A stretch of 64,000 bases of DNA from a virus: the IMG/VR virus record IMGVR_UViG_3300047667_000558, positions 2,278 to 66,277 of that record. One strand, written 5' to 3'. The stretch's first letter is position 1. Each line of letters begins with the position of its first letter. Shown here one piece after another: positions 1 through 64,000 of the stretch. The notes beneath the pieces were generated by a model. The model saw only the letters and a list, made by a program, of their open reading frames with translations. It ran no database searches and was not told the origin of the DNA. Position numbers and translations under genes: made by a program.

Positions 1-366
1 CTCATCAGTTTCTTCAATTGCGTCAACATTGTTAACCATGAATTTTAATACATTTGGACTGCGTCCGCGCTCAATACGATATTCTGTAGTGCCAACACTA
101 AATTCAACAGTTACTAACATGCCCTTGCTGTTTGTTTTGTTGATCAAATTATTTTTACGAATGTTGGTGATCGCGTTACCATATAGTGCATAGCTTAATG
201 CGTTGACCATTGTAGTCTTGCCCACGCCATTTCGTGCACCGTCGCCACCCAAGTCCAAGTTATTACCTAATACAAGCGTTAAACCTGAGTCTTGGAAATT
301 AACAGCTTGGGTCACGTTTCCGACCGACATAAAATTTTTGAGTGTGATGTTCTTAATACTAATCAT
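1..366 (-). CDS. gp46: Recombination endonuclease ATPase subunit (gp46/SbcC/Rad50-like), 5' part; runs off the window edge
   Basis: Not in the ORF track. Manual translation from the ATG at 366: MISIKNITLKNFMSVGNVTQAVNFQDSGLTLVLGNNLDLGGDGARNGVGKTTMVNAL, with the KNFMSVG motif and Walker A (NGVGKTT). Downstream of gp47; ATGA overlap with the preceding gene. Confidence 0.9.
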   Translation of the reverse strand, partial: MISIKNITLKNFMSVGNVTQAVNFQDSGLTLVLGNNLDLGGDGARNGVGKTTMVNALSYALYGNAITNIRKNNLINKTNSKGMLVTVEFSVGTTEYRIERGRSPNVLKFMVNNVDAIEETDE

Positions 367-671
367 TTAGGTGCTTCCTGTTGCATAAATTTAGCGAGCT
401 TATCCCATTTTTTCCGGTGGGCATCATGTTTTCTCTTGCCTGAAATCAACCCATGGTCGGCACATTTAAGGATCATGCATTCAAGATCACCTACCTCGTC
501 CGAAAGCCTATCTGCATTATCGAGAGGCTGTCCAGGTTGAATTTCGTCAATACCAAATCGCAACATCTTGGTTGCACGCTGAGCAACTTCCGCGCATTCT
601 TCAATCAAAATGATCAATAATTCGGCTTCGTATGCCGTTGGCATGGTTCCTGGGGTTATAAATTTAGTCAT
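363..671 (-). CDS. MazG-like all-alpha NTP pyrophosphohydrolase
   Basis: EECAEVAQ ... DEVGDL (ExxE...ExxD metal motif). Probable start MTKFITP at 671, overlapping the upstream stop. Confidence 0.7.
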   Translation of the reverse strand: MTKFITPGTMPTAYEAELLIILIEECAEVAQRATKMLRFGIDEIQPGQPLDNADRLSDEVGDLECMILKCADHGLISGKRKHDAHRKKWDKLAKFMQQEAPK

Positions 672-879
672 CTTGTAGTCCTTCTGTAAGCCATGTGGGT
701 AGCGTGTTGGCCTCTGACATGGCAGCACCTAGTAATACCATTAGATCGTCATGATTTGCCTCCATCAGCGCCTCTACGAGTTCTTTAAATTCAGGGTCGT
801 CTGATAACAATGTTCCATTTTTGTGGGCACGGTTACTCATATTTGTTACGCGGGTGTCTATTTCTTTAATATCTTTCAT
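664..879 (-). CDS. Small hypothetical protein (71 aa)
   Basis: Exactly fills the gap between gp47 and the MazG-like gene, same strand. Confidence 0.65.
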   Translation of the reverse strand: MKDIKEIDTRVTNMSNRAHKNGTLLSDDPEFKELVEALMEANHDDLMVLLGAAMSEANTLPTWLTEGLQDD

Positions 880-1902
880 TTATAAGTCCTTATATATATC
901 CATGAGCAGCTTTTGCTGGATCATGTCAGATTCAACCGTCTGTAACTGTTGGTAGACAATTTGGTCCACACTTTCCACACTGAATTCGCCCTCTTGGATA
1001 GGATCGGAGTTGTGTTCTTCTTTTTTCTGTGGTATAAGTGATAGTTCACAGGGATTAAATTGAGTCATAAATGTTTCTTTAATAAAATTGGCTTCTTCGT
1101 AGCTGATAGGGACGTCTAGGACTGCGCGACAATAAGTTCGATCATTTAAATAGTCACTAGGATTATCGATCAGGTCACTCAGATTTAATCGCACATACCG
1201 TGGACCTTCGAAGTTCACGTATGTTGGCACCCCGTCCCATTCTAGGAACATTGCGCCGCGATCCTCGTCCCATGCGTCTGCATAATTATGTGCAAAGGGG
1301 CTACCCAGATAATGAATTTTGTCTTTAGTTTGTCGCTTGTGGAAATGCCCACTGAACACATAATCAGCCGATTTGAAATCACTTGCGTTCAACTCACCTT
1401 GGTCAGGCATTTGCACCACTGCGTTCATCATGAAGTGTGGAAGCTCAAAATGACCAAAAACATATTTGGATTTCAGTTTCTTCATTTGTTTCCACTCGTC
1501 ACCAATCAACCACGGAACCAATGCAACATTACCAATTTCAGTGATGTGATCATTGATAATGTGCATGTTATCTAATAACTCTGCATACGGGAATGAGTTG
1601 AGTTCACGCTTTTCACGATAGAATAAATCATGGTTGCCCACGACAAAATATACCTCTTCAAAAGCGGCGCTCAATTTTTGTAAGTTCCTGACTGAATAGT
1701 TTAGGGTGGAGACATTCACGCTGGCACGGTTATGATGCCAGTCACCAGAAAAAATGCAAGTTTCGCATCCTCTGGCTTTGGCTTCATTAATGAACCAGTC
1801 AATGAACCGTTCACAGTCGTTGTTGTGGATTTTGGAGTTGTTCTTCATACCGAAATGGATATCGCTAAATATAGCGGCATGTTTGAATAAATTAGTTGTC
1901 AT
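880..1902 (-). CDS. gp47: Recombination endonuclease nuclease subunit (gp47/SbcD/Mre11 metallophosphoesterase)
   Basis: Motifs SDIHFG, GDWHH, GNHD, GHFE, SGHFH, YLGSP; adjacent to gp46. Confidence 0.93.
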   Translation of the reverse strand: MTTNLFKHAAIFSDIHFGMKNNSKIHNNDCERFIDWFINEAKARGCETCIFSGDWHHNRASVNVSTLNYSVRNLQKLSAAFEEVYFVVGNHDLFYREKRELNSFPYAELLDNMHIINDHITEIGNVALVPWLIGDEWKQMKKLKSKYVFGHFELPHFMMNAVVQMPDQGELNASDFKSADYVFSGHFHKRQTKDKIHYLGSPFAHNYADAWDEDRGAMFLEWDGVPTYVNFEGPRYVRLNLSDLIDNPSDYLNDRTYCRAVLDVPISYEEANFIKETFMTQFNPCELSLIPQKKEEHNSDPIQEGEFSVESVDQIVYQQLQTVESDMIQQKLLMDIYKDL

Positions 1903-1922
1903 ATGTTGCCTTATTTTACAAT

Positions 1923-1951
1923 ATTATATCATGATAAGTCATTGATGTCAA
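1923..1951 (-). promoter_or_regulatory. sigma70-type promoter for the gp47-gp46 operon
   Basis: Minus strand TTGACA-17 nt-TATAAT (perfect consensus). The -35 overlaps the gp55 stop codon. Confidence 0.85.
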
Positions 1952-2841
1952 AGAATATTATAACCACGGTCTTTAAGCTCTTGTTGGCCTTTTTCGATAT
2001 CATCCTCACGGGCACGTTGTTGTGCAACTTCGTCGTCGATTTGACGATTGAAGCTGGGCATGTACCCACTGTCTTGTAAAATATCGTCACGAATATGTTG
2101 GTTACGCTTCTCTAAGTTCAACACACGAGTGAACGAATTTTGTAAAATTTGAGTGTAATATGCGAATGGGTTGTCTGATCGTGCCTCATTGAATTTTAGG
2201 CCTACTTCGCTCAGTTGTAACAAGGCTGATGACTCCATTTCGTCACGGTAGCTGTAGCCACGCCAGTTGCCACGCATAGCATAGCGTTCTACCAACTTCA
2301 TCATCATCTTGGCCAACTCAGGGGTAAGACCACCATGATCCAGCCGGAATGACCCGTTTGCAAACCCATCTTGCCAGTGTGACCGCAAAACTTCTTGCCA
2401 CGTACCGTCCACACACGCATGATGCTGGAATGGAGGGAAATTTAGGCGTTCATGCTTGTCTGCCACTGTCTTTGGATTTTTCTTGCGACCTGGCGCTTCT
2501 GGGATATGATTATAAGTCATGACACGGATTACAACGTCGTCTGTATCTATGGTGCTGGCGTCAACCTTAAATTCAGCCTGCTTAGGCTTAGTAGCTAGTT
2601 TGCCAGATTCAGCGTCCCATTTGGTGATCCCTTTTTCATATCCAAGGCCGGACAAGCGGCGTGCCTTGTTTTCTTTAGCTTGTTGGATTGTCTCGTCATT
2701 GATATCATTAATGTCTTCGACAATAAGGTCAAAGGTCATAAATTTATCATCCATCGCATAACAATAACTTAATTTGCTGGAATGGATTTCTCTTAGCATG
2801 TCTTTGTTGTTTAAGTATTTCGTGGATTTTTTTCTAGCCAT
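1948..2841 (-). CDS. gp55: Late-transcription sigma factor, T4 gp55-like
   Basis: YLNNKDML at the N-terminus; NWRGYSYRDEM and KFNEARSDNPFAYYTQI motifs; gp55-gp47-gp46 synteny. Start placed at MARKK (2841), downstream of the promoter. Confidence 0.88.
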   Translation of the reverse strand: MARKKSTKYLNNKDMLREIHSSKLSYCYAMDDKFMTFDLIVEDINDINDETIQQAKENKARRLSGLGYEKGITKWDAESGKLATKPKQAEFKVDASTIDTDDVVIRVMTYNHIPEAPGRKKNPKTVADKHERLNFPPFQHHACVDGTWQEVLRSHWQDGFANGSFRLDHGGLTPELAKMMMKLVERYAMRGNWRGYSYRDEMESSALLQLSEVGLKFNEARSDNPFAYYTQILQNSFTRVLNLEKRNQHIRDDILQDSGYMPSFNRQIDDEVAQQRAREDDIEKGQQELKDRGYNIL

Positions 2842-2862
2842 TTTGGTTTCCTGTTCTATACT

Positions 2863-2891
2863 ATTATAATACTTTAACCCATTGATGTCAA
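2863..2891 (-). promoter_or_regulatory. sigma70-type promoter for gp55
   Basis: Minus strand TTGACA-17 nt-TATAAT, perfect consensus. Confidence 0.85.
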
Positions 2892-2907
2892 ACACTATTT
2901 TTTGGCT

Positions 2908-2915
2908 GATAAATA
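2908..2915 (+). promoter_or_regulatory. Putative late promoter (GATAAATA) for the baseplate operon
   Basis: Variant of T4 late TATAAATA upstream of structural genes; TAAATA recurs before most structural gene blocks in the window. Confidence 0.6.
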
Positions 2916-2978
2916 TCATCACACAGTGTATGCCTAATTATATAGGTATATTATCACTGGTATTTATCGGGAAATAAA

Positions 2979-3620
2979 ATGGCACCACGCAAAGATTTAA
3001 GAGCAAGATTATCACCTAGAGGTTCTGCATACTCCGGTCGAAGTGGCGTGGCAGCATTTGAAACAAATTATAATGTGCCGTTCGAAGGCCCAGGCGCAGC
3101 GTTGCGCACAACAAACGGCATTATATTCCCATTCACTCCAAATATTAACGTAGCCCATACCGTGGAATATAGTCAATATGACCTAGTTCATACCAACTAC
3201 CAGCAAAATGCATATAGCAGGACCCGAAATCCTTCTATTCAAATTTCAGGGGTGTTTGCCAGTCAGACCCCAGAAGAAGCAGCATACACGGTAGGTGTTA
3301 TGCATTTCCTACGAGTAATGAGTAAAATGAATTTCGGCACAAGTGATGATGAACGCGGCACCCCGCCCCCTGTGTGTGAGTTTAATGCATATGGCACATA
3401 TAACTTTCACCGCGTCCCAGTGTTAATCGGTGATTTCACCTTTAACTATGAGGACGATACAGATTATGTGGAAGTCGGGGTCAATGGTGAAACTGTACAA
3501 ATTCCGGCAATGATGACAATTGCTATCAGTCTGATACCACAATATTCCGCTAGCAAGCAAAATAGCTTCAATCTAGGTGAATTTGCACAAGGCACTGGAT
3601 ACAAAAGAGGATTCTTATAA
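2979..3620 (+). CDS. Baseplate/tail-tube initiator-like protein
   Basis: GIIFPFTPNI, HTNY, GTPPPVCEFNAYG..NF..VPV motifs typical of contractile-tail tube initiators; first gene of the baseplate block. Confidence 0.65.
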   Translation: MAPRKDLRARLSPRGSAYSGRSGVAAFETNYNVPFEGPGAALRTTNGIIFPFTPNINVAHTVEYSQYDLVHTNYQQNAYSRTRNPSIQISGVFASQTPEEAAYTVGVMHFLRVMSKMNFGTSDDERGTPPPVCEFNAYGTYNFHRVPVLIGDFTFNYEDDTDYVEVGVNGETVQIPAMMTIAISLIPQYSASKQNSFNLGEFAQGTGYKRGFL

Positions 3621-3907
3621 TGGCTTACAAACAAACTAGTCACCTGAGTGCAACTCCGGTAGTAAACGGTTATACAACGATGTATAACCCTTCAATCAGG
3701 CCAAATTACTCACAAACAACAGTGTTTACACTAACACAAAAATACAATAAGCGACCAGATATATTGGCATATGAGCGTTATGGCGAAGCGGCATATTGGT
3801 GGGTGTTTGTTGTTTATAACAAGAATTTAATTCTTGACCCCATCAATGACTTCACCACGGGACTAACTATATTAGTCCCTAACAGAAACTTTATCGCAGG
3901 ATTATAA
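3620..3907 (+). CDS. Baseplate wedge LysM-type protein (gp53-like)
   Basis: RPDILAYERYG...WWVF...N...DPI.DF..G..I.VP signature. Confidence 0.8.
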   Translation: MAYKQTSHLSATPVVNGYTTMYNPSIRPNYSQTTVFTLTQKYNKRPDILAYERYGEAAYWWVFVVYNKNLILDPINDFTTGLTILVPNRNFIAGL

Positions 3908-6009
3908 TGACCTATTTACCCAACGCCCTAAATGTATACGAGACCTATACATACAATCTCAAATTGTATATGATTAAACCTGAAAACACGCCACAAATGG
4001 AAAAAAACCTTCCGCAGTTCGGTGGTAATGCAGCATTAATCATAGATAACGCTGGTGTTGCGGATTACAATATTAACAACCTCGAACAGCAGTATGTTGT
4101 AGGGCACAACAGGGTGCGAAACACGTTCGTAAATAGATTCACAATACAAGTGGCCGAAGCAAATGGTGTTACGCTATTGGATACTATTCGGCGCAACGCT
4201 GCCGCAATGGGAATTGTAGATCACAAGCAGGCGGTATATATATTAGTAATAGAATTTAATGGCCGAAAGTCTGACGGATTGGCCCACAAGCACCCACAGG
4301 TATTTTATTATCCAATCAAGATCACAGATTTCCAATTTAAGGTTGACGAAGGTGGTACAAATTATAGCATCACTGCAATTGAAAACTCAACCAGTGCTTA
4401 TAATTATTTGAGCAACGTAATCAAAAATCAGGTGACAATTTTAGCTAGTACGGTCGGTGAGTTTTTCACGGAATTTGTCAAGTTGGCTAACCGATCTGCT
4501 GAAGATGCCATCGTGTATTCAGTTGATCAATTGTTTGCTGACACCTTTGATATCACATTCGACGATTCAATCGGTGACTGGAAGAATTGGCAATTTCAAG
4601 CAATTACCGAAGAACAAACACACGACAATGTTAATATTATTTCAGCAGGCGTAGGTTCAGGCGACAGTTTATTACAAATAACTATTACTAACGGATCAAA
4701 CTTAACGGATATTGTCAATATTATATTGAGCCAAACAGCAGAATATAAACAGATTGTGCTAGAAGGTAGTGGCAATTCTGAATTTGCAAGACCGCACCCC
4801 AGTGATGATGTGACCACAGACTTGGCTCAGTTGCCAGTATTTCACAAGGTAGTGGCCGATGTGATATATGAGGACTATGACTGGTTACGAGGCGACTATA
4901 CCCGAAAATGTTATTACCGTGTTATTCCGTATATCAAGCCCGAACAAATATTAAGCCCAGAGCAATATGTTCGCGGCATCACCAATGCAGCTATTCAGGC
5001 TCGCAGAGTGCAGGCGTTAAAAGACAGAGGATTATTACGTAAAAAATATGATTACATTTTTACAGGTGGCAACACAGAGGTATTAGAATTTGATATTTCA
5101 ATTGATTACGCATATTACCACACCACACCTTATGGTGGTGGTATGCTTGGCAACGCAAATATAACGGCACCGACGCAGGCCGGAGCAAATGACAGTCCAT
5201 TAGGCGTACTAATTGATAACATATCACAACTGAAATCCCAAATATCAGAATTAGGAAGGTCACAGCGAAGCGCTGAAAACCGAATCACACTTAGCCAGCC
5301 CGGTCCATTTGGGGAACAAAATCGCAATTCTGATGCCGCCACTGTTGCAAACACAACTGCTCAGATACAGGGATTTGCCACGGATGTCCGACGAGAAGCC
5401 GCAGCACTCGGAATACTACTGCAGGAATCTGGCATGACAGGCAGCGAAGTTGCAATGGCTCTACGGTTTGCACAAGACGTTATCAGTGACGGAGACACAG
5501 CAGGCAGTGATAACGATAATACTGGTGGACACTTAAAGTTTGGTGCATTGGTAGCCAATATTGAAAACCAAGCCGACCTAATGACCATTGAACTAGGCAT
5601 TCGCGGTGACCCATATTGGTTAGGGAAACCTAACAGTTTTTATGATACCGCGCTAAAAAACGGCGAAAATCTTGCTGACTTTGAGCGAGGATCAAACGGA
5701 TTTTATCTTAAATGTTCGTTGCCATATCCGTTTGAAGATGCAGACGGTAGACGCAAGCCCAATGTAGAATATGAAATTAGTGGATTTTATACGGTAATAG
5801 ACGTGATTACCCGTTATACAGGTGGACAGTTTACCATGTATTTGAACGCGGTCCGTGACTTAGGAACAAATACCCCAACGGCACAGGACATATTGGACAA
5901 CTTGCCGAACTATAGTCCACCTGGCGTAGATTCAACTACGACTAATCAACAAGTTGATGCAGCAGCATTAGCCGCTCTTTTCCAACCGCTCCAGTCAGGG
6001 ATCGCATAA
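3907..6009 (+). CDS. Baseplate hub protein (gp27/VgrG N-terminal-like)
   Basis: N-terminal NALNVYETYTYNLKLY; C-terminal IRGDPYW and SGFYTVIDV...GGQFT; immediately upstream of gp5. Confidence 0.65.
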   Translation: MTYLPNALNVYETYTYNLKLYMIKPENTPQMEKNLPQFGGNAALIIDNAGVADYNINNLEQQYVVGHNRVRNTFVNRFTIQVAEANGVTLLDTIRRNAAAMGIVDHKQAVYILVIEFNGRKSDGLAHKHPQVFYYPIKITDFQFKVDEGGTNYSITAIENSTSAYNYLSNVIKNQVTILASTVGEFFTEFVKLANRSAEDAIVYSVDQLFADTFDITFDDSIGDWKNWQFQAITEEQTHDNVNIISAGVGSGDSLLQITITNGSNLTDIVNIILSQTAEYKQIVLEGSGNSEFARPHPSDDVTTDLAQLPVFHKVVADVIYEDYDWLRGDYTRKCYYRVIPYIKPEQILSPEQYVRGITNAAIQARRVQALKDRGLLRKKYDYIFTGGNTEVLEFDISIDYAYYHTTPYGGGMLGNANITAPTQAGANDSPLGVLIDNISQLKSQISELGRSQRSAENRITLSQPGPFGEQNRNSDAATVANTTAQIQGFATDVRREAAALGILLQESGMTGSEVAMALRFAQDVISDGDTAGSDNDNTGGHLKFGALVANIENQADLMTIELGIRGDPYWLGKPNSFYDTALKNGENLADFERGSNGFYLKCSLPYPFEDADGRRKPNVEYEISGFYTVIDVITRYTGGQFTMYLNAVRDLGTNTPTAQDILDNLPNYSPPGVDSTTTNQQVDAAALAALFQPLQSGIA

Positions 6010-6024
6010 CACAGGAAGTAATTA

Positions 6025-7767
6025 ATGTCAAAAGATAGAAGCTCAGATACCTATAGCCGCAAGGTCCGTGAGGCATATAATCAAAATACCATGTCCAAGG
6101 GGATCAAAATTCCGTCTGGCGTTTACCGTGGAATTGTGGTTAATAATCAAGACCCTGTCAAAAAAGGCCGGATCAGAGTACAGATTATGAAATTCTATGG
6201 AACAGCCGTTGTTGGCTCTGATGCAGATGCAACCAACAACTCTGATGGCAGTGAATGGGTGGGTGCAATGTGGTGCCGCCAAATGCTGCCAACAGGTGGA
6301 ACGACTGTACCAGAAGGCGAGGCAGGCTCGGTAGGACAAACTACATACGGTGCATTTGGTCCGCCGCCCAGTCTAGGCAATGAGGTATTAGTCGCCTTTG
6401 GTGGTGATATGCACAGTGGTATTGTTATCGGGGTATTGCCCGATATTGACAGAAGTGACGGCATTGCTGGCGCTGGCATCCAGCGTGAAACCACCGCTGG
6501 AAACACAATGTCACTAGAAACCCCTAAGACTGCTAACTCGGCAGACGCTACGCCATCACCACATCCACAAAACGCCGCATTGATAAACCAAGGGATACAA
6601 GACGATCTCGTGCGGGGCCAAAACACCAGTTCCCCCGCACGCGATCCAAGTTCGCGAGTTGGTGGTATGAGCAGCCCAGCAGGACATTCTATTGTCATGG
6701 ACGATGGTAGCTTGGAAGACGGACAGGGGTTGCGTATGCGGCTACGAACTGCGGGTGGTGCACAAATTCTTATGGATGATACGCTAGGGTTAACCTACAT
6801 CAACAACCGTGAAGGCAATGTTTGGATTGAATTAAATCGCAATGGCGATATGGACATCTATGCAGGTGGTAGTATCAATTATCATGCTGAAAATGACTTC
6901 AACGTACATTGTGGTGGAAATTTTAATGTACAATCTGGCGGCGACATTAATATGAAATCACTAGGCGCACAAGGAATAAAAATGGAGGCGGCAAGAGGCA
7001 GTTTCAATATGAAATGTGCAGCCAACATGAATTTACAAGCTGACGCAAACGGTAATATTCGGGTCGCAGGCAACTACCGTGAAACTGCTGGCCGCATCGA
7101 TATGAATGGCCCAGCAGCAGCCGCCGCAGCAACCCCATCCATTGTCCAGCATGCAGGCAACACAAACATAACTGAAAGCGTGTCGACACGTGTACCAGAG
7201 CATGAACCATGGGCAGGCCACTTAGACGTGTCTACGCGACCATCGGGCACAACAAGTAGTGATACTACATACTATGGTGCTCCGGTCGATGTGGAAAGTT
7301 TCGACGGCCAAACGGGTAGCTTGTCATTTAATGACTTTTCCAGAGTAACATTACCACCAAATTCACGATTGTCCTTCCAATCAGGCGTCGATACTCGTGT
7401 CGATCCGGCACTCATTACCACTATGGAAGAAGTCGCCCGCCAATTTGGTCGCTCGTTAGTTATTTCCAGTGGTGCACGTGATCCAACTAGAAATGAAACT
7501 GCTGGCGGCGCAACAAACTCACAGCATCTTCTTGGCCATGCAGTCGACGTATCCGGCGCAGCACTTTCAAATGCTGACCGAATTTCACTGGTTAAAATTG
7601 CAAGTACGATAGGCATACGCGGCATCGGGGTATACTCAGGTGGCGGCATGCACTTTGATAATCGAACAGGCGCAAGAGCAGGATGGGGCAATAATTACTC
7701 TTATACATCATTGGCAGCATATGTCGCACCAACAGTAAACAAACACCGCGCAGGAGGATTTTCATAA
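6025..7767 (+). CDS. gp5: Baseplate central spike (gp5-like) with C-terminal peptidase M15 domain
   Basis: OB fold (GIVVNNQDPVKKGRIRV, PPSLGNEVLV), GHSIVMDD, beta-helix repeats and PEHEPW. The C-terminal SGARDP..N...GGA.NSQHL.G.AVD...GIGVY...HFD matches a Zn peptidase of the M15 family. Confidence 0.85.
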   Translation: MSKDRSSDTYSRKVREAYNQNTMSKGIKIPSGVYRGIVVNNQDPVKKGRIRVQIMKFYGTAVVGSDADATNNSDGSEWVGAMWCRQMLPTGGTTVPEGEAGSVGQTTYGAFGPPPSLGNEVLVAFGGDMHSGIVIGVLPDIDRSDGIAGAGIQRETTAGNTMSLETPKTANSADATPSPHPQNAALINQGIQDDLVRGQNTSSPARDPSSRVGGMSSPAGHSIVMDDGSLEDGQGLRMRLRTAGGAQILMDDTLGLTYINNREGNVWIELNRNGDMDIYAGGSINYHAENDFNVHCGGNFNVQSGGDINMKSLGAQGIKMEAARGSFNMKCAANMNLQADANGNIRVAGNYRETAGRIDMNGPAAAAAATPSIVQHAGNTNITESVSTRVPEHEPWAGHLDVSTRPSGTTSSDTTYYGAPVDVESFDGQTGSLSFNDFSRVTLPPNSRLSFQSGVDTRVDPALITTMEEVARQFGRSLVISSGARDPTRNETAGGATNSQHLLGHAVDVSGAALSNADRISLVKIASTIGIRGIGVYSGGGMHFDNRTGARAGWGNNYSYTSLAAYVAPTVNKHRAGGFS

Positions 7768-8480
7768 TGTTAACTATAGTTGCAGCCCAATACCGCATAC
7801 AATGGGAAACCTTTACCGTACAAAATGCATTTGCAGTTGACTATCGTTATCCGGTACGTAGGGCAACTGTGAGTGACGGAATGAAAGACCTGATACTTAG
7901 CCGCCGCACATGGTCAGGCGTCCGTAAAAAAGACCCTACAACAGGAAAATATGTCATCGGATATGGCGTAGGTGATCCCGACGACGTACAAGGGTATACT
8001 GAATCGCAGGCATACGCGGAATGGGTTGGTGACTTGCGTAATCGTCAGAAACGTCTTATTGCACAGTTGCCAATATTATATGTCACACAAACAATATTTG
8101 ACGCACTACTAAGTCTGTATATTGACACTGGTACATGGAGAACTGTGCAAGCAGAAGAAGGCACGTATGATCTCGCCACGTCCGTAAAAGATGGGAATTG
8201 GTTATTAGCTGCGGATATTATATCACGAGGCAAAATCAATAATGATCTGCGGAAAAAAGAAGCACGGGCGATGCGATTAGGTGACTATAGTTTTACTAAA
8301 ACGCGCAATCAACAAGTTGCTCAAGGCGTGCAACTATTGCGCACACAATACGTAGCGGGAATTGCCAATGAATTTGATAAAAAGCAAACAGAATTTGTAT
8401 ACTATCGACAGTTTGGTACATTTTTGCCAGGAATGACACAATTGCGGCAACGCAGAGTAATTGCACAAGCTAGAACTTAA
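7767..8480 (+). CDS. Baseplate-associated lysozyme-fold (GH24-like) protein, probably catalytically degenerate
   Basis: KD...GKYVIGYG, TQ..FDALLSL and L..R.KEA-like motifs of phage lysozymes. The expected E-G catalytic position reads RTWSG. Confidence 0.55.
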   Translation: MLTIVAAQYRIQWETFTVQNAFAVDYRYPVRRATVSDGMKDLILSRRTWSGVRKKDPTTGKYVIGYGVGDPDDVQGYTESQAYAEWVGDLRNRQKRLIAQLPILYVTQTIFDALLSLYIDTGTWRTVQAEEGTYDLATSVKDGNWLLAADIISRGKINNDLRKKEARAMRLGDYSFTKTRNQQVAQGVQLLRTQYVAGIANEFDKKQTEFVYYRQFGTFLPGMTQLRQRRVIAQART

Positions 8481-8770
8481 CCATATTTTAGCTTCATCAT
8501 GACTTTTCCTCCGTCAGAAATTTCTGTATTTTCTTCCAGCCATTCATCAAACGTATAAAATCGACGACCGTTCAAATACCATTGCTTGTTACCATCTGCC
8601 TCTTCAATAGCTGGCCCGTCAGTGCGGTGAATTCTGTCGTTCAACCACCAATAGTTGTCACCATCCGCCCATTCAGCGGCAGGTCCGTCTGTACGGTGGT
8701 AGTCGCCGTTCATCGTCCAAAATTTGTTGCCTGTGCTATCCGTAGTCATTATTGGCGTTGTATCAACCAT
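8477..8770 (-). CDS. HRxDGPA-repeat (MORN-like) protein, paralogue A
   Basis: Two 23-aa HRTDGPA.E.ADG.K.W repeats plus the C-terminal cap FDEWL...KVMMKLKYG. Confidence 0.85.
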   Translation of the reverse strand: MVDTTPIMTTDSTGNKFWTMNGDYHRTDGPAAEWADGDNYWWLNDRIHRTDGPAIEEADGNKQWYLNGRRFYTFDEWLEENTEISDGGKVMMKLKYG

Positions 8771-9059
8771 ATTGTAACTTTAACATAACTTTATCTTCCT
8801 CAGTTAATGCGCAATTTTGATCAAGCCATTCATCAAACGTATAATGATTGCCATGTAACCACCATTCCTTGTTGCCATTTGCCGATTCAATAGCGGGTCC
8901 GTCAACTCGGTGAATTCTGTCGTTCAACCACCAATATTTGTCGCCATCCGCCCATTCAGCGGCAGGTCCGTCTGTACGGTGGTAGCCGCGATTCATCGTC
9001 CAAAATTTGTTGCCTGTGCTATCCGTAGTCATTATTGGCGTTGTATCATCCATATTGTA
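8625..9059. repeat. ~152-bp direct repeat (8625-8776 and 8908-9059) covering the 5' halves of paralogues A and B
   Basis: Visual alignment gives about 6 mismatches in 152 nt; offset 283 nt. Confidence 0.9.
8763..9053 (-). CDS. HRxDGPA-repeat protein, paralogue B
   Basis: Two repeats plus the cap ending KVMLKLQYG; 8-bp overlaps with both neighbours. Confidence 0.85.
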   Translation of the reverse strand: MDDTTPIMTTDSTGNKFWTMNRGYHRTDGPAAEWADGDKYWWLNDRIHRVDGPAIESANGNKEWWLHGNHYTFDEWLDQNCALTEEDKVMLKLQYG

Positions 9060-9396
9060 GCTTCATCATGACTTTTTCTTCATCTGAAATTTCTGTATTT
9101 GCTTCCAGCCATTCTTCAAACGTATAGTATCTGCCGCGCAATCGGAATTCTACATACCCATCAGCAAATTCAACCGCAGGACCATCTGTTCGGTGAGTGC
9201 TGCCGTATTGGCACCAAAATCTGCCACCATCTGCGCATTCAATAGCAGGACCGTCAGTGCGATGATTTTCCCCATTCAACCGCCATATCTTGTCGCCATC
9301 CGCCCATTCAGCGGCAGGCCCATCTTCGCGATGCAGTCGACCATGCAATCGCCAAAATTTGTTGCCCTTCCGATCTATTTCCATCTTTGGTTCCAT
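9046..9396 (-). CDS. HRxDGPA-repeat protein, paralogue C
   Basis: Three repeats plus the cap ending KVMMKLQYG. Confidence 0.85.
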   Translation of the reverse strand: MEPKMEIDRKGNKFWRLHGRLHREDGPAAEWADGDKIWRLNGENHRTDGPAIECADGGRFWCQYGSTHRTDGPAVEFADGYVEFRLRGRYYTFEEWLEANTEISDEEKVMMKLQYG

Positions 9397-10238
9397 TATG
9401 CGACCATCGCTTTGGCTGGCCGCTTGAAGAACCCGTACTTGGGATCATTGTCGGATACTGTGATCGTTGCGGTAAAGATAACCTGTTGGCCTTTTTTAAC
9501 TTCAGCAAGAGCCTTTGGGACTGTGCCCCATACTTTCCATCCTTCGGCATGCTGAACCAGCATCTTAGTCACATAACCAAACTCTGTTTCCTGTCCTTTC
9601 AGGGTGAGTACAGCGCCCGTCACGACCATACGGCCTTCTACAGGGATAGGCAACGCTGCTGCCACCTCTGCGGCCCGCTGTTCGGCAATCTGTGCACGAT
9701 CCACGATCCGGCCAAGAAGATTGCCAATGAATGATTTTTGCTTATCCGATATACTACCATACTGGACCAACTTACGAACAATGTCGTAGATGGTGTTTTC
9801 TTCCCACTTTGGGTCGAAGTCAAGTCCGCCATCATAGATGGCCCATGCGGCAGTCAAGTTGGCGTTCTCAAGGAAAACTTGTGCCTTCCGCTTACCCGCT
9901 GCGGCGTCAATACCTTTCTTGGCTTTAACACGGAAGCTGCGGAAATTAAGTGCATCACCCTCATGCAACTTTTCAGCACAATCTTCACCAGTCTGGACAT
10001 AAGTGTTGCTTGGAACATGGTGAAAGCGAGCAACAGTCATTGCATGTGCGCCGCAAACGTGGCACGAGCCGCCGTGGTTATGACGGGAGAACTTGCCACC
10101 TGTCTTAGCCATGTGAGTGCGAAATTGCTCTTGCTCAATAAGGTTGACTACATAATCGTCATGATGACTGTGGAACGATACGAACTGATAATCGTCAGGA
10201 TTAATAACGCTAGGGCGGTGAATGTCAGTGCGTGTCAT
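9396..10238 (-). CDS. Hypothetical protein with a putative Zn site (CHVCG...C) and a predicted C-terminal OB-like domain
   Basis: 280-aa ORF with an AAAGGA RBS and its own sigma70 promoter; fold assignment is inferred. Confidence 0.75.
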   Translation of the reverse strand: MTRTDIHRPSVINPDDYQFVSFHSHHDDYVVNLIEQEQFRTHMAKTGGKFSRHNHGGSCHVCGAHAMTVARFHHVPSNTYVQTGEDCAEKLHEGDALNFRSFRVKAKKGIDAAAGKRKAQVFLENANLTAAWAIYDGGLDFDPKWEENTIYDIVRKLVQYGSISDKQKSFIGNLLGRIVDRAQIAEQRAAEVAAALPIPVEGRMVVTGAVLTLKGQETEFGYVTKMLVQHAEGWKVWGTVPKALAEVKKGQQVIFTATITVSDNDPKYGFFKRPAKAMVA

Positions 10239-10266
10239 GTCATGTTTCCTTTTTGCTTACTTGTTC

Positions 10267-10295
10267 TTTATAGCAGCAAGGCGCTATGGTGTCAA
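10267..10295 (-). promoter_or_regulatory. sigma70-type (early) promoter
   Basis: Minus strand TTGACA-17 nt-TATAAA. The -35 is formed by the last codons and stop of paralogue D (GGT TGA CA). Confidence 0.75.
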
Positions 10296-10573
10296 CCATA
10301 TTGTAGCTTAAACATGATCTTTTCTTCGTCAGTCATATCTGGGTTGTTATCAAGCCACGTTTCAAATGGCATACCAATGTCATCCAAAAACCACCATTTA
10401 TCCCCATTTATCCATTCAATAGCAGGACCATCTGTGCGGTGACGGTTTCCGTTTAAATACCATTCTTTATGCCCATCTGCATGTATCATGGCAGGGCCAT
10501 CTTCGCGGTGAAGTTTGCTGTCCAACTTCCAAACTTTGACACCAGACGCATATTCGAATATGCCTGTCTTCAT
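10292..10573 (-). CDS. HRxDGPA-repeat protein, paralogue D
   Basis: Two repeats plus the cap ending KIMFKLQYG. Confidence 0.85.
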   Translation of the reverse strand: MKTGIFEYASGVKVWKLDSKLHREDGPAMIHADGHKEWYLNGNRHRTDGPAIEWINGDKWWFLDDIGMPFETWLDNNPDMTDEEKIMFKLQYG

Positions 10574-10803
10574 TATCCATATTCCAATTTATACATCACT
10601 TTTTCTCCGTCAGTCATATGTGGGTGTTGATCAAGCCATTCTTCAAATAAATAGGGTATGCCAAACAAATACCACTCCTTGTTGTCCTTCCCAGTCGCCC
10701 ACTCAATGGCAGGACCATCTTCGCGGTGAAGTCTGGCGTTCAACTTCCAAAATTTGTCACCATACTTATTTACAGTAATCACAGGTTGCACATCTTTATC
10801 CAT
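10573..10803 (-). CDS. HRxDGPA-repeat protein, paralogue E
   Basis: One repeat plus the cap ending KVMYKLEYG. Confidence 0.8.
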   Translation of the reverse strand: MDKDVQPVITVNKYGDKFWKLNARLHREDGPAIEWATGKDNKEWYLFGIPYLFEEWLDQHPHMTDGEKVMYKLEYG

Positions 10804-11095
10804 ATTCCAATTTATACATGACCTTTTCTTCGTCGGTCAATTCTTGATTTTTGTCGAGCCATTCGTCAAACGTATAACGACCGTCGTTTAGATACCAACT
10901 CTTGGCACCATATGCATATTCAATTGCAGGTCCATCAGTTCGGTGAAGTCTGCCGTCAATCCACCATTCCTTGCGGCCACTCACCAATTCAACAGCGGGT
11001 CCGTCAATGCGGTGAAGTCTGATGAAATTATTGCGCCACCACCTGTCGCCCGCGCCTGTCTCCGTCATTACAGATTGCATATCACTCTCAGCCAT
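10796..11095 (-). CDS. HRxDGPA-repeat protein, paralogue F
   Basis: Two repeats plus the cap ending KVMYKLEYG. Start MAESD (11095) follows an AAAGGA RBS and the promoter. Confidence 0.85.
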   Translation of the reverse strand: MAESDMQSVMTETGAGDRWWRNNFIRLHRIDGPAVELVSGRKEWWIDGRLHRTDGPAIEYAYGAKSWYLNDGRYTFDEWLDKNQELTDEEKVMYKLEYG

Positions 11096-11114
11096 TGTAT
11101 ATCCTTTGTCGTTA

Positions 11115-11143
11115 ATTATAAGGTACATTATCTGTATTGTCAA
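11115..11143 (-). promoter_or_regulatory. sigma70-type (early) promoter of the HRxDGPA island
   Basis: Minus strand TTGACA-17 nt-TATAAT, perfect consensus. Confidence 0.85.
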
Positions 11144-11166
11144 TACCAAAAGGCACTTTTCAGTCA

Positions 11167-11174
11167 CATAAATA
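11167..11174 (+). promoter_or_regulatory. Putative late promoter (CATAAATA) restarting the baseplate operon
   Basis: TAAATA ends 5 nt before the gp25 ATG. Confidence 0.65.
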
Positions 11175-11179
11175 ACAGT

Positions 11180-11545
11180 ATGGTAACATTTGTAGGCTTC
11201 TCAACATACGGAAAAAGAACAGGAACCAATGTCCTAGAAGATAAGGACTTGGCAATTCGTGATCTATTAAATCATTTTTACACCCGCCGTGGTGAGCGGT
11301 TAGGAGAGCCGTCGTTTGGCAGCATCCTACCAGAATTGATATTTGAGCAGTTAGACCAATTAGTAATTGACACCGCAGATGAAGACGTCCGCACAATTAT
11401 TGATTTGGACCCTAGATGGCGACTGATAGATTATGAAATTGACGCAATCGGGCACGCATTGACTATCAAGATTCAACTAAGTTATGTTCCCGACTTGAGT
11501 CAAGAACAATTGGTATTAAAATACACTAGCACAGAAGAGATTTAA
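11180..11545 (+). CDS. gp25: Baseplate wedge subunit, gp25-like
   Basis: DLLNHFYTRRGERLGEPSFGS..ELIFE motif. Start MVTFVGFST at 11180; the longer track ORF overlaps the antisense gene. Confidence 0.9.
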   Translation: MVTFVGFSTYGKRTGTNVLEDKDLAIRDLLNHFYTRRGERLGEPSFGSILPELIFEQLDQLVIDTADEDVRTIIDLDPRWRLIDYEIDAIGHALTIKIQLSYVPDLSQEQLVLKYTSTEEI

Positions 11546-11548
11546 CAC

Positions 11549-14500
11549 ATGGCACAAAGCATCCGACAAAGAAATCTGTTCGCAGCAGAAGATTACAGAG
11601 TAGTTTACGATAGTTTCAAGCAGGCGAATTTCCAAGCCTATGATTATGACACCATCCGTGGTGCATTGGTAGATTATATCCAGCAACAATATCCTGAAAA
11701 CTTCAATGACTGGATTCAAAGTTCTGAATTTGTGGCGCTGATTGAAACACTGTCGTTTCTCGCACACTCATTAGCCTTCAGAATTGACCAAACAGGTCGC
11801 GAAAACTTCTTGAGCACAGCCGAACGCCGCGCGAGCGTTTTGCGTATTGCTGACTTTTTAGGATACACTCCAAGCCGTCACCAGCCTGCGCGAGGTCAAC
11901 TCAAGGTAACTGGCATCCGTACCACACAAGACGTGTACGACATCAATGGACGTACCCTTAAGAATACTACCGTCGACTTCGAAGATAACTACCAGAATTT
12001 CTTGCTTATTATGAATGAAGTTCTAGGCAATGTCAACAAATTTGGCCGACCAACCGATACGTCGCGCATCGGTAACATCAAGCATGACATTTATGCGACA
12101 AGCATTGAAGCTGGTCACAATGTGGTGTTTGGTGTCCAAGGCAAGGTAAATGGCAATAGTGGTAACTTTGAAATTCATGGATTAGAAATCGACAATTCTT
12201 CCAACGTATTACTCGAAACCGCCCCAGACCAAAATAAAAGTTTTGACATTGTTTATAAGAATGATGGACAAGGCATCGGCAGTGAAGACACTGGTTTTTT
12301 CGTTGGGTTCAAGCAAGGTAATTTACAATTCACCGACGTCAACGCCACAACCGCTATTTCCAACTTGGTGGTTGACTTATCAGCCACCAATGTCAATAAC
12401 AGCGACATCTGGGTTCAGGAAATTAACACTGCTGGTGAAATCCAAGACACATGGACAAAGATTGATAGTGGGTTTGGAGCAAACACAGTATTTAATAACA
12501 TTCGCCAAGACAATCGCAAGCTATACACAGTCAAAACAATGGACCAAGACAACGTCAATATTCAATTTGGTGACGGAGTATTCAGCGACATTCCTCGTGG
12601 CATCATTCGTATTTGGTATCGCACAGGTGTAAACCAAACATACACCCTTGATACAGACGACATCGGCATTGTAACATTCGGATATACCTACACTGTTAGT
12701 CAAGACACTGGATCAGATAATACGCACAAGGTGACGTTTACGTGTGAACTTCAATCACCTGTAACTAATGCATCTTCACAGGAAAGTGTGACTAGTATTA
12801 AAAATAATGCTGGCCGAGTATTTGCTACACAAGACCGTATGATTACAGCCAGTGATTATTCAATTTACCCGCTGACGGTCAGTGAAAACGTTAATAAAAT
12901 TAAAGCGGTCAATCGTACATATAATGGACACAGTCGTTTTATCAAGCCACAAGACCCGACGGGCACATACCAGAACGTTGACATGCTCGCGGACGATGGC
13001 TACATTTACAGCGAAGGCATTACGTACAGGTCAAATCTTGCGTTACCGTCTACCCTAACGTCTGAACAAATATATGAACGCTTCATTGCAGACTTAATTG
13101 AAAATCCTGAAATTGTCAATTTATTCTATACCAAATATGACGTAACTGAGATTGACTTTTCGACATCAGTGGGTAGCTATGAGTGGCAGCAGATCACGTC
13201 AGGATACCGTGGTAGTACAGGTTATTTGACACTTAATAGTGAAATTCAAAAAGCTGGCAAAAACGCAACTAATGACTTAGTCACGGCTGCTCCAGGATCA
13301 ATTGTAGAATTTATTGAAACACCATATAATGCAGGTACATTAGGCGTGATCGGCCAAACATTAAGTATCATTAACGCAGGTAGTGGTTACACCAGTGCAC
13401 CAACTGTAACCGTACAGGGCACAGGCACGGGGGCTACGGCAACTGCAACTGTATCTGGTGGCCAACTTGCGGCCATCACGTTGACAAATGGTGGCACAGG
13501 CTATCAAAACCCTGTAGTTATAAGTATTTCTGGTGGCGGCGGCGCGGGCGCAGAAGTTGTGGCTGTGGCCACAACTGCTTCACGTAGTTGGGCTAGAGTA
13601 GTCGATATTGTGAACGACGGTCAAGGTATCAACGACAGCAACGGCAACCCAACGGGATTGTCTAGTCGTGGCCAAGGTGCAATAATTCTCAATAAGAGCA
13701 TCCCCAACACTGCTAGAATATCACAAATATTTCCCGCATATTCAACCGTGTTTACTGCCGATGAAAAAGTTGCCATTATTGACGAACTAGAAAAGTCAAA
13801 TACATTTGGGTTACGGTATGACACCACAACCCGTGAGTGGATAATCATACACGCGGGTGACTTGCCGTCGGAAAATTCAAATAGTCCTGATAATTTTAAC
13901 ATTTCTAATGCAGGCGACAACAGCAACAGTAATGCAGATCAATCATGGATCGTGCGGGTACAGTATACGGTTAATGCGTGGCGCTTCATCAGTCGCCGTA
14001 CACGATATGTGTTTGGCAGTAATGACCGCATCAGGTTCTTTAACCAAAATGGTAACCGCCGCTTTAATGTAGAGACCAATAAGCCTGACCGTGATCGTGT
14101 AGTTGTTTCCAAGATCAACACCATCCCAGGTGGCAGTGTGTATCCAATTGGCGAAGATTTGCCATTCTATACATATCGCTATTACACTGGGACAGATGGG
14201 TACACTGATGATCGTAAAGTTATTGTTACATTGGCCGACATTGACAACGACAACTATCCTGATAATCCGCTGGCATTCCGCACATTAGTTGATGCTGACA
14301 CCATCAATCTTGGCACCGTTTCAGAAGATGGTTATTCATATGTTGCACTTAGCGACGTTGGGACAGCGACTGCTGGCCGTCAAAATTTGACATTTGTATG
14401 GAAACGGATCAGTACCAGCGACTATAGAATTGACCCAAGCCTTTCAAACATTATTGATATCTTCGTTCTTAACCAAAATTATGATGCTAAATATCGTGAG

Positions 14501-14989
14501 TGGATAGCAGATAGTCGCCTAGCTTCAACCAAACCATTGGCTCCAACGTCAATAGAATTGGAAACACAGTTTGCGGATATTGCCTCAAAGAAGGCGATCA
14601 GTGACTCCATTGTTTACCGTCCGGCATTTTATAAAGTGTTGTTTGGTGAACTGGCGGACATTGAATTACAAGGTAAATTTAAGATTGTGAAAGTACCAGG
14701 GACTACCCTTACAAATAACGAAATTAAATCGAGAGCGTTGAATGCAATTAACCAATTCTTTAGTATAGACAATTGGGATTTTGGCGAGGTATTCTACTTC
14801 ACAGAATTGAGCGCGTATATTCACCAACAGCTGCCAGGCATTATTAGTAGTGTTGTGATTACACCAGTGCAAACATCAGGTGTGTTTGGAGATTTATTCC
14901 AGATTATACCTGAAAGCAACGAACTATTCATTCCGGACATAATACTACAAGATATCGACATTGTCGATACATTAAACTCATTAAGGTAA
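11549..14989 (+). CDS. gp6: Baseplate wedge subunit, gp6-like
   Basis: DFDTIR-like N-terminus (YDYDTIR), ENFLSTAERRASV, IQFGDGVF, ES..SIK.NA...FATQDRMITASDY, and C-terminal WDFGE. Confidence 0.88.
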   Translation: MAQSIRQRNLFAAEDYRVVYDSFKQANFQAYDYDTIRGALVDYIQQQYPENFNDWIQSSEFVALIETLSFLAHSLAFRIDQTGRENFLSTAERRASVLRIADFLGYTPSRHQPARGQLKVTGIRTTQDVYDINGRTLKNTTVDFEDNYQNFLLIMNEVLGNVNKFGRPTDTSRIGNIKHDIYATSIEAGHNVVFGVQGKVNGNSGNFEIHGLEIDNSSNVLLETAPDQNKSFDIVYKNDGQGIGSEDTGFFVGFKQGNLQFTDVNATTAISNLVVDLSATNVNNSDIWVQEINTAGEIQDTWTKIDSGFGANTVFNNIRQDNRKLYTVKTMDQDNVNIQFGDGVFSDIPRGIIRIWYRTGVNQTYTLDTDDIGIVTFGYTYTVSQDTGSDNTHKVTFTCELQSPVTNASSQESVTSIKNNAGRVFATQDRMITASDYSIYPLTVSENVNKIKAVNRTYNGHSRFIKPQDPTGTYQNVDMLADDGYIYSEGITYRSNLALPSTLTSEQIYERFIADLIENPEIVNLFYTKYDVTEIDFSTSVGSYEWQQITSGYRGSTGYLTLNSEIQKAGKNATNDLVTAAPGSIVEFIETPYNAGTLGVIGQTLSIINAGSGYTSAPTVTVQGTGTGATATATVSGGQLAAITLTNGGTGYQNPVVISISGGGGAGAEVVAVATTASRSWARVVDIVNDGQGINDSNGNPTGLSSRGQGAIILNKSIPNTARISQIFPAYSTVFTADEKVAIIDELEKSNTFGLRYDTTTREWIIIHAGDLPSENSNSPDNFNISNAGDNSNSNADQSWIVRVQYTVNAWRFISRRTRYVFGSNDRIRFFNQNGNRRFNVETNKPDRDRVVVSKINTIPGGSVYPIGEDLPFYTYRYYTGTDGYTDDRKVIVTLADIDNDNYPDNPLAFRTLVDADTINLGTVSEDGYSYVALSDVGTATAGRQNLTFVWKRISTSDYRIDPSLSNIIDIFVLNQNYDAKYREWIADSRLASTKPLAPTSIELETQFADIASKKAISDSIVYRPAFYKVLFGELADIELQGKFKIVKVPGTTLTNNEIKSRALNAINQFFSIDNWDFGEVFYFTELSAYIHQQLPGIISSVVITPVQTSGVFGDLFQIIPESNELFIPDIILQDIDIVDTLNSLR

Positions 14990-14993
14990 ATTG

Positions 14994-17900
14994 ATGGCAA
15001 TAGACTACAGAGCACGTCCAACCGACGCAAAAAACTTTACTACCAGCTCAGAAGTAAATCTGACACAGGATTTCCAAGATTATAGCGAGTTTTTACCTGC
15101 TATAAATCGCACGGAATCCTTACAGAATTTCTTTGGCGCAACGGTTAATCAGCTACTCAGTAGCGGATCAACACAAAGTATTGACGCATATTGGGGACGC
15201 TTGTCAGGTCGCAATTATAATCCTGAAAATGAATTATTTCAACCTGAAAACTCGGCAACCCGCCTCAACTATCAATTTCAACCTGGTGTGGTTAGTCGTC
15301 TTGCTGGTAAGCCACAACAAACAACGTCATACGTCAATTGGCTGAACCGTTTGGAAAGCTTGGGCGCAGACGTGAATAACCATGACCGACTATTCAGTGA
15401 GCAAGGCTACGTTTTAGATTTACCCATCAACGCAGACATGTTTACCAATCACCATAATTATTACTGGTTAGAGGGTGATATCCCTCTGATTGAAATTGAG
15501 CTAGGTGGCCCAGATACATTTGACATTGACAAAATTCCGGCTAAATCACAGCACACGACTGCAATTTTATCTAATCACAGAACGGTTGAATTTGTGACAG
15601 GCTTGCGCGTCAAATTCATTGGTACGAACATCATCAGTACAAGCGGAAATTACCCAGTAGACTCGATCTATTACGTAGAAAATGTTGGCGGCAAAGGTGG
15701 CATCAAACTTATTGAAATTGAAAACGCGGCAGGAGACATTCTGTTTCCAACGATAACGCCATACTATATTGAACATACGACAGACTGGAACTTGGCCACA
15801 CATGATCCTACCGTACCAGATGATAATTACTCACTTAACAAAACTTACACGGTCATGGAACGTTGGGCAAGTGATAAAAATCCTTGGGCTAGAACTAACC
15901 ACTGGTTCTCTATTCATGCAATTCAGATTGCGGTCGAATTTAACAATCTATCGTTAGAAGTATATGCGAATAAATTTAATCGCTCATCTCGTCCAATTAT
16001 TGAATTTAATGCCAATATGGAGCTAACCCAAACTTGTAAAAATTACGTCGAAAATGTAGACTATGTGGTGTCATCAGCACAAATGACTGCCATGACAGGG
16101 GAATCTGAATATTACATTGACGACGACTACACATTAGAAGATGGGGATATCGTACTTGCAGTGACACTCGCTGCAGACAACGTAGGACCATTCAGTACAA
16201 GCTTTGGCGGAGCATACGGCACAGCCTACACGCCATCCGAAAGTGCATTTGACTCGAACTACAACGATGCATACGGCAACCGCGACGACTCTTCAATTTA
16301 TGCTGAGTCATATACAGTTAGCGGCGTAGGTTCTAGCATCCAGTTGACTCAAAAAACCGCGTTTAACCTTGACGATTATGTTCTCGTAAATAAAGGTTCA
16401 GAGATAGGGTATGTATATTGCTTAATCGCAAAAGGATGGGAAATTGGACAAAATAAACACAATAATGGTACAGCGCCATTGTTTATTTTGTATGACGAAC
16501 ACAATGTCTCCTTAAATGACTTCCCTACTACGGATTTTGCGGGTGATACAATCTTTAGTTACGCAACTAGTTTGACTGGCGCGTATGACCGTGAGTTAGG
16601 TATCAGACCTGACTTCACAAATTCAGGAACATTTGGTAATTACAATTTTGACTGGACATTGAATAACAACCGTTATAATCAAAATGTCACTGTTGTATCC
16701 CGTGAAGAAATTCGCGGCCTATATTATTTCCGCAACTGGGTTGACGACGCATATTACAATGGATGGTCCAACATTGTTGGTGGACAACGCGTCCCTATTA
16801 TCCAGACACAGGTGTCTGACGGCATAAACAATATTGTTTTTGAACTTGGTACAGACGCAATTAGTAAGTCAACTGAATATACTGTTGCCATGGTAGAAGG
16901 CCAACTACGTTGGTATACCAACAACTATATTGACCGTACCGCAATTGGATACGACAATCCTGAATTGATTATGAAACATGACACAAATTACACATTTAAT
17001 GACTTAATTTTTGACGACGCTAGTAAACTAGAAATGGTAGACCCATATGGAAACGCCGACGCGAATATCACCTATGGTGGCCCAGATACAGTTAAAACAT
17101 TTAGTGTCGCAGCAGCATATGAATATGACACTGTTGTTTACCGTAGAGCAGATGATCCGTCTGTTTCTGGCGAAATTTTTATTACTGACGCCAATCATAA
17201 TAGTTATGAAGTAATCAAAAATGGCCAACGATTAATTGACGGTAGCGATTTTACCTTTAGTGGGACACAAATAACACTGACTGATATATTAGCAGAAAAC
17301 GACGTAGTAGAATTAAGCTACGTTGCCAACACTGATATGTCCAATGTTGTGTACGACGTTGCCCCAGTGCATTTCTACAATAGTGAAAATACACCATTTT
17401 CTACCGCAGGATATGATGACATCAATAAGCACTTGAGTAGCCAATTGAGCGCATTACCTGGGTTCACGGGTGACGTAAATGGACTAAACAATTATCACCA
17501 GACACTTCGTCAGCACACACATGGTGGAATAATTCGCCAACAAATATTTGAAACTAAAAAGATACAGTATCTATTAGATCAAGAAGACATCAACCCAATT
17601 CGTGCCCTGAAATCTTTCAGCCGCGACTACGCTGACTTTAAGCAATTCTTTAAGAATAAGGTGCAACAATTATGGACTACCCGTAGTTGGGATACAGTAC
17701 AATCACTGGTTAATCAAGCATTGAGTGATATTAATATTGGTAAAAACGCAACGTTTAAATACGCCAATTCTGACATGCTATACTATACACAGGCACAAAG
17801 CGTCACGCACCCTATGCCACAGTTCGCATCTACTAAATTTTCCCTACCACGGACCCGAAACCAATACGGTGATACGCAAAACCATGTAAATGTATGGCTG

Positions 17901-20900
17901 ACTGATTATGACGTCGCTACAGATAGCTCAGTCCAGCGCCCGTTAACAGTAAACATTGATTATACTATCGCTGGCCAAGAACTGACCTTACTGACCACTG
18001 TAAACGTGCCAGCATCATTGACCATAAAATGGTATGATCACACGCAGACAAGCAATGTGCCCTTTAGTGCGGTCAAATTAGGCTTTATAGCCCCTACTCA
18101 AGTTGAAGTCATTGGCGGTGAACTTATCGGCCACGACTCGTCACGACATACATTGACTGGTTCAGATTTATTGAATATGGACAGTGTTGACTTTGACGTT
18201 GTTGGTGCCGCCCTTTGGGACTTTGAATTACGCATATTCAACAATTTAGTTGACGCGCATTTTGTAAATGAGACTGTAGGCCAAAGCATGGCTACACTTT
18301 ATCCCGCCGCTGCACGCAACGTCGGTTATACTGTAGCTGACATTAATACTCGTCTTGACGACTGGTACAATCGTTGGGCAGTGCGCAACTTTGTCACAGA
18401 CATTGATACTGTGGATTATGACGCTGCAGATGAATTTACTTGGAACTACTCATCAGTCGGACCAAACCTTGGTAGCTGGCGTTCACTTTATGTGTTTACA
18501 TTCGGCACGGATCGCCCTGACACCCACCCATGGGAAATGTTGGGTCATAATGTTAAACCGTCATGGTGGGACACGCATTACAGTTGGACTACAGGAGCCA
18601 AGCGTAACTCACTCGAACAAGCTGTGCAATATGGTATTACTGGCAATAAATTTGGCCCATCTAAGGTTGACCTCCGGTATGCGCACCCAACCTTTGACAA
18701 ATACACATATGATATAGTTTCTGGCGACGGCAATGACACCCTATTTGGCCCTGTCACGGCAGGTGTTGTGCCTGCTCCATCCAGCCTAGACGCAGCCAAA
18801 GACTTTGTGTTTGGTGATTGGAGTGAAGTTGAAAATGTTTGGCGTAAGAGTAGCGAATATCCATTCGCCCTCGCCGAGGTACTTCTACAACTCAAGCCAT
18901 ATCGTACACATGGCACATTTTGGCAGTTAGGTCGCTGGGATGTCAGGACCAACGTCACACAAGAACAGTGGATTGACACAGAGACGTGTAATCGTACACA
19001 TATTTCTGAAATTCATAATGAGTTAATTGCTGACGGTATAATTGATCACATTTCTGTGGTAAATGGCGGCGAGAACTATGATTCACTTGATATCGAATTC
19101 AAAGCAGACAAAATCTGCTACAGAAACGCTACGGCTATTGCGTATACTGACGGTAATGCGGTCACAAGTGTGGCTGTCACTAATCCTGGTCGCGGTTTCG
19201 AAAATGATCCTACTACCGTGCATGCAAGCTCTGGCACAGGTGTTGAACTTGAATTCATTCTTGACTTTGCCCACACGGTAACTCGACTAGGTTTCAACAC
19301 ACTACCAGCCGAAGAATATGCAGTGAACAGTGAAAATACTAATGCACTATCAACGGCGTTGACCAATTTAGAAATTAACTACATGCTGCACGTAGGTGGA
19401 TATACTGACAAGCGTATTCTACAAATTGAAGTTGACGGTAATTATAACAGTGGGTTAATCCGTATTCCAGAAAGTAGCTATGATATTTTAATTGATCGCA
19501 ATGCACCTACTAATGTTCTATTTTACTCTGGTGTAAAAATTGAAAAGATTACATCAGGCGGTTACCGTGTCAGTGGATACGACTTGGATAGTAAATTCTT
19601 TAATTTCCTTCGTCCATCTAATTCTGGCAAGCAAGTAGCAGTTGATATTGGTAATACAGAAGTGACCAAGCACTTTAATTGGCACAATGAAATAATCCGC
19701 GTCCCATATAACACAATTATATCTAAACGTCAAGAGCTTTATCAGTTCTTACTTGGCATGGGCAAATATTATGAGACGTTAGGGTTTGACGTATACAATC
19801 GCTGGGAAGTAGAGGCATATAGCGCAATTATATGGTCACTCGACAGCAACAGCATTGACCCACACCATGTAAATGGCATCGATACTACCCTTACGTATAA
19901 GCAAGGCACGCACGGAGTTGTGCAAACTGTTGACGTCAATTATGACGGTGTGTCAAACGTGTTAGATGCTGATTTCAAAAACATACGTCGCACGGAATTA
20001 TTAGTGTTGCGCAATAATGACAGCACAGAGTACAGTCTGAAATCTGATACAGACCGAATTTGTGGTCTCGGCGTCCGTGTAGTGGAATTTGAACATATTA
20101 TTGTATTGAACAATACAACGGTATTCAACGATCCAATTTACCAACCAGAAATTGGAATTGGTCTGAACCGTGTACATCTTGTTGGTGAGCGAACTCGCAA
20201 CTGGAATGGCCGCGTAGAGGCTCCTGGTTACCTAGTGCAAGACAGTGGTCTAGTGCTCAACCTAGAGAGCAGCGTACATGAACTTGAAACAGAATCTGTA
20301 ACGTCGGAAAGCAAAGCGCTTGAACGACTAACACGCCAGACAATCGGGTACAACGTGGGTTACACCAAGCCAACATACATGTCAAATATGTTTGTCAACG
20401 ACAACTCTGCGTATCGCTTTGAAAAGGGTGTCCGTGAGTACAAAGGCACTGCCATTGCAATCCAAGCAATGACTCGTAACAAGAACATATTTGGTAGCAG
20501 CTTTGAGCATGAAATTTACGAAGAATGGATGGTTAGATTAGGTGACTTTGGTGACGTATCTGAGCGCAATCCAGTTCAGTTTGCAGTGCAACCGGATAAA
20601 ATTAAATCTGATCCACAGCATTTCCGTATAAACAATGTGTTTACTAGTGACAAGAGCGAAGACCTGATCATTGACTTGCACAAAGGATCAGCAGATTCTA
20701 TTAGTGGCAATTACGAATCACCATTCTCAACATATGATACCTTGCGTCTAGACAATACCAGCATATCAGCCCTTGAGCAATACCAACCGTTTATGCGCGA
20801 CGCCGGACTACCATTGATTGACGAAATTGACTATTATCTGGGGTCAGTAGATGATGTCGGCACTGTATATGACCCAACCGAAGAATATGCGTTGATCCCC

Positions 20901-23900
20901 AACTGGTCAGATACTACAGCCTATGTAAAAGGTGATCGTATCCGTCGCTACGGTAATGTGTATAGATTAGCAGTGGATACTACAGGCCTGACTGATGTCG
21001 AAGCGGATGTCGTCATTCGCGGCACACAACAATACCCACAGGTGGCAAACGGACAAACATTTATTGCTAACGGCACCACAGTGTTGTTTGACAAGAAAAA
21101 CACATCTATTTCATATGACCCGATTATTGTAAATGGTTCTGCTATTTCCCCCACAGTTCCTAGTGGTTCAACTATGCCATTAAATGGTGTGAGTGTTAAC
21201 TTTATTAAAACTGCGCAACAAACGACATATAGTGATATTGTGTTGGACGGCAATGTAACTAACCCATTAATCACCAATGAAAACGGAAAGGTGTTTACTG
21301 TTTATTATGCAAACACATCCGCTGCGTCATTGACCTCAATTAACGTGCCATTTGATGAGCTTAAAACTACAATGATTATGCAGCAAATATGGCGGGACGC
21401 ACTGTTGGCAGCAGGTGCCACCAATACAGCAAATGCTAGAATTGTCGCACTAGAGGAATTACGCAATGACTATATCACTGGCGCAGGTAACACTGTAAGC
21501 GCGTGGGAAACATTCATTAGTGATTACTATGACTTGGCCCCTAACCCTGACTTATATGTTAATCCAGAATACATGGGTATTCAAGTTGCTGCCAATTTAG
21601 GCGCAGCATGGGAAATTGCTGCTCGCGCTCTAATCCAAATAGACTTGGACTTGCTGACGGAACTAGGAGCAACACACACTGAAACTGAGACAACAATAGT
21701 TTCTGGTCGTGGGTCATTCAATAATGCAGTCACATTCGACGCAGACATGTCTACGGTCAATACCCTATTAGACTTTGGTAATACCGCCACTGACGCAAAC
21801 GAAAATCTACAAGCGTTCCGTGACTATGTGATCTCAAATGGCAGCACCACAATAACCACCGGACAATCAATTACAGTGCCACACCCGACTGATTATGTAA
21901 TTGACGATCTCGCAGCAATCGAAACTAAGATTTCGGATGCGTTGACACTGGCATCCGCGCCAGCAACCATCACGGTGTCAGTTGTTGGTGATATAATCAC
22001 ATTATCACGAACAAGCAATGACGTTGGCTTTCGCCTCGGCGCGTCAACCTTTGGGGAATTGGGCTTCCTTTCTATTGATAACGATGTAGAATCCTCCGGC
22101 ACCATCACTACTGCTCCGGCTGACCTGACTCTTGCTGAGGCCGTCCTAGCAGTCAATAACGCTGGAATCGCAGGTGTCGCGGCACAATCAGCAAACAATC
22201 GCATGCGTATCACGTGTAACACCGAACAACTTGTAATTGGTGCTGGATCAGGTACCAATGCCCTTGGTTTCAATCTGGGACTGATCAACGCGACAACTAA
22301 TACAACTACAGTGCCAGTTGATCTTGCTATCGGTGATATTGTCACCCAAATCAACGCAGCACCAATTACAAACCTGATAGCTACCCAAGTTGAGGGCGCG
22401 TTGATCTTGACATATACGGGAACTTCTCTGGTTATTGGTGACGGCACAGCCAACACAGAAATAGGCATAATCGCAAACACATATACAGGATTTACGTCTG
22501 AAAATCAAAACACATTCTTAGTCACAGATTGGGAAATTGTGCAAGACCCAGCACACTTTAATGTATGGACAATCGATAACATCGGCAGTAATCCGCGCAC
22601 GTTGATCACAACGACCAATCGTTACGACGTATTACAAACATTGGATTTTAGAATTGGTGTACTTGAAATATGTGCAGGTGATGAATCAGGGGACGACGCC
22701 CTTATTAAATGTGATGCAATTACCACGCTAGCTGTAGGTGAATATGTATTGATTATCAATTCGACGTGTATTCCCAGTATAGACGGTATTCACCAAGTAA
22801 CCCGTTTAATGGGCACCGCAGGATTCTTCATTGATCAATATATTGAGCAAAAGGGCTTTACTGGCAAAGTATTGCCGTTGCGTAGCGTGCGTTTCCCCAA
22901 CACAACTGTTGCAAACGCCGCCATGCTTGACACTAACTATATCCAAGATGGACTGGGCTTGCGATCAGGTGATTATGTGTATGTAGATGAGCGTCTGGAC
23001 ACAAATGCTAATAGTCTAGGACACGGTGCCGTATACACGGTGCAACGTAGCGTCAGTGGTGCCGCATTGGTTCATCTACGTGATGAGACGGGCAAAACCG
23101 ATAACTCGCAAATTAAAAACGGCACACTTTACAATAACATAACTGGCGAAACTGTAATTAATTTTGAGGTATATGACCCACTAAAAGGCATTATCCCTGG
23201 CGTCGCAGGCCGCGAGATTGATATCCGCAGTGATGCCGACTTTGCATACTATAATAACTCTACCGATCCTGTCCTAGAGCTACGTGAGAAAAATGCATGG
23301 GGCGCTTCACAGGTTGGAAAAGTATGGTGGGACTTGAGTAATGCAATCTATTTAAATTATGACCAGCATACAACAGAGTATCGACAAACACATTGGGGCG
23401 AACTATTCCCCACTGCTACTATTGATGTGTATGAATGGACCAAGAGTCCGGTCACGCCAGATGCATACCAAGATGCTGTAAATTCGGGAATTATTATTGA
23501 CGGCAATGAACTCACTGGGGTGGCATACGCTATTATAGACCAATTTGGTGAAGCACAATATAATTGGTGTGAATCTGCTGAGGTAAATATCAACACCAAC
23601 CAAATCGACATTTACTTTTATTTCTGGGTTAGCCGTAAAACGACAACTCCGACGATTGCCAGAGAATATAGTATCTTGCAAATAGCTGCGGTTATTGGCG
23701 ATCCAACCACACAACAAGTCGACTGGATTGCAGCCACTAGTGCAAATACTGTACTGGTCAGCAGTCTCACACGTTCTGTTGTTCATGACAATCTGGTTAT
23801 GCAGATTAATTTCGACAAAGGCGACGCAAATTATCATCAGGAATTTGCGTTACTGGCTGAAAATGATCCGGCGTTGGTTATCCCAGAATGGCTGCATATT

Positions 23901-25712
23901 AGTCTGCGTGACAGTCTTGCAGGGTTTACCCAACAGACTGAAACTGTGAACTACACTCAGTGGGGGTCTGTTCCGTCTTACACACCCGGCGATGTAGTTC
24001 TCAGTTTAGCTGGCAACTATTTCCGCAATCATATTGCGTCAACTAATAATGACCCCGACGCTGATACAGATAATAATCATTGGATATTGTTGGAGTTTAA
24101 CGAAAATAATCCGGATGGTGTATATACGGGCAATGATACAGTGAGCGTAAATATTCCGCGAAGTATACCTGATCTTAACTTACATCCATCTGTGCGATAT
24201 GGCGTAGAAACCCGCCCACATCAGACATGGTTTGTCAATATAAGCAATGCCCGTAAAGCAGTGGTTGAAAAGATCAATAGCCAATTCATTGCCATTAATT
24301 TGGTTGACAGTGATATACCATGGAGCGAAGAATTTGAACGCATATTTACTGTCGGCAGCGTCGATTATGATATTACACAATATTGGAATTTTTATGATTG
24401 GTCAATTGCAGGCTATGTGTTTGACTCAACAGTAGGTGATTATTTTGTCGAACATGTATCAGACTTGGCCGCATTGACTCCAACAACTGATCAAATAGCA
24501 CAAGTTGAACGAAGCAACGACTTAGATGGTCGCCCCCGTCGCAGTGCATGGCAATATTCAGATGGCACATGGTCACTTGTTTACAAAGAAAAGGCTACTA
24601 TTCAATTCAATTCTCTGTTATGGAATCATACATCTGGTCAAGCAGGTTGGGATACTATTGGTTGGGATACTGCGGAATGGGACAGAAGTGCCAGTGCCGT
24701 TATGGTAGAAATTTTCAATAGTTTCTACACCAGTATTTGGACACAAGAATATCGTGGCTTGTATGCTGACATTTGGTTCTACATGGCCAAGCATGTGTTA
24801 GGCGAACAGAATGAAGTAGACTGGATATTCAAAACTAGCTATTTTAAATTGATTGTCGAAGATAAACTTGAAAAGCAATATAACAAGTATTTCACAGAAC
24901 ATACTGACGACTTCTTTGACTTTGTTAACACAATTAAGCCATTCCATAGTAAACTACGTGATGGCATTGTGCGCAAACTTGCAGACGAGACTTATGACGC
25001 TATTGCACTTGATACTGCGGAAATTCGTGTACAGACTAATCCATCTGGCTCCACAATAGATGAGATATCAACTCGCTCATTCCGAATTCATGTTGGCACA
25101 GATAGGTCTAACTATGCAAGTCAAATTGTAGACTCAAACAAAATGCTACTAGGAAGTAACATCAGTCCAACCAGTACATTCATACCATACCTTAAAATTG
25201 GCGACGGTACAATCGCAAATAGTGGTGCAATTTGGATTAATGGCGAACGTATTGAATTTACTGGAAAAACTGTGTTCGGTACAGCGCCTATTGTCAGTGG
25301 ATTCAGTACAGGTTTCAGTGACGGCTTTAACGGTCTAGAAATGCTAACAGGCGTAACGCGCGGCACACAAGGAACATTTGCACGTAGTCATAGCTTTGCT
25401 GATATCATCGAAGATGAAACAACCCATGAATTAACTGAAAATACGACCTTGAATAATTATGGTGGCTTTACCGATGGTGTCGGAACAAACCTAAGCCCAG
25501 CTTGGAATGAACTCGGCAACAGTCTGCTCGACGGAAGTAACGCAAGTCCTAACGCAATTGCAATTCGCGCAGACGGGTTTGGCACAATTGATCCATACGG
25601 CAATATACAGCATGCGCAATGGTTTGCACGACAAGAAACAACAGAAACAATTGCATTATTTCAACTAGAACTGCAAGAATTATTCGATCTAATGGCAGCA
25701 GAATGGACATGA
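14994..25712 (+). CDS. Giant baseplate wedge/structural protein (gp7-like position), ~3,572 aa
   Basis: Single 10.7-kb ORF after gp6. Motifs include NYQFQPG, DRP.THPWEMLG, EEWMVR.G.FG, YDPLKGIIPG, VGKVWWD, DWIFKTSY and KPFHSKLR, plus CBM5/12-like segments (WSDTTAYVKGD, WGSVPSYTPGD). Confidence 0.85.
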   Translation: MAIDYRARPTDAKNFTTSSEVNLTQDFQDYSEFLPAINRTESLQNFFGATVNQLLSSGSTQSIDAYWGRLSGRNYNPENELFQPENSATRLNYQFQPGVVSRLAGKPQQTTSYVNWLNRLESLGADVNNHDRLFSEQGYVLDLPINADMFTNHHNYYWLEGDIPLIEIELGGPDTFDIDKIPAKSQHTTAILSNHRTVEFVTGLRVKFIGTNIISTSGNYPVDSIYYVENVGGKGGIKLIEIENAAGDILFPTITPYYIEHTTDWNLATHDPTVPDDNYSLNKTYTVMERWASDKNPWARTNHWFSIHAIQIAVEFNNLSLEVYANKFNRSSRPIIEFNANMELTQTCKNYVENVDYVVSSAQMTAMTGESEYYIDDDYTLEDGDIVLAVTLAADNVGPFSTSFGGAYGTAYTPSESAFDSNYNDAYGNRDDSSIYAESYTVSGVGSSIQLTQKTAFNLDDYVLVNKGSEIGYVYCLIAKGWEIGQNKHNNGTAPLFILYDEHNVSLNDFPTTDFAGDTIFSYATSLTGAYDRELGIRPDFTNSGTFGNYNFDWTLNNNRYNQNVTVVSREEIRGLYYFRNWVDDAYYNGWSNIVGGQRVPIIQTQVSDGINNIVFELGTDAISKSTEYTVAMVEGQLRWYTNNYIDRTAIGYDNPELIMKHDTNYTFNDLIFDDASKLEMVDPYGNADANITYGGPDTVKTFSVAAAYEYDTVVYRRADDPSVSGEIFITDANHNSYEVIKNGQRLIDGSDFTFSGTQITLTDILAENDVVELSYVANTDMSNVVYDVAPVHFYNSENTPFSTAGYDDINKHLSSQLSALPGFTGDVNGLNNYHQTLRQHTHGGIIRQQIFETKKIQYLLDQEDINPIRALKSFSRDYADFKQFFKNKVQQLWTTRSWDTVQSLVNQALSDINIGKNATFKYANSDMLYYTQAQSVTHPMPQFASTKFSLPRTRNQYGDTQNHVNVWLTDYDVATDSSVQRPLTVNIDYTIAGQELTLLTTVNVPASLTIKWYDHTQTSNVPFSAVKLGFIAPTQVEVIGGELIGHDSSRHTLTGSDLLNMDSVDFDVVGAALWDFELRIFNNLVDAHFVNETVGQSMATLYPAAARNVGYTVADINTRLDDWYNRWAVRNFVTDIDTVDYDAADEFTWNYSSVGPNLGSWRSLYVFTFGTDRPDTHPWEMLGHNVKPSWWDTHYSWTTGAKRNSLEQAVQYGITGNKFGPSKVDLRYAHPTFDKYTYDIVSGDGNDTLFGPVTAGVVPAPSSLDAAKDFVFGDWSEVENVWRKSSEYPFALAEVLLQLKPYRTHGTFWQLGRWDVRTNVTQEQWIDTETCNRTHISEIHNELIADGIIDHISVVNGGENYDSLDIEFKADKICYRNATAIAYTDGNAVTSVAVTNPGRGFENDPTTVHASSGTGVELEFILDFAHTVTRLGFNTLPAEEYAVNSENTNALSTALTNLEINYMLHVGGYTDKRILQIEVDGNYNSGLIRIPESSYDILIDRNAPTNVLFYSGVKIEKITSGGYRVSGYDLDSKFFNFLRPSNSGKQVAVDIGNTEVTKHFNWHNEIIRVPYNTIISKRQELYQFLLGMGKYYETLGFDVYNRWEVEAYSAIIWSLDSNSIDPHHVNGIDTTLTYKQGTHGVVQTVDVNYDGVSNVLDADFKNIRRTELLVLRNNDSTEYSLKSDTDRICGLGVRVVEFEHIIVLNNTTVFNDPIYQPEIGIGLNRVHLVGERTRNWNGRVEAPGYLVQDSGLVLNLESSVHELETESVTSESKALERLTRQTIGYNVGYTKPTYMSNMFVNDNSAYRFEKGVREYKGTAIAIQAMTRNKNIFGSSFEHEIYEEWMVRLGDFGDVSERNPVQFAVQPDKIKSDPQHFRINNVFTSDKSEDLIIDLHKGSADSISGNYESPFSTYDTLRLDNTSISALEQYQPFMRDAGLPLIDEIDYYLGSVDDVGTVYDPTEEYALIPNWSDTTAYVKGDRIRRYGNVYRLAVDTTGLTDVEADVVIRGTQQYPQVANGQTFIANGTTVLFDKKNTSISYDPIIVNGSAISPTVPSGSTMPLNGVSVNFIKTAQQTTYSDIVLDGNVTNPLITNENGKVFTVYYANTSAASLTSINVPFDELKTTMIMQQIWRDALLAAGATNTANARIVALEELRNDYITGAGNTVSAWETFISDYYDLAPNPDLYVNPEYMGIQVAANLGAAWEIAARALIQIDLDLLTELGATHTETETTIVSGRGSFNNAVTFDADMSTVNTLLDFGNTATDANENLQAFRDYVISNGSTTITTGQSITVPHPTDYVIDDLAAIETKISDALTLASAPATITVSVVGDIITLSRTSNDVGFRLGASTFGELGFLSIDNDVESSGTITTAPADLTLAEAVLAVNNAGIAGVAAQSANNRMRITCNTEQLVIGAGSGTNALGFNLGLINATTNTTTVPVDLAIGDIVTQINAAPITNLIATQVEGALILTYTGTSLVIGDGTANTEIGIIANTYTGFTSENQNTFLVTDWEIVQDPAHFNVWTIDNIGSNPRTLITTTNRYDVLQTLDFRIGVLEICAGDESGDDALIKCDAITTLAVGEYVLIINSTCIPSIDGIHQVTRLMGTAGFFIDQYIEQKGFTGKVLPLRSVRFPNTTVANAAMLDTNYIQDGLGLRSGDYVYVDERLDTNANSLGHGAVYTVQRSVSGAALVHLRDETGKTDNSQIKNGTLYNNITGETVINFEVYDPLKGIIPGVAGREIDIRSDADFAYYNNSTDPVLELREKNAWGASQVGKVWWDLSNAIYLNYDQHTTEYRQTHWGELFPTATIDVYEWTKSPVTPDAYQDAVNSGIIIDGNELTGVAYAIIDQFGEAQYNWCESAEVNINTNQIDIYFYFWVSRKTTTPTIAREYSILQIAAVIGDPTTQQVDWIAATSANTVLVSSLTRSVVHDNLVMQINFDKGDANYHQEFALLAENDPALVIPEWLHISLRDSLAGFTQQTETVNYTQWGSVPSYTPGDVVLSLAGNYFRNHIASTNNDPDADTDNNHWILLEFNENNPDGVYTGNDTVSVNIPRSIPDLNLHPSVRYGVETRPHQTWFVNISNARKAVVEKINSQFIAINLVDSDIPWSEEFERIFTVGSVDYDITQYWNFYDWSIAGYVFDSTVGDYFVEHVSDLAALTPTTDQIAQVERSNDLDGRPRRSAWQYSDGTWSLVYKEKATIQFNSLLWNHTSGQAGWDTIGWDTAEWDRSASAVMVEIFNSFYTSIWTQEYRGLYADIWFYMAKHVLGEQNEVDWIFKTSYFKLIVEDKLEKQYNKYFTEHTDDFFDFVNTIKPFHSKLRDGIVRKLADETYDAIALDTAEIRVQTNPSGSTIDEISTRSFRIHVGTDRSNYASQIVDSNKMLLGSNISPTSTFIPYLKIGDGTIANSGAIWINGERIEFTGKTVFGTAPIVSGFSTGFSDGFNGLEMLTGVTRGTQGTFARSHSFADIIEDETTHELTENTTLNNYGGFTDGVGTNLSPAWNELGNSLLDGSNASPNAIAIRADGFGTIDPYGNIQHAQWFARQETTETIALFQLELQELFDLMAAEWT

Positions 25713-25727
25713 TGTGTCGGTAATACT

Positions 25728-25735
25728 GATAAATA
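25728..25735 (+). promoter_or_regulatory. Putative late promoter, fibre cassette 1
   Basis: GATAAATA, followed by an AGGA RBS before the ATG at 25759. Confidence 0.6.
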
Positions 25736-25758
25736 ATATGAACGCATAGGATAAAGAA

Positions 25759-26910
25759 ATGGCAGTAAACACACTTAATCAGCTACTTACATTGCTTGAT
25801 TTGGCTGACCAAGATGTAACAATTCTTGGCGCGATATCGAATGACTCCGCAACTGCTACTGGCAGCGGCAATGGACCAGGATTGGTGACAACGCGCAATG
25901 GCGACAATGTTAAAAACGTTCAAAAGGTTATTGCTGACATTAACAATGGCATCACAACTGGCATCCGCACGGAAATTCAATATGATGGTGTCACTCTTCT
26001 TGACCATGCGGCAGCATTAAATTTCAATGGCAACTCTATGACTGTCCAAGACATCGGCGGCGTTGCAACCATCACCATTAATAGTGAAATTACTATAGCA
26101 GGCACGCCAGTCACCAATCAAATTGGTATTTGGACAGATGGTGTTACACTTGAAGGCAACGCAGGCCTTACATGGGATGGATCAGAGCTTACGGTGACTG
26201 GCACGGTTAATGGCCGTGATATTGCAGTAGATGGCACAGCACTTGACAATATTGTCGCATCAGCTTTGATATCGGCTGATAACCTTTCAGATTTGGACAA
26301 TTTGGCAACGGCAAAAACCAACCTAGGGATTGATGTAGCAGAAGCTAGTGTTGCATCTGCTACGACAGCCGACTTAGGTGCAGAAACTGCCGACAATGTG
26401 TTAATCACTGGTACGACACCTATAATCTCATTTGGCCCTGCGGCGGCAGGTATTACTCGTAAAGGGCGTTTCACAGACGCACTAACCCTCACATATAATG
26501 CTGTATCACTGATCTTGCCAGGTTTGACAGATATCACCACATCTGCCAACAGCACATTTGAAGCCCTAAGTCTTGGTGGGGGTAACTGGATCGTTACCAA
26601 ATATCAAAAAGCAAATGGACTGGGGTTAGATTCGTGGCTCCTCACATCTGCTAATTACACAGCTTCTACTGGTGAAAAGATTGCAGCCAACATGTCAGGA
26701 TCAGCATGGACACTAACACTTCCTGCAAGCCCTAGTGCAGGCTCTTATGTTCATCTAATACTAATTGAAGGTGACGCGTCAATTAACAATCTCACAGTCA
26801 ATGGCAATGGTAACACTGTCCAAGGGGATGCGACGTTAATTGTAGACGTCAATACTCTGCCACTAGCCCTATCGTTTATTTACAATTTAACTGAATGGAA
26901 CATTATATAA
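25759..26910 (+). CDS. Tail/virion fibre protein, cassette 1
   Basis: Shaft motifs; ASATT.DLG...ITGTT...LILPG domain shared with 32090; C-terminal TLTLPASP adaptor-type domain. Confidence 0.75.
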   Translation: MAVNTLNQLLTLLDLADQDVTILGAISNDSATATGSGNGPGLVTTRNGDNVKNVQKVIADINNGITTGIRTEIQYDGVTLLDHAAALNFNGNSMTVQDIGGVATITINSEITIAGTPVTNQIGIWTDGVTLEGNAGLTWDGSELTVTGTVNGRDIAVDGTALDNIVASALISADNLSDLDNLATAKTNLGIDVAEASVASATTADLGAETADNVLITGTTPIISFGPAAAGITRKGRFTDALTLTYNAVSLILPGLTDITTSANSTFEALSLGGGNWIVTKYQKANGLGLDSWLLTSANYTASTGEKIAANMSGSAWTLTLPASPSAGSYVHLILIEGDASINNLTVNGNGNTVQGDATLIVDVNTLPLALSFIYNLTEWNII

Positions 26911-28283
26911 TGTCAACACTTACATCTTTAATTAACGCTGCAATCCCCGCTGCTGGCGGATCGACGCCAAAGGTATTCTTTAACGGCGCATTAACGTCTA
27001 CAGACCTCACCGGATTAGACACGTGGACGTTGTTCACTAACGACGCAAAAACTACAGCAGTCATTGAGGCGGTCCAAGTAGATGGCACTATTGGTCCATT
27101 TAATGCAGATGGAGCTACCGTTGCCGGAAATTTCATCAACGACAGTGTCGTGATTGGTGCAACAAGCAATTTGGAAGGCAGTGAAATTACTGCACCAAGT
27201 ACAACGTTGACCGTCAAACTTAGCGTGCCTCTCGAACTCACAGATTTTAATTACTACGAGCAAGGGGGTAAAGATACTATAATTAATAGCACCACATCTA
27301 TCTATTATGCTACAAAAAGTGATCTTACTATCACGTCGCCATCCTATTATGCAATCAACCAAACTGAAGAACAACTGATTGTCAAATACTTTGATGCGCT
27401 CTATGATGGTGTAAAGACGGAAACAAGTGGTGAACAAACTGTACCAACTATGAATGAACCTCGCTGGTATTATGCCACAGATAATGATGCTTATTATTTC
27501 TATTCAACTGGCGATTCCCTCACGTATCTATATCATGCCAGCGTCGGCGCAGGCGTGGTGGGATCATGGTCTACGATTTCTACTACCAATTACGCTTACA
27601 TGGCACTGGATATAGAAAAGAAAAAGGTGTTCTACACCCATTCAAGCAACATTTACGAATGGGACCTAGTCACTGATACGGGAACCACACTTAAAACAGG
27701 TGGCGTAACTGCCACCAGCACCAACACTACAGCAGGTGCAGCAAACGGAGTGTTTTTCTATGGAGTTAGTACTAGTAATGAAACAAACCTATACTATTAC
27801 GATACTAATACCAGTGAATATGGGGTCGTACCTGTCCCAACTCAATTTCAATTGGGCACCGACCCACACTGCGGTGTGTGCTACAATCCCGATGAAAACA
27901 AGTTTTATGTGTCTATTGGATACAACACGGCTTCCTATATATACGCTATCGACTGGACAACTAAAGTAGCTGTCTATCTAGGCCCCTCGTCCGTAGTATA
28001 TCCTAATAATTTAACCAGCATGTATGCTATGCTAGGGAACGATCAAGGGGAGATGTTCATACACTCAAATACTGCAAACTTACAGATTATCAAATTTGCG
28101 AACAACGTCGCAACCGTACAAGAGGAAATTGCCTCGATAAATGGCCAAGCCAATCCTAACTCGAATAGTGCATGGTATCGTGAATTCGTCGTTACCGCGC
28201 CACAGACTGTAACCCTCGCGGTTGAAGATTACGATGTTAATTTCAAGTGCAAAGTATCCGGCACAGAATACAGGAGCGTATAA
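26910..28283 (+). CDS. Putative fibre tip/adhesin with beta-propeller-like, Tyr-rich repeats
   Basis: TAATG coupling to the fibre gene; beta-rich aromatic sequence. Confidence 0.6.
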   Translation: MSTLTSLINAAIPAAGGSTPKVFFNGALTSTDLTGLDTWTLFTNDAKTTAVIEAVQVDGTIGPFNADGATVAGNFINDSVVIGATSNLEGSEITAPSTTLTVKLSVPLELTDFNYYEQGGKDTIINSTTSIYYATKSDLTITSPSYYAINQTEEQLIVKYFDALYDGVKTETSGEQTVPTMNEPRWYYATDNDAYYFYSTGDSLTYLYHASVGAGVVGSWSTISTTNYAYMALDIEKKKVFYTHSSNIYEWDLVTDTGTTLKTGGVTATSTNTTAGAANGVFFYGVSTSNETNLYYYDTNTSEYGVVPVPTQFQLGTDPHCGVCYNPDENKFYVSIGYNTASYIYAIDWTTKVAVYLGPSSVVYPNNLTSMYAMLGNDQGEMFIHSNTANLQIIKFANNVATVQEEIASINGQANPNSNSAWYREFVVTAPQTVTLAVEDYDVNFKCKVSGTEYRSV

Positions 28284-28284
28284 T

Positions 28285-29133
28285 ATGTTAAGAAGCAGAA
28301 GTGCAAATTCTGGGTTGGCGGCACCAGGTCAAGCCCAAGGCCAAGTGACACTAGTACCGGATGATTCAGTTAATATCATTGGTTCTGTAATCAGTAACTC
28401 TGCCCGAAATAACGTATATTCAACAGGTGAATGGTCTAGCACTGGTCCTTGGACAACTTATTACCACTCTTGGCAGGATGCCAATTCAATCACTCAAGGT
28501 TTTAATATGTTTATGGGTGATGGTCATCCTGATGGTACTTCACAATTTATGTATGTAAACGATGGTGAAAACGCAATGACCCGTAACAGGGAATATGCGC
28601 ATGGCTACCGTCTTGGTAATATGTATAAAGACTATTTTTATTATGACAACATTACTTCCAATTACGGTGGTGTTTCTTGGAGATGTACCCCTGTTCGTAA
28701 CACTACAGGTGCGCAAATTACCAGAACTCTAAACACCTATTTGTCAGCTGTGGATAGTACTTACGGTGGTAGTGCTATTGCAGTTTATACCCCGAACTCT
28801 AATACATATGCAACCACGACAGGTGGTGCATGGACAACGCCATGGTCTGGCGGTTCCGGCACGAACGCAGCAACGTATAACGGTAGCATAACCATTCCAG
28901 CTAACACTACTGTTCTTGTTTTTACAACCAGCTGTCATCGGTATAATACCACGTATAGGTTTAAAGACAGCAACATGTTATATAACCTTGCCACGTTTTT
29001 TGACGGTGATCTGCTATGTGATCTACGAATGTTAGAAACAGTAGCCACAGCCAGACTTGAAGGCGCGACTTACACAAACGCTGTACCACATAAATTATAT
29101 ACTGTATGTGCAGCTTTACAGGGAGACAGATAA
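28285..29133 (+). CDS. Hypothetical fibre-associated beta-rich protein
   Basis: AGGAG RBS; start MLRSRSA at 28285. Confidence 0.65.
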   Translation: MLRSRSANSGLAAPGQAQGQVTLVPDDSVNIIGSVISNSARNNVYSTGEWSSTGPWTTYYHSWQDANSITQGFNMFMGDGHPDGTSQFMYVNDGENAMTRNREYAHGYRLGNMYKDYFYYDNITSNYGGVSWRCTPVRNTTGAQITRTLNTYLSAVDSTYGGSAIAVYTPNSNTYATTTGGAWTTPWSGGSGTNAATYNGSITIPANTTVLVFTTSCHRYNTTYRFKDSNMLYNLATFFDGDLLCDLRMLETVATARLEGATYTNAVPHKLYTVCAALQGDR

Positions 29134-29135
29134 TT

Positions 29136-29390
29136 ATGAACTTTCCAGATGAAACACACCTACCTCATATTCAGTCGCAGATTGTTGACGGTGTTAAACG
29201 CGACACTTGTGATGAAATTCTTGCTGCCTACAGTATCTCTGATCAGCTAAATGCAACAGGTACTGAAAAGACCGCAATGCAAACCGCAATTGGTGAAATG
29301 ATTTCTGAGGGGAAGGCAAAGCAGGATGCTGTTCTCGCAGCTACTACTTTTGCAGAACTTAACGAAATTGTTCCAATGAACGAAGAATAA
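29136..29390 (+). CDS. Small fibre assembly chaperone-like protein
   Basis: I.AAYS...QLN and C-terminal AATT.AEL..I pattern typical of fibre chaperones; last gene of cassette 1. Confidence 0.55.
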   Translation: MNFPDETHLPHIQSQIVDGVKRDTCDEILAAYSISDQLNATGTEKTAMQTAIGEMISEGKAKQDAVLAATTFAELNEIVPMNEE

Positions 29391-29415
29391 ATACCATAAG
29401 ACATAAGGAAAGTCA

Positions 29416-30639
29416 ATGACTGAAACAAATAGAGACACCCTTAAAGGGGACATTGCAACCAACTTACCCGATAACTCGACAGGTGAAATTTCACCCGCTG
29501 ATATCCGCAATGAATTAGTTAAATTGACAGATAGTGTACCGTTTAAATATACATCGCAAACAATTCCACCAGTTGCAGACGACGATATTAATGGCACTGC
29601 TGGTAATGGGTCATTTGGAATTGGCGACTCTTGGGTAGATGGTGCTTCTGGCATTATTTACATTTGTGCTGACAATACAGCTAACGCTGCAATTTGGCAA
29701 ATATCAGCCACTAACTTTGCCGTTATTGGTGATGGTGACGCTGCAATTAATCAAATTGCAATTTGGCAAGATGATTCAGTTGTAGTCGGCACGTCAGACT
29801 TTACATATGCTGCTGGTGTATTGGACGTAGAAGGAACAGTTGCAGCAACAGATTTTACAGGTGACGGCTCAGCATTAACTGGCGTTGCATCAAGCGCACA
29901 AGGTGCGTTGGCCGATACAGCTACCCAACCAGAAGACTTGGGCACGTCCGCAGTCGAAGATGTAGGCTATTTTGCAACCGCAGCACAAGGTGCGTTGGCC
30001 GATACAGCCACTCAGCCAGAAGATTTGGGCACAGCTGCAGTCGAAGATGTAGGCTATTTTGCAACCGCAGCACAAGGCGGAACAGCCGACACAGCATTAC
30101 AGCCTACAGGAGATGGAACACAGCTTACAGGTATCAGTTCTGCTCAAATCGGCTTAGGTAATGTAGATAATACTGCTGATACGACCAAACCTGTGTCTAC
30201 TGATCAACAAACTGCACTTGATTTAAAAGAGGATGCAGATGCAACAATATCCAAAACAGGTGTAGCTGAGATAAGAAGTGCTTCTATTGATATGAATGAT
30301 AACGTACTACAGGGTGCAGAAATTAAGGACTATGCAGAAACTGTAGTTGCAATGGCTGCTAGTGATATTGATTTGTCTGCTGGTAACGTACATACTATCG
30401 CAATCAGCGCGTCTGTGACACTTACATTCTCTAACCCACCAGTATCAGGCAAAGCTGGCGCATTCACATTGATTTGTACTATGAGTGGCGCACCAGTAAT
30501 TACATGGCCTGCTAGCGTGGCATGGCCCGCAGCCACCGCTCCTACGCTAAGTACATCAGGCAAAGATATATTCAGTTTTTTGACTACTGACGGCGGCTCA
30601 ACTTGGTATGGATTTGCGGCTGGATTAGGGTTAGCGTAA
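29416..30639 (+). CDS. Fibre protein, cassette 2 (MxETNR head)
   Basis: About 155-aa head shared with 32090 and 41573; AAQG repeats, GLGNVDNTAD.KPVS, and a C-terminal TWPASV...TTDGGSTWYG domain. TAAATA at 29388. Confidence 0.8.
   Translation: MTETNRDTLKGDIATNLPDNSTGEISPADIRNELVKLTDSVPFKYTSQTIPPVADDDINGTAGNGSFGIGDSWVDGASGIIYICADNTANAAIWQISATNFAVIGDGDAAINQIAIWQDDSVVVGTSDFTYAAGVLDVEGTVAATDFTGDGSALTGVASSAQGALADTATQPEDLGTSAVEDVGYFATAAQGALADTATQPEDLGTAAVEDVGYFATAAQGGTADTALQPTGDGTQLTGISSAQIGLGNVDNTADTTKPVSTDQQTALDLKEDADATISKTGVAEIRSASIDMNDNVLQGAEIKDYAETVVAMAASDIDLSAGNVHTIAISASVTLTFSNPPVSGKAGAFTLICTMSGAPVITWPASVAWPAATAPTLSTSGKDIFSFLTTDGGSTWYGFAAGLGLA
29896..30077 (+). repeat. Tandem 87-bp (29-aa) duplication in the fibre shaft
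   Basis: AQGALADTATQPEDLGT.AVEDVGYFATA occurs twice. Confidence 0.9.
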
Positions 30640-31586
30640 TGATTGGTAATAAATTAAGATTTGGCGGCGGCGTCGTCGGGTTGTACAACTTTACCTCACA
30701 TACCTTCACAACCTTAGGCTCACAGGGTAAAAGTGGGCCTACTTCTGTAGCCGGATATTCGGGGTCAGACGTAGACGGATACGTTTCCCTCTCAGCAGGA
30801 CGACAATTATGGGTGGTTCCTATGACAGGGAATTACAGAGTAACCGTCGCAGGTGCCCAAGGCGGTGTTGGCGGCGGCTCCGCTGCCACCTATTATGGCG
30901 GTGGTGGTGGCGTAATACGTGCGACACTCAGTTTGGTCGAAGGAGAGACGCTCTACTTATTAGTCGGACAGAGAGGAGGCAGCGTTTGTGCGGCAAGAGC
31001 AGCAGGCGGCGGCGGAGCTTCTGTTGTGGCAAATGCACAATACTCTAATGTGCGCATGGTTGCTGGCGGCGGCTCCGCAGGCGGGGGCAATACCAACCCA
31101 CGTAATGGCATAGATGCGTTGACTTGGAACGGCAGCAATAGTGGGGCTGGTGGCGGTGGCGGCGGCAACGGCGGCGGCGGCGGGGGCGGCGGCGCGTATA
31201 GCAATGCATCCGGGACAACAGCCGACACCCCTGATCTCAACGGTATAGGATACCAATCAACAATGTTAGGCGGCTTCGGCGGCAGTTGTGCTGCTTCTAG
31301 GGACGCCTCCTGTGGATTATACGTAGAATCAAGTGGTTCTCTTGATTTTGGCGGCTTCGGCGGTGGCGGCGGCGGCGAGTGGTGTAGCTCAGGCGGTATC
31401 GGCGCAGGTGGAGGGTTTACAGGTGGTAACGGTAACGCCACCAGCGACGCCTCGGCGGCTCTCACGGCATCAACGTCATACATAGAACCGTCAGCAACTA
31501 CTACGACAGCCTTAACTACTAATAGGTCCACCACATTATCATTAGGTAGTAGCCTAAACGGGTATATAATCATAGAAGTAATCTAG
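30639..31586 (+). CDS. Glycine-rich tip/adhesin protein (ALK/LTK-like glycine-rich domain)
   Basis: Q.W.VP.TG.Y.V..AGA.GG, L.LLVGQ.G, GGFGGGGG and GYIII motifs; TAATG-coupled to the fibre. Confidence 0.7.
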   Translation: MIGNKLRFGGGVVGLYNFTSHTFTTLGSQGKSGPTSVAGYSGSDVDGYVSLSAGRQLWVVPMTGNYRVTVAGAQGGVGGGSAATYYGGGGGVIRATLSLVEGETLYLLVGQRGGSVCAARAAGGGGASVVANAQYSNVRMVAGGGSAGGGNTNPRNGIDALTWNGSNSGAGGGGGGNGGGGGGGGAYSNASGTTADTPDLNGIGYQSTMLGGFGGSCAASRDASCGLYVESSGSLDFGGFGGGGGGEWCSSGGIGAGGGFTGGNGNATSDASAALTASTSYIEPSATTTTALTTNRSTTLSLGSSLNGYIIIEVI

Positions 31587-31600
31587 GAAGAATTTTTATA

Positions 31601-32041
31601 ATGTACATAAACAAATTAACAGGTGTCGTGTCATCCTCAGTGTCAATCACTAACATATCGTTGCCCAAGGATATAAGTCCAGCTACCTTAGAGGAACTAG
31701 GTTATGCGAAGATCATCCTTACAGTTAGGCCTGATTACAAAGTAGGCAGGGTAATTACTGAGACCGTCGTAGAAGTGGCAGGATCATATACCCAGCAGTG
31801 GATTATTGATGACTCTCTAGTTGATGATGCTTCTGTTTTGCGGCATGAAAGAGATTTAATGTTAAGTCAATCAGACCACACCCAGGCCACTGATACAACA
31901 CAAACAGTAACTGATAAAGAAGCTTGGGCAGTATACAGACAAGAACTTAGAGACTTACCTGCTACCTATGCAAGTAATCCTGCAGAGGTTGTATGGCCTA
32001 CGTCTCCTAGTGTTATCCTTGATGCTCCTGCTAAACCATAA
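31601..32041 (+). CDS. Tail fibre assembly chaperone
   Basis: RHERDLMLSQSDHTQ...W..YRQELRDLP...WP motif. Confidence 0.8.
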   Translation: MYINKLTGVVSSSVSITNISLPKDISPATLEELGYAKIILTVRPDYKVGRVITETVVEVAGSYTQQWIIDDSLVDDASVLRHERDLMLSQSDHTQATDTTQTVTDKEAWAVYRQELRDLPATYASNPAEVVWPTSPSVILDAPAKP

Positions 32042-32064
32042 TGGCTCCAACATTTAAAATAGGC

Positions 32065-32095
32065 TAAATAATAGTAACAAGGAAATTAAATGGCA
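32065..32095 (+). repeat. Cassette leader (partial copy): TAAATA late promoter + AAGGA RBS
   Basis: TAAATAATAGTAACAAGGAAA is identical to 41548-41568; TAAATA-to-ATG offset is 25 nt. Confidence 0.8.
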
Positions 32096-34327
32096 GAAAC
32101 AAATAGAACCACCCTTAAAGGGACAATTGCAACCAACTTACCCGACAATACGTCTAATCAAATTTCTGCCGCCGATATCCGCAATGAATTGATTAGCTTG
32201 GCAGACAGTGTCCCATTTAGATATACATCACAAACAATTCCACCAGTTGCAGGCGATGACATCAATGGCACGGCTGGCAATGGGTCATTTGGAATTGGCG
32301 ACTCTTGGGTAGATGGTGCTTCTGGTATTATTTACATTTGCGCAAGCAATGCAGCATCAAATGCAATTTGGCAAATATCAGCCACTAACTTTGCCGTTAT
32401 TGGTGATGGTGATGCTGCAATTAATCAAATTGCAATTTGGCAAGATGATTCAGTTGTAGTCGGTACGTCAGATTTTACATACGCTGCTGGTGTACTGAGC
32501 GTAACAGGCACCGTGGCCGCAACAGATTTTACAGGCGATGGTTCTGCATTAACTGGGTTTGCGACAGTTGCTACTACAGGCGACTATGTTGATCTTATAA
32601 ATTTACCAACACTTGGTACTGTTGCTACTACAGGTGATTATGTTGATCTTATAAATTTACCAACACTTGGTACCGTTGCTACTACAGGTGATTATGTTGA
32701 TCTTATAAATTTACCAACACTTGGTACTGTTGCAGTTCTAGATACGACTGATGTGTTAATTGTTACAAACAACCTTTCGGAATTGACCAATCCAGCAATA
32801 GCAAAAAACAACCTAGGTATTGACATAGCTGAAGCTAGTGTTGCATCTGCTACGACAACCGATCTAGGAGCAGTCGCGTCAGACAATATGTTGATTACTG
32901 GCACGACTACTATCGCCTCATTTGGCACAGCAGCGGCTGGCGTCACTCGCAAGGGTCGTTTTGGCGACACACTAACACTCACATATAACGCAACCAGTAT
33001 GATCTTGCCAGGCGTAGCAGATATCACCACATCTGCCAATAGCACATTTGAAGCATTATCTCTCGGAGCAGGCAACTGGATTGTTACCAAGTACCAAAAA
33101 ACAGACGGCACAGCTGTAATCGGCAGTGCTGGAAGTGCTGGCGGCACTGCCTACACTACAACAAAAACTGCTAACTACACTGCTGTGACAAACGAAGGTG
33201 TGTTGACTGATACGTCTGGCGGCACATTTACTGTGACATTACCTGCATCACCGACAAACGGCATGCAGGTAATAATTGCTGACGTGAGCAATTCATGGGG
33301 CGCGAACAACCTTATTATAGGGCGTAATCTCAGCAATATTGCCGATGCCTCGGAAGACTTTATTTGTGATATCAACGGGGCTTCGGTCCAGTTTGTTTAC
33401 AATGCATCTGCACCAGCATCTTGGGAAGTGTTTTCTCAGGTTGGCGGTAGTGGCGGCACTGCAGTCACGTTGGATGGCGTGCAGACACTCACAAATAAGA
33501 CGTTAACTGCACCTGCCCTTGGCACGCCTGTAAGTGGCACATTAACCAATGTCACTGGGCTACCTCCTGCTGGTGTGGTTGGTACTGCGGTCACATTGGA
33601 TGGCGTACAGACACTCACAAATAAGACGATTAACGATCTAGCAGAAGTAAGCATTGTTTCCGCCGCAACAGTAAATATTGGAGGGGTAGCATCAAACAAT
33701 GTGTTGATTACTGGGGTGACGGACATCACCTCGTTTGGCACAGCAGCGGCAGGTGTCACCCGCAAGGGACGCTTTGACGGTGTGTTAACACTCACATATA
33801 ACGCAACCACTATGATCTTGCCAGGTGTAGCAGATATTACTACGTCTGCCAACAGCACGTTCGAGGCATTATCTCTGGGCGCTGGCAATTGGATTGTCAC
33901 TAAGTATCAGAAAGCTGATGGCACTGCTGTAATTGGGCTTGCCGATGCAAACGGCGACGTGCTCTTTTCGGAAGAATTAACAGCTACAAGTTATAATGAA
34001 ACTCATGTCGCAGTAACGTCCTCGGCTAATGCCACAACTATCGACTGTGAGACAGGTAACACGTTCAGTCATATACTGACTGAAAACACCACGATCACGT
34101 TCAGCAATCCTCCTGCATCGGGTACGTCCTACACAATGTCGGTAGAACTTATTCAGGACGTTTCTGCAACTGGTTTCAGTGTGACATGGCCTGCATCTAT
34201 TGACTTCCCATCTGCAACAGCCCCCACATTAACAGCTACCGCCAGCGCAGTTGATGTATTCGTATTCACTACTCGTGATGGTGGAACCACATGGTACGGC
34301 TTTACTGCCGGACAAGCATTAGCGTAA
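32090..34327 (+). CDS. Fibre protein, cassette 3 (MxETNR head)
   Basis: Shared head, two copies of the SAT..ITG...LILPG domain, an internal TLPASP domain, TLTNKT motifs and a C-terminal TTRDGGTTWYG domain. Confidence 0.8.
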   Translation: MAETNRTTLKGTIATNLPDNTSNQISAADIRNELISLADSVPFRYTSQTIPPVAGDDINGTAGNGSFGIGDSWVDGASGIIYICASNAASNAIWQISATNFAVIGDGDAAINQIAIWQDDSVVVGTSDFTYAAGVLSVTGTVAATDFTGDGSALTGFATVATTGDYVDLINLPTLGTVATTGDYVDLINLPTLGTVATTGDYVDLINLPTLGTVAVLDTTDVLIVTNNLSELTNPAIAKNNLGIDIAEASVASATTTDLGAVASDNMLITGTTTIASFGTAAAGVTRKGRFGDTLTLTYNATSMILPGVADITTSANSTFEALSLGAGNWIVTKYQKTDGTAVIGSAGSAGGTAYTTTKTANYTAVTNEGVLTDTSGGTFTVTLPASPTNGMQVIIADVSNSWGANNLIIGRNLSNIADASEDFICDINGASVQFVYNASAPASWEVFSQVGGSGGTAVTLDGVQTLTNKTLTAPALGTPVSGTLTNVTGLPPAGVVGTAVTLDGVQTLTNKTINDLAEVSIVSAATVNIGGVASNNVLITGVTDITSFGTAAAGVTRKGRFDGVLTLTYNATTMILPGVADITTSANSTFEALSLGAGNWIVTKYQKADGTAVIGLADANGDVLFSEELTATSYNETHVAVTSSANATTIDCETGNTFSHILTENTTITFSNPPASGTSYTMSVELIQDVSATGFSVTWPASIDFPSATAPTLTATASAVDVFVFTTRDGGTTWYGFTAGQALA
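32567..32728 (+). repeat. Three tandem 54-bp units (VATTGDYVDLINLPTLGT)
   Basis: Near-identical units start at 32567, 32621 and 32675. Confidence 0.92.
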
Positions 34328-34339
34328 GGAGCGTAAATA

Positions 34340-36460
34340 ATGGCTACTAAAAAGAAAATGTTACAGGCTGCGGCGGGCAATGCTGGCGGTGGTACAATTG
34401 AACCCGTTGGCGTAGACTTCGATGGTGGGTTTGATCGGCTGTCTCGCGCAAGTGACCTCGTGGGAAATGTGGACGGCAAAGAAGGGACCGCTGCCTTCTG
34501 GATATACGCTAACTCGGCAGCTTCTAACGACATGATATTGTCGGCGGGAGGGACAAGTTCATCGAGGGGAATTAAGGTTGCTATGTCAACAGGCGGCGGA
34601 TCGCTTAATGGCATATCCTTTCAATTCTTTAATACTTCGGACTCTCAAATCGCTTTTTGCGACACCATAAGTGTAAGTAAACAAACTTGGATACACATTT
34701 TAGCCTCATGGGACTTGGCCGCTGGAGTGTTTAAAATTTATGTGGATGATGTTGAGGCACAAAGATCACCAAGCCTCTCAAACGCTAACATAAATTACAC
34801 CAACACAGCGTGGGGGATAGCCAATTTAAACTCTACTCTAACACTGGACGGTCGCCTCGCAGGTGTCTACCTCGATTACACCTACCGTGATCTATCCGTA
34901 GAAGCTAACCGCCGCGACTTCATTGATGCTGATGGTCTATACGTCACCCCGCCAACCAGCGGCATCATTAGCGTCCCTATGGACGATCCTGCCGATCCGG
35001 GTCGCAACGATGGTACAGGTGGTGACTTCACGCTTAACGGCACGGTTGCTCGTAGTGGTCGTGGGCCTGACCAGTATAATGTTGCGGCTAGTACGTTTGA
35101 TGGGGGTGCTGATTATATGGAGAACACCAGCATATCTACCCCTACAACCAAAGAATTTACATTTTCTGCTTTTATTAAGCTAAACGCAAACAATAATGGA
35201 TACCTGTTTACCAAGGCCCAGTATTCAAATGGAGTTGTAAACCCATTCGAGCTTTACTATTCAGGGTCAAACATTCGGATAAGGGCAGCCACTGATGTGG
35301 GTGGCACAGTTACCGCCAACTACACCATCCCCTCGTCAGACTTGCCACTAGGTAAGTATGTAAGCGTGCAGATTTCCTTTGACCTTACTTCCACGTCTAA
35401 TCGGTATGTACTTGTTAATGGGAATGATGCTGGCGGAAGCTGGACTACATACTCAAATACTCAAACAGTGGCGGGTAATCGCGCATGTGTAGGAGGTTCA
35501 TACAGTTCTACTTTTGGTTTTGATGGTGATATATCAGATTTATACTTCGACACCTCCTACATCGACCTAGCCACATACAACCCCTTCTACGACGCTGGCA
35601 CCAACAAACCCAAGTACCTCGGTGCGTCCGGTGAACTACCTACAGGCTCAAGCCCTCTGATCTACCTGCCGCTACGTGCAGATGACGCAGGGAATAACTT
35701 AGGTACAGGTGGTGACTTCACGGTAAACTCAGGGCCTTATGTTGGTGCTAGGGGTGCGAGTGAGTTCTTGGCTAGGAGCGCTGAGTTTGATGGGAGTACG
35801 GGTTATCTGAGCCGAGCAGCCCTTACGGGAGCAGCAGATAGCAAGACTTTTAGCCTAGTTGTTGCTTTTAAGCCTACCACTTCAGCTACAAAGTGGTTGC
35901 TACGCTTCGAGGACTCTGGGTTCCAGATACAATTAGGGCTTTACATAGACACAGCCAGTTCTACCCTAATAGTAACGGGCTTGGATGGTGCAACTGCTAC
36001 GTTTGATGCTAGACTGAACTCCTCTTGGACCTTGAACAACACAACCATTGCGTTCTTATCTGTAGACCTTGACAGCACATCCCGCCGATACTTTCAAACA
36101 CTAACCGTCGGCTCACCAAGTTGGGAAAGATATATTGCCAACGATTTAGGGTTTTCTGGTATTGTAGACAGTAAAATAGGGCGTGGATACACGTCTGGCA
36201 CTACGTGGGACGGGGACATAGGCTCCTTGTACCTTACCACAGATTACATAGACTTTAATCAAGAAGCCAATCGCCTCAAGTTCGTGGATGGCCTCGGCTA
36301 CCCAGTAGACCTTCAACCTGCCATTGATGCGGGTGATATTCCCACCCCCTTAATTCACATGAAGTTCGATGACACCTCGGCCCTTGGGACTAACTCAGGT
36401 AGCGGCGGTGATTTCACAGTTAATGGCACAGTAACCGCTGGCCCAGACGTAAAAGGATAA
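34340..36460 (+). CDS. Tip/adhesin with three ConA/LamG-like lectin modules
   Basis: WIHILASWD...KIYVD. Three modules each begin FDG..DY/RL and end G.N.G.GGDFT.N. Confidence 0.7.
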   Translation: MATKKKMLQAAAGNAGGGTIEPVGVDFDGGFDRLSRASDLVGNVDGKEGTAAFWIYANSAASNDMILSAGGTSSSRGIKVAMSTGGGSLNGISFQFFNTSDSQIAFCDTISVSKQTWIHILASWDLAAGVFKIYVDDVEAQRSPSLSNANINYTNTAWGIANLNSTLTLDGRLAGVYLDYTYRDLSVEANRRDFIDADGLYVTPPTSGIISVPMDDPADPGRNDGTGGDFTLNGTVARSGRGPDQYNVAASTFDGGADYMENTSISTPTTKEFTFSAFIKLNANNNGYLFTKAQYSNGVVNPFELYYSGSNIRIRAATDVGGTVTANYTIPSSDLPLGKYVSVQISFDLTSTSNRYVLVNGNDAGGSWTTYSNTQTVAGNRACVGGSYSSTFGFDGDISDLYFDTSYIDLATYNPFYDAGTNKPKYLGASGELPTGSSPLIYLPLRADDAGNNLGTGGDFTVNSGPYVGARGASEFLARSAEFDGSTGYLSRAALTGAADSKTFSLVVAFKPTTSATKWLLRFEDSGFQIQLGLYIDTASSTLIVTGLDGATATFDARLNSSWTLNNTTIAFLSVDLDSTSRRYFQTLTVGSPSWERYIANDLGFSGIVDSKIGRGYTSGTTWDGDIGSLYLTTDYIDFNQEANRLKFVDGLGYPVDLQPAIDAGDIPTPLIHMKFDDTSALGTNSGSGGDFTVNGTVTAGPDVKG

Positions 36461-36975
36461 TGACTATGTATGCTAAAATCACAAATGGACTGGTAGATCA
36501 GTTCCCATATTCCGTTTCTAAACTAAAGCGGGACAACCCTCTCACTTCATACCCAAGCCCTATGAGCACGCCGCAAATGGCCAACGCTGGCCTATATTTT
36601 GTGAAGGGTCTATCGGCACCAGAGATTGGACCTTATGAGGTTGCTTACCACACAGGTGATATTGTCCAAGTCGGTGGCGAGTGGCAACGTGAGTGGGCTA
36701 TTCAAGATATGTTCGCTGACACCACCGATGAAGACGGGGTGACTACAACAAAAGCAGAGCACGAGGCAGCTTACCAAGCTACACTAGATGCAACTGCTGC
36801 CACCGCTATCCGCATTAAACGCACAGGGTTGCTAGCTGACACAGATTGGACACAGCTTGCTGATGCCATGGTCGACGCGACTTCATGGGGAACTTATAGG
36901 CAGGCATTACGTGATATTACCACTCATACTTCTTTTCCGTATCTTGCGGAAGAGGACTGGCCCGTTAGACCGTAA
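36460..36975 (+). CDS. Tail fibre assembly chaperone
   Basis: R..LLADTDWTQL.D....W..YRQALRDI...WP motif. Confidence 0.8.
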   Translation: MTMYAKITNGLVDQFPYSVSKLKRDNPLTSYPSPMSTPQMANAGLYFVKGLSAPEIGPYEVAYHTGDIVQVGGEWQREWAIQDMFADTTDEDGVTTTKAEHEAAYQATLDATAATAIRIKRTGLLADTDWTQLADAMVDATSWGTYRQALRDITTHTSFPYLAEEDWPVRP

Positions 36976-37025
36976 TAGTCAACTGTCCCATTACTAAATA
37001 CTAATAACAAGGAAAAGATATGGCA
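36974..37025 (+). repeat. Cassette leader copy: AATAGTCAACTGT-8 nt-TAAATA-AAGGAAAAGA-ATGGCA
   Basis: Same motif order and spacing as the copies at 39093 and 41527; begins within the upstream stop codon. Confidence 0.85.
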
Positions 37026-37802
37026 ACACTATCAAACATTATCACGCCGACAAACCTCGTCACAGCGACAAGCACAACTACGCTTACGAATAAGACGTTA
37101 ACTGCGCCTACATTTGACGGTACACCTGATGGCACTGCCACGACGTTTATAGGGGCGGCTGGTGCCTTGATGGATAGCGAGGTAACTAATCTCGCACAGA
37201 TCAAGGCGTTTGATACGGCTGACTATGCAACAGCAGCACAAGGTACCACAGCGGATAGTGCCCTACAAAGCGGGGACCTCGCGTCGGCTGGCGCGTTGAT
37301 GGATAGCGAGGTGACTAATCTTGCACAGGTTAAAGCATTTGATACGGCTGACTATGCTACAGCAGCCCAAGGCTCAACGGCTGACACTGCCCTGCAAAGC
37401 GGCACCATCGGGTCAACTGTTCAGGGTTACGACGTGGACACGTTAAAGGCGGACACCGCAGACAATCTTACAGCCGCCTTTACAGCCGCCGTCGATGACG
37501 ACGGGACGCTGACAACAGGAACCTACACACCCACCACCGCTGCAGGGTCTAACTACAAGAAGATTATAAACGGCGGGGCGTTTACGATTGCGCCTCCTGC
37601 CCTTGCGACGAACACAGCCACAACGCTTTCCCTGTTTATCGTCAATAATGCCAGTGCGGGGGCAATCACAACAAGCGGCTTCACTATGGTAAATGGTGAC
37701 GCATTTACAACGACGAACGGAGACGAGTTTCTGTGCAGGATTGAAGTGTTTGACATTGGCGGCACGGAGTTTTCTCTGTTTAATGTGGTGGCAATGCAAT
37801 GA
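37020..37802 (+). CDS. Fibre protein, cassette 4 (MATLSNIITP head)
   Basis: TLTNKTL; duplicated GALMDSEVTNLAQ.KAFDTADYATAAQG; C-terminal NGGAFT.A.P...GAIT.SGFT...GD domain. Confidence 0.78.
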   Translation: MATLSNIITPTNLVTATSTTTLTNKTLTAPTFDGTPDGTATTFIGAAGALMDSEVTNLAQIKAFDTADYATAAQGTTADSALQSGDLASAGALMDSEVTNLAQVKAFDTADYATAAQGSTADTALQSGTIGSTVQGYDVDTLKADTADNLTAAFTAAVDDDGTLTTGTYTPTTAAGSNYKKIINGGAFTIAPPALATNTATTLSLFIVNNASAGAITTSGFTMVNGDAFTTTNGDEFLCRIEVFDIGGTEFSLFNVVAMQ

Positions 37803-38455
37803 CTTTAATTCTACCACAGATTGGCGGCTGGTATAGTGCTGGTAGCGCTGTTGACGCTATAAATTTCGCATCTGGCCACGGTGGCCTCAAAGACATTACC
37901 GCAAGTCAAATGAACTTCGGGTCAGGTCCTTACACTTACGAAACATGGTTCAACACCCCCATTAGCCCCGGTGCCATAAGTTATATGCAGGTTGTGGGGA
38001 GCGGTTTCGCTACTAACAGTTCTAGTATATACCTTCAAGGGGCCAGTTACGCATTTTGGTCGAATGGTGCGGAAAGAATTAGTACAGCAAGCTACACTGC
38101 TAATTTGTGGACTCACGTCGCGGTTACTGTGCAGAGCAATACAGCAACGATGTGGGTAGGAGGTGCGCAGATTACAACTGGTGGGTCAATCGGCAATGTG
38201 ACTACTACCGAGCTTTATGTTGGTGCCAATCCCGGCGGAAGCACCCAATATCAAGGCTTGCTGTATAAGCCCAGAGTTTCAAGTGGCGCTAGGTACACCT
38301 CAGCCTTTACGCCGGACACGGACTACACTGTTGATGGCACTACGCTTTTCATGCCTGTTGCTGATAGCGCCTCTGGTATTTATGACGCAGCAGGAAATGC
38401 TACTTTAGTTGTAGGATCAGGGGTTACTAGAGATTTAACAGGAGCAAAACCATGA
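37799..38455 (+). CDS. Tip protein with a single LamG/ConA-like domain
   Basis: YTYETW, WTHVAVT...MWVGG, RVSSGARYTSAFTP; ATGA-coupled to the fibre. Confidence 0.75.
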   Translation: MTLILPQIGGWYSAGSAVDAINFASGHGGLKDITASQMNFGSGPYTYETWFNTPISPGAISYMQVVGSGFATNSSSIYLQGASYAFWSNGAERISTASYTANLWTHVAVTVQSNTATMWVGGAQITTGGSIGNVTTTELYVGANPGGSTQYQGLLYKPRVSSGARYTSAFTPDTDYTVDGTTLFMPVADSASGIYDAAGNATLVVGSGVTRDLTGAKP

Positions 38456-38955
38456 AGCTAGCCCACATCAGAAGCGGTGAAATTATCCGCGTATATCCCG
38501 ACAGCAATGGCCGCGTCCTGCTGGAAAATGGCGACACGGTGTCGCCACCTGTTGCGGGTTACATCAACGGCAATGATCGGATTGTCCCTGTTGAAGAAAT
38601 GACGGTAGACAACTCAACAACCACACGCACCGCATCTACAAGTGTCGAAACGGTAGAGGATGATCGCGTTCTGCGCACTATGAATATCACAGATATGGCG
38701 ATTGAGGATATCCGCGCGGGTCTGTCATGCACCAAAATGCAAGGGGTACTCACCCTTGGTGAAGTTATGTGGGGAAGGGTGATTGCTTTTTGTGATGATG
38801 ATCCTTCTACAACTCTGATACAGAAGGAGATTATTAACAGCTCCGATAATTGGACGCGTAACAGCGAAAACATCCAATTCATTGGGTATTTGATCGGCTT
38901 CAACGACGAGCAGATGGACGCCATGTTCACCGCTGCGGCATTGGTCGAAGCATAG
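38452..38955 (+). CDS. Putative fibre chaperone, cassette 4
   Basis: C-terminal W.R...I..IG..IG...QMDAMFTAAA pattern; last gene of the cassette. Confidence 0.65.
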   Translation: MKLAHIRSGEIIRVYPDSNGRVLLENGDTVSPPVAGYINGNDRIVPVEEMTVDNSTTTRTASTSVETVEDDRVLRTMNITDMAIEDIRAGLSCTKMQGVLTLGEVMWGRVIAFCDDDPSTTLIQKEIINSSDNWTRNSENIQFIGYLIGFNDEQMDAMFTAAALVEA

Positions 38956-39019
38956 CCGCAAAAGAATTTATAATCAGCCACGATTGTGGCATTGTTCTAT
39001 AAAATAAAGGGCTAAGAAT

Positions 39020-39097
39020 ATGTGCACAGACACAACGACAACAACTTACTCGCTGGTTAAGCCGGAAGTCGGCGCATCCGAGGATACGGGGAAATAG
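39020..39097 (+). pseudogene. 25-codon remnant of a foreign fibre gene N-terminus
   Basis: Translates to MCTDTTTTTYSLVKPEVGASEDTGK*, which resembles the recalled MADTTTTxYxLxKPEVGASEDTWG start of phage fibres. It is cut where the leader repeat begins. Confidence 0.55.
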
Positions 39098-39144
39098 TCA
39101 ACTGTACCGTCGATAAATAACAATAACAAGGAAAAGACATGGCA
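39079..39144 (+). repeat. 66-bp cassette leader copy (late promoter + RBS)
   Basis: 62/66 identical to 41513-41578 (four transitions). Confidence 0.92.
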
Positions 39145-40887
39145 ACACTATCAAACATTATCACACCAACAAACCTCGTCACAGCGACAAGCGCAACTAC
39201 GCTTACGAATAAGACGTTAACTGCGCCCGCTCTTGGCACGCCTGTAAGTGGCACATTAACCAATGTCACTGGGCTACCTCCTGCTGGTGTGATTGGCACG
39301 GCGGTCACATTGGATGATACACAGACACTCACAAATAAGACGTTAACTGCGCCTACATTTGACGGTACACCTGATGGCACTACCACGACGTTTATAGGGG
39401 CGGCTGGTGCGTTGATGGACAGCGAGGTAACTAATCTCGCTCAAGTCAAAGCGTTCGATACGACTGACTATGCAACAGCTGCGCAAGGTACGCTTGCAGA
39501 TGATGCAGCTACCTTGGCGTCACCAACATTCACTGGCACCCCAGCAGCACCAACAGCAACCATAGGAACAGACACAACGCAGGTGGCCACAACGGCCTTT
39601 GTGTTAGCAAATGGCAAAGAAATAGCGTCTGAAATCGAAGCCGAGGCTGGCACAGACAACACCAAGGTTATGACACCACTAAGGTCCGCCCAAGCGATTG
39701 CGGCGTTGGCGTCATCCGGTCTTGTGGGTGATATCACCTACACCAAACGAAGCACAGTCGCGACTGGTTTCTTGCGAACGGATGGTGCGGTTTACTTGCA
39801 ATCGGCTTACCCTGCTTTGTTTGCGGTGATAGGTCTTATTCCTAGCTGGGATGAGGCGGTAAAACTTTCAAACCCTTCAAATCTCCCCTCTAGTCTTGTA
39901 ACCGATGTCGCATGGAGTTCCGATAGCGTTTACTTAGCCGCCACTTGGCAACAATCGCCTTATGTGAATATCTATAAAAGATCAGGCGATACTTTTACAA
40001 AACTCACCAACCCTTCAACGCTTCCCCCCAGCTACGCATACGGCGTTTCATTTAGCCCCGATGTCGTTCACATGGTGGTAGGCCACTCTAACTCGCCTTT
40101 CGTGTCTATCTATAAACGCTCTGGCGACACGTTCACAAAGTTGGCAAATCCTTCAAGCCTGCCTAGTAACTACGTGCAAGCTACCGAGTTCAGTCGCGAA
40201 GGGAACTATTTTGTAGCTTGTTTTGCCTCAAACCCTTTCATAGCCGTCTACAAACGATCTGGTGATACATTTACAAAGTTGTCAAACCCTTCAACGCTTC
40301 CGGGCGGGGACGGTTATTGCGCCTCATGGAGCCCGGACGACACTTATCTAGCTTGGGGCGGCAGGGTTTCGCCTTATATAAATATCTACAAACGATCAGG
40401 TGACACATTTACAAAGTTAGCAAATCCTTCAAGCCTGCCGACAGATGATGTCAACGGAGTAGAGTTTAGCCCTGACGGTGTTTATCTAGCCGTTTGCGGT
40501 GACGCGGCAGCTAATGTCCTAGTGTATAAACGATCAGGGGATACATTTACAAAACTTACCAACCCAGCGGCTGTGAGCGGAAACGCGAATGGTGTTACTT
40601 GGAGTCCTGATGGCAGTTACATGATGGTCGCCAGCGGTTCGTCACCTTATATAACTTTTTATGAGAGATCAGGTGATACATTCACAAAGTTGGCAAACCC
40701 CGCTTCGCTTCCGGCTGGTTCAGGCTACGGAATAGCGGCCAGCGGCAACAGCCTATACACGGCGTTAGGCCACAACAGCACGCCTTTCCTTTCTATCTAC
40801 AAAGGGGTTTCCTACGACCCTGACACGGAATTTGAAGTCCCTACAGTTTCATCGGATGACACATCCCCACTAATCAAAGCGGAGTAA
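39139..40887 (+). CDS. Fibre protein, cassette 5: MATLSNIITP head, collar domain and 7-repeat beta-propeller
   Basis: SPTFTGTPAAPT...TQVATTAFV; collar GFLRTDGAVY....YPALFAVIG; seven ~45-aa repeats with (Y/F)(K/E)RSGDTFTKL.NP and W/FSPD. Confidence 0.82.
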   Translation: MATLSNIITPTNLVTATSATTLTNKTLTAPALGTPVSGTLTNVTGLPPAGVIGTAVTLDDTQTLTNKTLTAPTFDGTPDGTTTTFIGAAGALMDSEVTNLAQVKAFDTTDYATAAQGTLADDAATLASPTFTGTPAAPTATIGTDTTQVATTAFVLANGKEIASEIEAEAGTDNTKVMTPLRSAQAIAALASSGLVGDITYTKRSTVATGFLRTDGAVYLQSAYPALFAVIGLIPSWDEAVKLSNPSNLPSSLVTDVAWSSDSVYLAATWQQSPYVNIYKRSGDTFTKLTNPSTLPPSYAYGVSFSPDVVHMVVGHSNSPFVSIYKRSGDTFTKLANPSSLPSNYVQATEFSREGNYFVACFASNPFIAVYKRSGDTFTKLSNPSTLPGGDGYCASWSPDDTYLAWGGRVSPYINIYKRSGDTFTKLANPSSLPTDDVNGVEFSPDGVYLAVCGDAAANVLVYKRSGDTFTKLTNPAAVSGNANGVTWSPDGSYMMVASGSSPYITFYERSGDTFTKLANPASLPAGSGYGIAASGNSLYTALGHNSTPFLSIYKGVSYDPDTEFEVPTVSSDDTSPLIKAE

Positions 40888-40891
40888 GATA

Positions 40892-41470
40892 ATGCGCACA
40901 ATTTACAGTATAGACAAAGATAGCATGTTCTCTGGTGGGGTTCTTGAGATTGGCCCCAAGGATGGACGACCAAAGGGGTGGGTTACAGCGGAAACGCCAC
41001 CACCTGACGGGCTTGCACAATGGAACGGTAACGGGTGGACGGTGCTGGATCAAAGGCCACTACCCCCTGACGTTTACCCTGATGTCCAATCCGCACGCGC
41101 GGCAATGCTGGGCTTTATCGAACGTCTGACAGATCAAGTCACAAGTCAATATCCAAAAGCGGAAGTAGCGGCGTGGCCTTCCAAAGCGGAAGCGGCGCGG
41201 GCTGTTATTGCCGACACTGCGCGGGCCGATCAAGTGGCGTTAATTCAAGACGAAGCCGACATCGTTGGGGCAACCCTTGCAGATCAAGCGGCGGCAATCG
41301 TAGTGAAAGCCGTGGTTTTTGAAGCAATCGTCGCGAAGGTTTCGGGCTTGCGTCAATCTACAGACGCGGCGTTGGTCTTGGCGACTACATCGGCAGAACG
41401 TGAGGCGGTTCTTGATGCGGCAACTATCCAAGCCACGGACATGGCCACAGCATATGGGCTTATAGTATGA
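40892..41470 (+). CDS. Putative fibre assembly protein, cassette 5
   Basis: N-terminal PP...WNG.GW; helical YP..E...WP.K.EAA domain typical of tail-associated proteins. Confidence 0.65.
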   Translation: MRTIYSIDKDSMFSGGVLEIGPKDGRPKGWVTAETPPPDGLAQWNGNGWTVLDQRPLPPDVYPDVQSARAAMLGFIERLTDQVTSQYPKAEVAAWPSKAEAARAVIADTARADQVALIQDEADIVGATLADQAAAIVVKAVVFEAIVAKVSGLRQSTDAALVLATTSAEREAVLDAATIQATDMATAYGLIV

Positions 41471-41512
41471 ATCATAACTACTCCGAAATCCGTGTCATTG
41501 GCTTCAGTATTT

Positions 41513-41578
41513 CGAGGATATGGAGAAATAGTCAACTGTACCGTCGATAAATAATAGTAACAAGGAAAAGACATGGCA
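41513..41578 (+). repeat. 66-bp cassette leader copy (late promoter + RBS)
   Basis: Matches 39079-39144 throughout, and matches 32065 downstream of TAAATA. Confidence 0.92.
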
Positions 41579-43273
41579 GAAACAAACAGAGAGACCCTTA
41601 AAGGGTCCATTACAATCAATCTACCCAACAATACGACTGGTGAAATTACTGCGGGTGATATACGTGATGCGTTGCATGACATTGCGGATAGTGTCCCGTT
41701 TAAATACACTTCGCAAGGAATTCCGCCAGTAGCAAACGACGATATTAATGGTACCGCGAGCCATGGATCATTTGCCATTGGCGACCAATGGGTAGACGTT
41801 GCTTCGGACATTATTTACATTTGCGCCGATAACACAGCTAATGCTGCAATTTGGCAAATATTAGCTACAAATTTTCCAGTTATTGGTGACGGTGCCGCAG
41901 CGATTAATCAAGTAGCAATTTGGCAAAACGATTCATTAATAGAAGGTTCGGCAGATTTTACATTTGCGGCAGGTGTGCTGAATGTATTAGGAACAATTAC
42001 AACGTCTGCAGACGCCACAATAAATGCTCTTACAATAGGTAATGGTGGAAATAATGATGCATCTAACACAGCCATTGGCCAAGCATCACTAATAGCAAAC
42101 ACTCTTGGTAGCAATAATGCAGCCACAGGCTCACGCACGTTAACTGCGAACACTGAGGGTACCAACAATGTAGCTACTGGGACGCATGCTTTAACTGCAA
42201 ACACTATTGGCAACTCCAATACAGCTACTGGGGCGTATACATTATCTGCAAACACTACTGGCATTAATAATACAGCTACTGGCAACGATGCATTATTTTT
42301 TAACACGACTGGTTCCAAGAATGTAGCTACTGGAAAAGATGCATTATATTCTAACACGACAGGTAACAATAATATAGCAACTGGTGGGGATGCTTTGTAT
42401 ACTAACACGACTGGTATTCAAAATATAGCAACTGGTGGAGATGCATTATTTTTTAACACAACTGGTAACAATAATATAGCAACTGGCTATCAATCATTAT
42501 ATTCTAACACTATTGGCAATAGTAACGTGGCTAATGGCGCGTTTGCATTACGTGAAAACACGACTGGTGGCAATAATGTAGCTAATGGATATAAGTCATT
42601 AAATGTGAATACAACTGGCGACAATAATGTGGCTAATGGCGCATTCGCACTATATATTAACACTACTGGTGCAGATAATGTAGCTACTGGCACGAATGCG
42701 TTGTATTCTAACACTACTGGTGCGGATAATGTAGCTACTGGCACGAATGCGTTGTATTCTAACACTACTGGTGCCAACAACGTAGCTTCTGGCACGAATG
42801 CGTTGTATTCTAACACTACTGGCTCCGGCAACATAGCATTCGGTTCGTTAACTTCCGCCGGAACCTACGCCCCTGTTTTTGACGCGACAACCGAAGACAA
42901 CAGGCTCGTTGCTGGTCACACCTCCATCACAAACGCCTACGTGCAAGTCGCATGGACTGTTGTATCTGACGAGCGCGACAAGACAGCGTTCGCGCCAGTC
43001 CCTCACGGCTTGGACTTTGTAAACGCCCTTAAACCAACTGAATACCAATTCAAGGTTGGTGGTCGCGAAGGCCCCGCTGATGGTATCACGCGCTATGGTT
43101 TCTTGGCCCAAGACATTCTGGCACTTGAAGGTGAAAACCCTGTCTTGGTTGACAGAGAAGACCCCGAAAGCTTGAAGCTCAAAGAGAGTAACTTACTGCC
43201 TATAATGGTTAATGCCATTCAAAACCTTTCCGCAGAAGTTGAAAAACTAAAATCCCAACTAGGAGAAAAATAA
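41573..43273 (+). CDS. Fibre protein, cassette 6: MxETNR head, 17-aa beta-roll repeats and C-terminal intramolecular chaperone (peptidase S74)
   Basis: About 15 NTTG.NN.A.G..AL repeats; SDERDK...GLDFV..LKP..Y...GFLAQD followed by a coiled coil. Confidence 0.85.
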   Translation: MAETNRETLKGSITINLPNNTTGEITAGDIRDALHDIADSVPFKYTSQGIPPVANDDINGTASHGSFAIGDQWVDVASDIIYICADNTANAAIWQILATNFPVIGDGAAAINQVAIWQNDSLIEGSADFTFAAGVLNVLGTITTSADATINALTIGNGGNNDASNTAIGQASLIANTLGSNNAATGSRTLTANTEGTNNVATGTHALTANTIGNSNTATGAYTLSANTTGINNTATGNDALFFNTTGSKNVATGKDALYSNTTGNNNIATGGDALYTNTTGIQNIATGGDALFFNTTGNNNIATGYQSLYSNTIGNSNVANGAFALRENTTGGNNVANGYKSLNVNTTGDNNVANGAFALYINTTGADNVATGTNALYSNTTGADNVATGTNALYSNTTGANNVASGTNALYSNTTGSGNIAFGSLTSAGTYAPVFDATTEDNRLVAGHTSITNAYVQVAWTVVSDERDKTAFAPVPHGLDFVNALKPTEYQFKVGGREGPADGITRYGFLAQDILALEGENPVLVDREDPESLKLKESNLLPIMVNAIQNLSAEVEKLKSQLGEK

Positions 43274-43482
43274 TGAACGATATAACAGTAGAACAAATTG
43301 CCCAAAACTACACTGCAATGGGTCACTCGGTTGACTTGATTAACGCTGGACAACCAGAAGGTATGTCTGATGCTGAATGGACAGACCTCGTAGATCGCAA
43401 TGTAAGCCATTTACAACTAATGGTAGCCAAAGACTATTGGACAACTGAAGATATGACTGCGGTAAATACTGCTATAGAGTAA
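43273..43482 (+). CDS. Small fibre-associated protein (69 aa)
   Basis: TAATG-coupled; IAQ.Y.AM..SVDLI...RNV.HL..M.AKDYWTTEDM. Confidence 0.7.
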   Translation: MNDITVEQIAQNYTAMGHSVDLINAGQPEGMSDAEWTDLVDRNVSHLQLMVAKDYWTTEDMTAVNTAIE

Positions 43483-43575
43483 AAACATAGTTTTTATCAG
43501 CTATATTTGTGTAAAACGGTGCCATATTAGTCATGATTGATACTGCTAAATACTACAATAGAACAAGGTAACACA

Positions 43576-44151
43576 GTGGATCATTTGAAATTACATGTAG
43601 ACGGACACGTTTTGATAACAGACGTTGACACAGGCGAGGTTATTATGAACCGTCGCAATGCGATACACCGTGAAAATATGAGTGCGGCGATTGCAGGTAC
43701 TATGACTAATACGGCGTACAGCAATGGGCTTGCAGGCTTTATACATGCAATGGCCTTTGGAAATGACGGCGTGGCAGTAGATAATAGCGGTAACATTACC
43801 TACAACTCACCAAATATCACTGGTGTGACTGCCACGCTGCACAATCAGACTTATTCTAAATTTGTGGATTTCTCTACAGACGACGATCCTGCAAACAACA
43901 CAGCCATAGTTCATTCTGGTGGCACCACTTTCAGTGATATAGTTATCACGAGCACTTTAGATTATGGCGAGCCTGTTGGACAGAACGCCCTCGACGACAC
44001 AAATAACCAAGAAGGCGATTTTGTATTTGACGAGATCGGTCTAGTGTCACAGCAAGGTAGATTACTCACACATTTAATTTTTCACCCAGTACAAAAGAGT
44101 GCTAATAGAAAAATTCAAATAGTATATACCGTAAGAATATCAGTAGGATAA
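43576..44151 (+). CDS. Virion structural/baseplate protein
   Basis: NAIH.ENMS, FDEIGL and THLIFHPVQKSANR motifs. CTAAATA at 43546-43552 and an AAGG RBS support a GTG start at 43576. Confidence 0.75.
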   Translation: MDHLKLHVDGHVLITDVDTGEVIMNRRNAIHRENMSAAIAGTMTNTAYSNGLAGFIHAMAFGNDGVAVDNSGNITYNSPNITGVTATLHNQTYSKFVDFSTDDDPANNTAIVHSGGTTFSDIVITSTLDYGEPVGQNALDDTNNQEGDFVFDEIGLVSQQGRLLTHLIFHPVQKSANRKIQIVYTVRISVG

Positions 44152-44155
44152 CATA

Positions 44156-45214
44156 ATGGCATATACAATAAATTACTCCAATGGGAATAAACCATCGATC
44201 ACCGTTGCGAAGGCAACAGTCGACACCTCCACTAACATCGGGTTAGTGGGACAAGGGTATATTGATTATGGTGAAGTCGTCGCCGAAGATTTGCTGCACA
44301 TACTAGAAAACTTTGCTAATGCCTCTGCGCCTAGTAAGCCAGTTGAAGGCCAGTTATGGTATGATACAGATTTAAACTCGCTAAAATATTTTGACGAAAC
44401 CATTGCCAATTCTGGCAACTGGAAACCAATTGCTAGTATGTCGTACCAGTCAACAGCACCGACCACAGTTGGTGAAACAGACGGTCATTTTTGGCTTGAC
44501 AGCGACACAGGTTTGTTACACATTTATTATAATGGAGCATGGATTGCGATTACCGACGTCGTAGGCGACACACGTGTGATTGCTCGGACACGGTACGACA
44601 CCAGTGACGCAACTCACCGCACACTCGAAGTAATTGTGGCAGGTGAAATTGTTAGTATTACTAGCAGTGACGCCGATGATTGGGCACCACAAAATAGTGG
44701 CACAAACACAGAATATTTAGAAGACGGTATTACGTTTCTGAATACAGAATTCACAACCATTACCCAAGGTATCAACCTAAATGAAGGTGATGCGTACTTT
44801 TTCTCAGGTACTGCAACGTCTGCATTGTATGCCGACTTGGCGGAGCGATATGCGTCAGACGCAGTTTATAGCTTCGGCCACGTAGTTAAAATTGGCGGCA
44901 CAAAAGAAATCACCGAAACAACTACAACAGGATGTACTGATGTCTTTGGAATAATTTCAGAAAAACCAGCGTTTGCTATGAATAGTGGCGCGGGCACAGC
45001 CGCAACTCATCCGTATGTGGCTTTGTCAGGCCGTATTCCAGTCAAGGTCATCGGCATAGTGAACAAAGGCGAACGCCTTGTAGCAAGCGCGACAGCAGGT
45101 CACGCCCAAGCCGCATCATTGGACGCCGATTGGCGCAGCATCATTGGCCGTGCATTAGAAAATAAAATTGATGATGGCTCTGGTCACATCGAGGTGGTTG
45201 TAGGGACAAAATAA
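44156..45214 (+). CDS. Virion structural fibre-like protein with C-terminal autoproteolytic chaperone (ADLAE...GRIPVKV)
   Basis: YGE...E.LLH.LENFA...P..P..GQLWYD N-terminus; YADLAERY...VALSGRIPVKV C-terminus. Confidence 0.75.
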   Translation: MAYTINYSNGNKPSITVAKATVDTSTNIGLVGQGYIDYGEVVAEDLLHILENFANASAPSKPVEGQLWYDTDLNSLKYFDETIANSGNWKPIASMSYQSTAPTTVGETDGHFWLDSDTGLLHIYYNGAWIAITDVVGDTRVIARTRYDTSDATHRTLEVIVAGEIVSITSSDADDWAPQNSGTNTEYLEDGITFLNTEFTTITQGINLNEGDAYFFSGTATSALYADLAERYASDAVYSFGHVVKIGGTKEITETTTTGCTDVFGIISEKPAFAMNSGAGTAATHPYVALSGRIPVKVIGIVNKGERLVASATAGHAQAASLDADWRSIIGRALENKIDDGSGHIEVVVGTK

Positions 45215-46699
45215 GTGAATCTAATACTAGGTGGCCTAATTGAAATTGCAGACTACAATGAGTTAGCACTAGAGATAAATCGTATCTTTAGTGACGCCAC
45301 CACGAGTCTTGTATGGTCAACTAGTAATATAGTGTTAGACGACGTTGCAGACGGGGCAGGAGAGCCTGCTAACGCGACCAGAACATTGACACCAAGTCCC
45401 CTAGATACAGACTTTTTAACAATAAGTGTAGACGGCATGACCCTAGACCTTGACGTTGACTATACTATCGCATATGGTGGCACAGTTGAAGTCACATACT
45501 TAGGCGCGTTGCCTGCAAATGCAATATTGAAAACTTGGAATAGAACCGCGCATAGATATGGTTGGGGACAACAGGCTAGCGTGCATCCAATCACGGTTGG
45601 ACAAGTTGTGCTAGCTGACGAAGCCACACTTCAGGCATATTTAGAAGCAAATGTCAATAATCTTATTGATAAGGTGAATATCATGGAAGTCCACACAGGT
45701 GGTCCCAGTGCATTAACACGTGTAGCAATGGGTGACTTGATCTATGCTACCGACAAAACACTGATTGCGACCACAGTAGAAACAGACATTCTCGTGGGCA
45801 CAAATTACTGGCAGAATGATCTAGCCACAGTGTTTGCTGACGAGTTAGAATTTACCCGCACGTATGATTGGAACAATCTTCTAACTGCCGAAATACAACA
45901 TTACTGGGAAAATTACGACTCTTTCCGGTATTTTTTTAACTCAGGCAACGAACTGCGCGGAAACTTGTCAATGACAGGGGACGCCCAAAACCAAGGATAT
46001 GCTAACTGGAATCAAGTATGTACATTGATGGGTACCTTGTCAATCAATTATGACACAAGCTTTCAATCAGGATCAGGTGGCACATCTGCTGGCCTTGGGG
46101 CATACGATTTAACTACAGAATGGCAAACGGTGTTTACATCATCATCACCACAATTCCCAGTTAACGATACAGGCGAATACAATGGTGTGCCAGGCGACGA
46201 GTACAGTACATACATTGAACTCGTAATCGCGTGGGAAGCCCGTATTGTAGAGAATGTCCCAAGCGTGGGCAACATTGCTCTTGAGCTACGCGCTATTATG
46301 AGTGACACGGCGCTAAATGTTACTACAACAGGCACAACAACATATCGTGGCAGCTATCTGTTAGCAGACGATATTATCGATAACTCTGCTACCTTTAGCC
46401 AAATTGCTAATGTTCCCGCATTTTTGGCCACCAACGCGTTTAACGCAGACTCTACAACGGCCATCACCAATATCACACAGGCATCAATCGCAGTTGTCAC
46501 TGTTGCTGACACGTCCTTGTTGACTGACGGCAGCTTTATAACGATTACTGGCGTGATTGGCATGACACAAGTGAATGATCTAGAATTTACGATTAGTATC
46601 GTAGACTCGACAACATTCCAACTAGTGTCGGTAAATTCCACCGGATATACCGCGTATGTGTCTGATGGCACAATAACTTATCCTATTTCCAACACATAA
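45215..46699 (+). CDS. Virion structural protein
   Basis: YGWGQ and RYFFNSG motifs; C-terminal ITNITQA..AVVT...GV.GMT..N beta domain. Confidence 0.7.
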   Translation: MNLILGGLIEIADYNELALEINRIFSDATTSLVWSTSNIVLDDVADGAGEPANATRTLTPSPLDTDFLTISVDGMTLDLDVDYTIAYGGTVEVTYLGALPANAILKTWNRTAHRYGWGQQASVHPITVGQVVLADEATLQAYLEANVNNLIDKVNIMEVHTGGPSALTRVAMGDLIYATDKTLIATTVETDILVGTNYWQNDLATVFADELEFTRTYDWNNLLTAEIQHYWENYDSFRYFFNSGNELRGNLSMTGDAQNQGYANWNQVCTLMGTLSINYDTSFQSGSGGTSAGLGAYDLTTEWQTVFTSSSPQFPVNDTGEYNGVPGDEYSTYIELVIAWEARIVENVPSVGNIALELRAIMSDTALNVTTTGTTTYRGSYLLADDIIDNSATFSQIANVPAFLATNAFNADSTTAITNITQASIAVVTVADTSLLTDGSFITITGVIGMTQVNDLEFTISIVDSTTFQLVSVNSTGYTAYVSDGTITYPISNT

Positions 46700-46704
46700 A
46701 ACAC

Positions 46705-46733
46705 TTGACATTTTATTGATATATACGTATACT
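46705..46733 (+). promoter_or_regulatory. sigma70-type promoter for the GT/radical-SAM operon
   Basis: TTGACA-17 nt-TATACT, followed by an AAGGA RBS. Confidence 0.8.
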
Positions 46734-46759
46734 GATAGAGTATAACTGAAGGAACTCCC

Positions 46760-47107
46760 ATGGATGAACGACTTGAAAAGGCCCTAGCCTTTTCCAATTA
46801 TCGCATTACAATTGAAAATAAACGGATCGCACTAAAGCGCAGATTTGCTGCCATGTTGGTTGTGCACAACAACAATGGCATGTTTTTGGCTGACGCCGCG
46901 ACTATTAGCTTTGTTGCTACCCTACTCGAAGCAGGTCACACAGATAGTGTGTTGATTGACCAAAAAGACGCGCCCATCGAAGTCACAGACTTGCCAACCT
47001 TTAAGGCAGAGTTGATTGACGTCTATTACAAAGCAACCAATGAATACGCGTCAGAAATGAAAAAACTTTCCACGGCTCGCAATGTCAAAAAGGCCATGGA
47101 TTGGTGA
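46760..47107 (+). CDS. Hypothetical protein (MDERLEKAL...)
   Basis: Good RBS; first gene of the operon. Confidence 0.8.
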   Translation: MDERLEKALAFSNYRITIENKRIALKRRFAAMLVVHNNNGMFLADAATISFVATLLEAGHTDSVLIDQKDAPIEVTDLPTFKAELIDVYYKATNEYASEMKKLSTARNVKKAMDW

Positions 47108-47994
47108 TGACATCAGGCGTAGCATTTTTTGCTTATAACACCACCCACATTGATTATTTAAAACTGGCAGTGTTAGCAGGACGGTATGTTAAGCGGAATA
47201 TGCCTGATCGCGAAATATGCCTGATCACTGATAAAGGATCATGGGAATGGTTTCGCAATAGTCCCACGGGTGAGATGGCGGACGGGACTTTTGACGACGT
47301 AGTGTTGTTGGATGCCGACCCAGTTGTAAATAACCGTAGACACCGCGATTCACCATATACTGAATTTGTCAGTGATTTCAAGAATGGTAACAAGCATTTA
47401 GTGTTTGATCATACCCCGTATGACCGAACACTACTATTAGACATTGACTATATCGTACAGAACAATTCACTTGATTATGTATTTAATTCTGACGACTCGG
47501 TGACATTGTTCCATGACGCTGAGTCCCTTGTCGGCAAGCCTCCGCATGCAGCACAGCGTCATCTAGACGCACAGGGTATACCAATGTTATGGAGCACCGC
47601 TGTTTATTTTGATAAGACCAATCCTACTACTAAGCTATTTTTTGATATGTGGGCACATGTCCGTGCCAACTATGATTACTATCAATTTCTGTATGGATTT
47701 CCTGGTACTATGTTTCGCACAGACTTTTGTGTCAGCATTGCAGTACATCTGTTGAATGGAATGGGAATGGGTAACGTCATAGGCGACTTCCCCACGCCAA
47801 TGATTAACATGAGCCAACTAGACGACATTGCCAAGATCAACCAAGTGAATGAATGGGTCTTTTCGGTCACAGATCAAGTAGAAACTTGGAAAACATCATT
47901 AACATCTATTAAAGATGAAAATGTTCATGTAATGAACAAACGAGCATTAGACCGACATTTTGATACTATTATAACAGAATTGGATAAAACATGA
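47107..47994 (+). CDS. GT-A fold nucleotide-diphospho-sugar transferase-like protein
   Basis: G..FFAYN, ICLITD, TPYDRTLLLDIDY (DxD), FRTDF, HVMNK. Confidence 0.75.
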   Translation: MTSGVAFFAYNTTHIDYLKLAVLAGRYVKRNMPDREICLITDKGSWEWFRNSPTGEMADGTFDDVVLLDADPVVNNRRHRDSPYTEFVSDFKNGNKHLVFDHTPYDRTLLLDIDYIVQNNSLDYVFNSDDSVTLFHDAESLVGKPPHAAQRHLDAQGIPMLWSTAVYFDKTNPTTKLFFDMWAHVRANYDYYQFLYGFPGTMFRTDFCVSIAVHLLNGMGMGNVIGDFPTPMINMSQLDDIAKINQVNEWVFSVTDQVETWKTSLTSIKDENVHVMNKRALDRHFDTIITELDKT

Positions 47995-48326
47995 ACGACG
48001 CACCGGATAACATTTGGGCTGGTCCCTCTGAGGATGATAAGGGCGTTTTTTGGGACGTAGGGCATTGGGATGCTGATTTCGACAAAGGCTGCGTTAAATA
48101 CCTCCGGTACGATAAGCATAGGGATTATATGGCCGACATGAGGGCAGCGTTTTACGGGTCATGTGATCAAATTGATGAGTATAGAGAACAACGCGAGACG
48201 GATAAGGCAAGGATAGAAGAGCTTGAGGCGACATTGACAGCTATGATACATAGTTTTGATAACCGACTAATAGACATGGACGACGCCCGCAATCTCGCTT
48301 ACAAAGCCCTACGGGAAGACACATGA
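47991..48326 (+). CDS. Small hypothetical protein (ARIEELEA coiled coil)
   Basis: ATGA overlaps at both ends. Confidence 0.65.
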   Translation: MNDAPDNIWAGPSEDDKGVFWDVGHWDADFDKGCVKYLRYDKHRDYMADMRAAFYGSCDQIDEYREQRETDKARIEELEATLTAMIHSFDNRLIDMDDARNLAYKALREDT

Positions 48327-48757
48327 CAGACATTACTGAAAGATTGAAAGAAGCACATGCTCTTTATGATAAGGTAGGCATTCATGGGGCGAATGGTGCC
48401 GGATTGATGGTGGATGCTCTCGCAAGGATAGAAGAGCTTGAAGCCGCACGGGATTTCGGCATCATTGAAGGTGACATAGTTGCCCACCTTCAAGTCGTTG
48501 CGCTAACGGCGAGAGTTGAAGAGCTTACGGCGGCACTGGATGCGTTACGCGGTCGTTATCGTTTATATTCAGGGTGGCCTGAAATGAGTTGGGCGGGCCA
48601 CACCGACGTGGCCTTGCTAAAAATGGCAGATCAAGCCCTAGGAGATACCCCAGCCCCAGCCATAGCAGACTGCTTATGCCCAAATCCCAGAATGATTGGA
48701 GCCAATTCCGTAAGTTGGCATTGTGACATATGTGGAAAGGATGGGGTGGTCTCATGA
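48323..48757 (+). CDS. Small hypothetical protein (coiled coil; C-terminal CxC...CxxC)
   Basis: ATGA overlaps at both ends; MTDITERL start. Confidence 0.65.
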   Translation: MTDITERLKEAHALYDKVGIHGANGAGLMVDALARIEELEAARDFGIIEGDIVAHLQVVALTARVEELTAALDALRGRYRLYSGWPEMSWAGHTDVALLKMADQALGDTPAPAIADCLCPNPRMIGANSVSWHCDICGKDGVVS

Positions 48758-49614
48758 CACAAGGATATATTTTTCTAGGCGTTGATGACCCAGATAAAAC
48801 AACCAATATCGAATGTGCATATGCGTTGAGCCTTAGTATTAAACTGGCTGACCCAGACGCAGAAACGTGTGTCGTAATTCATAAGTTTGCCCATGTTCCT
48901 AAAAGGTACGAGAATGGATTTGACTACATTGTGGAATTACCATATGGGCGTACAGATGTAAATCACCACGATATTATGCTTGATTTTTGGCAGATGTATT
49001 ATTGCACACCATTTGACGAAACTATGTTCATCAACACTTATTCGCTTGCAATTGATAACATTATCAGTCTATGGGAGATGCGCAAATTTGATAGTATTGT
49101 GTTTGGCAGTGCCCAAGATTATCGGGGCGGTGGGACATATGATGTTTCTAAATTTATTGCACAAGCACGTAACAAAATTCCAGAATTTGACACTGATGTA
49201 ATCTATTTTCGTAAAGACCTGTTAGCTAGTGAATTTTTTAAAATGGCTGACCCAGTATTCAAACACTGGCGCGACATTTTTCGTAGTCACTTGCCTGAAT
49301 ACAGCCTAGCAGATTTTGACTTCACAATGGTTATAAACTTGGTTGCACAGATATTGGGCGAAAGCTATCAATCTCCTGAATATTTTGATTACACTGATCT
49401 CTCATTGAATTTCTTGTTTGACCTCGAAACTGACATCCAAACAGATTGGTTAAATAGTGTTAACATTTGGATCACTGACAACATAGATGTAAAAATAAAC
49501 AACCATCGCCAAACTGGTATATTTTATTACAGTGATCCTAGTTTCATGACTACTGAAATTTTAAGGAAATTACATGACAATTACACTGCAGTCACGGCCA
49601 CGCTCGTCGAATAA
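48754..49614 (+). CDS. GT-A-like protein, paralogue of 47107, with a degenerate DxD
   Basis: GYIF, AYALSLSIK, and TPFDETMFINTY where the paralogue has DID. Confidence 0.65.
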   Translation: MTQGYIFLGVDDPDKTTNIECAYALSLSIKLADPDAETCVVIHKFAHVPKRYENGFDYIVELPYGRTDVNHHDIMLDFWQMYYCTPFDETMFINTYSLAIDNIISLWEMRKFDSIVFGSAQDYRGGGTYDVSKFIAQARNKIPEFDTDVIYFRKDLLASEFFKMADPVFKHWRDIFRSHLPEYSLADFDFTMVINLVAQILGESYQSPEYFDYTDLSLNFLFDLETDIQTDWLNSVNIWITDNIDVKINNHRQTGIFYYSDPSFMTTEILRKLHDNYTAVTATLVE

Positions 49615-50566
49615 AGTCTGTTATATCTACTATAACGATTGGACAGGTGAAATCTTGTCCGTTGGCCACAGTTTACGCCCAACGTCCCCCGCTCCATATT
49701 TTCAGTGTGAAGACTTGGCGGCACATCAAATCATCAACGGTACCAAGTCCGATAAAAATTATATTGTCACTGTTGGCATTAACGACGACGCACAACTAGT
49801 TAAAAAATCAAAATATCTACAGGTTTCACAAAAAGAAAAAACATTGTACCTGTTGCCTGAAAAAGTGTTGCCATCATGGGATATACGTGCTACTATATAC
49901 AAAACAAACTCTACATTATTGATTGAAATCAATAATACAATGGTGTCTCGCTTAGTCACAGAACATATGCGCCGTGAAGTGTCTATGCAAGACGACGTTG
50001 TGTTTAAGTTTTACATCATCCGCAAAAATATGCCTGATTGCTTACTCAAGGTCATAGACGTGGACGTCCATGAGCTAATCAATCATGGACACGTGACTGT
50101 GCCACTTGCTGACATTAATCAATTTGCAGGGCTAGACGACATAGCCATTATGACGTGCCGTCTTTTCGAACATTATTACTTCGTTGTAACAGACAATAAA
50201 TACTTAGGCAATGACAGTGCGCCCGCATTGCAAGTTACCGATAAGAAATGGCAATTTGTCCAGACGGATACAGAATCTCATATTGAGTTTAATCAGACAG
50301 GCGACAAAATAGAAATAAAGAGCATTGTTGACGCAACGCAATTGACGGTCGCAGGATTGCATCAACGGCATCTAACATTTTATATAGTAGGTGACACCCC
50401 TGATGAATATTATGATCATATAACAGTAAATGTCAATGATCTTCGTATGGGCAAGACAACAAAATTTATAATTGATTTTGACATAATGGATATGAATATC
50501 ATATACCGTAACCAATTACTTAAAGTGAATAAGAGGACCTTATATGACACTGACACCGATCAATGA
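49574..50566 (+). CDS. Hypothetical protein
   Basis: Long ORF within the operon; no motif recognised. Confidence 0.7.
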   Translation: MTITLQSRPRSSNKVCYIYYNDWTGEILSVGHSLRPTSPAPYFQCEDLAAHQIINGTKSDKNYIVTVGINDDAQLVKKSKYLQVSQKEKTLYLLPEKVLPSWDIRATIYKTNSTLLIEINNTMVSRLVTEHMRREVSMQDDVVFKFYIIRKNMPDCLLKVIDVDVHELINHGHVTVPLADINQFAGLDDIAIMTCRLFEHYYFVVTDNKYLGNDSAPALQVTDKKWQFVQTDTESHIEFNQTGDKIEIKSIVDATQLTVAGLHQRHLTFYIVGDTPDEYYDHITVNVNDLRMGKTTKFIIDFDIMDMNIIYRNQLLKVNKRTLYDTDTDQ

Positions 50567-51560
50567 TTTTGACATCATTTACATTAGCTATGACGAACCA
50601 AACGCAGACGCGAACTGGCATGATCTATTAGACAAATGCCCATGGGCTAAGCGCAGCCATGGAGTATATGGCAGTGACGCGGCGCACAAGGCCGCTGCGA
50701 GGCTATCTGAAACCAGTAGGTTCCTCACTGTCGACGCTGACAACATTGTTGATCCAGAGTTCTTCAATTTAGAGATTGATATGGCAAAACTTGGACGCAG
50801 TGATGTGATTAGTTGGGCAGCAAAGAATGAGATTAACGGGTTGGTCTATGGCAATGGTGGCATCAAATGTTGGCCAAAGCATGTCGTTGAACGCATGCAA
50901 ACACATGAAGCGGCACCTGAAAATAATCCCGCTGCACAGGTGGACTTTTGTTGGAACATCAATTATGTTCAGATGAACAATGTGTATTCACACGTTTACA
51001 ATAATGCAAGTCCCATGCAAGCATGGCGTGCAGGCTTCCGCGAAGGCTGTAAGATGACACTAGTTGGCGGCGACGTAGTAGCGGATAAGGCTCAAGTCAA
51101 AAAGGTACATCACAAAAATCTGCAACGTTTGCTTGTATGGCAATCGGTAGGCACAGACGCTACAAACGGCGACTGGGCTAGGTATGGTGCCCGTCAGGGG
51201 TCTGTGATGACCAATCTACAGCAAGATAGCTGGGATTGGCGTATGGTACGTGATTTTAAATGGCTCAACAATTTCTGGGCAACAAACATCGCCCCATCGT
51301 TTGATGTGCAAGATTATACAAATGAAGCCGATATTCGTATGTGCCCCAACACTGGATACAAGTGGGACAACCTGAAGTTAGCAGAAGAGACCATCTCACT
51401 AGGCCAACAATGCCGTGATGAGTTGGGCTTAGTGATAGCTGATCTTGACGCACAGGGCAGTAAGTTCTTCAAAGCAGTATACGTGAATCCGGCACGAGTT
51501 GCGCCCATGGCTCGCGAAGAAGAAGTCATTAATGAAATCAAGGAAACAAATAATGAATAA
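50544..51560 (+). CDS. GT-A (GT2-like) glycosyltransferase-type protein
   Basis: ISYDEPNA, VDADN (DxD), NGLVYGNGG, AWRAGFREGCK. Confidence 0.75.
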   Translation: MTLTPINDFDIIYISYDEPNADANWHDLLDKCPWAKRSHGVYGSDAAHKAAARLSETSRFLTVDADNIVDPEFFNLEIDMAKLGRSDVISWAAKNEINGLVYGNGGIKCWPKHVVERMQTHEAAPENNPAAQVDFCWNINYVQMNNVYSHVYNNASPMQAWRAGFREGCKMTLVGGDVVADKAQVKKVHHKNLQRLLVWQSVGTDATNGDWARYGARQGSVMTNLQQDSWDWRMVRDFKWLNNFWATNIAPSFDVQDYTNEADIRMCPNTGYKWDNLKLAEETISLGQQCRDELGLVIADLDAQGSKFFKAVYVNPARVAPMAREEEVINEIKETNNE

Positions 51561-53133
51561 AGATGACTTAGAACTCAAAGGATTTAAGATTTCCAACTCT
51601 GGAGCAGTGCAGATGGAAGATGCAAACTTAAATGTACTAAAGGGGTTACTAGATAAGAAAGGCTGCGGACTATGTCTTGCCAAATGGAACCAAGTAACAC
51701 TCCATTTGGGTACAGGCCTGATGCATAGTTGTCACCATCCAGTACCGCATAAAATTCCATTAGAGGAATTGAAAGACAATCCTGCGGCATTATTCAATAC
51801 GAAACACATTAAAAAAGCACGTAAACAAATGCTTAATGGTGAGAAGCCTTCTGAATGTGATTACTGCTGGCGGATCGAAGAAAATGGCGACACCAGCGAC
51901 AGGTTGTACAAAAGTATTGAGCCATGGGCATTGCCATCATATGACAGAGTGGTTGCATCGACTGGTGACGAAGATGTATTTCCAAGCTATCTTGAGGTAG
52001 ATTTCAGTAACGCATGTAACATGAAATGTGTGTATTGTGGTCCTGAATTTTCCAGCAAGTGGGTGAGCGAATTAAAGCAAAAAGGTCCAATAAAATTAAT
52101 GGAAGGAACTCCTGAAGAATCTTGGGCACAAGGCTGGCAAGACTTAGACAGTCTAAGTTACAAGCAGAGTGAAGAAAATCCGTATGTAACTGCTTTCTGG
52201 AAATGGTTTCCAGAAGCGTACACTCATTTAAAAGAGTACCGAATTACAGGCGGTGAGCCACTGATGAGTAAAGAGACCTTTAGAAGTATTGATTGGTTAA
52301 TCGCAAATCCAAATCCTGAGTTACAGTTCAGCATGAACTCGAATTTATGTGTGCCGGACAAGATTTGGGATAAATTTATTGACAAATTAGAAATCTTAAA
52401 GAGTAATAATACTATCAAAAAAGTAACTATGTATGTAAGTGCTGAGTCATGGGGCGAAGCAGCAGAATACGCACGGACAGATATGGACTTCGAATTGTTT
52501 AAGACCCGTGCCGAACAACTTGCGGAAATCGGTAATGTCAGAATAGTAGTGATGGCGGCATTCAATGTGTTGGCTATCACCACATTCAAAACATTATTGG
52601 AATGGATTTTAGAATTAAAGAAAAAACACAATACAAACTCAATTATTGTCAATGATGAAATCAACACTGGATATAAAATGGCTGGGACAGATTTTAAAGA
52701 ACGGGCAGAAAAGAATCCAAGTCTAGTAGATTCATATGCTATTGGAATTGATATACCATACGTGCGTCACCCGACCCATTTAGATGCACAGTATTGCAGC
52801 GATGACTTAGTCGAAGATTATCTGTTGCCTGCTCTGGACTTCATGAGCAATAATGTAGCATGGTCATCGTACAATGGTCATCAAGGTTTCGAGGCACATG
52901 AAGTAGAAAAATTAAAACGTATTATCTATCATCGAATTTATTTTAATCCTAAAAATAATCCGCGATCTGAAGACACGAAGATCAAACAGCAACGCGCATT
53001 GTTTTACGAGTTTGTTGAGGTGCTTGATGCCCGTCGCAATACTGACTTCTTAGCTGTGTTTCCTGAAATGAAAGAATTCTACGAGATATGCAAGAACGAG
53101 AAATTACAGGTTGATGCGAAATTCAATAAATGA
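51553..53133 (+). CDS. Radical SAM enzyme with an N-terminal SPASM/twitch-like Cys cluster
   Basis: CNMKCVYC (CxxxCxxC) and TGGEPL; N-terminal CLAKW...SCHH...CDYCW. Confidence 0.88.
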   Translation: MNKDDLELKGFKISNSGAVQMEDANLNVLKGLLDKKGCGLCLAKWNQVTLHLGTGLMHSCHHPVPHKIPLEELKDNPAALFNTKHIKKARKQMLNGEKPSECDYCWRIEENGDTSDRLYKSIEPWALPSYDRVVASTGDEDVFPSYLEVDFSNACNMKCVYCGPEFSSKWVSELKQKGPIKLMEGTPEESWAQGWQDLDSLSYKQSEENPYVTAFWKWFPEAYTHLKEYRITGGEPLMSKETFRSIDWLIANPNPELQFSMNSNLCVPDKIWDKFIDKLEILKSNNTIKKVTMYVSAESWGEAAEYARTDMDFELFKTRAEQLAEIGNVRIVVMAAFNVLAITTFKTLLEWILELKKKHNTNSIIVNDEINTGYKMAGTDFKERAEKNPSLVDSYAIGIDIPYVRHPTHLDAQYCSDDLVEDYLLPALDFMSNNVAWSSYNGHQGFEAHEVEKLKRIIYHRIYFNPKNNPRSEDTKIKQQRALFYEFVEVLDARRNTDFLAVFPEMKEFYEICKNEKLQVDAKFNK

Positions 53134-53149
53134 AACTGGTACCGTAATC

Positions 53150-54391
53150 ATGTTTAATATATTCCCAGTATGGCCTGATCCAAAATATCCTAAGTCTGAT
53201 ATATTTGCTGTTAATTATAAGATAACAGATGTATCAGACAGTGGTCCATTATTGATATGGCACGAGTTAAATGGTGACCCAATGGCACCACCATTTAATA
53301 CCATACTCGACGGCACGCTGTTTGCTAAGTTGGACAGCGAGACTATTGACCGAGTTAACAACAAGACTGCATGGATAGTGATCAACACTGCAAACGAATG
53401 TATTGGTCCCTCGTATACAGACGAGGAGGTACGGGTAGACTATTTAAATTTGCACGAAATATTAACGGTATCTGCCATGAAATATGGGATTGATCCTACG
53501 TCGGTTATATGGTTGACTGGTGACTTAAATGCCGAAGACAAATTGATTGACCTAACACCAATTCACGTTATAAGTGCCTGCGTCTTTGTGCCATTAGTAC
53601 ACCGCATGATTACTGCACACCAAACAGCAGTATCATTGTCAACGTTTTCACATCCATATAAATTTAAAAATGTTGCAATCTCTCCTAATCGTCACATAAA
53701 TTCGCATCGAACTTACATGATTACCAGACTGGCGCAATTGGAATTGTTGGAAAACATAAACTACAGTTTTCCCAGAAATATACACGGTAAAACAATCAGC
53801 GACGGATACTGTGATCTTAAAATTAAAAGCAACATATCACCCACGTTTGATCAACACAACTTAATTGACTGGGACCAGATGGCAGTTACGTGCATGGAGC
53901 TATATCAATGTGAGTTGCCACTAACAATTGACGTTGACCCCAATACCAATACGTGTCTAGGACTAGACGCCTTCCTGACATTGAAGCAGCCATACCAAGA
54001 CAGCATATATAGTATTCTGACAGAGTCGCATGCAGACGGCGGTAAATGCTTTATTAGCGAAGCGTTGGTCGTGGCTATCGTTATGCAGACGCCATTCTTG
54101 TTAGTAGGAAATCGAGGCGTGATCGCACAGATGCGGGCATGGGGATTACACACATTTGACGATCTATTTGATGAATCATACGACGACGAGGTTGATGATA
54201 TTAAACGGTATGAAATGATCATCGAACAGATACAACGCATTGACAATATGCCATGGGAAGAATTGTTAGCAATTCGCATGAGTATGAAACAAAAATTAGA
54301 TGAGAATGTTACTCGTTTAGCTACACTGTCTGCCGAATTAGATCAGTCTCTCAATGACAAGTTAAGTCGTATTATTGCGAATAGTAACTAA
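53150..54391 (+). CDS. GT10 (fucosyltransferase)-like protein, paralogue 1
   Basis: NR....HR, ILTES....FISE......PF..G, G..TF...FDESYD. Start could be 53114. Confidence 0.6.
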   Translation: MFNIFPVWPDPKYPKSDIFAVNYKITDVSDSGPLLIWHELNGDPMAPPFNTILDGTLFAKLDSETIDRVNNKTAWIVINTANECIGPSYTDEEVRVDYLNLHEILTVSAMKYGIDPTSVIWLTGDLNAEDKLIDLTPIHVISACVFVPLVHRMITAHQTAVSLSTFSHPYKFKNVAISPNRHINSHRTYMITRLAQLELLENINYSFPRNIHGKTISDGYCDLKIKSNISPTFDQHNLIDWDQMAVTCMELYQCELPLTIDVDPNTNTCLGLDAFLTLKQPYQDSIYSILTESHADGGKCFISEALVVAIVMQTPFLLVGNRGVIAQMRAWGLHTFDDLFDESYDDEVDDIKRYEMIIEQIQRIDNMPWEELLAIRMSMKQKLDENVTRLATLSAELDQSLNDKLSRIIANSN

Positions 54392-54736
54392 CGGCACATC
54401 ACAGTCGTCCCATCGTTTTGTAAGCATACTGACAAATCTTAGATCAGTGACTGCTTTAAATGAATGTGGAAGGTACGCAGGAACGCGCACACTGTCGCCA
54501 ACGTTTAACACAGTTGTGTACTCACAACTATCACCGTATTCAGTAAAATTACAAACACCATCCACCACCATGATATATTCAACAAACTCAGGATGATAAT
54601 GATATCCTCGTTCATTGCCTTGCAATGTAGTGAGTAAGTTGTATTCTACTATATGGTCGTCTGGAAAGAAACTCTGAATGGTGCCACGCGGATCACCAAA
54701 TACAGTAGGGGTCATTATTGTGCAATATTTTAACAT
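54362..54736 (-). CDS. Cupin, NDP-sugar isomerase/epimerase-like (FdtA/RmlC type)
   Basis: D.RG, RGYHYH...E, and PH cupin motifs. Confidence 0.75.
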   Translation of the reverse strand: MLKYCTIMTPTVFGDPRGTIQSFFPDDHIVEYNLLTTLQGNERGYHYHPEFVEYIMVVDGVCNFTEYGDSCEYTTVLNVGDSVRVPAYLPHSFKAVTDLRFVSMLTKRWDDCDVPLVTIRNNTT

Positions 54737-55806
54737 TATATTCCTCGTTTAACAATTTCGCTGATATGACTGACATCAGCGTATGTCAGGCTGTGTTGAC
54801 TAGGCAAATGCAATCCTCTCCGTGCAATAGTTTCTGCGTTTGGGATGTCTGTCTGTTCAAATTGACTATGGAACGGTTGCTGAGTCAACGGCTGGTAAGC
54901 AATACGGTAACCAATGTTGTTGAGCTTTAATGACTCTATGATTTCATCGCGATATAAAGTTAATATCTCTGGGTAAATTGGCGCAGTGTTGTGTAGGTTA
55001 GTACCTACAAACATTGCATGGCCTCCCAAATGTGTGCGGTACCATTCATAAATTTGCTTTTTATGATCTACGATCTCCTGTAACCGTTCAAATTGTCCTA
55101 ATCCAAATGCAGCCTGCAAGTCTGTAAATTTATAATTTAGTCCCATGGTGTTATAAATCTCACCATCGGCCACTGTTCTGCCGAAGTTCTTGATAGCCTT
55201 GATTTGGTCACTGATGTCGTCGCAATCAGTAACGATGCAGCCACCTTGTCCGGTCGTAATCATTTTAGGTGCACCAAAACTAAACACACCCATATCTCCC
55301 AGTGTGCCTACATGTTTGCCGTCATGGAAACTTCCCAATGACTGTGCACTGTCTTCAATTACCATGACGCCCTGTGATTGTAATTTGATAATTTCTTCAG
55401 TGGTGTCTTTTGACAATCTGCCGTTGATACTGGTTACAAATACTACGCCACAATCGGGCGGAATTTTTTTAAAGTCGATGGTACATGAGGTATTATCGAT
55501 GTCAACAAAGCACGGTACACCGCCTAAACTGATCGCCCCGTTAACAGTTGCTGCCTGTGTGTACGCACTCGCCGCGAACTTGACCCCAGGCCGTATGCCC
55601 GCAATCATGGCCGCTATGTGCAATCCAGCAGTCGCGCTAGTAACCATGTGAGCGTGTGCGCTGTTTGTGTACTCACAAATCTTGTCTTCTAGCTCTCGCG
55701 TCAATTTATGTTCCATGATCCAACCGCCCGAAGACATGTACTCCGACACGCGGTCACGCTCAGCTTGAGTGTATTCAGGATTCATATAGCTATTAGGTGT
55801 TATCAT
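54736..55806 (-). CDS. DegT/DnrJ/EryC1/StrS PLP-dependent sugar aminotransferase
   Basis: TSATAGLH, IEDSAQSLG, FSFGAPKMITTGQGG (PLP Lys), GLNYK..DLQAA, GLHLPS. Confidence 0.92.
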   Translation of the reverse strand: MITPNSYMNPEYTQAERDRVSEYMSSGGWIMEHKLTRELEDKICEYTNSAHAHMVTSATAGLHIAAMIAGIRPGVKFAASAYTQAATVNGAISLGGVPCFVDIDNTSCTIDFKKIPPDCGVVFVTSINGRLSKDTTEEIIKLQSQGVMVIEDSAQSLGSFHDGKHVGTLGDMGVFSFGAPKMITTGQGGCIVTDCDDISDQIKAIKNFGRTVADGEIYNTMGLNYKFTDLQAAFGLGQFERLQEIVDHKKQIYEWYRTHLGGHAMFVGTNLHNTAPIYPEILTLYRDEIIESLKLNNIGYRIAYQPLTQQPFHSQFEQTDIPNAETIARRGLHLPSQHSLTYADVSHISEIVKRGI

Positions 55807-56701
55807 GCTGCACCATATAATCTTCATATGTTTTTGTCAAGGCGTCTTCAATAGTAAATTTAGGTTTCCATCCCAATGACCGCAATCTGGAATTGTCCAT
55901 GCGCCGATGCAGGACACCTTCTGGCTGATCACGGTTGAACCAAAGTCTGCCAGTGAACCCGCTTATAGTCTTCAATCGGTCGGCAATGTATCCGATACTA
56001 ATGGCCTCGCCATAGCTGACATTGACAACGTCAAATTCGTCGTTGTTAATGATTAAGTCGTATGCTGTGATTGCGTCTTCAACGTACAGGAGGTCACGTG
56101 TCTGGTTACCACTTCCCCATATTTCAATTTCGGTCAAGTCGTCTTGGACAGCATTGTGAAATTTCTCAATCAGTGCACCGATCACATGTGCGTACTTGCC
56201 GTTTCTTTCACCCGCTCCGAAAATATTGGTGTTGATTGCGGTAGTCCATTTTGATCCATAGTTCGCATTATGTGCTTTAATTTGTTCCATGCCGAGTAGT
56301 TTACACATTGCACTTGGCATATACGCTGGATGCGGTTTGCCGGACATCAAGTCATCTTCAACAAAATATTGATCATTGCCTGCATTTGGATAACTACATC
56401 CACTGCCCTGTAACAACACCCTGTGGATTTTATTCTCGTGAGCAGTTTGCAATAGATTGTTCTGGATACTAATGTTGTCACCATACACCGAAAAGCTGTT
56501 GTCCAAGTCTTCCTGTATGCCACCAACTGACGCCGCATTAATGATTACATGGGTAGGTTCGTACAGACTAATGTCAACCCGTGTGGCAATATAATTTTTA
56601 TAGTTGATAGTGGACGTGTTGCCACCCTCACAATTGTCAAAATATTCCATCATCTTGCTGCCGATCAATCCGCGATTTCCGGCGATGTAATATGAGTTCA
56701 T
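55793..56701 (-). CDS. GDP-L-fucose synthase-like NDP-sugar epimerase/reductase
   Basis: G.RGLIG, AASVGGI, GSGCSYP, HVIGALI.K, IWGSG...RD.LYVED. The catalytic YxxxK reads SAMCK. Confidence 0.8.
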   Translation of the reverse strand: MNSYYIAGNRGLIGSKMMEYFDNCEGGNTSTINYKNYIATRVDISLYEPTHVIINAASVGGIQEDLDNSFSVYGDNISIQNNLLQTAHENKIHRVLLQGSGCSYPNAGNDQYFVEDDLMSGKPHPAYMPSAMCKLLGMEQIKAHNANYGSKWTTAINTNIFGAGERNGKYAHVIGALIEKFHNAVQDDLTEIEIWGSGNQTRDLLYVEDAITAYDLIINNDEFDVVNVSYGEAISIGYIADRLKTISGFTGRLWFNRDQPEGVLHRRMDNSRLRSLGWKPKFTIEDALTKTYEDYMVQHDNT

Positions 56702-56820
56702 GGCGTGTTCCTTTTAATATCTTGGCATAGTGTCTTTATGTCTGTTGTGGTCATGCATAAGTGACACCGCACTCGCTGCCCACGATCTTCTCCAACAAAA
56801 AATAATCTAACGTTAGTCAT
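56698..56820 (-). CDS. 40-aa micro-ORF coupled to both neighbours
   Basis: MTNVRLFFVGEDRGQRVRCHLCMTTTDIKTLCQDIKRNTP*; 8-bp overlap upstream and ATGA overlap downstream. Confidence 0.4.
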   Translation of the reverse strand: MTNVRLFFVGEDRGQRVRCHLCMTTTDIKTLCQDIKRNTP

Positions 56821-57988
56821 TTTCGATCACATGTACAGTTGGCATTGCAAACACCATCTTACCGCCAGCAGCAATCCAATCTGCTTCTTTCTCGACGAAC
56901 ATATCTTTGAAACCAAAGTTAGGGACAAAAAATACGTCAGCTTTTTCTCTTGCTTCCTCTTCAGAAATAATCGGAATGTTTGTCCCTACCGTAAATCTGC
57001 CAATCTTGTCAGGATGTATTTCAGCAGCACCGTCAAATAAGTCATACAGTCCCCATAATTGTAGCATTGTATTCCCCTTCGTACTGGCACCATAAACGTA
57101 ACATGACAATCCTTCATCCTTAAAGGCACGAAGCACTTGTTGTAATTCCTTGCCATTGTGTTCGATTGTTTCAGCAAAGGTATCAAGGCTTGACAAATCC
57201 TCTTGATATGATATACTACCGCCGCTATAATGTCTACCCCATATTTGATAGCTACCGCCTTGAATGTCATTCTCAACTACTTTGAAAATCTCTAATCCAT
57301 TCTGCTCGTACAATCTGACAAGACTGTCGTAACTGTAATATTCCAAATGCTCGTGACAAATATTGCCAACATCATACATTTCCAGCATTGGAGCAAGCGT
57401 CATCAATTGGGCGATAAAGACGCCGTCACTTTGCAACGTCTCTTTCACACACTGGATGAATTGATTTGGATTATCCATGTCGTAAAACATTCCAATCGCG
57501 GTGATCACTTTTGCTAATTTGCCATCCATATGAGAGTGGTTCCACATCATTGGGATCACGATGTCGGCGTGATTAGCCAGCTTGGTAATGAGATTTGCAG
57601 CAGGTTCGCACCCAACACGGACGCGCCATGAATCAACCCCACTTAATAACGTGCCATCATTCGCACCAATATCTAACACTACATCACCTATGTCAGTTAT
57701 TGTGTTGATCATGGCGGCAATATCCAATAGGTTATCTCTCAATTTAGCATTAATTCCGCTCTGATACCAATAGTGATCTTGGTACAATATTTTAGGATCA
57801 ACTGTATGCCTGAGTTGCACTAAGTCGCACTGTTCACATTGATCAAGGACTAATGGTGCCTTTGGTGTCTGTGCATTAGACGCCTGCAATGGAAAATCGT
57901 TTATACAGATTTGTCCAAAGTCAATAATCTCTTTAAGTTTCCCATCACAAACTCTACATGTGGTGGCAATGTTAACACAACTATTCAT
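56813..57988 (-). CDS. NDP-hexose C-methyltransferase (Zn-binding N-terminal, SAM and C-terminal domains)
   Basis: CRVC...C..C.LVQL, DIGANDGTLL, CHEHLEYY, YGASTKGNT. Confidence 0.88.
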   Translation of the reverse strand: MNSCVNIATTCRVCDGKLKEIIDFGQICINDFPLQASNAQTPKAPLVLDQCEQCDLVQLRHTVDPKILYQDHYWYQSGINAKLRDNLLDIAAMINTITDIGDVVLDIGANDGTLLSGVDSWRVRVGCEPAANLITKLANHADIVIPMMWNHSHMDGKLAKVITAIGMFYDMDNPNQFIQCVKETLQSDGVFIAQLMTLAPMLEMYDVGNICHEHLEYYSYDSLVRLYEQNGLEIFKVVENDIQGGSYQIWGRHYSGGSISYQEDLSSLDTFAETIEHNGKELQQVLRAFKDEGLSCYVYGASTKGNTMLQLWGLYDLFDGAAEIHPDKIGRFTVGTNIPIISEEEAREKADVFFVPNFGFKDMFVEKEADWIAAGGKMVFAMPTVHVIEND

Positions 57989-58760
57989 ATCCGGCTTCCT
58001 TTGCGATAGTATAACATTTTTCGACATCAAACGCAAGTTCAATCGTCATTTTTCGGTATGCGCTATTGTGCATGTCGGTTTCTTCGTAGTATAATGTATT
58101 TGTCTTGTCAGCATAGTCAGATGTCAGTTCTTCGAAGAATAGATTGTCAGCAACAAGTGCTTTAATCATTGGGACTATTCTTTCATATGGAAAATTGTCA
58201 ATAACTAATTCTGTCACTGTGTCATCCTCTGTTGCATGCCATACATTCGTCGGCATATATTCTGTTTTAAGCATACTTATTGCTTGGGCAACCATGTCAT
58301 TTCTTTTGATGATTGTAATGCAGTCCGCCTCTTGAAATAAACAAGCTACCACTTCTGGAGTAACATGTTGGTATCGCATTAGCTTGACACACCAATTCTT
58401 ATTTGAGGCGCGTAGTGCTTTCCATCTAATTTCATGGGCAGTAATAAAGTCATTGCAGGTAGGAAATTTATCAGTCAACACGTACTGGAAATTGTCAACA
58501 GTTTCATATACGCTGTCTAATCTTGGCTGATGATACTGGCTTCCCCACGCAGATTCAAAATCTCCAATCTCCAAATATTTCAAACATTCTGGTGTTATTC
58601 GGTCATATAATATAGTCTGTCCGTCTTGACTTCTTGGTAATATTAAGTTTTCAATATTGAAGTATTCCATTAGGTTCAGGTCAGCGTCGACCATACTTGC
58701 AATAGCGTGGCCACCTGATCTAGGCGTAGCTAAAAATACAGTGTTTACACCATTACTCAT
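57981..58760 (-). CDS. Sulfotransferase-like (Stf0-type) protein
   Basis: ATPRSG (5'-PSB loop), R.D...QAIS (3'-PB) and LYYE. Confidence 0.6.
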   Translation of the reverse strand: MSNGVNTVFLATPRSGGHAIASMVDADLNLMEYFNIENLILPRSQDGQTILYDRITPECLKYLEIGDFESAWGSQYHQPRLDSVYETVDNFQYVLTDKFPTCNDFITAHEIRWKALRASNKNWCVKLMRYQHVTPEVVACLFQEADCITIIKRNDMVAQAISMLKTEYMPTNVWHATEDDTVTELVIDNFPYERIVPMIKALVADNLFFEELTSDYADKTNTLYYEETDMHNSAYRKMTIELAFDVEKCYTIAKEAGYE

Positions 58761-59337
58761 ATGTGATAACTTTCATGGTGGCATGGTCTGTATTTAACAA
58801 CGTAGTGTTATTCCATGCTTGTCGTGCATAGTCGTGCATGAACATGGCATTGTCAGGCGACAGGGGGGTCGTGCAATTCCCCAAAATATAATGGTGGAAA
58901 TGTGGGTATGTCAATCTAATTGACGTAATGCTACTTGGCAGACAAATGTCACTATGCAGCCCTGCCCAGATGAAGCCGCGCCGACCCCAATCATGATAAT
59001 CAGGGACCACTGTCTGTACCCCATGTTCCCAAAAGAACTCCTGTAAACGTGTCTGGAACGGATATGTTTTATGCCCTTGACTCACGCCATTACGACGCAA
59101 CGACTGTAACATAAAGTCACTTGACTTCACACATTTAATAAATTCGTCAACACAGTACTCAACATGATCGTGGGCATCTGCTATCGTCAAATTATCGCAT
59201 TGCAGACATGCATGGTCTTCGCGCATATCAACCAACGTAACTTGCCATTGACTTGGTGAAAGATGTAGGGTAATGTTTTCTGTCACAAATTCCCCATGTA
59301 CCACGTGTGGGTCACCTCGCAATATCACGTTATTCAT
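58753..59337 (-). CDS. Hypothetical protein
   Basis: 8-bp overlaps with both neighbours within the operon. Confidence 0.65.
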   Translation of the reverse strand: MNNVILRGDPHVVHGEFVTENITLHLSPSQWQVTLVDMREDHACLQCDNLTIADAHDHVEYCVDEFIKCVKSSDFMLQSLRRNGVSQGHKTYPFQTRLQEFFWEHGVQTVVPDYHDWGRRGFIWAGLHSDICLPSSITSIRLTYPHFHHYILGNCTTPLSPDNAMFMHDYARQAWNNTTLLNTDHATMKVITYE

Positions 59338-60124
59338 CGCGCATCCCTGCGAAGGTAGTCTTGGCTAGTTTGTCGTTGTCACCAATGATAGCCGATATAA
59401 ATTCATAATTCAAGTTGGAACTCAAAAATTCTAATGCTCGCATATCTTTTGGAAAACATGCACCAGCATAACCACGAGAATGTTCACTAACGTCTAGGTA
59501 TTCATCAGGCAATCCATTACGTGTAACAAATCCATTTTTAATTTTATCGTAATCAACATCTTCAAACTGTTGTGCAATGTCGTAAAATAAATTACCAAAA
59601 ATAACACGCATTGCTCCAAAACTATTGTGCATATATTTAATTGCTTCTGCTTCAGTAGGATTTAACCGCAAGAACTTTTTTGAAATCTTACCGTGACTTC
59701 TAATAATTATATCACTGACGTGTAGGTCAGCTGCGCCAATAATCAATACTTCGTTATTAAATTCAAAATCGTATGCTGCACAACGCTCTTTCATAAACTC
59801 CGGAACAAATGCAATATTCGTATTTTTATATTTGTCAATAAATGATTGTGTTGTACCTGGAGTTATCGTACTCTTAATTGCAATTACACCAGTATAATTT
59901 AAATCCAACAACTCAACGACACAATTTTCAATAATTGATGTGTCGCACTGTCCACTGTCAAGCGCGGGACTAGGAACAGAAATATATACAATTTCAGCTT
60001 GCAATAATGATTCAATTGTTGTATCATATTTTATGTCGTGGGTTAACACTTTAAAGCCTTGATTTAAAAACCCATGCTCCATTGCATTGCCCACAACGCC
60101 CATTCCGATTATGCCTATTTTCAT
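59330..60124 (-). CDS. ugd: UDP-glucose/GDP-mannose dehydrogenase family protein, short form
   Basis: GMGVVG Rossmann, IKSTITPGTT, PEF.KE, EAEAIKY..N, GYAGACFPKD (catalytic Cys). Confidence 0.85.
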   Translation of the reverse strand: MKIGIIGMGVVGNAMEHGFLNQGFKVLTHDIKYDTTIESLLQAEIVYISVPSPALDSGQCDTSIIENCVVELLDLNYTGVIAIKSTITPGTTQSFIDKYKNTNIAFVPEFMKERCAAYDFEFNNEVLIIGAADLHVSDIIIRSHGKISKKFLRLNPTEAEAIKYMHNSFGAMRVIFGNLFYDIAQQFEDVDYDKIKNGFVTRNGLPDEYLDVSEHSRGYAGACFPKDMRALEFLSSNLNYEFISAIIGDNDKLAKTTFAGMRDE

Positions 60125-60969
60125 GTTAATATCCTCTTAATACCTTGTTCGAATGATGTGAATTCATATTCACCAATCACCGATAATAATTTTGTTAAGT
60201 CCGCTGCCCGATGCTTAACACTGCCAGTTTTGCCAGCGACGTTGGCCAATAATGACTTATCTGTCCCAATGTGGTCACAGATAATCTGTGCGGCATGCAG
60301 GATGGATATATCAACGTCTGACCCTATGTGTAGTATTTCATCATGCAGTGCATACACTTTAGTTATGATATCTATCGCGTCGTCAATGTAACAGAAGCTT
60401 CTATGCTCGTCGTAACCAAACACACGATAGTCACCATTGGTAACTCTGTCAATAAATTCAGGAATAAAGTGCAACTGTTGTCCTTTGCCATAAATGTTAT
60501 GAAACCGTAAAATGTTGTATGTGTGGCCGAATTGTTTACTATGTCCAATGACAGCACTTTCCATTGCAATCTTTGCCGCTGCATAACTCCATCTTACATT
60601 GGTGATATCGTCAATAACCAGCGGTGTCGTTTCTGCGGTAGGCACTGGTGTGATCCCTAAGTTGACGCCGCCTGCATACGATTCACTTGTGCCCGCATAC
60701 ACAAAGTGTGCATTGGGATATCGATCAAGTAAGTTCATGGTTGGCCTGACTATAGACGTGGTTACGTCATATGGTGTGGTGTAGAAATTTGCAGTACTGT
60801 TGAACGCAGCTAAATGAATTACCGTATCAACATCTGGCAACGACCGGACAAACTCAGGATCAGTCAAGTCTCCATTGTATTGTGTGTCGGTAAAGTCTGT
60901 TGTGATAACTGGTAAAATTTTGGATAAGTGTGAGCCGATAAATCCATTGGCCCCTGTTAATAAAATCAT
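60121..60969 (-). CDS. NAD-dependent NDP-sugar epimerase/dehydratase (extended SDR)
   Basis: TGANGFIG, HLAA, TSESY, YAAAK, RFHNIYG, RSFCYIDD. Confidence 0.88.
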   Translation of the reverse strand: MILLTGANGFIGSHLSKILPVITTDFTDTQYNGDLTDPEFVRSLPDVDTVIHLAAFNSTANFYTTPYDVTTSIVRPTMNLLDRYPNAHFVYAGTSESYAGGVNLGITPVPTAETTPLVIDDITNVRWSYAAAKIAMESAVIGHSKQFGHTYNILRFHNIYGKGQQLHFIPEFIDRVTNGDYRVFGYDEHRSFCYIDDAIDIITKVYALHDEILHIGSDVDISILHAAQIICDHIGTDKSLLANVAGKTGSVKHRAADLTKLLSVIGEYEFTSFEQGIKRILT

Positions 60970-60990
60970 AGGTGAACCTTTTGTTACTGA

Positions 60991-61007
60991 TATTTATATC
61001 ATAAATA
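60991..61007. promoter_or_regulatory. Divergent late promoters: TATAAATA on the minus strand (60991-60998) and CATAAATA on the plus strand (61000-61007)
   Basis: Sequence TATTTATATCATAAATA lies between divergent ATGs at 60969 and 61013. Confidence 0.7.
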
Positions 61008-61012
61008 TTTGC

Positions 61013-62239
61013 ATGAAATTATTGCATTTTTATTTTGACAACGAGAAATCACAACACAATGGCTTAGACAATGGCACAGTCCACTATATTTCAGAATTGA
61101 CAAATACCGATCCAGGTATTATGATTTGTGGGAAGAATTTATTTACTCACAACTTTATGGATTCAAAAGGAGTGACGTGGATTCCTGCGGATGACTCTGA
61201 ACGGTATTTTTATCCAATATGTTGCACACATCCAATGAATGATTCCTTGCTCAATAACAGGTACACTGGTTACGCGTTCTTTAATATTCCCGACAAAGTT
61301 ATAACCGATTGTCGCAATAATGACGCACGGGTGTTACTGTTTGAAACTTGGGAAGGCGACCCTTGGTGGCATTATATGGAAATGATCACCGATATTTGTA
61401 GAAACAACACAGGCTTAAAGCCTTGTCATTTCATTGTTGTTTCTGGTAACTTAGCAATGCCCATCGATGCGCCCTTCGCGCATGTCGACTTAATGTGGTT
61501 TCAAACAATAACGCAACCGAACGTAGACTTTGCGCACATTAAACATCTGATAGAAACCAACACAGTTCGGCCAAATCATTTCTTGCTTATGAACAGACGT
61601 CCTGCACCACACAGACTTGCAATAATACACCATCTTTGGGAACACCGCAGCCAAGGCGCAATAAGCTTTGCTGTGTGGCCCGACATGATAGATGGCATGT
61701 ATCACAGAACACAAGAACTTTATGAGTTAGATGCTGACAAATTGACAATTATTAAAAACAACTTGCCTTTGCGCCTCGGCGATAATGTCGATCCAGAAAC
61801 AAATCCAGTAGTTGATTACAGTGTTCAAAAATTCCTAGACTCACATTTACAAGTTATTCCTGAAACATTTTATGGATGTAAACAAACTGAAGAACAGATG
61901 TTTTTTTCAGAAAAAACATTTAAACCTATGCAGTTTTTGCAACCATTTGTGCTAATAAATTATGTCAATAGTCTTGTTGCATTAAGAGAAGCAGGGTATG
62001 AAACATTTTCTAAATGGATAAATGAAGATTACGACGCCATTGAGAATTTGCAGGATAGAACACTTGCCGTTGGCGAAACAGTTAAAGAATTTTGCACGTT
62101 GTCACCAAAGGATGCAGCTAATATACGAAAAGATATGCTACCTGTTTTGGAGCACAATTATCATCAACGTATTAAAAATTCTAATGAACTTGACAATAAC
62201 ATGTATGGACGATTGCATGCTGCATTTAAAGTAATTTAA
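61013..62239 (+). CDS. GT10-like protein, paralogue 2
   Basis: NRRP..HR, IPET...FFSEKTFKP....PF, GYETF..WI.EDYD. Start MKLLHF at 61013. Confidence 0.65.
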   Translation: MKLLHFYFDNEKSQHNGLDNGTVHYISELTNTDPGIMICGKNLFTHNFMDSKGVTWIPADDSERYFYPICCTHPMNDSLLNNRYTGYAFFNIPDKVITDCRNNDARVLLFETWEGDPWWHYMEMITDICRNNTGLKPCHFIVVSGNLAMPIDAPFAHVDLMWFQTITQPNVDFAHIKHLIETNTVRPNHFLLMNRRPAPHRLAIIHHLWEHRSQGAISFAVWPDMIDGMYHRTQELYELDADKLTIIKNNLPLRLGDNVDPETNPVVDYSVQKFLDSHLQVIPETFYGCKQTEEQMFFSEKTFKPMQFLQPFVLINYVNSLVALREAGYETFSKWINEDYDAIENLQDRTLAVGETVKEFCTLSPKDAANIRKDMLPVLEHNYHQRIKNSNELDNNMYGRLHAAFKVI

Positions 62240-62254
62240 ATTTGCGTATCGTCA

Positions 62255-63562
62255 TTATGTGTTGAAAAACCTTAATAAAATTTCCGTCAAATCTGTGGTG
62301 GACGACTTTAATTCAGAGCGTGTGACTAAATGTACATTTTGTAATAACCCAGGAAGCATGTCATATAACATCTGACTCCATTCTTTTTGCGGAATATTGT
62401 GTAGGCGATCTAATTCAGCTAAAAACATTTTCAATCGGTCACCGTGATCGGTCACCTCATCGTAGCTGTGGTCGACCCACTTGTCAAATGTATCATATCC
62501 ACGATACCTTAGTGTTTTAATAGTATGCTTGTTTCCAAATATAATAAATGGTTGCATCATGTAAAATGGTTTATATGATTTCTCAGTAATGAACGTTCGT
62601 TTAAAATTATTTTTTTCAGTGTGGAACGGAATAGTCTCAGTAACAATATGAAAGCTAGAGTGCAATGCATGTTCAAAATTAATGGAAGATGCCTGGTTTT
62701 CAGTTAAGTCAATATCATCCTCTGCAAATTGCGTTTTTAATGCAGTATCCCGCGAAATAAGAGATTTAAATTCTGGTTCCAAATATTCAAAATGATTATG
62801 CGTATCATAGCTTTTAAGTCGTGCACCATCCATTGGCATGCAATAACTATGAATACTGTTTATGTCGTGTTTTTTATATTGTAAATGTGCAATAACAATT
62901 GCTCTGTGCATTCTTGGCTGGAAGTTGTAACATATACTCGTGTATGAGTTTATTTTTTTGTTGTACAAATCTGTACTTTTCTTGGAAATAAAATCTGTTA
63001 CGGTTGCATCCTCGATAGACCTATAACAGAAATAAAATAGATTGCTTGCATTAATTACGTTAATGTTATAAGTCTCTCTTACAAAGTCAGCCCCTAGATT
63101 AACTACTCCAGGGACGCCAACTTCTGTCCCTGTAGCATATGTTAAATTTTGGGGGTGAGATTGGCAGTTTAGTCCATGTAATAATTTATCAAAATCTATG
63201 AAATCATTCATAAATCCTTCGGCAGGCCAAGAGACAATCCAATGAACTAATCCAGATTCACTATCGTTCCAAATCCGTGCTGGCATAGGCAGGGTATCAT
63301 GTGTGTCCAGTGTGGGCAAGTTGTATACAGGATGGTCGGTCATCCAGTTATAATGTGATCGAGATTTTAAAAAATCAAACCCTACTTCCAATGATATACA
63401 ATATTTTTCGCCGATGGCAATTTCATCTAAATTTAAAAATGTAAAAAGGTTTAATTGATTAAACATTAAATTGAATAGTTCTATTTTACGGTGGAGGAAT
63501 GTTCCCGTTCCCGTCTCGTCCATACCAAAACTTTGGTAATCTCCCTGTAAAATTTTAAACAT
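62255..63562 (-). CDS. GT10-like protein, paralogue 3
   Basis: N..PR.HR, IVTET...FITEKSYKP....PF..G, GYDTFD.W.D.SYD. Confidence 0.65.
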   Translation of the reverse strand: MFKILQGDYQSFGMDETGTGTFLHRKIELFNLMFNQLNLFTFLNLDEIAIGEKYCISLEVGFDFLKSRSHYNWMTDHPVYNLPTLDTHDTLPMPARIWNDSESGLVHWIVSWPAEGFMNDFIDFDKLLHGLNCQSHPQNLTYATGTEVGVPGVVNLGADFVRETYNINVINASNLFYFCYRSIEDATVTDFISKKSTDLYNKKINSYTSICYNFQPRMHRAIVIAHLQYKKHDINSIHSYCMPMDGARLKSYDTHNHFEYLEPEFKSLISRDTALKTQFAEDDIDLTENQASSINFEHALHSSFHIVTETIPFHTEKNNFKRTFITEKSYKPFYMMQPFIIFGNKHTIKTLRYRGYDTFDKWVDHSYDEVTDHGDRLKMFLAELDRLHNIPQKEWSQMLYDMLPGLLQNVHLVTRSELKSSTTDLTEILLRFFNT

Positions 63563-64000
63563 TGCGCGTATTACCATAATGTATCACAGTCACACCGTTG
63601 TTTTCATACGTGCGCCAAGGATCGACCACTACACTGCCATCAGGAATATCACAGTAAGATTGCTCAGTTTGCTCTTTGCCCAGATACATATATGTAGTGG
63701 CCGCATTATGTGCCATTAAAAATACACATGGTGCGGGTGAGTCATGAATGTCACCAGTCAATGGATCAGCATACGACGGAGTAATGCCCAACTCTTCACA
63801 AAAATGCCCCACTAGCAAACTATAACTGCCGTCAACATACGCCACGCCAGGCTTATATGCCTTGCCATGAATGACAATACGCATGCTGTTAAGCTCTGCC
63901 TCAGCCACCAAACGTTTGGCAACATTTTTTGCTTGAATGTCGCGTGCGTTCATAATAGCATCAAACAAGTCATACCCAAGGTCTAATTTGTCCGCCATGT
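63555..64000 (-). CDS. C-terminal part of a second NDP-sugar dehydrogenase (UDP-binding domain); 5' end is outside the window
   Basis: LGYDLFDAIM..R..Q, G.AYKP.V....GS.SL, DP, and VVDPW. Confidence 0.7.
   Translation of the reverse strand, partial: MADKLDLGYDLFDAIMNARDIQAKNVAKRLVAEAELNSMRIVIHGKAYKPGVAYVDGSYSLLVGHFCEELGITPSYADPLTGDIHDSPAPCVFLMAHNAATTYMYLGKEQTEQSYCDIPDGSVVVDPWRTYENNGVTVIHYGNTRNV

Follow-up and report, generated by a model that had tools for sequence, protein, structure and literature searches.

The minus strand of the window (the whole 64-kb stretch of DNA analysed) carries an island of six small paralogous genes between a lysozyme-like gene and gp25, in the baseplate module of a Rak2/PA5oct/Atu_ph07-like jumbo myophage fragment. 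Comparison with related contigs supports the view that this island is non-structural accessory cargo of a hypervariable slot. By analogy with known repeat modules, it is plausible that its products serve as intracellular binders, either for host takeover or against host defences. We tentatively favour the overall reading that they are slot cargo made early in infection for one of these purposes.

Organization of the island

The ORF list of the window gives six minus-strand genes coding for proteins of 76-116 aa that carry 12 HRxDGPA units in total. In order of ascending position g97, g96, g116, g93, g76 and g100 have 2, 2, 3, 2, 1 and 2 units, respectively. H, R, D, G, P, A and the glycine at position 13 of the 23-aa repeat are invariant in 12/12 units of the window. 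All six proteins end in a common C-terminal cap with invariant F, W, L, K, M, K, L, Y and G (alignment A1). The original prediction of six paralogues with one to three repeats and a common cap is borne out, but the island also holds a seventh, unrelated gene of 280 codons, p280, which forms two translationally coupled operons together with the paralogues:

11168-11545, plus strand: right flank, ATAAATA motif (11168-11174) and gp25-like baseplate wedge gene starting at ATG 11180
11115-11143, minus strand: predicted promoter P1, TTGACA-17-TATAAT, 12/12 match to the sigma70 consensus, divergent from gp25
10796-11095, minus strand: g100, 99 aa from ATG 11095, two units and cap, AAGGA 8 nt upstream of the ATG
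10573-10803, minus strand: g76, 76 aa, a single unit with a 2-aa insertion and cap, 8-nt start overlap on the g100 stop (ATGGATAA)
10292-10573, minus strand: g93, 93 aa, two units and cap, 1-nt start overlap on the g76 stop
10267-10295, minus strand: predicted promoter P2, TTGACA-17-TATAAA, 11/12, its -35 element overlapping the YG-stop of g93
9396-10238, minus strand: p280, 280 aa, conserved Cys/His cluster, helical middle and predicted C-terminal OB fold like PriB/SSB
9046-9396, minus strand: g116, 116 aa, three units and cap, 1-nt start overlap on the p280 stop
8763-9053, minus strand: g96, 96 aa, two units and cap, 8-nt overlap with g116
8477-8770, minus strand: g97, 97 aa, two units and cap, stop overlapping that of the convergent lysozyme-like gene
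7767-8480, plus strand: left flank, lysozyme-like late gene, 237 aa, kept in relatives

The start of g100 was taken as ATG 11095 and not as the listed GTG 11167 because AAGGA precedes the ATG, which lies downstream of the promoter. The lysozyme-like protein has a weak, under-cutoff match to Phage_lysozyme and is 59-70% identical in nine related contigs. The product of the other flanking gene matches a baseplate wedge PHROG (1.4e-9).

A variable slot with early-type promoters

The nine related contigs keep the baseplate order hub-gp5-lys237-slot-gp25-gp6-giant. In eight of them the slot contains a degenerate family gene (one contig), unrelated small minus-strand genes (six) or almost nothing (one). 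The degenerate gene, in L089, is accompanied by three other small minus-strand genes. The slot of L088 has an unrelated 74-aa gene, while in L090 an unrelated 130-aa gene and a 50-aa gene were read, and L091 to L094 share the L090 spacing. In L095 the flanks are only 36 nt apart. A GIY-YIG/NUMOD3 homing endonuclease adjoins the same slot in L088. No family member was found in the 91.5-kb contig of a relative and the genes are therefore dispensable for this lineage.

The location inside a block of baseplate genes could mean that the paralogues are accessory proteins of the virion or baseplate, or proteins packed in the head and injected, sited in this module for that reason. Ordinary virion proteins were the case that the original prediction had named as speaking against it, and we hold this explanation to be highly improbable. 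The island lies on the strand opposite to the structural genes, has sigma70 consensus promoters and shows no ATAAATA on its coding strand. Its genes are absent or replaced by unrelated ones in relatives whose gp6 is 74-86% identical, and the repeat proteins have no match in PHROGs, structural ones included. Conservation and transcription together with the structural module, as for virion genes, are not what is seen, the genes being absent or replaced in 8 of 9 related contigs, with one degenerate copy in L089.

The two sigma70 promoters that had been predicted were both found, and such a promoter directly upstream (12/12 for P1, 11/12 for P2) is one of the traits of host-polymerase early genes in phages. 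The window has 13 sites matching at least 11 of 12 consensus positions, versus 1.94 +/- 1.33 in shuffled sequences, and its three perfect sites are all on the minus strand. Within the plus-strand structural block (2979-46700), no gene is headed by an intergenic site of that quality (11/12 or better). Since consensus sigma70 promoters occur on the island and none that is intergenic and of this quality occurs in the structural block, it is reasonable to infer that the island would be transcribed early by the host RNA polymerase. A sigma70-like minus-strand site is also present at the place of P1 in L088 (9/12), L089 (11/12) and L090 (10/12). The phage is uncultured and the 20 runs containing the stretch include no RNA (0/20). 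Upstream of family arrays elsewhere, sites of at least 10/12 are enriched though uncommon (25 of 106 array heads versus 94 of 1060 controls), and early expression is therefore not a family-wide rule. The late promoter attributed to gp25 corresponds to a conserved ATAAATA that lies only 5 nt upstream of the gp25 ATG in the six loci examined (window, L088, L089, L090, L095 and L096), a putative promoter element.

Repeat fold and sequence constraint

The AlphaFold2 model of g116 (pLDDT 97.1, pTM 0.85) is a single-layer array of beta-hairpins followed by two helices, and the period of the repeat is strictly 23 aa. The Foldseek list is headed by MORN proteins (MORN4 at E 3.5e-3, MORN1, radial spoke proteins, junctophilin and SET7/9), every match being weak with E > 1e-3. 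VIA-align places the unrelated CPAP G-box first (Z 7.2) and gives MORN4 a Z of 6.0, all scores lying below the trustworthy level of about 8. Neither MORN (PF02493) nor MORN_2 (PF07661) of Pfam matches any of the six proteins in hmmscan at E <= 0.1, and the same holds for NCBIfam at E <= 0.1. The MORN-like relation raised earlier thus stands weakly at the level of the fold, but not at that of the Pfam profiles. One window protein of six, g116, exceeds the gathering score of DUF6745 (PF20530; 30.1 versus 27 bits), with a match confined to positions 64-97 of the 206 in the profile. The repeat as such corresponds to positions 62-104, roughly a fifth of the total.

Substitution patterns separate a scaffold (H1, R2, D4, G5, P6, A7, E9, G13 and W17) from the rest of the unit. 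With dS saturated, pN/pS is 0.12 at scaffold positions, 0.36 in the cap, 0.94 at variable positions and about 1.06 at the five hypervariable positions 10, 14, 16, 22 and 23, which change at about the synonymous rate. Whole-gene dN/dS among the paralogues is 0.26-0.49. Given the saturation, the value for the hypervariable positions is as compatible with neutral change as it is with positive selection. The dN/dS by repeat position proposed with the original prediction thus revealed strong constraint on the scaffold, and of the "diversifying" variable surface there remains a fixed scaffold with a few very variable positions and no clear signal of diversifying selection. The conserved and variable positions are the same across 850 distinct units family-wide, and in 783 of 838 listed cases successive units are 23 aa apart.

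The array might have arisen almost neutrally, through unequal crossing-over within a gene rich in repeats, and be devoid of specific function. The near-synonymous rate at variable positions is compatible with this, and so are the wide variation of copy number across genomes and the mosaic structure of g97 and g96, the N-terminal half of g97 being nearly codon-identical to g96. We nevertheless find it very unlikely: all six frames are intact at a dS of about 1 or higher (0.33 for the younger g97/g96 pair), scaffold and cap are constrained, start/stop overlaps and promoters are kept, and the family is maintained across tens of thousands of clusters.

We tentatively prefer the hypothesis of early binders, which would operate as follows. 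Host sigma70 RNA polymerase would transcribe g100-g76-g93 from P1 and p280-g116-g96-g97 from P2 early in infection. The products would be small, acidic (predicted pI of 4.5-5.2 for all six), soluble proteins that start with a capping hairpin, continue with one to three of the 23-aa beta-hairpin repeats, MORN-like in shape, and end in the two-helix cap. Scaffold residues would hold the fold while positions 10, 14, 16, 22 and 23 may vary freely. Because MORN repeats are protein-protein interaction modules (PMC7725318), the paralogues may likewise bind other proteins within the infected cell. Each paralogue could have a target of its own, or the paralogues could recognise variants of a single target, and they might in this way serve host takeover or counter-defence. 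Copies probably arose via in-register tandem duplication and recombination between them.

Family distribution and related systems

The HRxDGPA family numbers 30,106 representative clusters (E <= 1e-3), which ranks it with the larger protein families of mobile elements that are still uncharacterised, and it breaks short-read assemblies. For MORN repeats, a 37-fold enrichment in long-read data on marine viruses is reported (PMC9238414). The nearest Atlas clusters are 93-100% viral. Other large viral contigs have tandem arrays with up to 19 genes in 10 kb, and 57, 36, 28 and 23 matched stretches were counted in other large viral records, so that the family can supply tens of genes in one jumbo phage. 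The cap, presented originally as a constant docking tail, is constant within the window only: family-wide the same repeats carry many unrelated tails, and the window-type cap is found in 6 of 277 distinct ORFs of IMG/VR loci and in 37 of 120 among the protein matches listed. Many homologues have a precomputed DUF6745 label. In bacteria, the family genes adjoin MobC/NikA, relaxase, orphan DNA methylase, ParA or resolvase genes in 5 of 6 loci, which were hand-picked from 77 and do not give an unbiased count. The family is linked to mobile elements, both phage and bacterial. Leading regions of plasmids are described as enriched for orphan methylases, SSBs, anti-defence genes and uncharacterised genes (PMC11541004).

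Some of these contexts, together with p280, would also accommodate an action of the paralogues on the phage's own machinery, as adaptors or regulators of replication, transcription or assembly, perhaps with p280, instead of on host factors. The AlphaFold2 model of p280 (pLDDT 82.3) has structural similarity to PriB/SSB (Foldseek E 5.5e-4, probability 1.00), and its operon under P2 is common with three paralogues. This protein has no Pfam match, its carboxyl terminus hits three PHROGs, all of function not assigned, and none of its 469 homologues bears a functional name among the 120 matches listed. In the cultured Celeribacter phage P12053L the family homologue gp09 is encoded among DNA-metabolism genes, between ThyX/endonuclease genes and the primase gene, an early-region context that also suits the early-binder hypothesis. 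A partner specific to the phage could be what a cap kept constant inside a single genome docks to. We consider such a role unlikely, since p280 homologues near family arrays were found in 0 of 79 IMG/VR loci, the island is missing from close relatives with the same core genes, and the family is also present on bacterial transferable elements that have no phage machinery in common.

A further possibility is that the paralogues are immunity proteins like YwqK, binding and neutralising a toxin, for instance one used by the host in abortive infection or one made by a competing phage or element. The proteins are small, acidic and repeat-built, as is common among binders, the JGI label "antitoxin component YwqK" is given to 2 of 120 among the homologues listed, one homologue (P0002) has a precomputed MORN_2 match, and one bacterial copy adjoins a GmrSD restriction gene. 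We regard this as distinctly unlikely: no toxin gene or domain occurs among the window neighbours (paralogues, p280, lysozyme-like gene and gp25), MORN_2 and NCBIfam match none of the six proteins, and six paralogues with no partner gene do not resemble a toxin-immunity pair.

Returning to early binders directed at the host, the early slot of the phage and the plasmid transfer-gene neighbourhood suggest that the family helps an element to become established once it has reached a new cell. Were this help counter-defence, the arrays would represent a class of inhibitors that is both new and very common, with a designable scaffold. A more far-reaching proposal, which we view as speculative and rather unlikely, is that HRxDGPA arrays are a binder library common to many mobile elements and used on cell entry. 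Phages, in early slots, and conjugative or mobilisable elements, next to relaxosome genes and orphan methylases, would carry tandem sets of a rigid MORN-like scaffold. Unequal crossing-over would reshuffle five positions on its surface, along with an exchangeable C-terminal module, to keep up with host defence effectors, a protein-level counterpart of the host's variable immune repertoires. Among the 12 papers listed, none pairs "MORN repeat" with an anti-defence term, and PADLOC, which covers defence systems, gave no match. The window offers a small, clean example, with two promoters, six copies, a single cap type and island-free relatives for comparison.

The known proteins closest to the paralogues are those with MORN repeats (MORN4-Myo3a, 6jle; MORN1, 6t68/6t69/6t4d; junctophilin; the SET7/9 N-domain), which share the 23-residue period and, as far as the predicted model goes, the glycine-rich hairpins and the elongated single-layer beta sheet, and both groups include proteins made of repeats alone. 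The HRxDGPAxExxxGxKxW motif differs from the MORN consensus, and the two-helix cap is specific to the subfamily of the window. DUF6745, whose profile the repeat matches only in part, is a Pfam entry without known function, and the library searched contains no paper that names it. YwqK-type proteins with MORN_2 repeats are likewise small repeat-only binders and lend their name to some homologues at JGI; unlike them, the paralogues lack an adjacent YwqJ-like toxin gene and a profile match, and are six copies under early-type promoters in a phage. Hyperplastic early regions of T4-like phages are similar to the island in having small sigma70-promoter genes between conserved late modules that differ among close relatives. 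Amplified anti-defence loci (PMC13096335) share the tandem change in copy number, although here the genes alone are observed and not the amplification event or the function. Repeat-protein families of giant viruses (ankyrin, MORN and others; PMC5753266) also expand with larger virus genomes, but those viruses infect eukaryotes, whereas the phage of the window has a bacterial host and its family is made up of far smaller genes.

Anatomy and promoters of the island

Seven minus-strand genes lie between a lysozyme-like gene and gp25 of this uncultured phage. Six of them are paralogues, as the original prediction had it, of 76 to 116 amino acids. They align end to end with pairwise identities of 42-76%, carry 12 units of the 23-residue repeat HRxDGPAxExxxGxKxWxxxGxx and all terminate in a common cap, F-x-E/T-W-L...K-V/I-M-x-K-L-x-Y-G. 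The 66-kb record has 8 matched family stretches, all inside these six genes, with no copy elsewhere in the record.

Features of the island and sigma70 sites in the window
7767-8480, plus strand: lysozyme-like gene, 237 aa, left flank
9396-10238, minus strand: p280, 280 aa, seventh island gene, unrelated to the six paralogues
10295-10267, minus strand: P2, TTGACA-17-TATAAA, preceding the second gene set; its -35 overlaps the YG-stop of the preceding gene
11143-11115, minus strand: P1, TTGACA-17-TATAAT, perfect, preceding the first gene set
ATG at 11180, plus strand: gp25-like gene, right flank
2891-2863 and 1951-1923, minus strand: perfect 12/12 sigma70 consensus, left of the structural block
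46705, plus strand: 11/12 sigma70 site heading the operon after the structural genes

Island genes overlap by 8 nt at three junctions (ATGGATAA-type) and by 1 nt at two, and thus form two translationally coupled sets. Sigma70 sites matching at least 11 of 12 positions number 13 in the window versus 1.94 +/- 1.33 in shuffles; by this excess and by the identity of the paralogues, the island features exceed chance. Three sites are perfect and each heads a minus-strand unit. Across the plus-strand structural block (2979-46700), the sole strong plus-strand site sits within a gene. The motif preceding the structural cassettes is ATAAATA, found 10 times on the plus strand versus 3 on the minus strand. 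Each of the six loci examined has it 5 nt ahead of the ATG of gp25, where it may be a late promoter that would leave a very short leader.

The stop codon of the last island gene overlaps that of the convergent lysozyme-like late gene (8477-8480). Since no terminator-like site is found in window positions 7500-12000 either, early transcripts would run antisense into this late gene.

The product of p280 has 469 homologues, the 120 listed being all unnamed or 'hypothetical protein', and is part of a family of hypothetical proteins widespread in phages. Its Cys/His cluster (C59, C62, H74, C87) is invariant, and its predicted structure includes a C-terminal OB fold matching PriB/SSB proteins (E 5.5e-4, probability 1.00). 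A linkage of p280 to the repeat family was rejected, with no p280 match in 79 IMG/VR loci.

A variable slot among jumbo myophages

The source record is 66,277 bp long with a CheckV completeness of 18%, so that the full genome would, by arithmetic, measure about 370 kb. Its gp6-like baseplate wedge protein shares 37-42% identity with the counterparts in Agrobacterium phage Atu_ph07, Salmonella phages Munch and 7t3, Pseudomonas phages of the PA5oct/MIJ3 type and others, and on this protein comparison we place the phage among the jumbo myophages of the broad Atu_ph07/Munch/PA5oct group. The 20 sequencing runs containing the stretch are all DNA, mostly labelled ice metagenomes. Short contigs tile the island in assemblies of four of them; in one run 8 contig pieces cover most of it, seven without mismatch. 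Many joints of these contigs have short sides; at 85% likeness they are most likely from other family members, and they are given no weight for island copy number.

Nine other IMG/VR contigs encode the lysozyme-like protein (59-70% identity). The order p213-p95-hub-gp5-lys237-[slot]-gp25-gp6-giant protein is kept, with gp6 at 74-86% identity, in all contigs reaching far enough, while the content of the slot differs. In L089 it holds, beside three unrelated small minus-strand genes, a gene of 78 aa that has the same cap and one degenerate HxDGPA unit; in L088 a single unrelated 74-aa gene; and in L090 minus-strand genes of 130 aa and 50 aa, a spacing shared by L091-L094, whose flanks are near-identical. 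The flanking genes of L095 are just 36 nt apart, and the 91.5-kb contig of this relative has no family member. The L096 slot (4369-4703), of about 330 nt, contains a minus-strand TTGACA and could be either a remnant or the site of a very small gene. The window (12/12), L088 (9/12), L089 (11/12) and L090 (10/12) all keep a sigma70-like site on the minus strand at the slot. A GIY-YIG/NUMOD3 homing endonuclease (NUMOD3 E 2.3e-17) is encoded in L088 at 7781-8488, plus strand, between gp25 and gp6 and adjoining the slot.

Because flank order is kept while slot content differs, the island is best read as cargo in a variable slot. The idea of an accessory island thereby gains support from the anatomy and from what relatives carry in the slot. 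Its proposed early expression is plausible, being what the sigma70 promoters, the anatomy and comparison of relatives would suggest.

The repeat family, its fold and its variation

Out of 1.84 billion representatives, a profile of the six proteins retrieves 30,106 representative clusters when the cutoff is E <= 1e-3 and 16,462 when it is <= 1e-10; a word-indexed search gives 2,284 family proteins of 63-203 aa. A protein identical to the 116-aa paralogue is encoded on 34 contigs, of which the longest measures 144,714 bp. Viruses make up 93-100% of the nearest Atlas clusters. A Megablast search of cultured phages with the island gives no match, and tblastn finds 7 records, including three huge uncultured phages and the cultured Celeribacter phage P12053L (family gene gp09) and Agrobacterium phage Atu_ph07 (gp378/gp379). 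In the 79 IMG/VR loci there are 374 family ORFs (280 distinct), mainly in same-strand tandem arrays of up to 19 genes in 10 kb (L021), followed by 15 (L075), 14 (L068) and 12 (L042). Four other large viral records have 57, 36, 28 and 23 matched stretches. Loci L021 and L024 lie at opposite ends of a single viral contig of 203,774 bp, rated 96% complete, which has arrays at both ends and 57 stretches in total; the array possibly runs across the junction of a circularly permuted genome, or it may have brought assembly to a halt. Sigma70-like sites matching at least 10 of 12 positions stand before 25 of 106 array heads versus 94 of 1060 control windows; such a promoter was rejected as a family-wide rule, being enriched but present at only these 25 heads.

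A period of 23 aa accounts for 783 of the 838 spacings listed for 850 distinct units. H1 and G5 are conserved in 100%, R2 and A7 in 99%, W17 in 96%, G13 in 95%, D4 in 92% and E9 in 90%; the variable positions family-wide (16, 14, 23, 10, 22) are the same as in the window. The constant docking tail that had been envisaged does not extend to the family: the window-type cap ends 6 of 277 distinct ORFs in the IMG/VR loci and 37 of the 120 protein matches listed, which led us to reject it as universal. Other arrays bear their own array-specific tails; the family tail is modular. Proteins P0002-P0040 combine the repeat scaffold with several unrelated recurring C-terminal modules, for example those ending ...GK.V.IDGV.YKL.E or ...SIDRFLKPILSKGLNDLL.

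All six paralogues are acidic (pI 4.5-5.2). An AlphaFold2 model built from a 28-sequence alignment (pLDDT 97.1, pTM 0.85) shows short strands in a hairpin meander over residues 1-91, then helices 93-99 and 105-115. Foldseek against the PDB ranks mostly MORN proteins at the top (MORN4, three MORN1 structures, radial-spoke proteins, junctophilin, SET7/9), no match reaching E <= 1e-3, and VIA-align gives CPAP G-box a Z of 7.2 and MORN4 a Z of 6.0, both under the level that can be trusted. The suggested relation to MORN repeats is therefore retained for shape only: the predicted fold is MORN-like, common ancestry being unproven. Pfam gives the six proteins no MORN or MORN_2 match and only part of DUF6745, one of the six being above cutoff. 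They have no match in PHROGs, NCBIfam or PADLOC, the family profile has none among PDB sequences, and Pfam reveals no informative fused domain in eight long multi-repeat relatives. Literature searches returned no description of the family under DUF6745 or its motif strings, and, among the papers listed, nothing relevant linking MORN with jumbo phage, paralogs or anti-defence. The family is already catalogued, without function, as a partial DUF6745 match.

Over whole genes, dN/dS ranges from 0.26 to 0.49; dS is mostly > 1 and the ratio saturated in most paralogue pairs. Within the genes, pN/pS was pooled over 11 repeat units, the g76 unit being left out because an insertion breaks its register.

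pN/pS by class of position
Scaffold positions: 0.12
Cap: 0.36
Eleven variable positions: 0.94
Positions 10, 14, 16, 22, 23: 1.06

These values show a strongly constrained frame with few free positions. The expected fixed scaffold with variable positions is thus supported, but not its diversifying selection, since at a pN/pS of 1.06 and this saturation of dS neutral change and positive selection are not separable. The first 50 codons of g97 and g96 (8477-9053, minus strand) are almost codon-identical and diverge sharply after, a mosaic that points to probable recombination or gene conversion between neighbouring copies.

Family copies in bacteria

When one genome per species was scanned, 264 cellular stretches were confirmed; six bacterial loci were examined, selected because the contig is long or the copies are several. 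In five of them (L109, L121, L149, L173 and L139) the copies have genes of transferable elements as neighbours. The Janthinobacterium array (L109, 3947-9143) comprises seven tandem genes, with a MobC/NikA-like gene on one side and a MobA/VirD2-like relaxase gene on the other. In Duganella (L121) the copies adjoin an orphan N6/N4 DNA methylase and a MobC/NikA-like gene, and the 456-aa ORF in the relaxase position has no Pfam match. MobC/NikA, relaxase and orphan N6/N4 DNA methylase genes are also near those of a second Janthinobacterium (L149) and of Acidovorax (L173). Methylase, ParA and resolvase genes surround five copies on a plasmid contig (L139), and an actinobacterial locus (L114) adjoins a GmrSD restriction gene.

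The reading of the phage genes as an early accessory island would rest on anatomy and comparison. We tentatively propose, giving it somewhat less than even weight, that the paralogues act inside the cell early in infection as binder proteins, in host takeover or counter-defence. The searched text of PMC11541004, which does not name the family, says that anti-defence genes, orphan methylases and SSBs, along with uncharacterised genes, are enriched in plasmid leading regions.

Follow-up and report, generated by a model that had tools for sequence, protein, structure and literature searches.

A repeated, probable late-promoter leader at the edges of tail-fibre cassettes in an uncultured jumbo phage, with a probable gene remnant copied alongside it

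Host range is set by tail fibres, and in the phage fragment considered here several tail-fibre genes are preceded by nearly the same short leader, although the proteins that follow it are different. This raises the question of what the repeated leader is. A preliminary description of this DNA regarded it as a conserved non-coding element containing a quasi-palindrome and proposed a cassette boundary or recombination site, the operator of a regulator, or a relic antisense promoter. The analysis reported here suggests that it is probably an ordinary late promoter with its ribosome-binding site (RBS), carrying a copied scrap of a broken fibre gene, and that fibre cassettes are swapped at the edges of this leader.

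The fragment derives from a jumbo myovirus whose distant relatives include Atu_ph07 and the Salmonella phages Munch and 7t3. Its genome is estimated at no less than 360 kb, given a CheckV completeness of 18% for 66 kb, of which a 66-kb record (66,277 nt) was analysed; the window is the 64,000-nt stretch of this record to which all coordinates refer. Five tail-fibre cassettes (f1 to f5) are present in the window, all on one strand (Table 1). Their N-terminal heads are reused: head A (MAETNR...) occurs in f1, f2 and f5, and head B (MATLSN...) in f3 and f4. The distal parts vary and include a beta-propeller, an S74 chaperone domain and others that are unassigned. LamG genes adjoin the fibre genes, and chaperone genes are interspersed among them.

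Table 1. Positions of the sigma-factor gene, TAAATA boxes, fibre leaders and head-C features in the window
Feature	Coordinates	Strand	Remarks
gp55-like late-transcription sigma factor	1948..2922	-	phrog_12791 (E 1e-84); phrog_234 (E 4.7e-24)
TAAATA box, 29 nt 5' of ATG 25759	25730..25735	+	ATAAATA in relatives L129 and L131
f1 TAAATA box (head A; gene 29416-30639)	29388..29393	+	leader conserved in L129/L130
f2 leader (head A; gene 32090-34327)	32065..32095	+	TAAATA, AAGGA and ATGGCA, without the 13-mer
f3 leader (head B; gene 37020-37802)	36974..37025	+	13-mer 36974-36986; TAAATA 36995-37000
Intergenic region of the head-C cassette	38966..39020	+	stem-loop 38977-38990, then TATAAAATAA; homologous to L024
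Putative 5' remnant of a head-C fibre gene	39021..39122	+	25-codon stump to TAG 39096-39098, then shifted frame
f4 leader (head B; gene 39139-40887)	39079..39144	+	13-mer 39093-39105; TAAATA 39114-39119; AAGGA 39128-39132; ATG 39139
f5 leader (head A; gene 41573-43273)	41513..41578	+	13-mer 41527-41539; TAAATA 41548-41553
TAAATA box of a conserved gene	43547..43552	+	CTAAATAC in L129 and L131

Two repeated elements can be distinguished in the leaders. The stretch from TAAATA to the RBS, TAAATAnnAnTAACAAGGAAA, is found without mismatch at 32065, 36995, 39114 and 41548, where 0.02 copies are expected and none of 100 shuffles reaches four; the copy at 32065 had rightly been described as sharing the leader from TAAATA on. 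The second element is a 13-mer, AATAGTCAACTGT. It has exact + strand copies at 36974, 39093 and 41527, and no others in the window or in the 66,277-nt record. With two mismatches allowed, the window holds five matches where 2.63 are expected, a number that 11 of 100 shuffles attain; the two extra matches are due to chance. The 13-mer precedes f3, f4 and f5 only, and neither f1 and f2 nor other late genes have it. In these three long copies the spacing is the same (13-mer, 8 nt, TAAATA, 19 nt, ATG), in agreement with the equal spacing first noted for the copy at 36974. Of 66 positions, the blocks 39079-39144 and 41513-41578 share 62 (94%), with head B following the first and head A the second, exactly as originally stated. 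Over the 35 nt before TAAATA, f4 and f5 agree at 33 positions. The left ends are sharp for the f5 copy (41513) and the f3 copy (36974), the latter 13-mer overlapping the stop codon of a chaperone gene (36460-36975).

The f5 leader had been interpreted as a mosaic, resembling the f4 copy upstream of TAAATA and the f2 copy downstream. Sites of the f2 type do exist in it, but they are very few: over the 31 nt from TAAATA to ATGGCA, the copy at 41548 differs from that at 39114 at two sites and from that at 32065 at three. Those shared with the 32065 copy (two) precede those shared with the 39114 copy (three), and therefore one crossover between these copies fails to explain the pattern.

From TAAATA on, the leaders fit a T4-type late promoter plus a translation start, with the TAAATA box, AAGGA and ATGGCA in succession. 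T4-type late promoters, TATAAATA, are read by gp55 together with gp33 and the gp45 clamp. The window encodes a gp55-like sigma factor, and seven of the 30 TAAATA copies on the + strand lie 25-30 nt 5' of listed gene starts, against 0.45 expected from position alone. The box is kept in the relatives L129 and L131 at the gene starting at 25759 and at another near 43576, which probably starts with GTG, whereas the flanking bases differ. From this arrangement we infer promoter activity and a transcription start for the leader. The stretch from TAAATA to ATGGCA would then be a working expression signal, in which a late box read by the gp55-like sigma factor of the phage is connected to the start codon by a brief 5' leader carrying the Shine-Dalgarno sequence AAGGA. 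No match to a gp33- or gp45-type PHROG was obtained among the 57 ORFs scanned, which come from 66 kb of the genome. A paper on the jumbo phage CBB likewise gives these co-activators as undetected there; for Rak2-like jumbo phages, which have a gp55-like sigma factor, an ATAAATA late motif is proposed 5' of structural genes (PMC5259590).

A sigma-70 scan of 36400-41800 gave no promoter-like site on the + strand at any leader. On the minus strand, the 13-mer reads TTGACT and the homology between the two long copies ends 17 nt beyond it, as first described (AGTCAA at 39096-39101; block start at 39079). This hexamer, present on the minus strand in three of three copies, might be the -35 box of an antisense sigma-70 promoter, relic or active, and in the copy at 41527 the scan does pair TTGACT with AATACT across an 18-nt spacer (9 of 12 matches). 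The scan reports a site in this one copy of the three, however; the -10 is not shared because its position falls beyond the conserved block, and on the minus strand the copy at 39093 reads GATGCG there (by hand). Moreover, the scanned region has five promoter-like sites against 6.8 +/- 3.1 in shuffles, and the antisense promoter is hardly credible.

Taken whole, the leader behaves like a boundary between cassettes, and this part of the earlier proposal is supported. Homology of L129/L130 to f1, f2 and f5 (blastn) begins at 29386, 32065 and 41547, at most 2 nt from the start of each TAAATA; for head-A cassettes, paralogous and orthologous homology alike begins at the box. Between conserved flanks, the fibre array extends over 17.4 kb in this phage but occupies about 5.8 kb in L129 and 7 kb in L131, and synteny with the relatives resumes at the box of the conserved gene downstream of f5. 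Junctions at the leader are also seen in metagenome contigs. Runs X8 and X12 share a joint from 28334 to 29388, the position at which the f1 TAAATA begins; a co-occurring X12 variant has a loose end after 37025, diverging directly past ATGGCA; and 41507, which lies 6 nt to the left of the 41513 block, is a breakpoint of contigs in both X8 and X12. The listed junctions sit at leader edges or within genes.

The same junctions bear on whether crossover takes place at the 13-mer, through a site-specific system that shuffles or excises fibre cassettes as shufflons, invertible segments or integrons do. Direct repeats (36974, 39093, 41527) flank whole cassettes, as such a system would have it, and the population holds many cassette variants. 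Against it, the copies are all direct and none is inverted, and the 57 ORFs scanned with PHROGs include no recombinase or invertase. No junction at the 13-mer appears among the six joints and the 24 of 159 loose ends listed, all of them from contigs; the nearest event is the end of a contig (X8, record 29) at 39105, the last base of the 13-mer. Likewise, none of the six listed joints connects two leader copies, and no mini-circle was seen among these contigs, a result that in contigs does not amount to absence. The 13-mer is not conserved in relatives either. Site-specific recombination at this sequence appears very improbable.

The quasi-palindrome itself has not stood up. The 13-mer is self-complementary at 8 of 12 positions, a value reached by 3.8% of all 12-mers of the window and hence at chance level. 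A hairpin in RNA or DNA was considered for the leader and rejected, as the three copies fold no better than shuffles on either strand (z-scores -0.49 to +1.15). In the records of five relatives (233,964 nt) the 13-mer is absent at up to one mismatch, and with two mismatches it has four matches, against six for a reversed control. Its absence there is weak evidence, because these relatives are distant (65-72% nucleotide identity in shared genes) and none carries the head-B cassette of this lineage. In IMG/VR, no stretch has the exact 13-mer followed by eight nucleotides and TAAATA. The 20 leader-like stretches that a looser pattern found there are each single-copy, lie 5' of unrelated genes or within other sequence, and lack the 13-mer; they were judged generic or due to chance and rejected as relatives of the leader. 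A metagenome scan with AATAGTCAACTGTMCCRT returned 57 stretches, about the number estimated for chance, none with TAAATA after it and none with a blastn match to the window. A search with head B (80 loci listed) gave four matches that begin with residue 1 at a start codon (L189, L193, L213 and L258), none of them with the leader; three further matches inspected are internal to longer fibre genes, and a motif regex over L189-L268 found nothing. For 36400-41700, megablast found no match in 50,697 phage records. Among the loci related to f5 (25) and f4 (80 listed), only distal and middle parts of fibres are matched, the heads and leaders remaining unmatched. A boundary role is thus not supported for the quasi-palindrome, in view of its absence from the five relatives, IMG/VR and metagenome contigs and of the listed junctions.

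Nothing points to the regulator operator of the preliminary description. A broader form of this idea is that the 13-mer is a cis-acting operator or activator site, centred about 25-30 nt 5' of the start of some late fibre promoters, through which a DNA-binding protein of phage or host tunes fibre choice. The 13-mer is identical at 13 of 13 positions in three copies, always 8 nt from TAAATA, while those 8 nt differ at five positions between f3 and f4 (92% identity overall). This is the pattern expected from constraint, and a relic alone leaves it unexplained; the restriction of the 13-mer to three fibre genes would also suit a control site. However, recent copying would account for the identity equally well, since the bases that flank the 13-mer in f4 and f5 are preserved almost to the same degree. 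The lack of a match in every relative and collection searched, the dyad symmetry at chance level and the failure to recognise a nearby regulator gene among the 57 ORFs scanned argue against an operator, and T4-type late promoters are not known to need an upstream element. We consider such a site rather improbable.

A different origin is suggested by the sequence that precedes f4. Positions 38966-39091 match positions 4003-4123 of the loci L024 and L025, from a related contig, with 74.6% identity (blastn, E 1.3e-15); the match takes in a fibre gene start and the adjoining intergenic region, and L024 has an open gene of 233 codons at 4055-4756. The mini-ORF at 39021 reads MCTDTTTTTYSLVKPEVGASEDTGK up to its stop, and its counterpart in L024 and L027 reads MADT(L/T)TTTY(S/G)LVKPEVGASED(S/T)WG.... 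A contig of run X3 departs from the window at 39014 and continues with a frame reading M-A-D-T-T-T-T-T-Y, and loose ends occur at 38960-38966 in three runs (X3, X8 and X12), among the 24 of 159 that were listed. This third type of fibre head, head C, is broken in the window: its frame stops after 25 codons and continues in another frame after a net loss of 4 nt. Head-C homology extends by blastn to 39091, two bases 5' of the 13-mer. In the next frame, YGEIVNCTVDK is collinear with WGAKINTTLDT of head C, with an ungapped BLOSUM62 score of 24 that 1.05% of 4000 random 41-nt segments of the window reach in any frame and at any offset (p about 0.01). This shifted part spans the 13-mer and ends at GAT AAA TAA, which forms the promoter box. 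Of the three copies, that of f4 alone runs on into the head-C start and its intergenic region, which speaks for the relic. The most plausible reading of the upstream part of the leader, 13-mer included, is a decayed 5' fragment of the head-C gene, and the relic would extend through the 13-mer. Calling the leader non-coding was only partly right, because the part 5' of TAAATA appears to be such a remnant of coding sequence. A small ORF in the frame RGYGEIVNCTVDK, closed by a stop, was dropped as a coincidence, since the f4 copy has no start codon and in the f5 copy the frame joins an upstream ORF only by passing a TGA. Both f4/f5 block differences are synonymous in this frame.

The precise end of the head-C remnant admits a second placement. 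A junction at 39092/39093, with the 13-mer opening the leader of head B, fits the data about equally well. The 13-mer would then be the first bases of head B's own leader, head C would be cut at that point and the further protein resemblance would be coincidental, the promoter/RBS unit still being duplicated. The end of blastn homology to L024 falls where this would place it, and the homology between f3 and f4 opens exactly at the 13-mer, right after the stop of the chaperone gene. The f3 copy has no head-C-like frame, its best score of 13 being reached by 60% of random segments. Nevertheless, the protein resemblance beyond 39091 has its p of about 0.01 even though collinearity was not required, ACC GTC GAT, which comes after the 13-mer, corresponds to codons of head C (seven of its nine bases agree with L027 when counted by hand), and the head-B-like N-termini found elsewhere (L189, L193, L213, L258) have no such leader. 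As a whole, this account is the less probable one, with a modest chance of being correct.

Under the favoured reading, the promoter with its RBS and the scrap of head C have separate histories, and we infer the following order of events. A unit of promoter plus head B would have landed inside the head-C gene 5' of f4 and truncated it. The 21-35 nt 5' of TAAATA, including the 13-mer, would be pseudogene scrap from the decayed 5' end of that gene, shorter pieces of which, 35 nt at f5 and 21 nt at f3, might have arrived there later through duplication and recombination. Every fibre cassette would open with the promoter/RBS unit and go on with an N-terminal head drawn from a small conserved set. 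The common unit would supply the homology at which cassettes exchange, and exchange junctions would therefore fall at its edges. It had been reckoned that breakpoints away from the leader, together with an unconserved palindrome, would imply simple duplication; the boundary half of the proposal survives and the palindrome half fails.

A bolder possibility can be put forward tentatively. The late-promoter/RBS/ATGGCA leader may be a portable recombination module, with which jumbo phages in ice-associated waters swap fibre cassettes and re-pair heads with upstream contexts, a late-gene counterpart of the promoter-early stem-loop cassettes (PeSLs) of T4-type phages. The perfectly kept 13-mer would then mark a favoured point of exchange or a site of fibre-specific control instead of neutral debris. 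A screen of literature listings found no description of a late-promoter leader as a recombination unit of fibre cassettes. The finding as it stands is ordinary: a regulatory leader of a familiar type serves as cassette boundary, and knowledge of phage transcription and recombination is unchanged by it. Each fibre cassette of this uncultured jumbo phage and of the variants found with it is bounded by a putative late-promoter leader of its own, and exchanges occur at the edges of the leader. It also carries a caution: a perfectly repeated promoter-adjacent motif can be a copied scrap of a broken gene.

The late promoters of T4-type and Rak2-like phages are among the known systems closest to the leader. 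Here as there, (A/C)TAAATA occurs without a -35 element 25-30 nt 5' of virion gene starts, the phage encodes a gp55-like sigma factor, and the box is kept at orthologues while its flanks vary. Unlike the T4-type promoter, the box has the form xTAAATA (GATAAATA or CTAAATA) and departs from TATAAATA at the first two bases.

The invertible fibre segments of Mu (Gin/gix) and P1 (Cin/cix) and the shufflons also have short repeated sites beside alternative fibre gene parts. The repeats of the present phage differ from them in being direct, without true dyad symmetry and without a recombinase found in the 57 ORFs, and each cassette has its own promoter. RaK2 and other jumbo phages have multi-fibre adsorption complexes with conserved N-terminal anchors and exchangeable distal parts, to which the five fibre genes with two reused heads and variable distal parts are comparable. 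The proteins show no detectable relation to those of RaK2, head A (126 aa) having no tblastn match in 50,697 phage records, and reuse reaches further here, into the promoter/RBS leader and the pseudogene scrap.

The PeSLs, which mediate modular shuffling, offer a parallel for exchange (PMC2839356). Compared with them, the promoter of the present leader is late-type and not sigma-70-like (no sigma-70 site on the + strand in 36400-41800), the leader has no stem-loop, the sole one lying in the separate intergenic region of head C (38977-38990), no mini-circle or copy-to-copy joint occurs among the six joints listed from contigs, and the cassettes are essential virion fibre genes as opposed to ORFans of hyperplastic regions. 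In both cases, a short repeated regulatory unit begins at the upstream gene's stop codon, reaches to the Shine-Dalgarno sequence and start of the next gene, lies between exchangeable genes and is the place where the insertion, deletion and replacement junctions of related phages fall. The leader thereby fits the idea that short regulatory units can also serve as handles for recombination, which is so far documented for T4-type phages with their early-promoter cassettes.

The repeat is real and lies far beyond chance. The whole record has three exact copies of the 13-mer AATAGTCAACTGT, at 36974, 39093 and 41527, and the leader from TAAATA to AAGGAAA is present in four copies where 0.02 would be expected. 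As the preliminary description had noted, the stretches 39079-39144 and 41513-41578 are identical at 62 of 66 positions, yet they lie upstream of different tail-fibre N-termini, head B and head A, respectively. The repeat is read here, with moderate confidence, as the ordinary late promoter and translation start of paralogous fibre cassettes, together with a scrap from a broken fibre gene that was copied with them.

The source record has 66,277 bases, 64,000 of them in the window, and a completeness of 18% (CheckV). The window encodes a baseplate hub, a baseplate wedge protein and a 3,573-residue virion protein (ORF 14991-25712, phrog_10938, E 5e-241), whose giant gene is kept at 65-68% nucleotide identity in the related contigs L129-L131. 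The wedge protein is 37-42% identical to homologues of jumbo myoviruses (Atu_ph07, Munch/7t3, SCTP-2, PaeM_MIJ3), and all of its 94 matching records fall below 60% identity. The divergence of the wedge protein and the lack of any DNA-level match among 50,697 phage records argue that the window comes from an uncultured jumbo myovirus, with Atu_ph07, Munch/7t3 and similar jumbo phages as distant relatives. The window also carries sugar-nucleotide genes in a block, which are unusual cargo beside virion genes; candidate roles are modification of DNA or virion, or of the host surface.

Features of the fibre array and of other parts of the window (window coordinates)
Feature	Position	Strand	Remarks
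Late sigma factor, gp55-like	1948-2922	minus	phrog_12791, E 1e-84
Fibre gene f1	29416-30639	+	head A
Low-complexity stretch	30835-31401		GGC-rich, coding glycine (repeat families D12, D16)
Fibre gene f2	32090-34327	+	head A
Shaft repeats in f2	32559-32733		3 units of 54 nt, in-frame, 18 residues
Fibre gene f3	37020-37802	+	head B
Stem-loop and following sequence	38977-39010		GCCAC-gatt-GTGGC, then TATAAAATAA; just before the broken head-C start
Stump before f4	39021-39098		25 codons, MCTDTTTTTYSLVKPEVGASEDTGK, then stop
Fibre gene f4	39139-40887	+	head B
Direct repeats in f4	39861-40748		five to six, 138 nt (46 residues)
Fibre gene f5	41573-43273	+	head A
Shaft repeats in f5	42065-42838		13 tandem 51-nt units, in-frame, 17 residues
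Sugar-nucleotide gene block	54362-63998	minus	aminotransferase, two epimerase-like and UDP-glucose dehydrogenase-like genes

Head A (MxETNR...) is common to f1, f2 and f5, and the corresponding repeat D2, 300 nt long and beginning about 11 nt ahead of the ATG in each, shows 78-84% identity to f1 in f2 and f5. Head B (MATLSNIITPTNLV...) is common to f3 and f4, which are 92% identical over repeat D8 (135 nt, beginning at the 13-mer). The fibre genes are interspersed with LamG-domain and Phage_tail_APC chaperone genes. The direct repeats of f4 match beta-propeller/WD40-like Pfam families below the cut-offs, and its distal part looks propeller-like. Over the glycine-coding stretch, the summed contig depth is 2-8 times that of neighbouring bins in all four metagenome runs compared, and reads seem to be cut there; the excess is probably due to cross-mapping of similar repeats.

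Of the 30 plus-strand copies of TAAATA, seven stand 25-30 nt ahead of a listed gene start, where position alone would give 0.45. They precede the gene at 25759, f1 to f5 and the gene starting near 43576, and before the first and last of these the box is kept in the orthologues of L129/L130 and L131 while the surrounding bases differ. In Rak2-like jumbo phages, ATAAATA before structural genes and a gp55-like sigma factor have been proposed as a late system (PMC5259590). The position of the box, its conservation in relatives, this precedent and the gp55-like sigma factor together lead xTAAATA to be read as a predicted T4-type late promoter. AAGGA, six bases before the ATG, is read as a putative ribosome-binding site. 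Transcripts would start a few bases after the box, a position that we assume from T4. Box, sigma factor, position and conservation all agree with a late promoter of T4 type, the kind to which the part from TAAATA to ATG is assigned.

The edges of the leader coincide with cassette boundaries. L129/L130 and L131 match the window through the giant gene and into the beginning of the 25759 gene before diverging; synteny returns at 43515-43545, where the next conserved gene has its TAAATA box. Between these conserved flanks the fibre array (26070-43515) measures 17.4 kb, as against about 5.8 kb in L129/L130 and about 7 kb in L131, which corresponds to about twice as many fibre cassettes as in the nearest relatives. 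The blastn alignments of the L129 head-A gene with f1, f2 and f5 start at 29386, 32065 and 41547, in each case at most 2 nt from the start of the TAAATA box.

Of 22 public runs listed, mainly ice metagenomes, 20 contain the stretch. Four runs (X3, X8, X12 and X14) were compared with the window as contigs, which cannot reveal rare forms, and the junction survey covered six listed joints and 24 of 159 loose ends. In runs X8 and X12, position 28334 is joined to 29388, where the f1 box begins, and contigs of both begin at 41507 or part from the window there, six bases to the left of the f5 block. One X12 contig tracks the window to 37025, in the ATGGCA of f3, and continues with other letters, which implies a different head behind the same leader. 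This variant N-terminus begins M-A-Q-I-S-S-T-T-F and resembles the diverged head-A-like start of an L131 gene at 12027. Loose ends of three runs fall at 38960-38966, with three different upstream sequences, and many others are found within fibre genes. No joint among the six connects two leader copies. The suggested recombination site or cassette boundary is supported by synteny and contig junctions for the leader edges, which, rather than the quasi-palindrome, are where cassettes are exchanged. It is not supported for the 13-mer; all copies of the 13-mer are direct repeats, and no recombinase was found among 57 ORFs scanned.

The upstream part of the leader has a different origin. In front of f4, the stump and its intergenic region have counterparts in the related contigs L024/L025, where an intergenic region leads into a fibre-like gene of 233 codons (blastn, window 38966-39091, 74.6%, E 1.3e-15); they also match the N-terminus of a gene in L027. 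By homology, the stump is the start of a third fibre head type, named C. Its pattern Y-x-L-x-K-P...W-G...N...D is presumably common at phage fibre N-termini. After EDT, where intact genes read WG(A/G)KIN..LD, the window has a net loss of four bases and gives YGEIVNCTVDK in the next frame, collinear with intact head C without gaps. The ungapped BLOSUM62 score of this match is 24; among 4,000 random 41-nt window segments, 1.05% attained that score, any frame and offset being allowed. On this reading, the 13-mer would encode (E)IVNC, the counterpart of KINT, and the remnant would meet the promoter box at GAT AAA TAA. An X3 contig leaves the window at 39014 and reads M-A-D-T-T-T-T-T-Y (first 30 letters shown), so that an allele beginning like intact head C exists in the population.

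Against the relic reading, homology to head C detected by blastn stops two bases before the 13-mer, as it would if a junction lay there and the 13-mer were part of a head-B leader; this origin is a fair rival, though of low probability. Head-B-like N-termini in other phages directly follow the upstream gene, without this leader. Of the three copies, that of f4 alone is joined without a break to the head-C start; that of f5 has an abrupt left end at 41513 (3 of 25 positions match beyond it), and that of f3 starts at 36974, where a chaperone gene has its stop codon. The scrap would therefore have arisen in front of f4, with shorter pieces reaching f5 and f3 as copies. Leader identity between f4 and f5 is 94%, whereas identity to f1 in the head is only 78% for f5 (84% for f2), which points to recent transfer of the leader rather than long-term constraint.

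The stem-loop upstream of the stump is conserved in L024 with GCCGC as its left arm, still pairable through a G-T pair, and the three-run loose ends adjoin it on its upstream side. It could be a terminator-plus-promoter unit bounding the head-C cassette. At 41468-41557, the TGA of ORF 40892-41470 is followed by 28 in-frame sense codons through the f5 relic to the TAA at 41555-41557, which was taken as coincidence.

The proposal that the f5 leader is a mosaic is weaker than the repeat itself: over the 31 nt from TAAATA to ATGGCA, f5 departs from f4 at 2 sites and from f2 at 3. The sites shared with f2 come first and those shared with f4 further downstream, an order that one crossover between these very copies does not yield.

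Also against the relic reading, the 13-mer is identical between f3 and f4 (13/13) while five of the next eight bases differ, within an overall identity of 92%. A small replaced patch around the promoter box could account for this, and so could constraint on the 13-mer. This patch reads CTAAATAC in f3, like the gene near 43576, and GATAAATAA in f4 and f5, like the 25759 gene. Allowing one mismatch, the 13-mer is absent from the records of five relatives (233,964 nt); at two mismatches these give 4 matches, against 6 for the reversed control. IMG/VR returned no match, and none of 57 metagenome matches had the leader or any similarity to the window. The supposed palindrome ATAGTCAACTGT is weak, 8 of its 12 positions being self-complementary, a level reached by 3.8% of all window 12-mers. 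A regulator operator finds nothing in its favour beyond perfect identity, its dyad symmetry being at chance level, and no fold of the region stands out (z -0.49 to +1.15). The relic antisense promoter fares no better: a sigma-70 scan finds TTGACT-18-AATACT in the f5 copy only, its -10 position lies outside the shared block, and 5 promoter-like sites were counted in the region, where shuffles gave 6.8.

RaK2-like and other phages are known to have fibre arrays in which N-terminal anchors are reused. A listings-level literature screen found no description of a late-promoter leader as exchange unit of fibre cassettes. The PeSLs of T4-type phages (PMC2839356) resemble the leader as repeated units that span the gap between one gene's stop codon and the start codon of the next and mark exchange points. 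The leader differs in having neither a sigma-70-like promoter nor a stem-loop, and is therefore not a PeSL.
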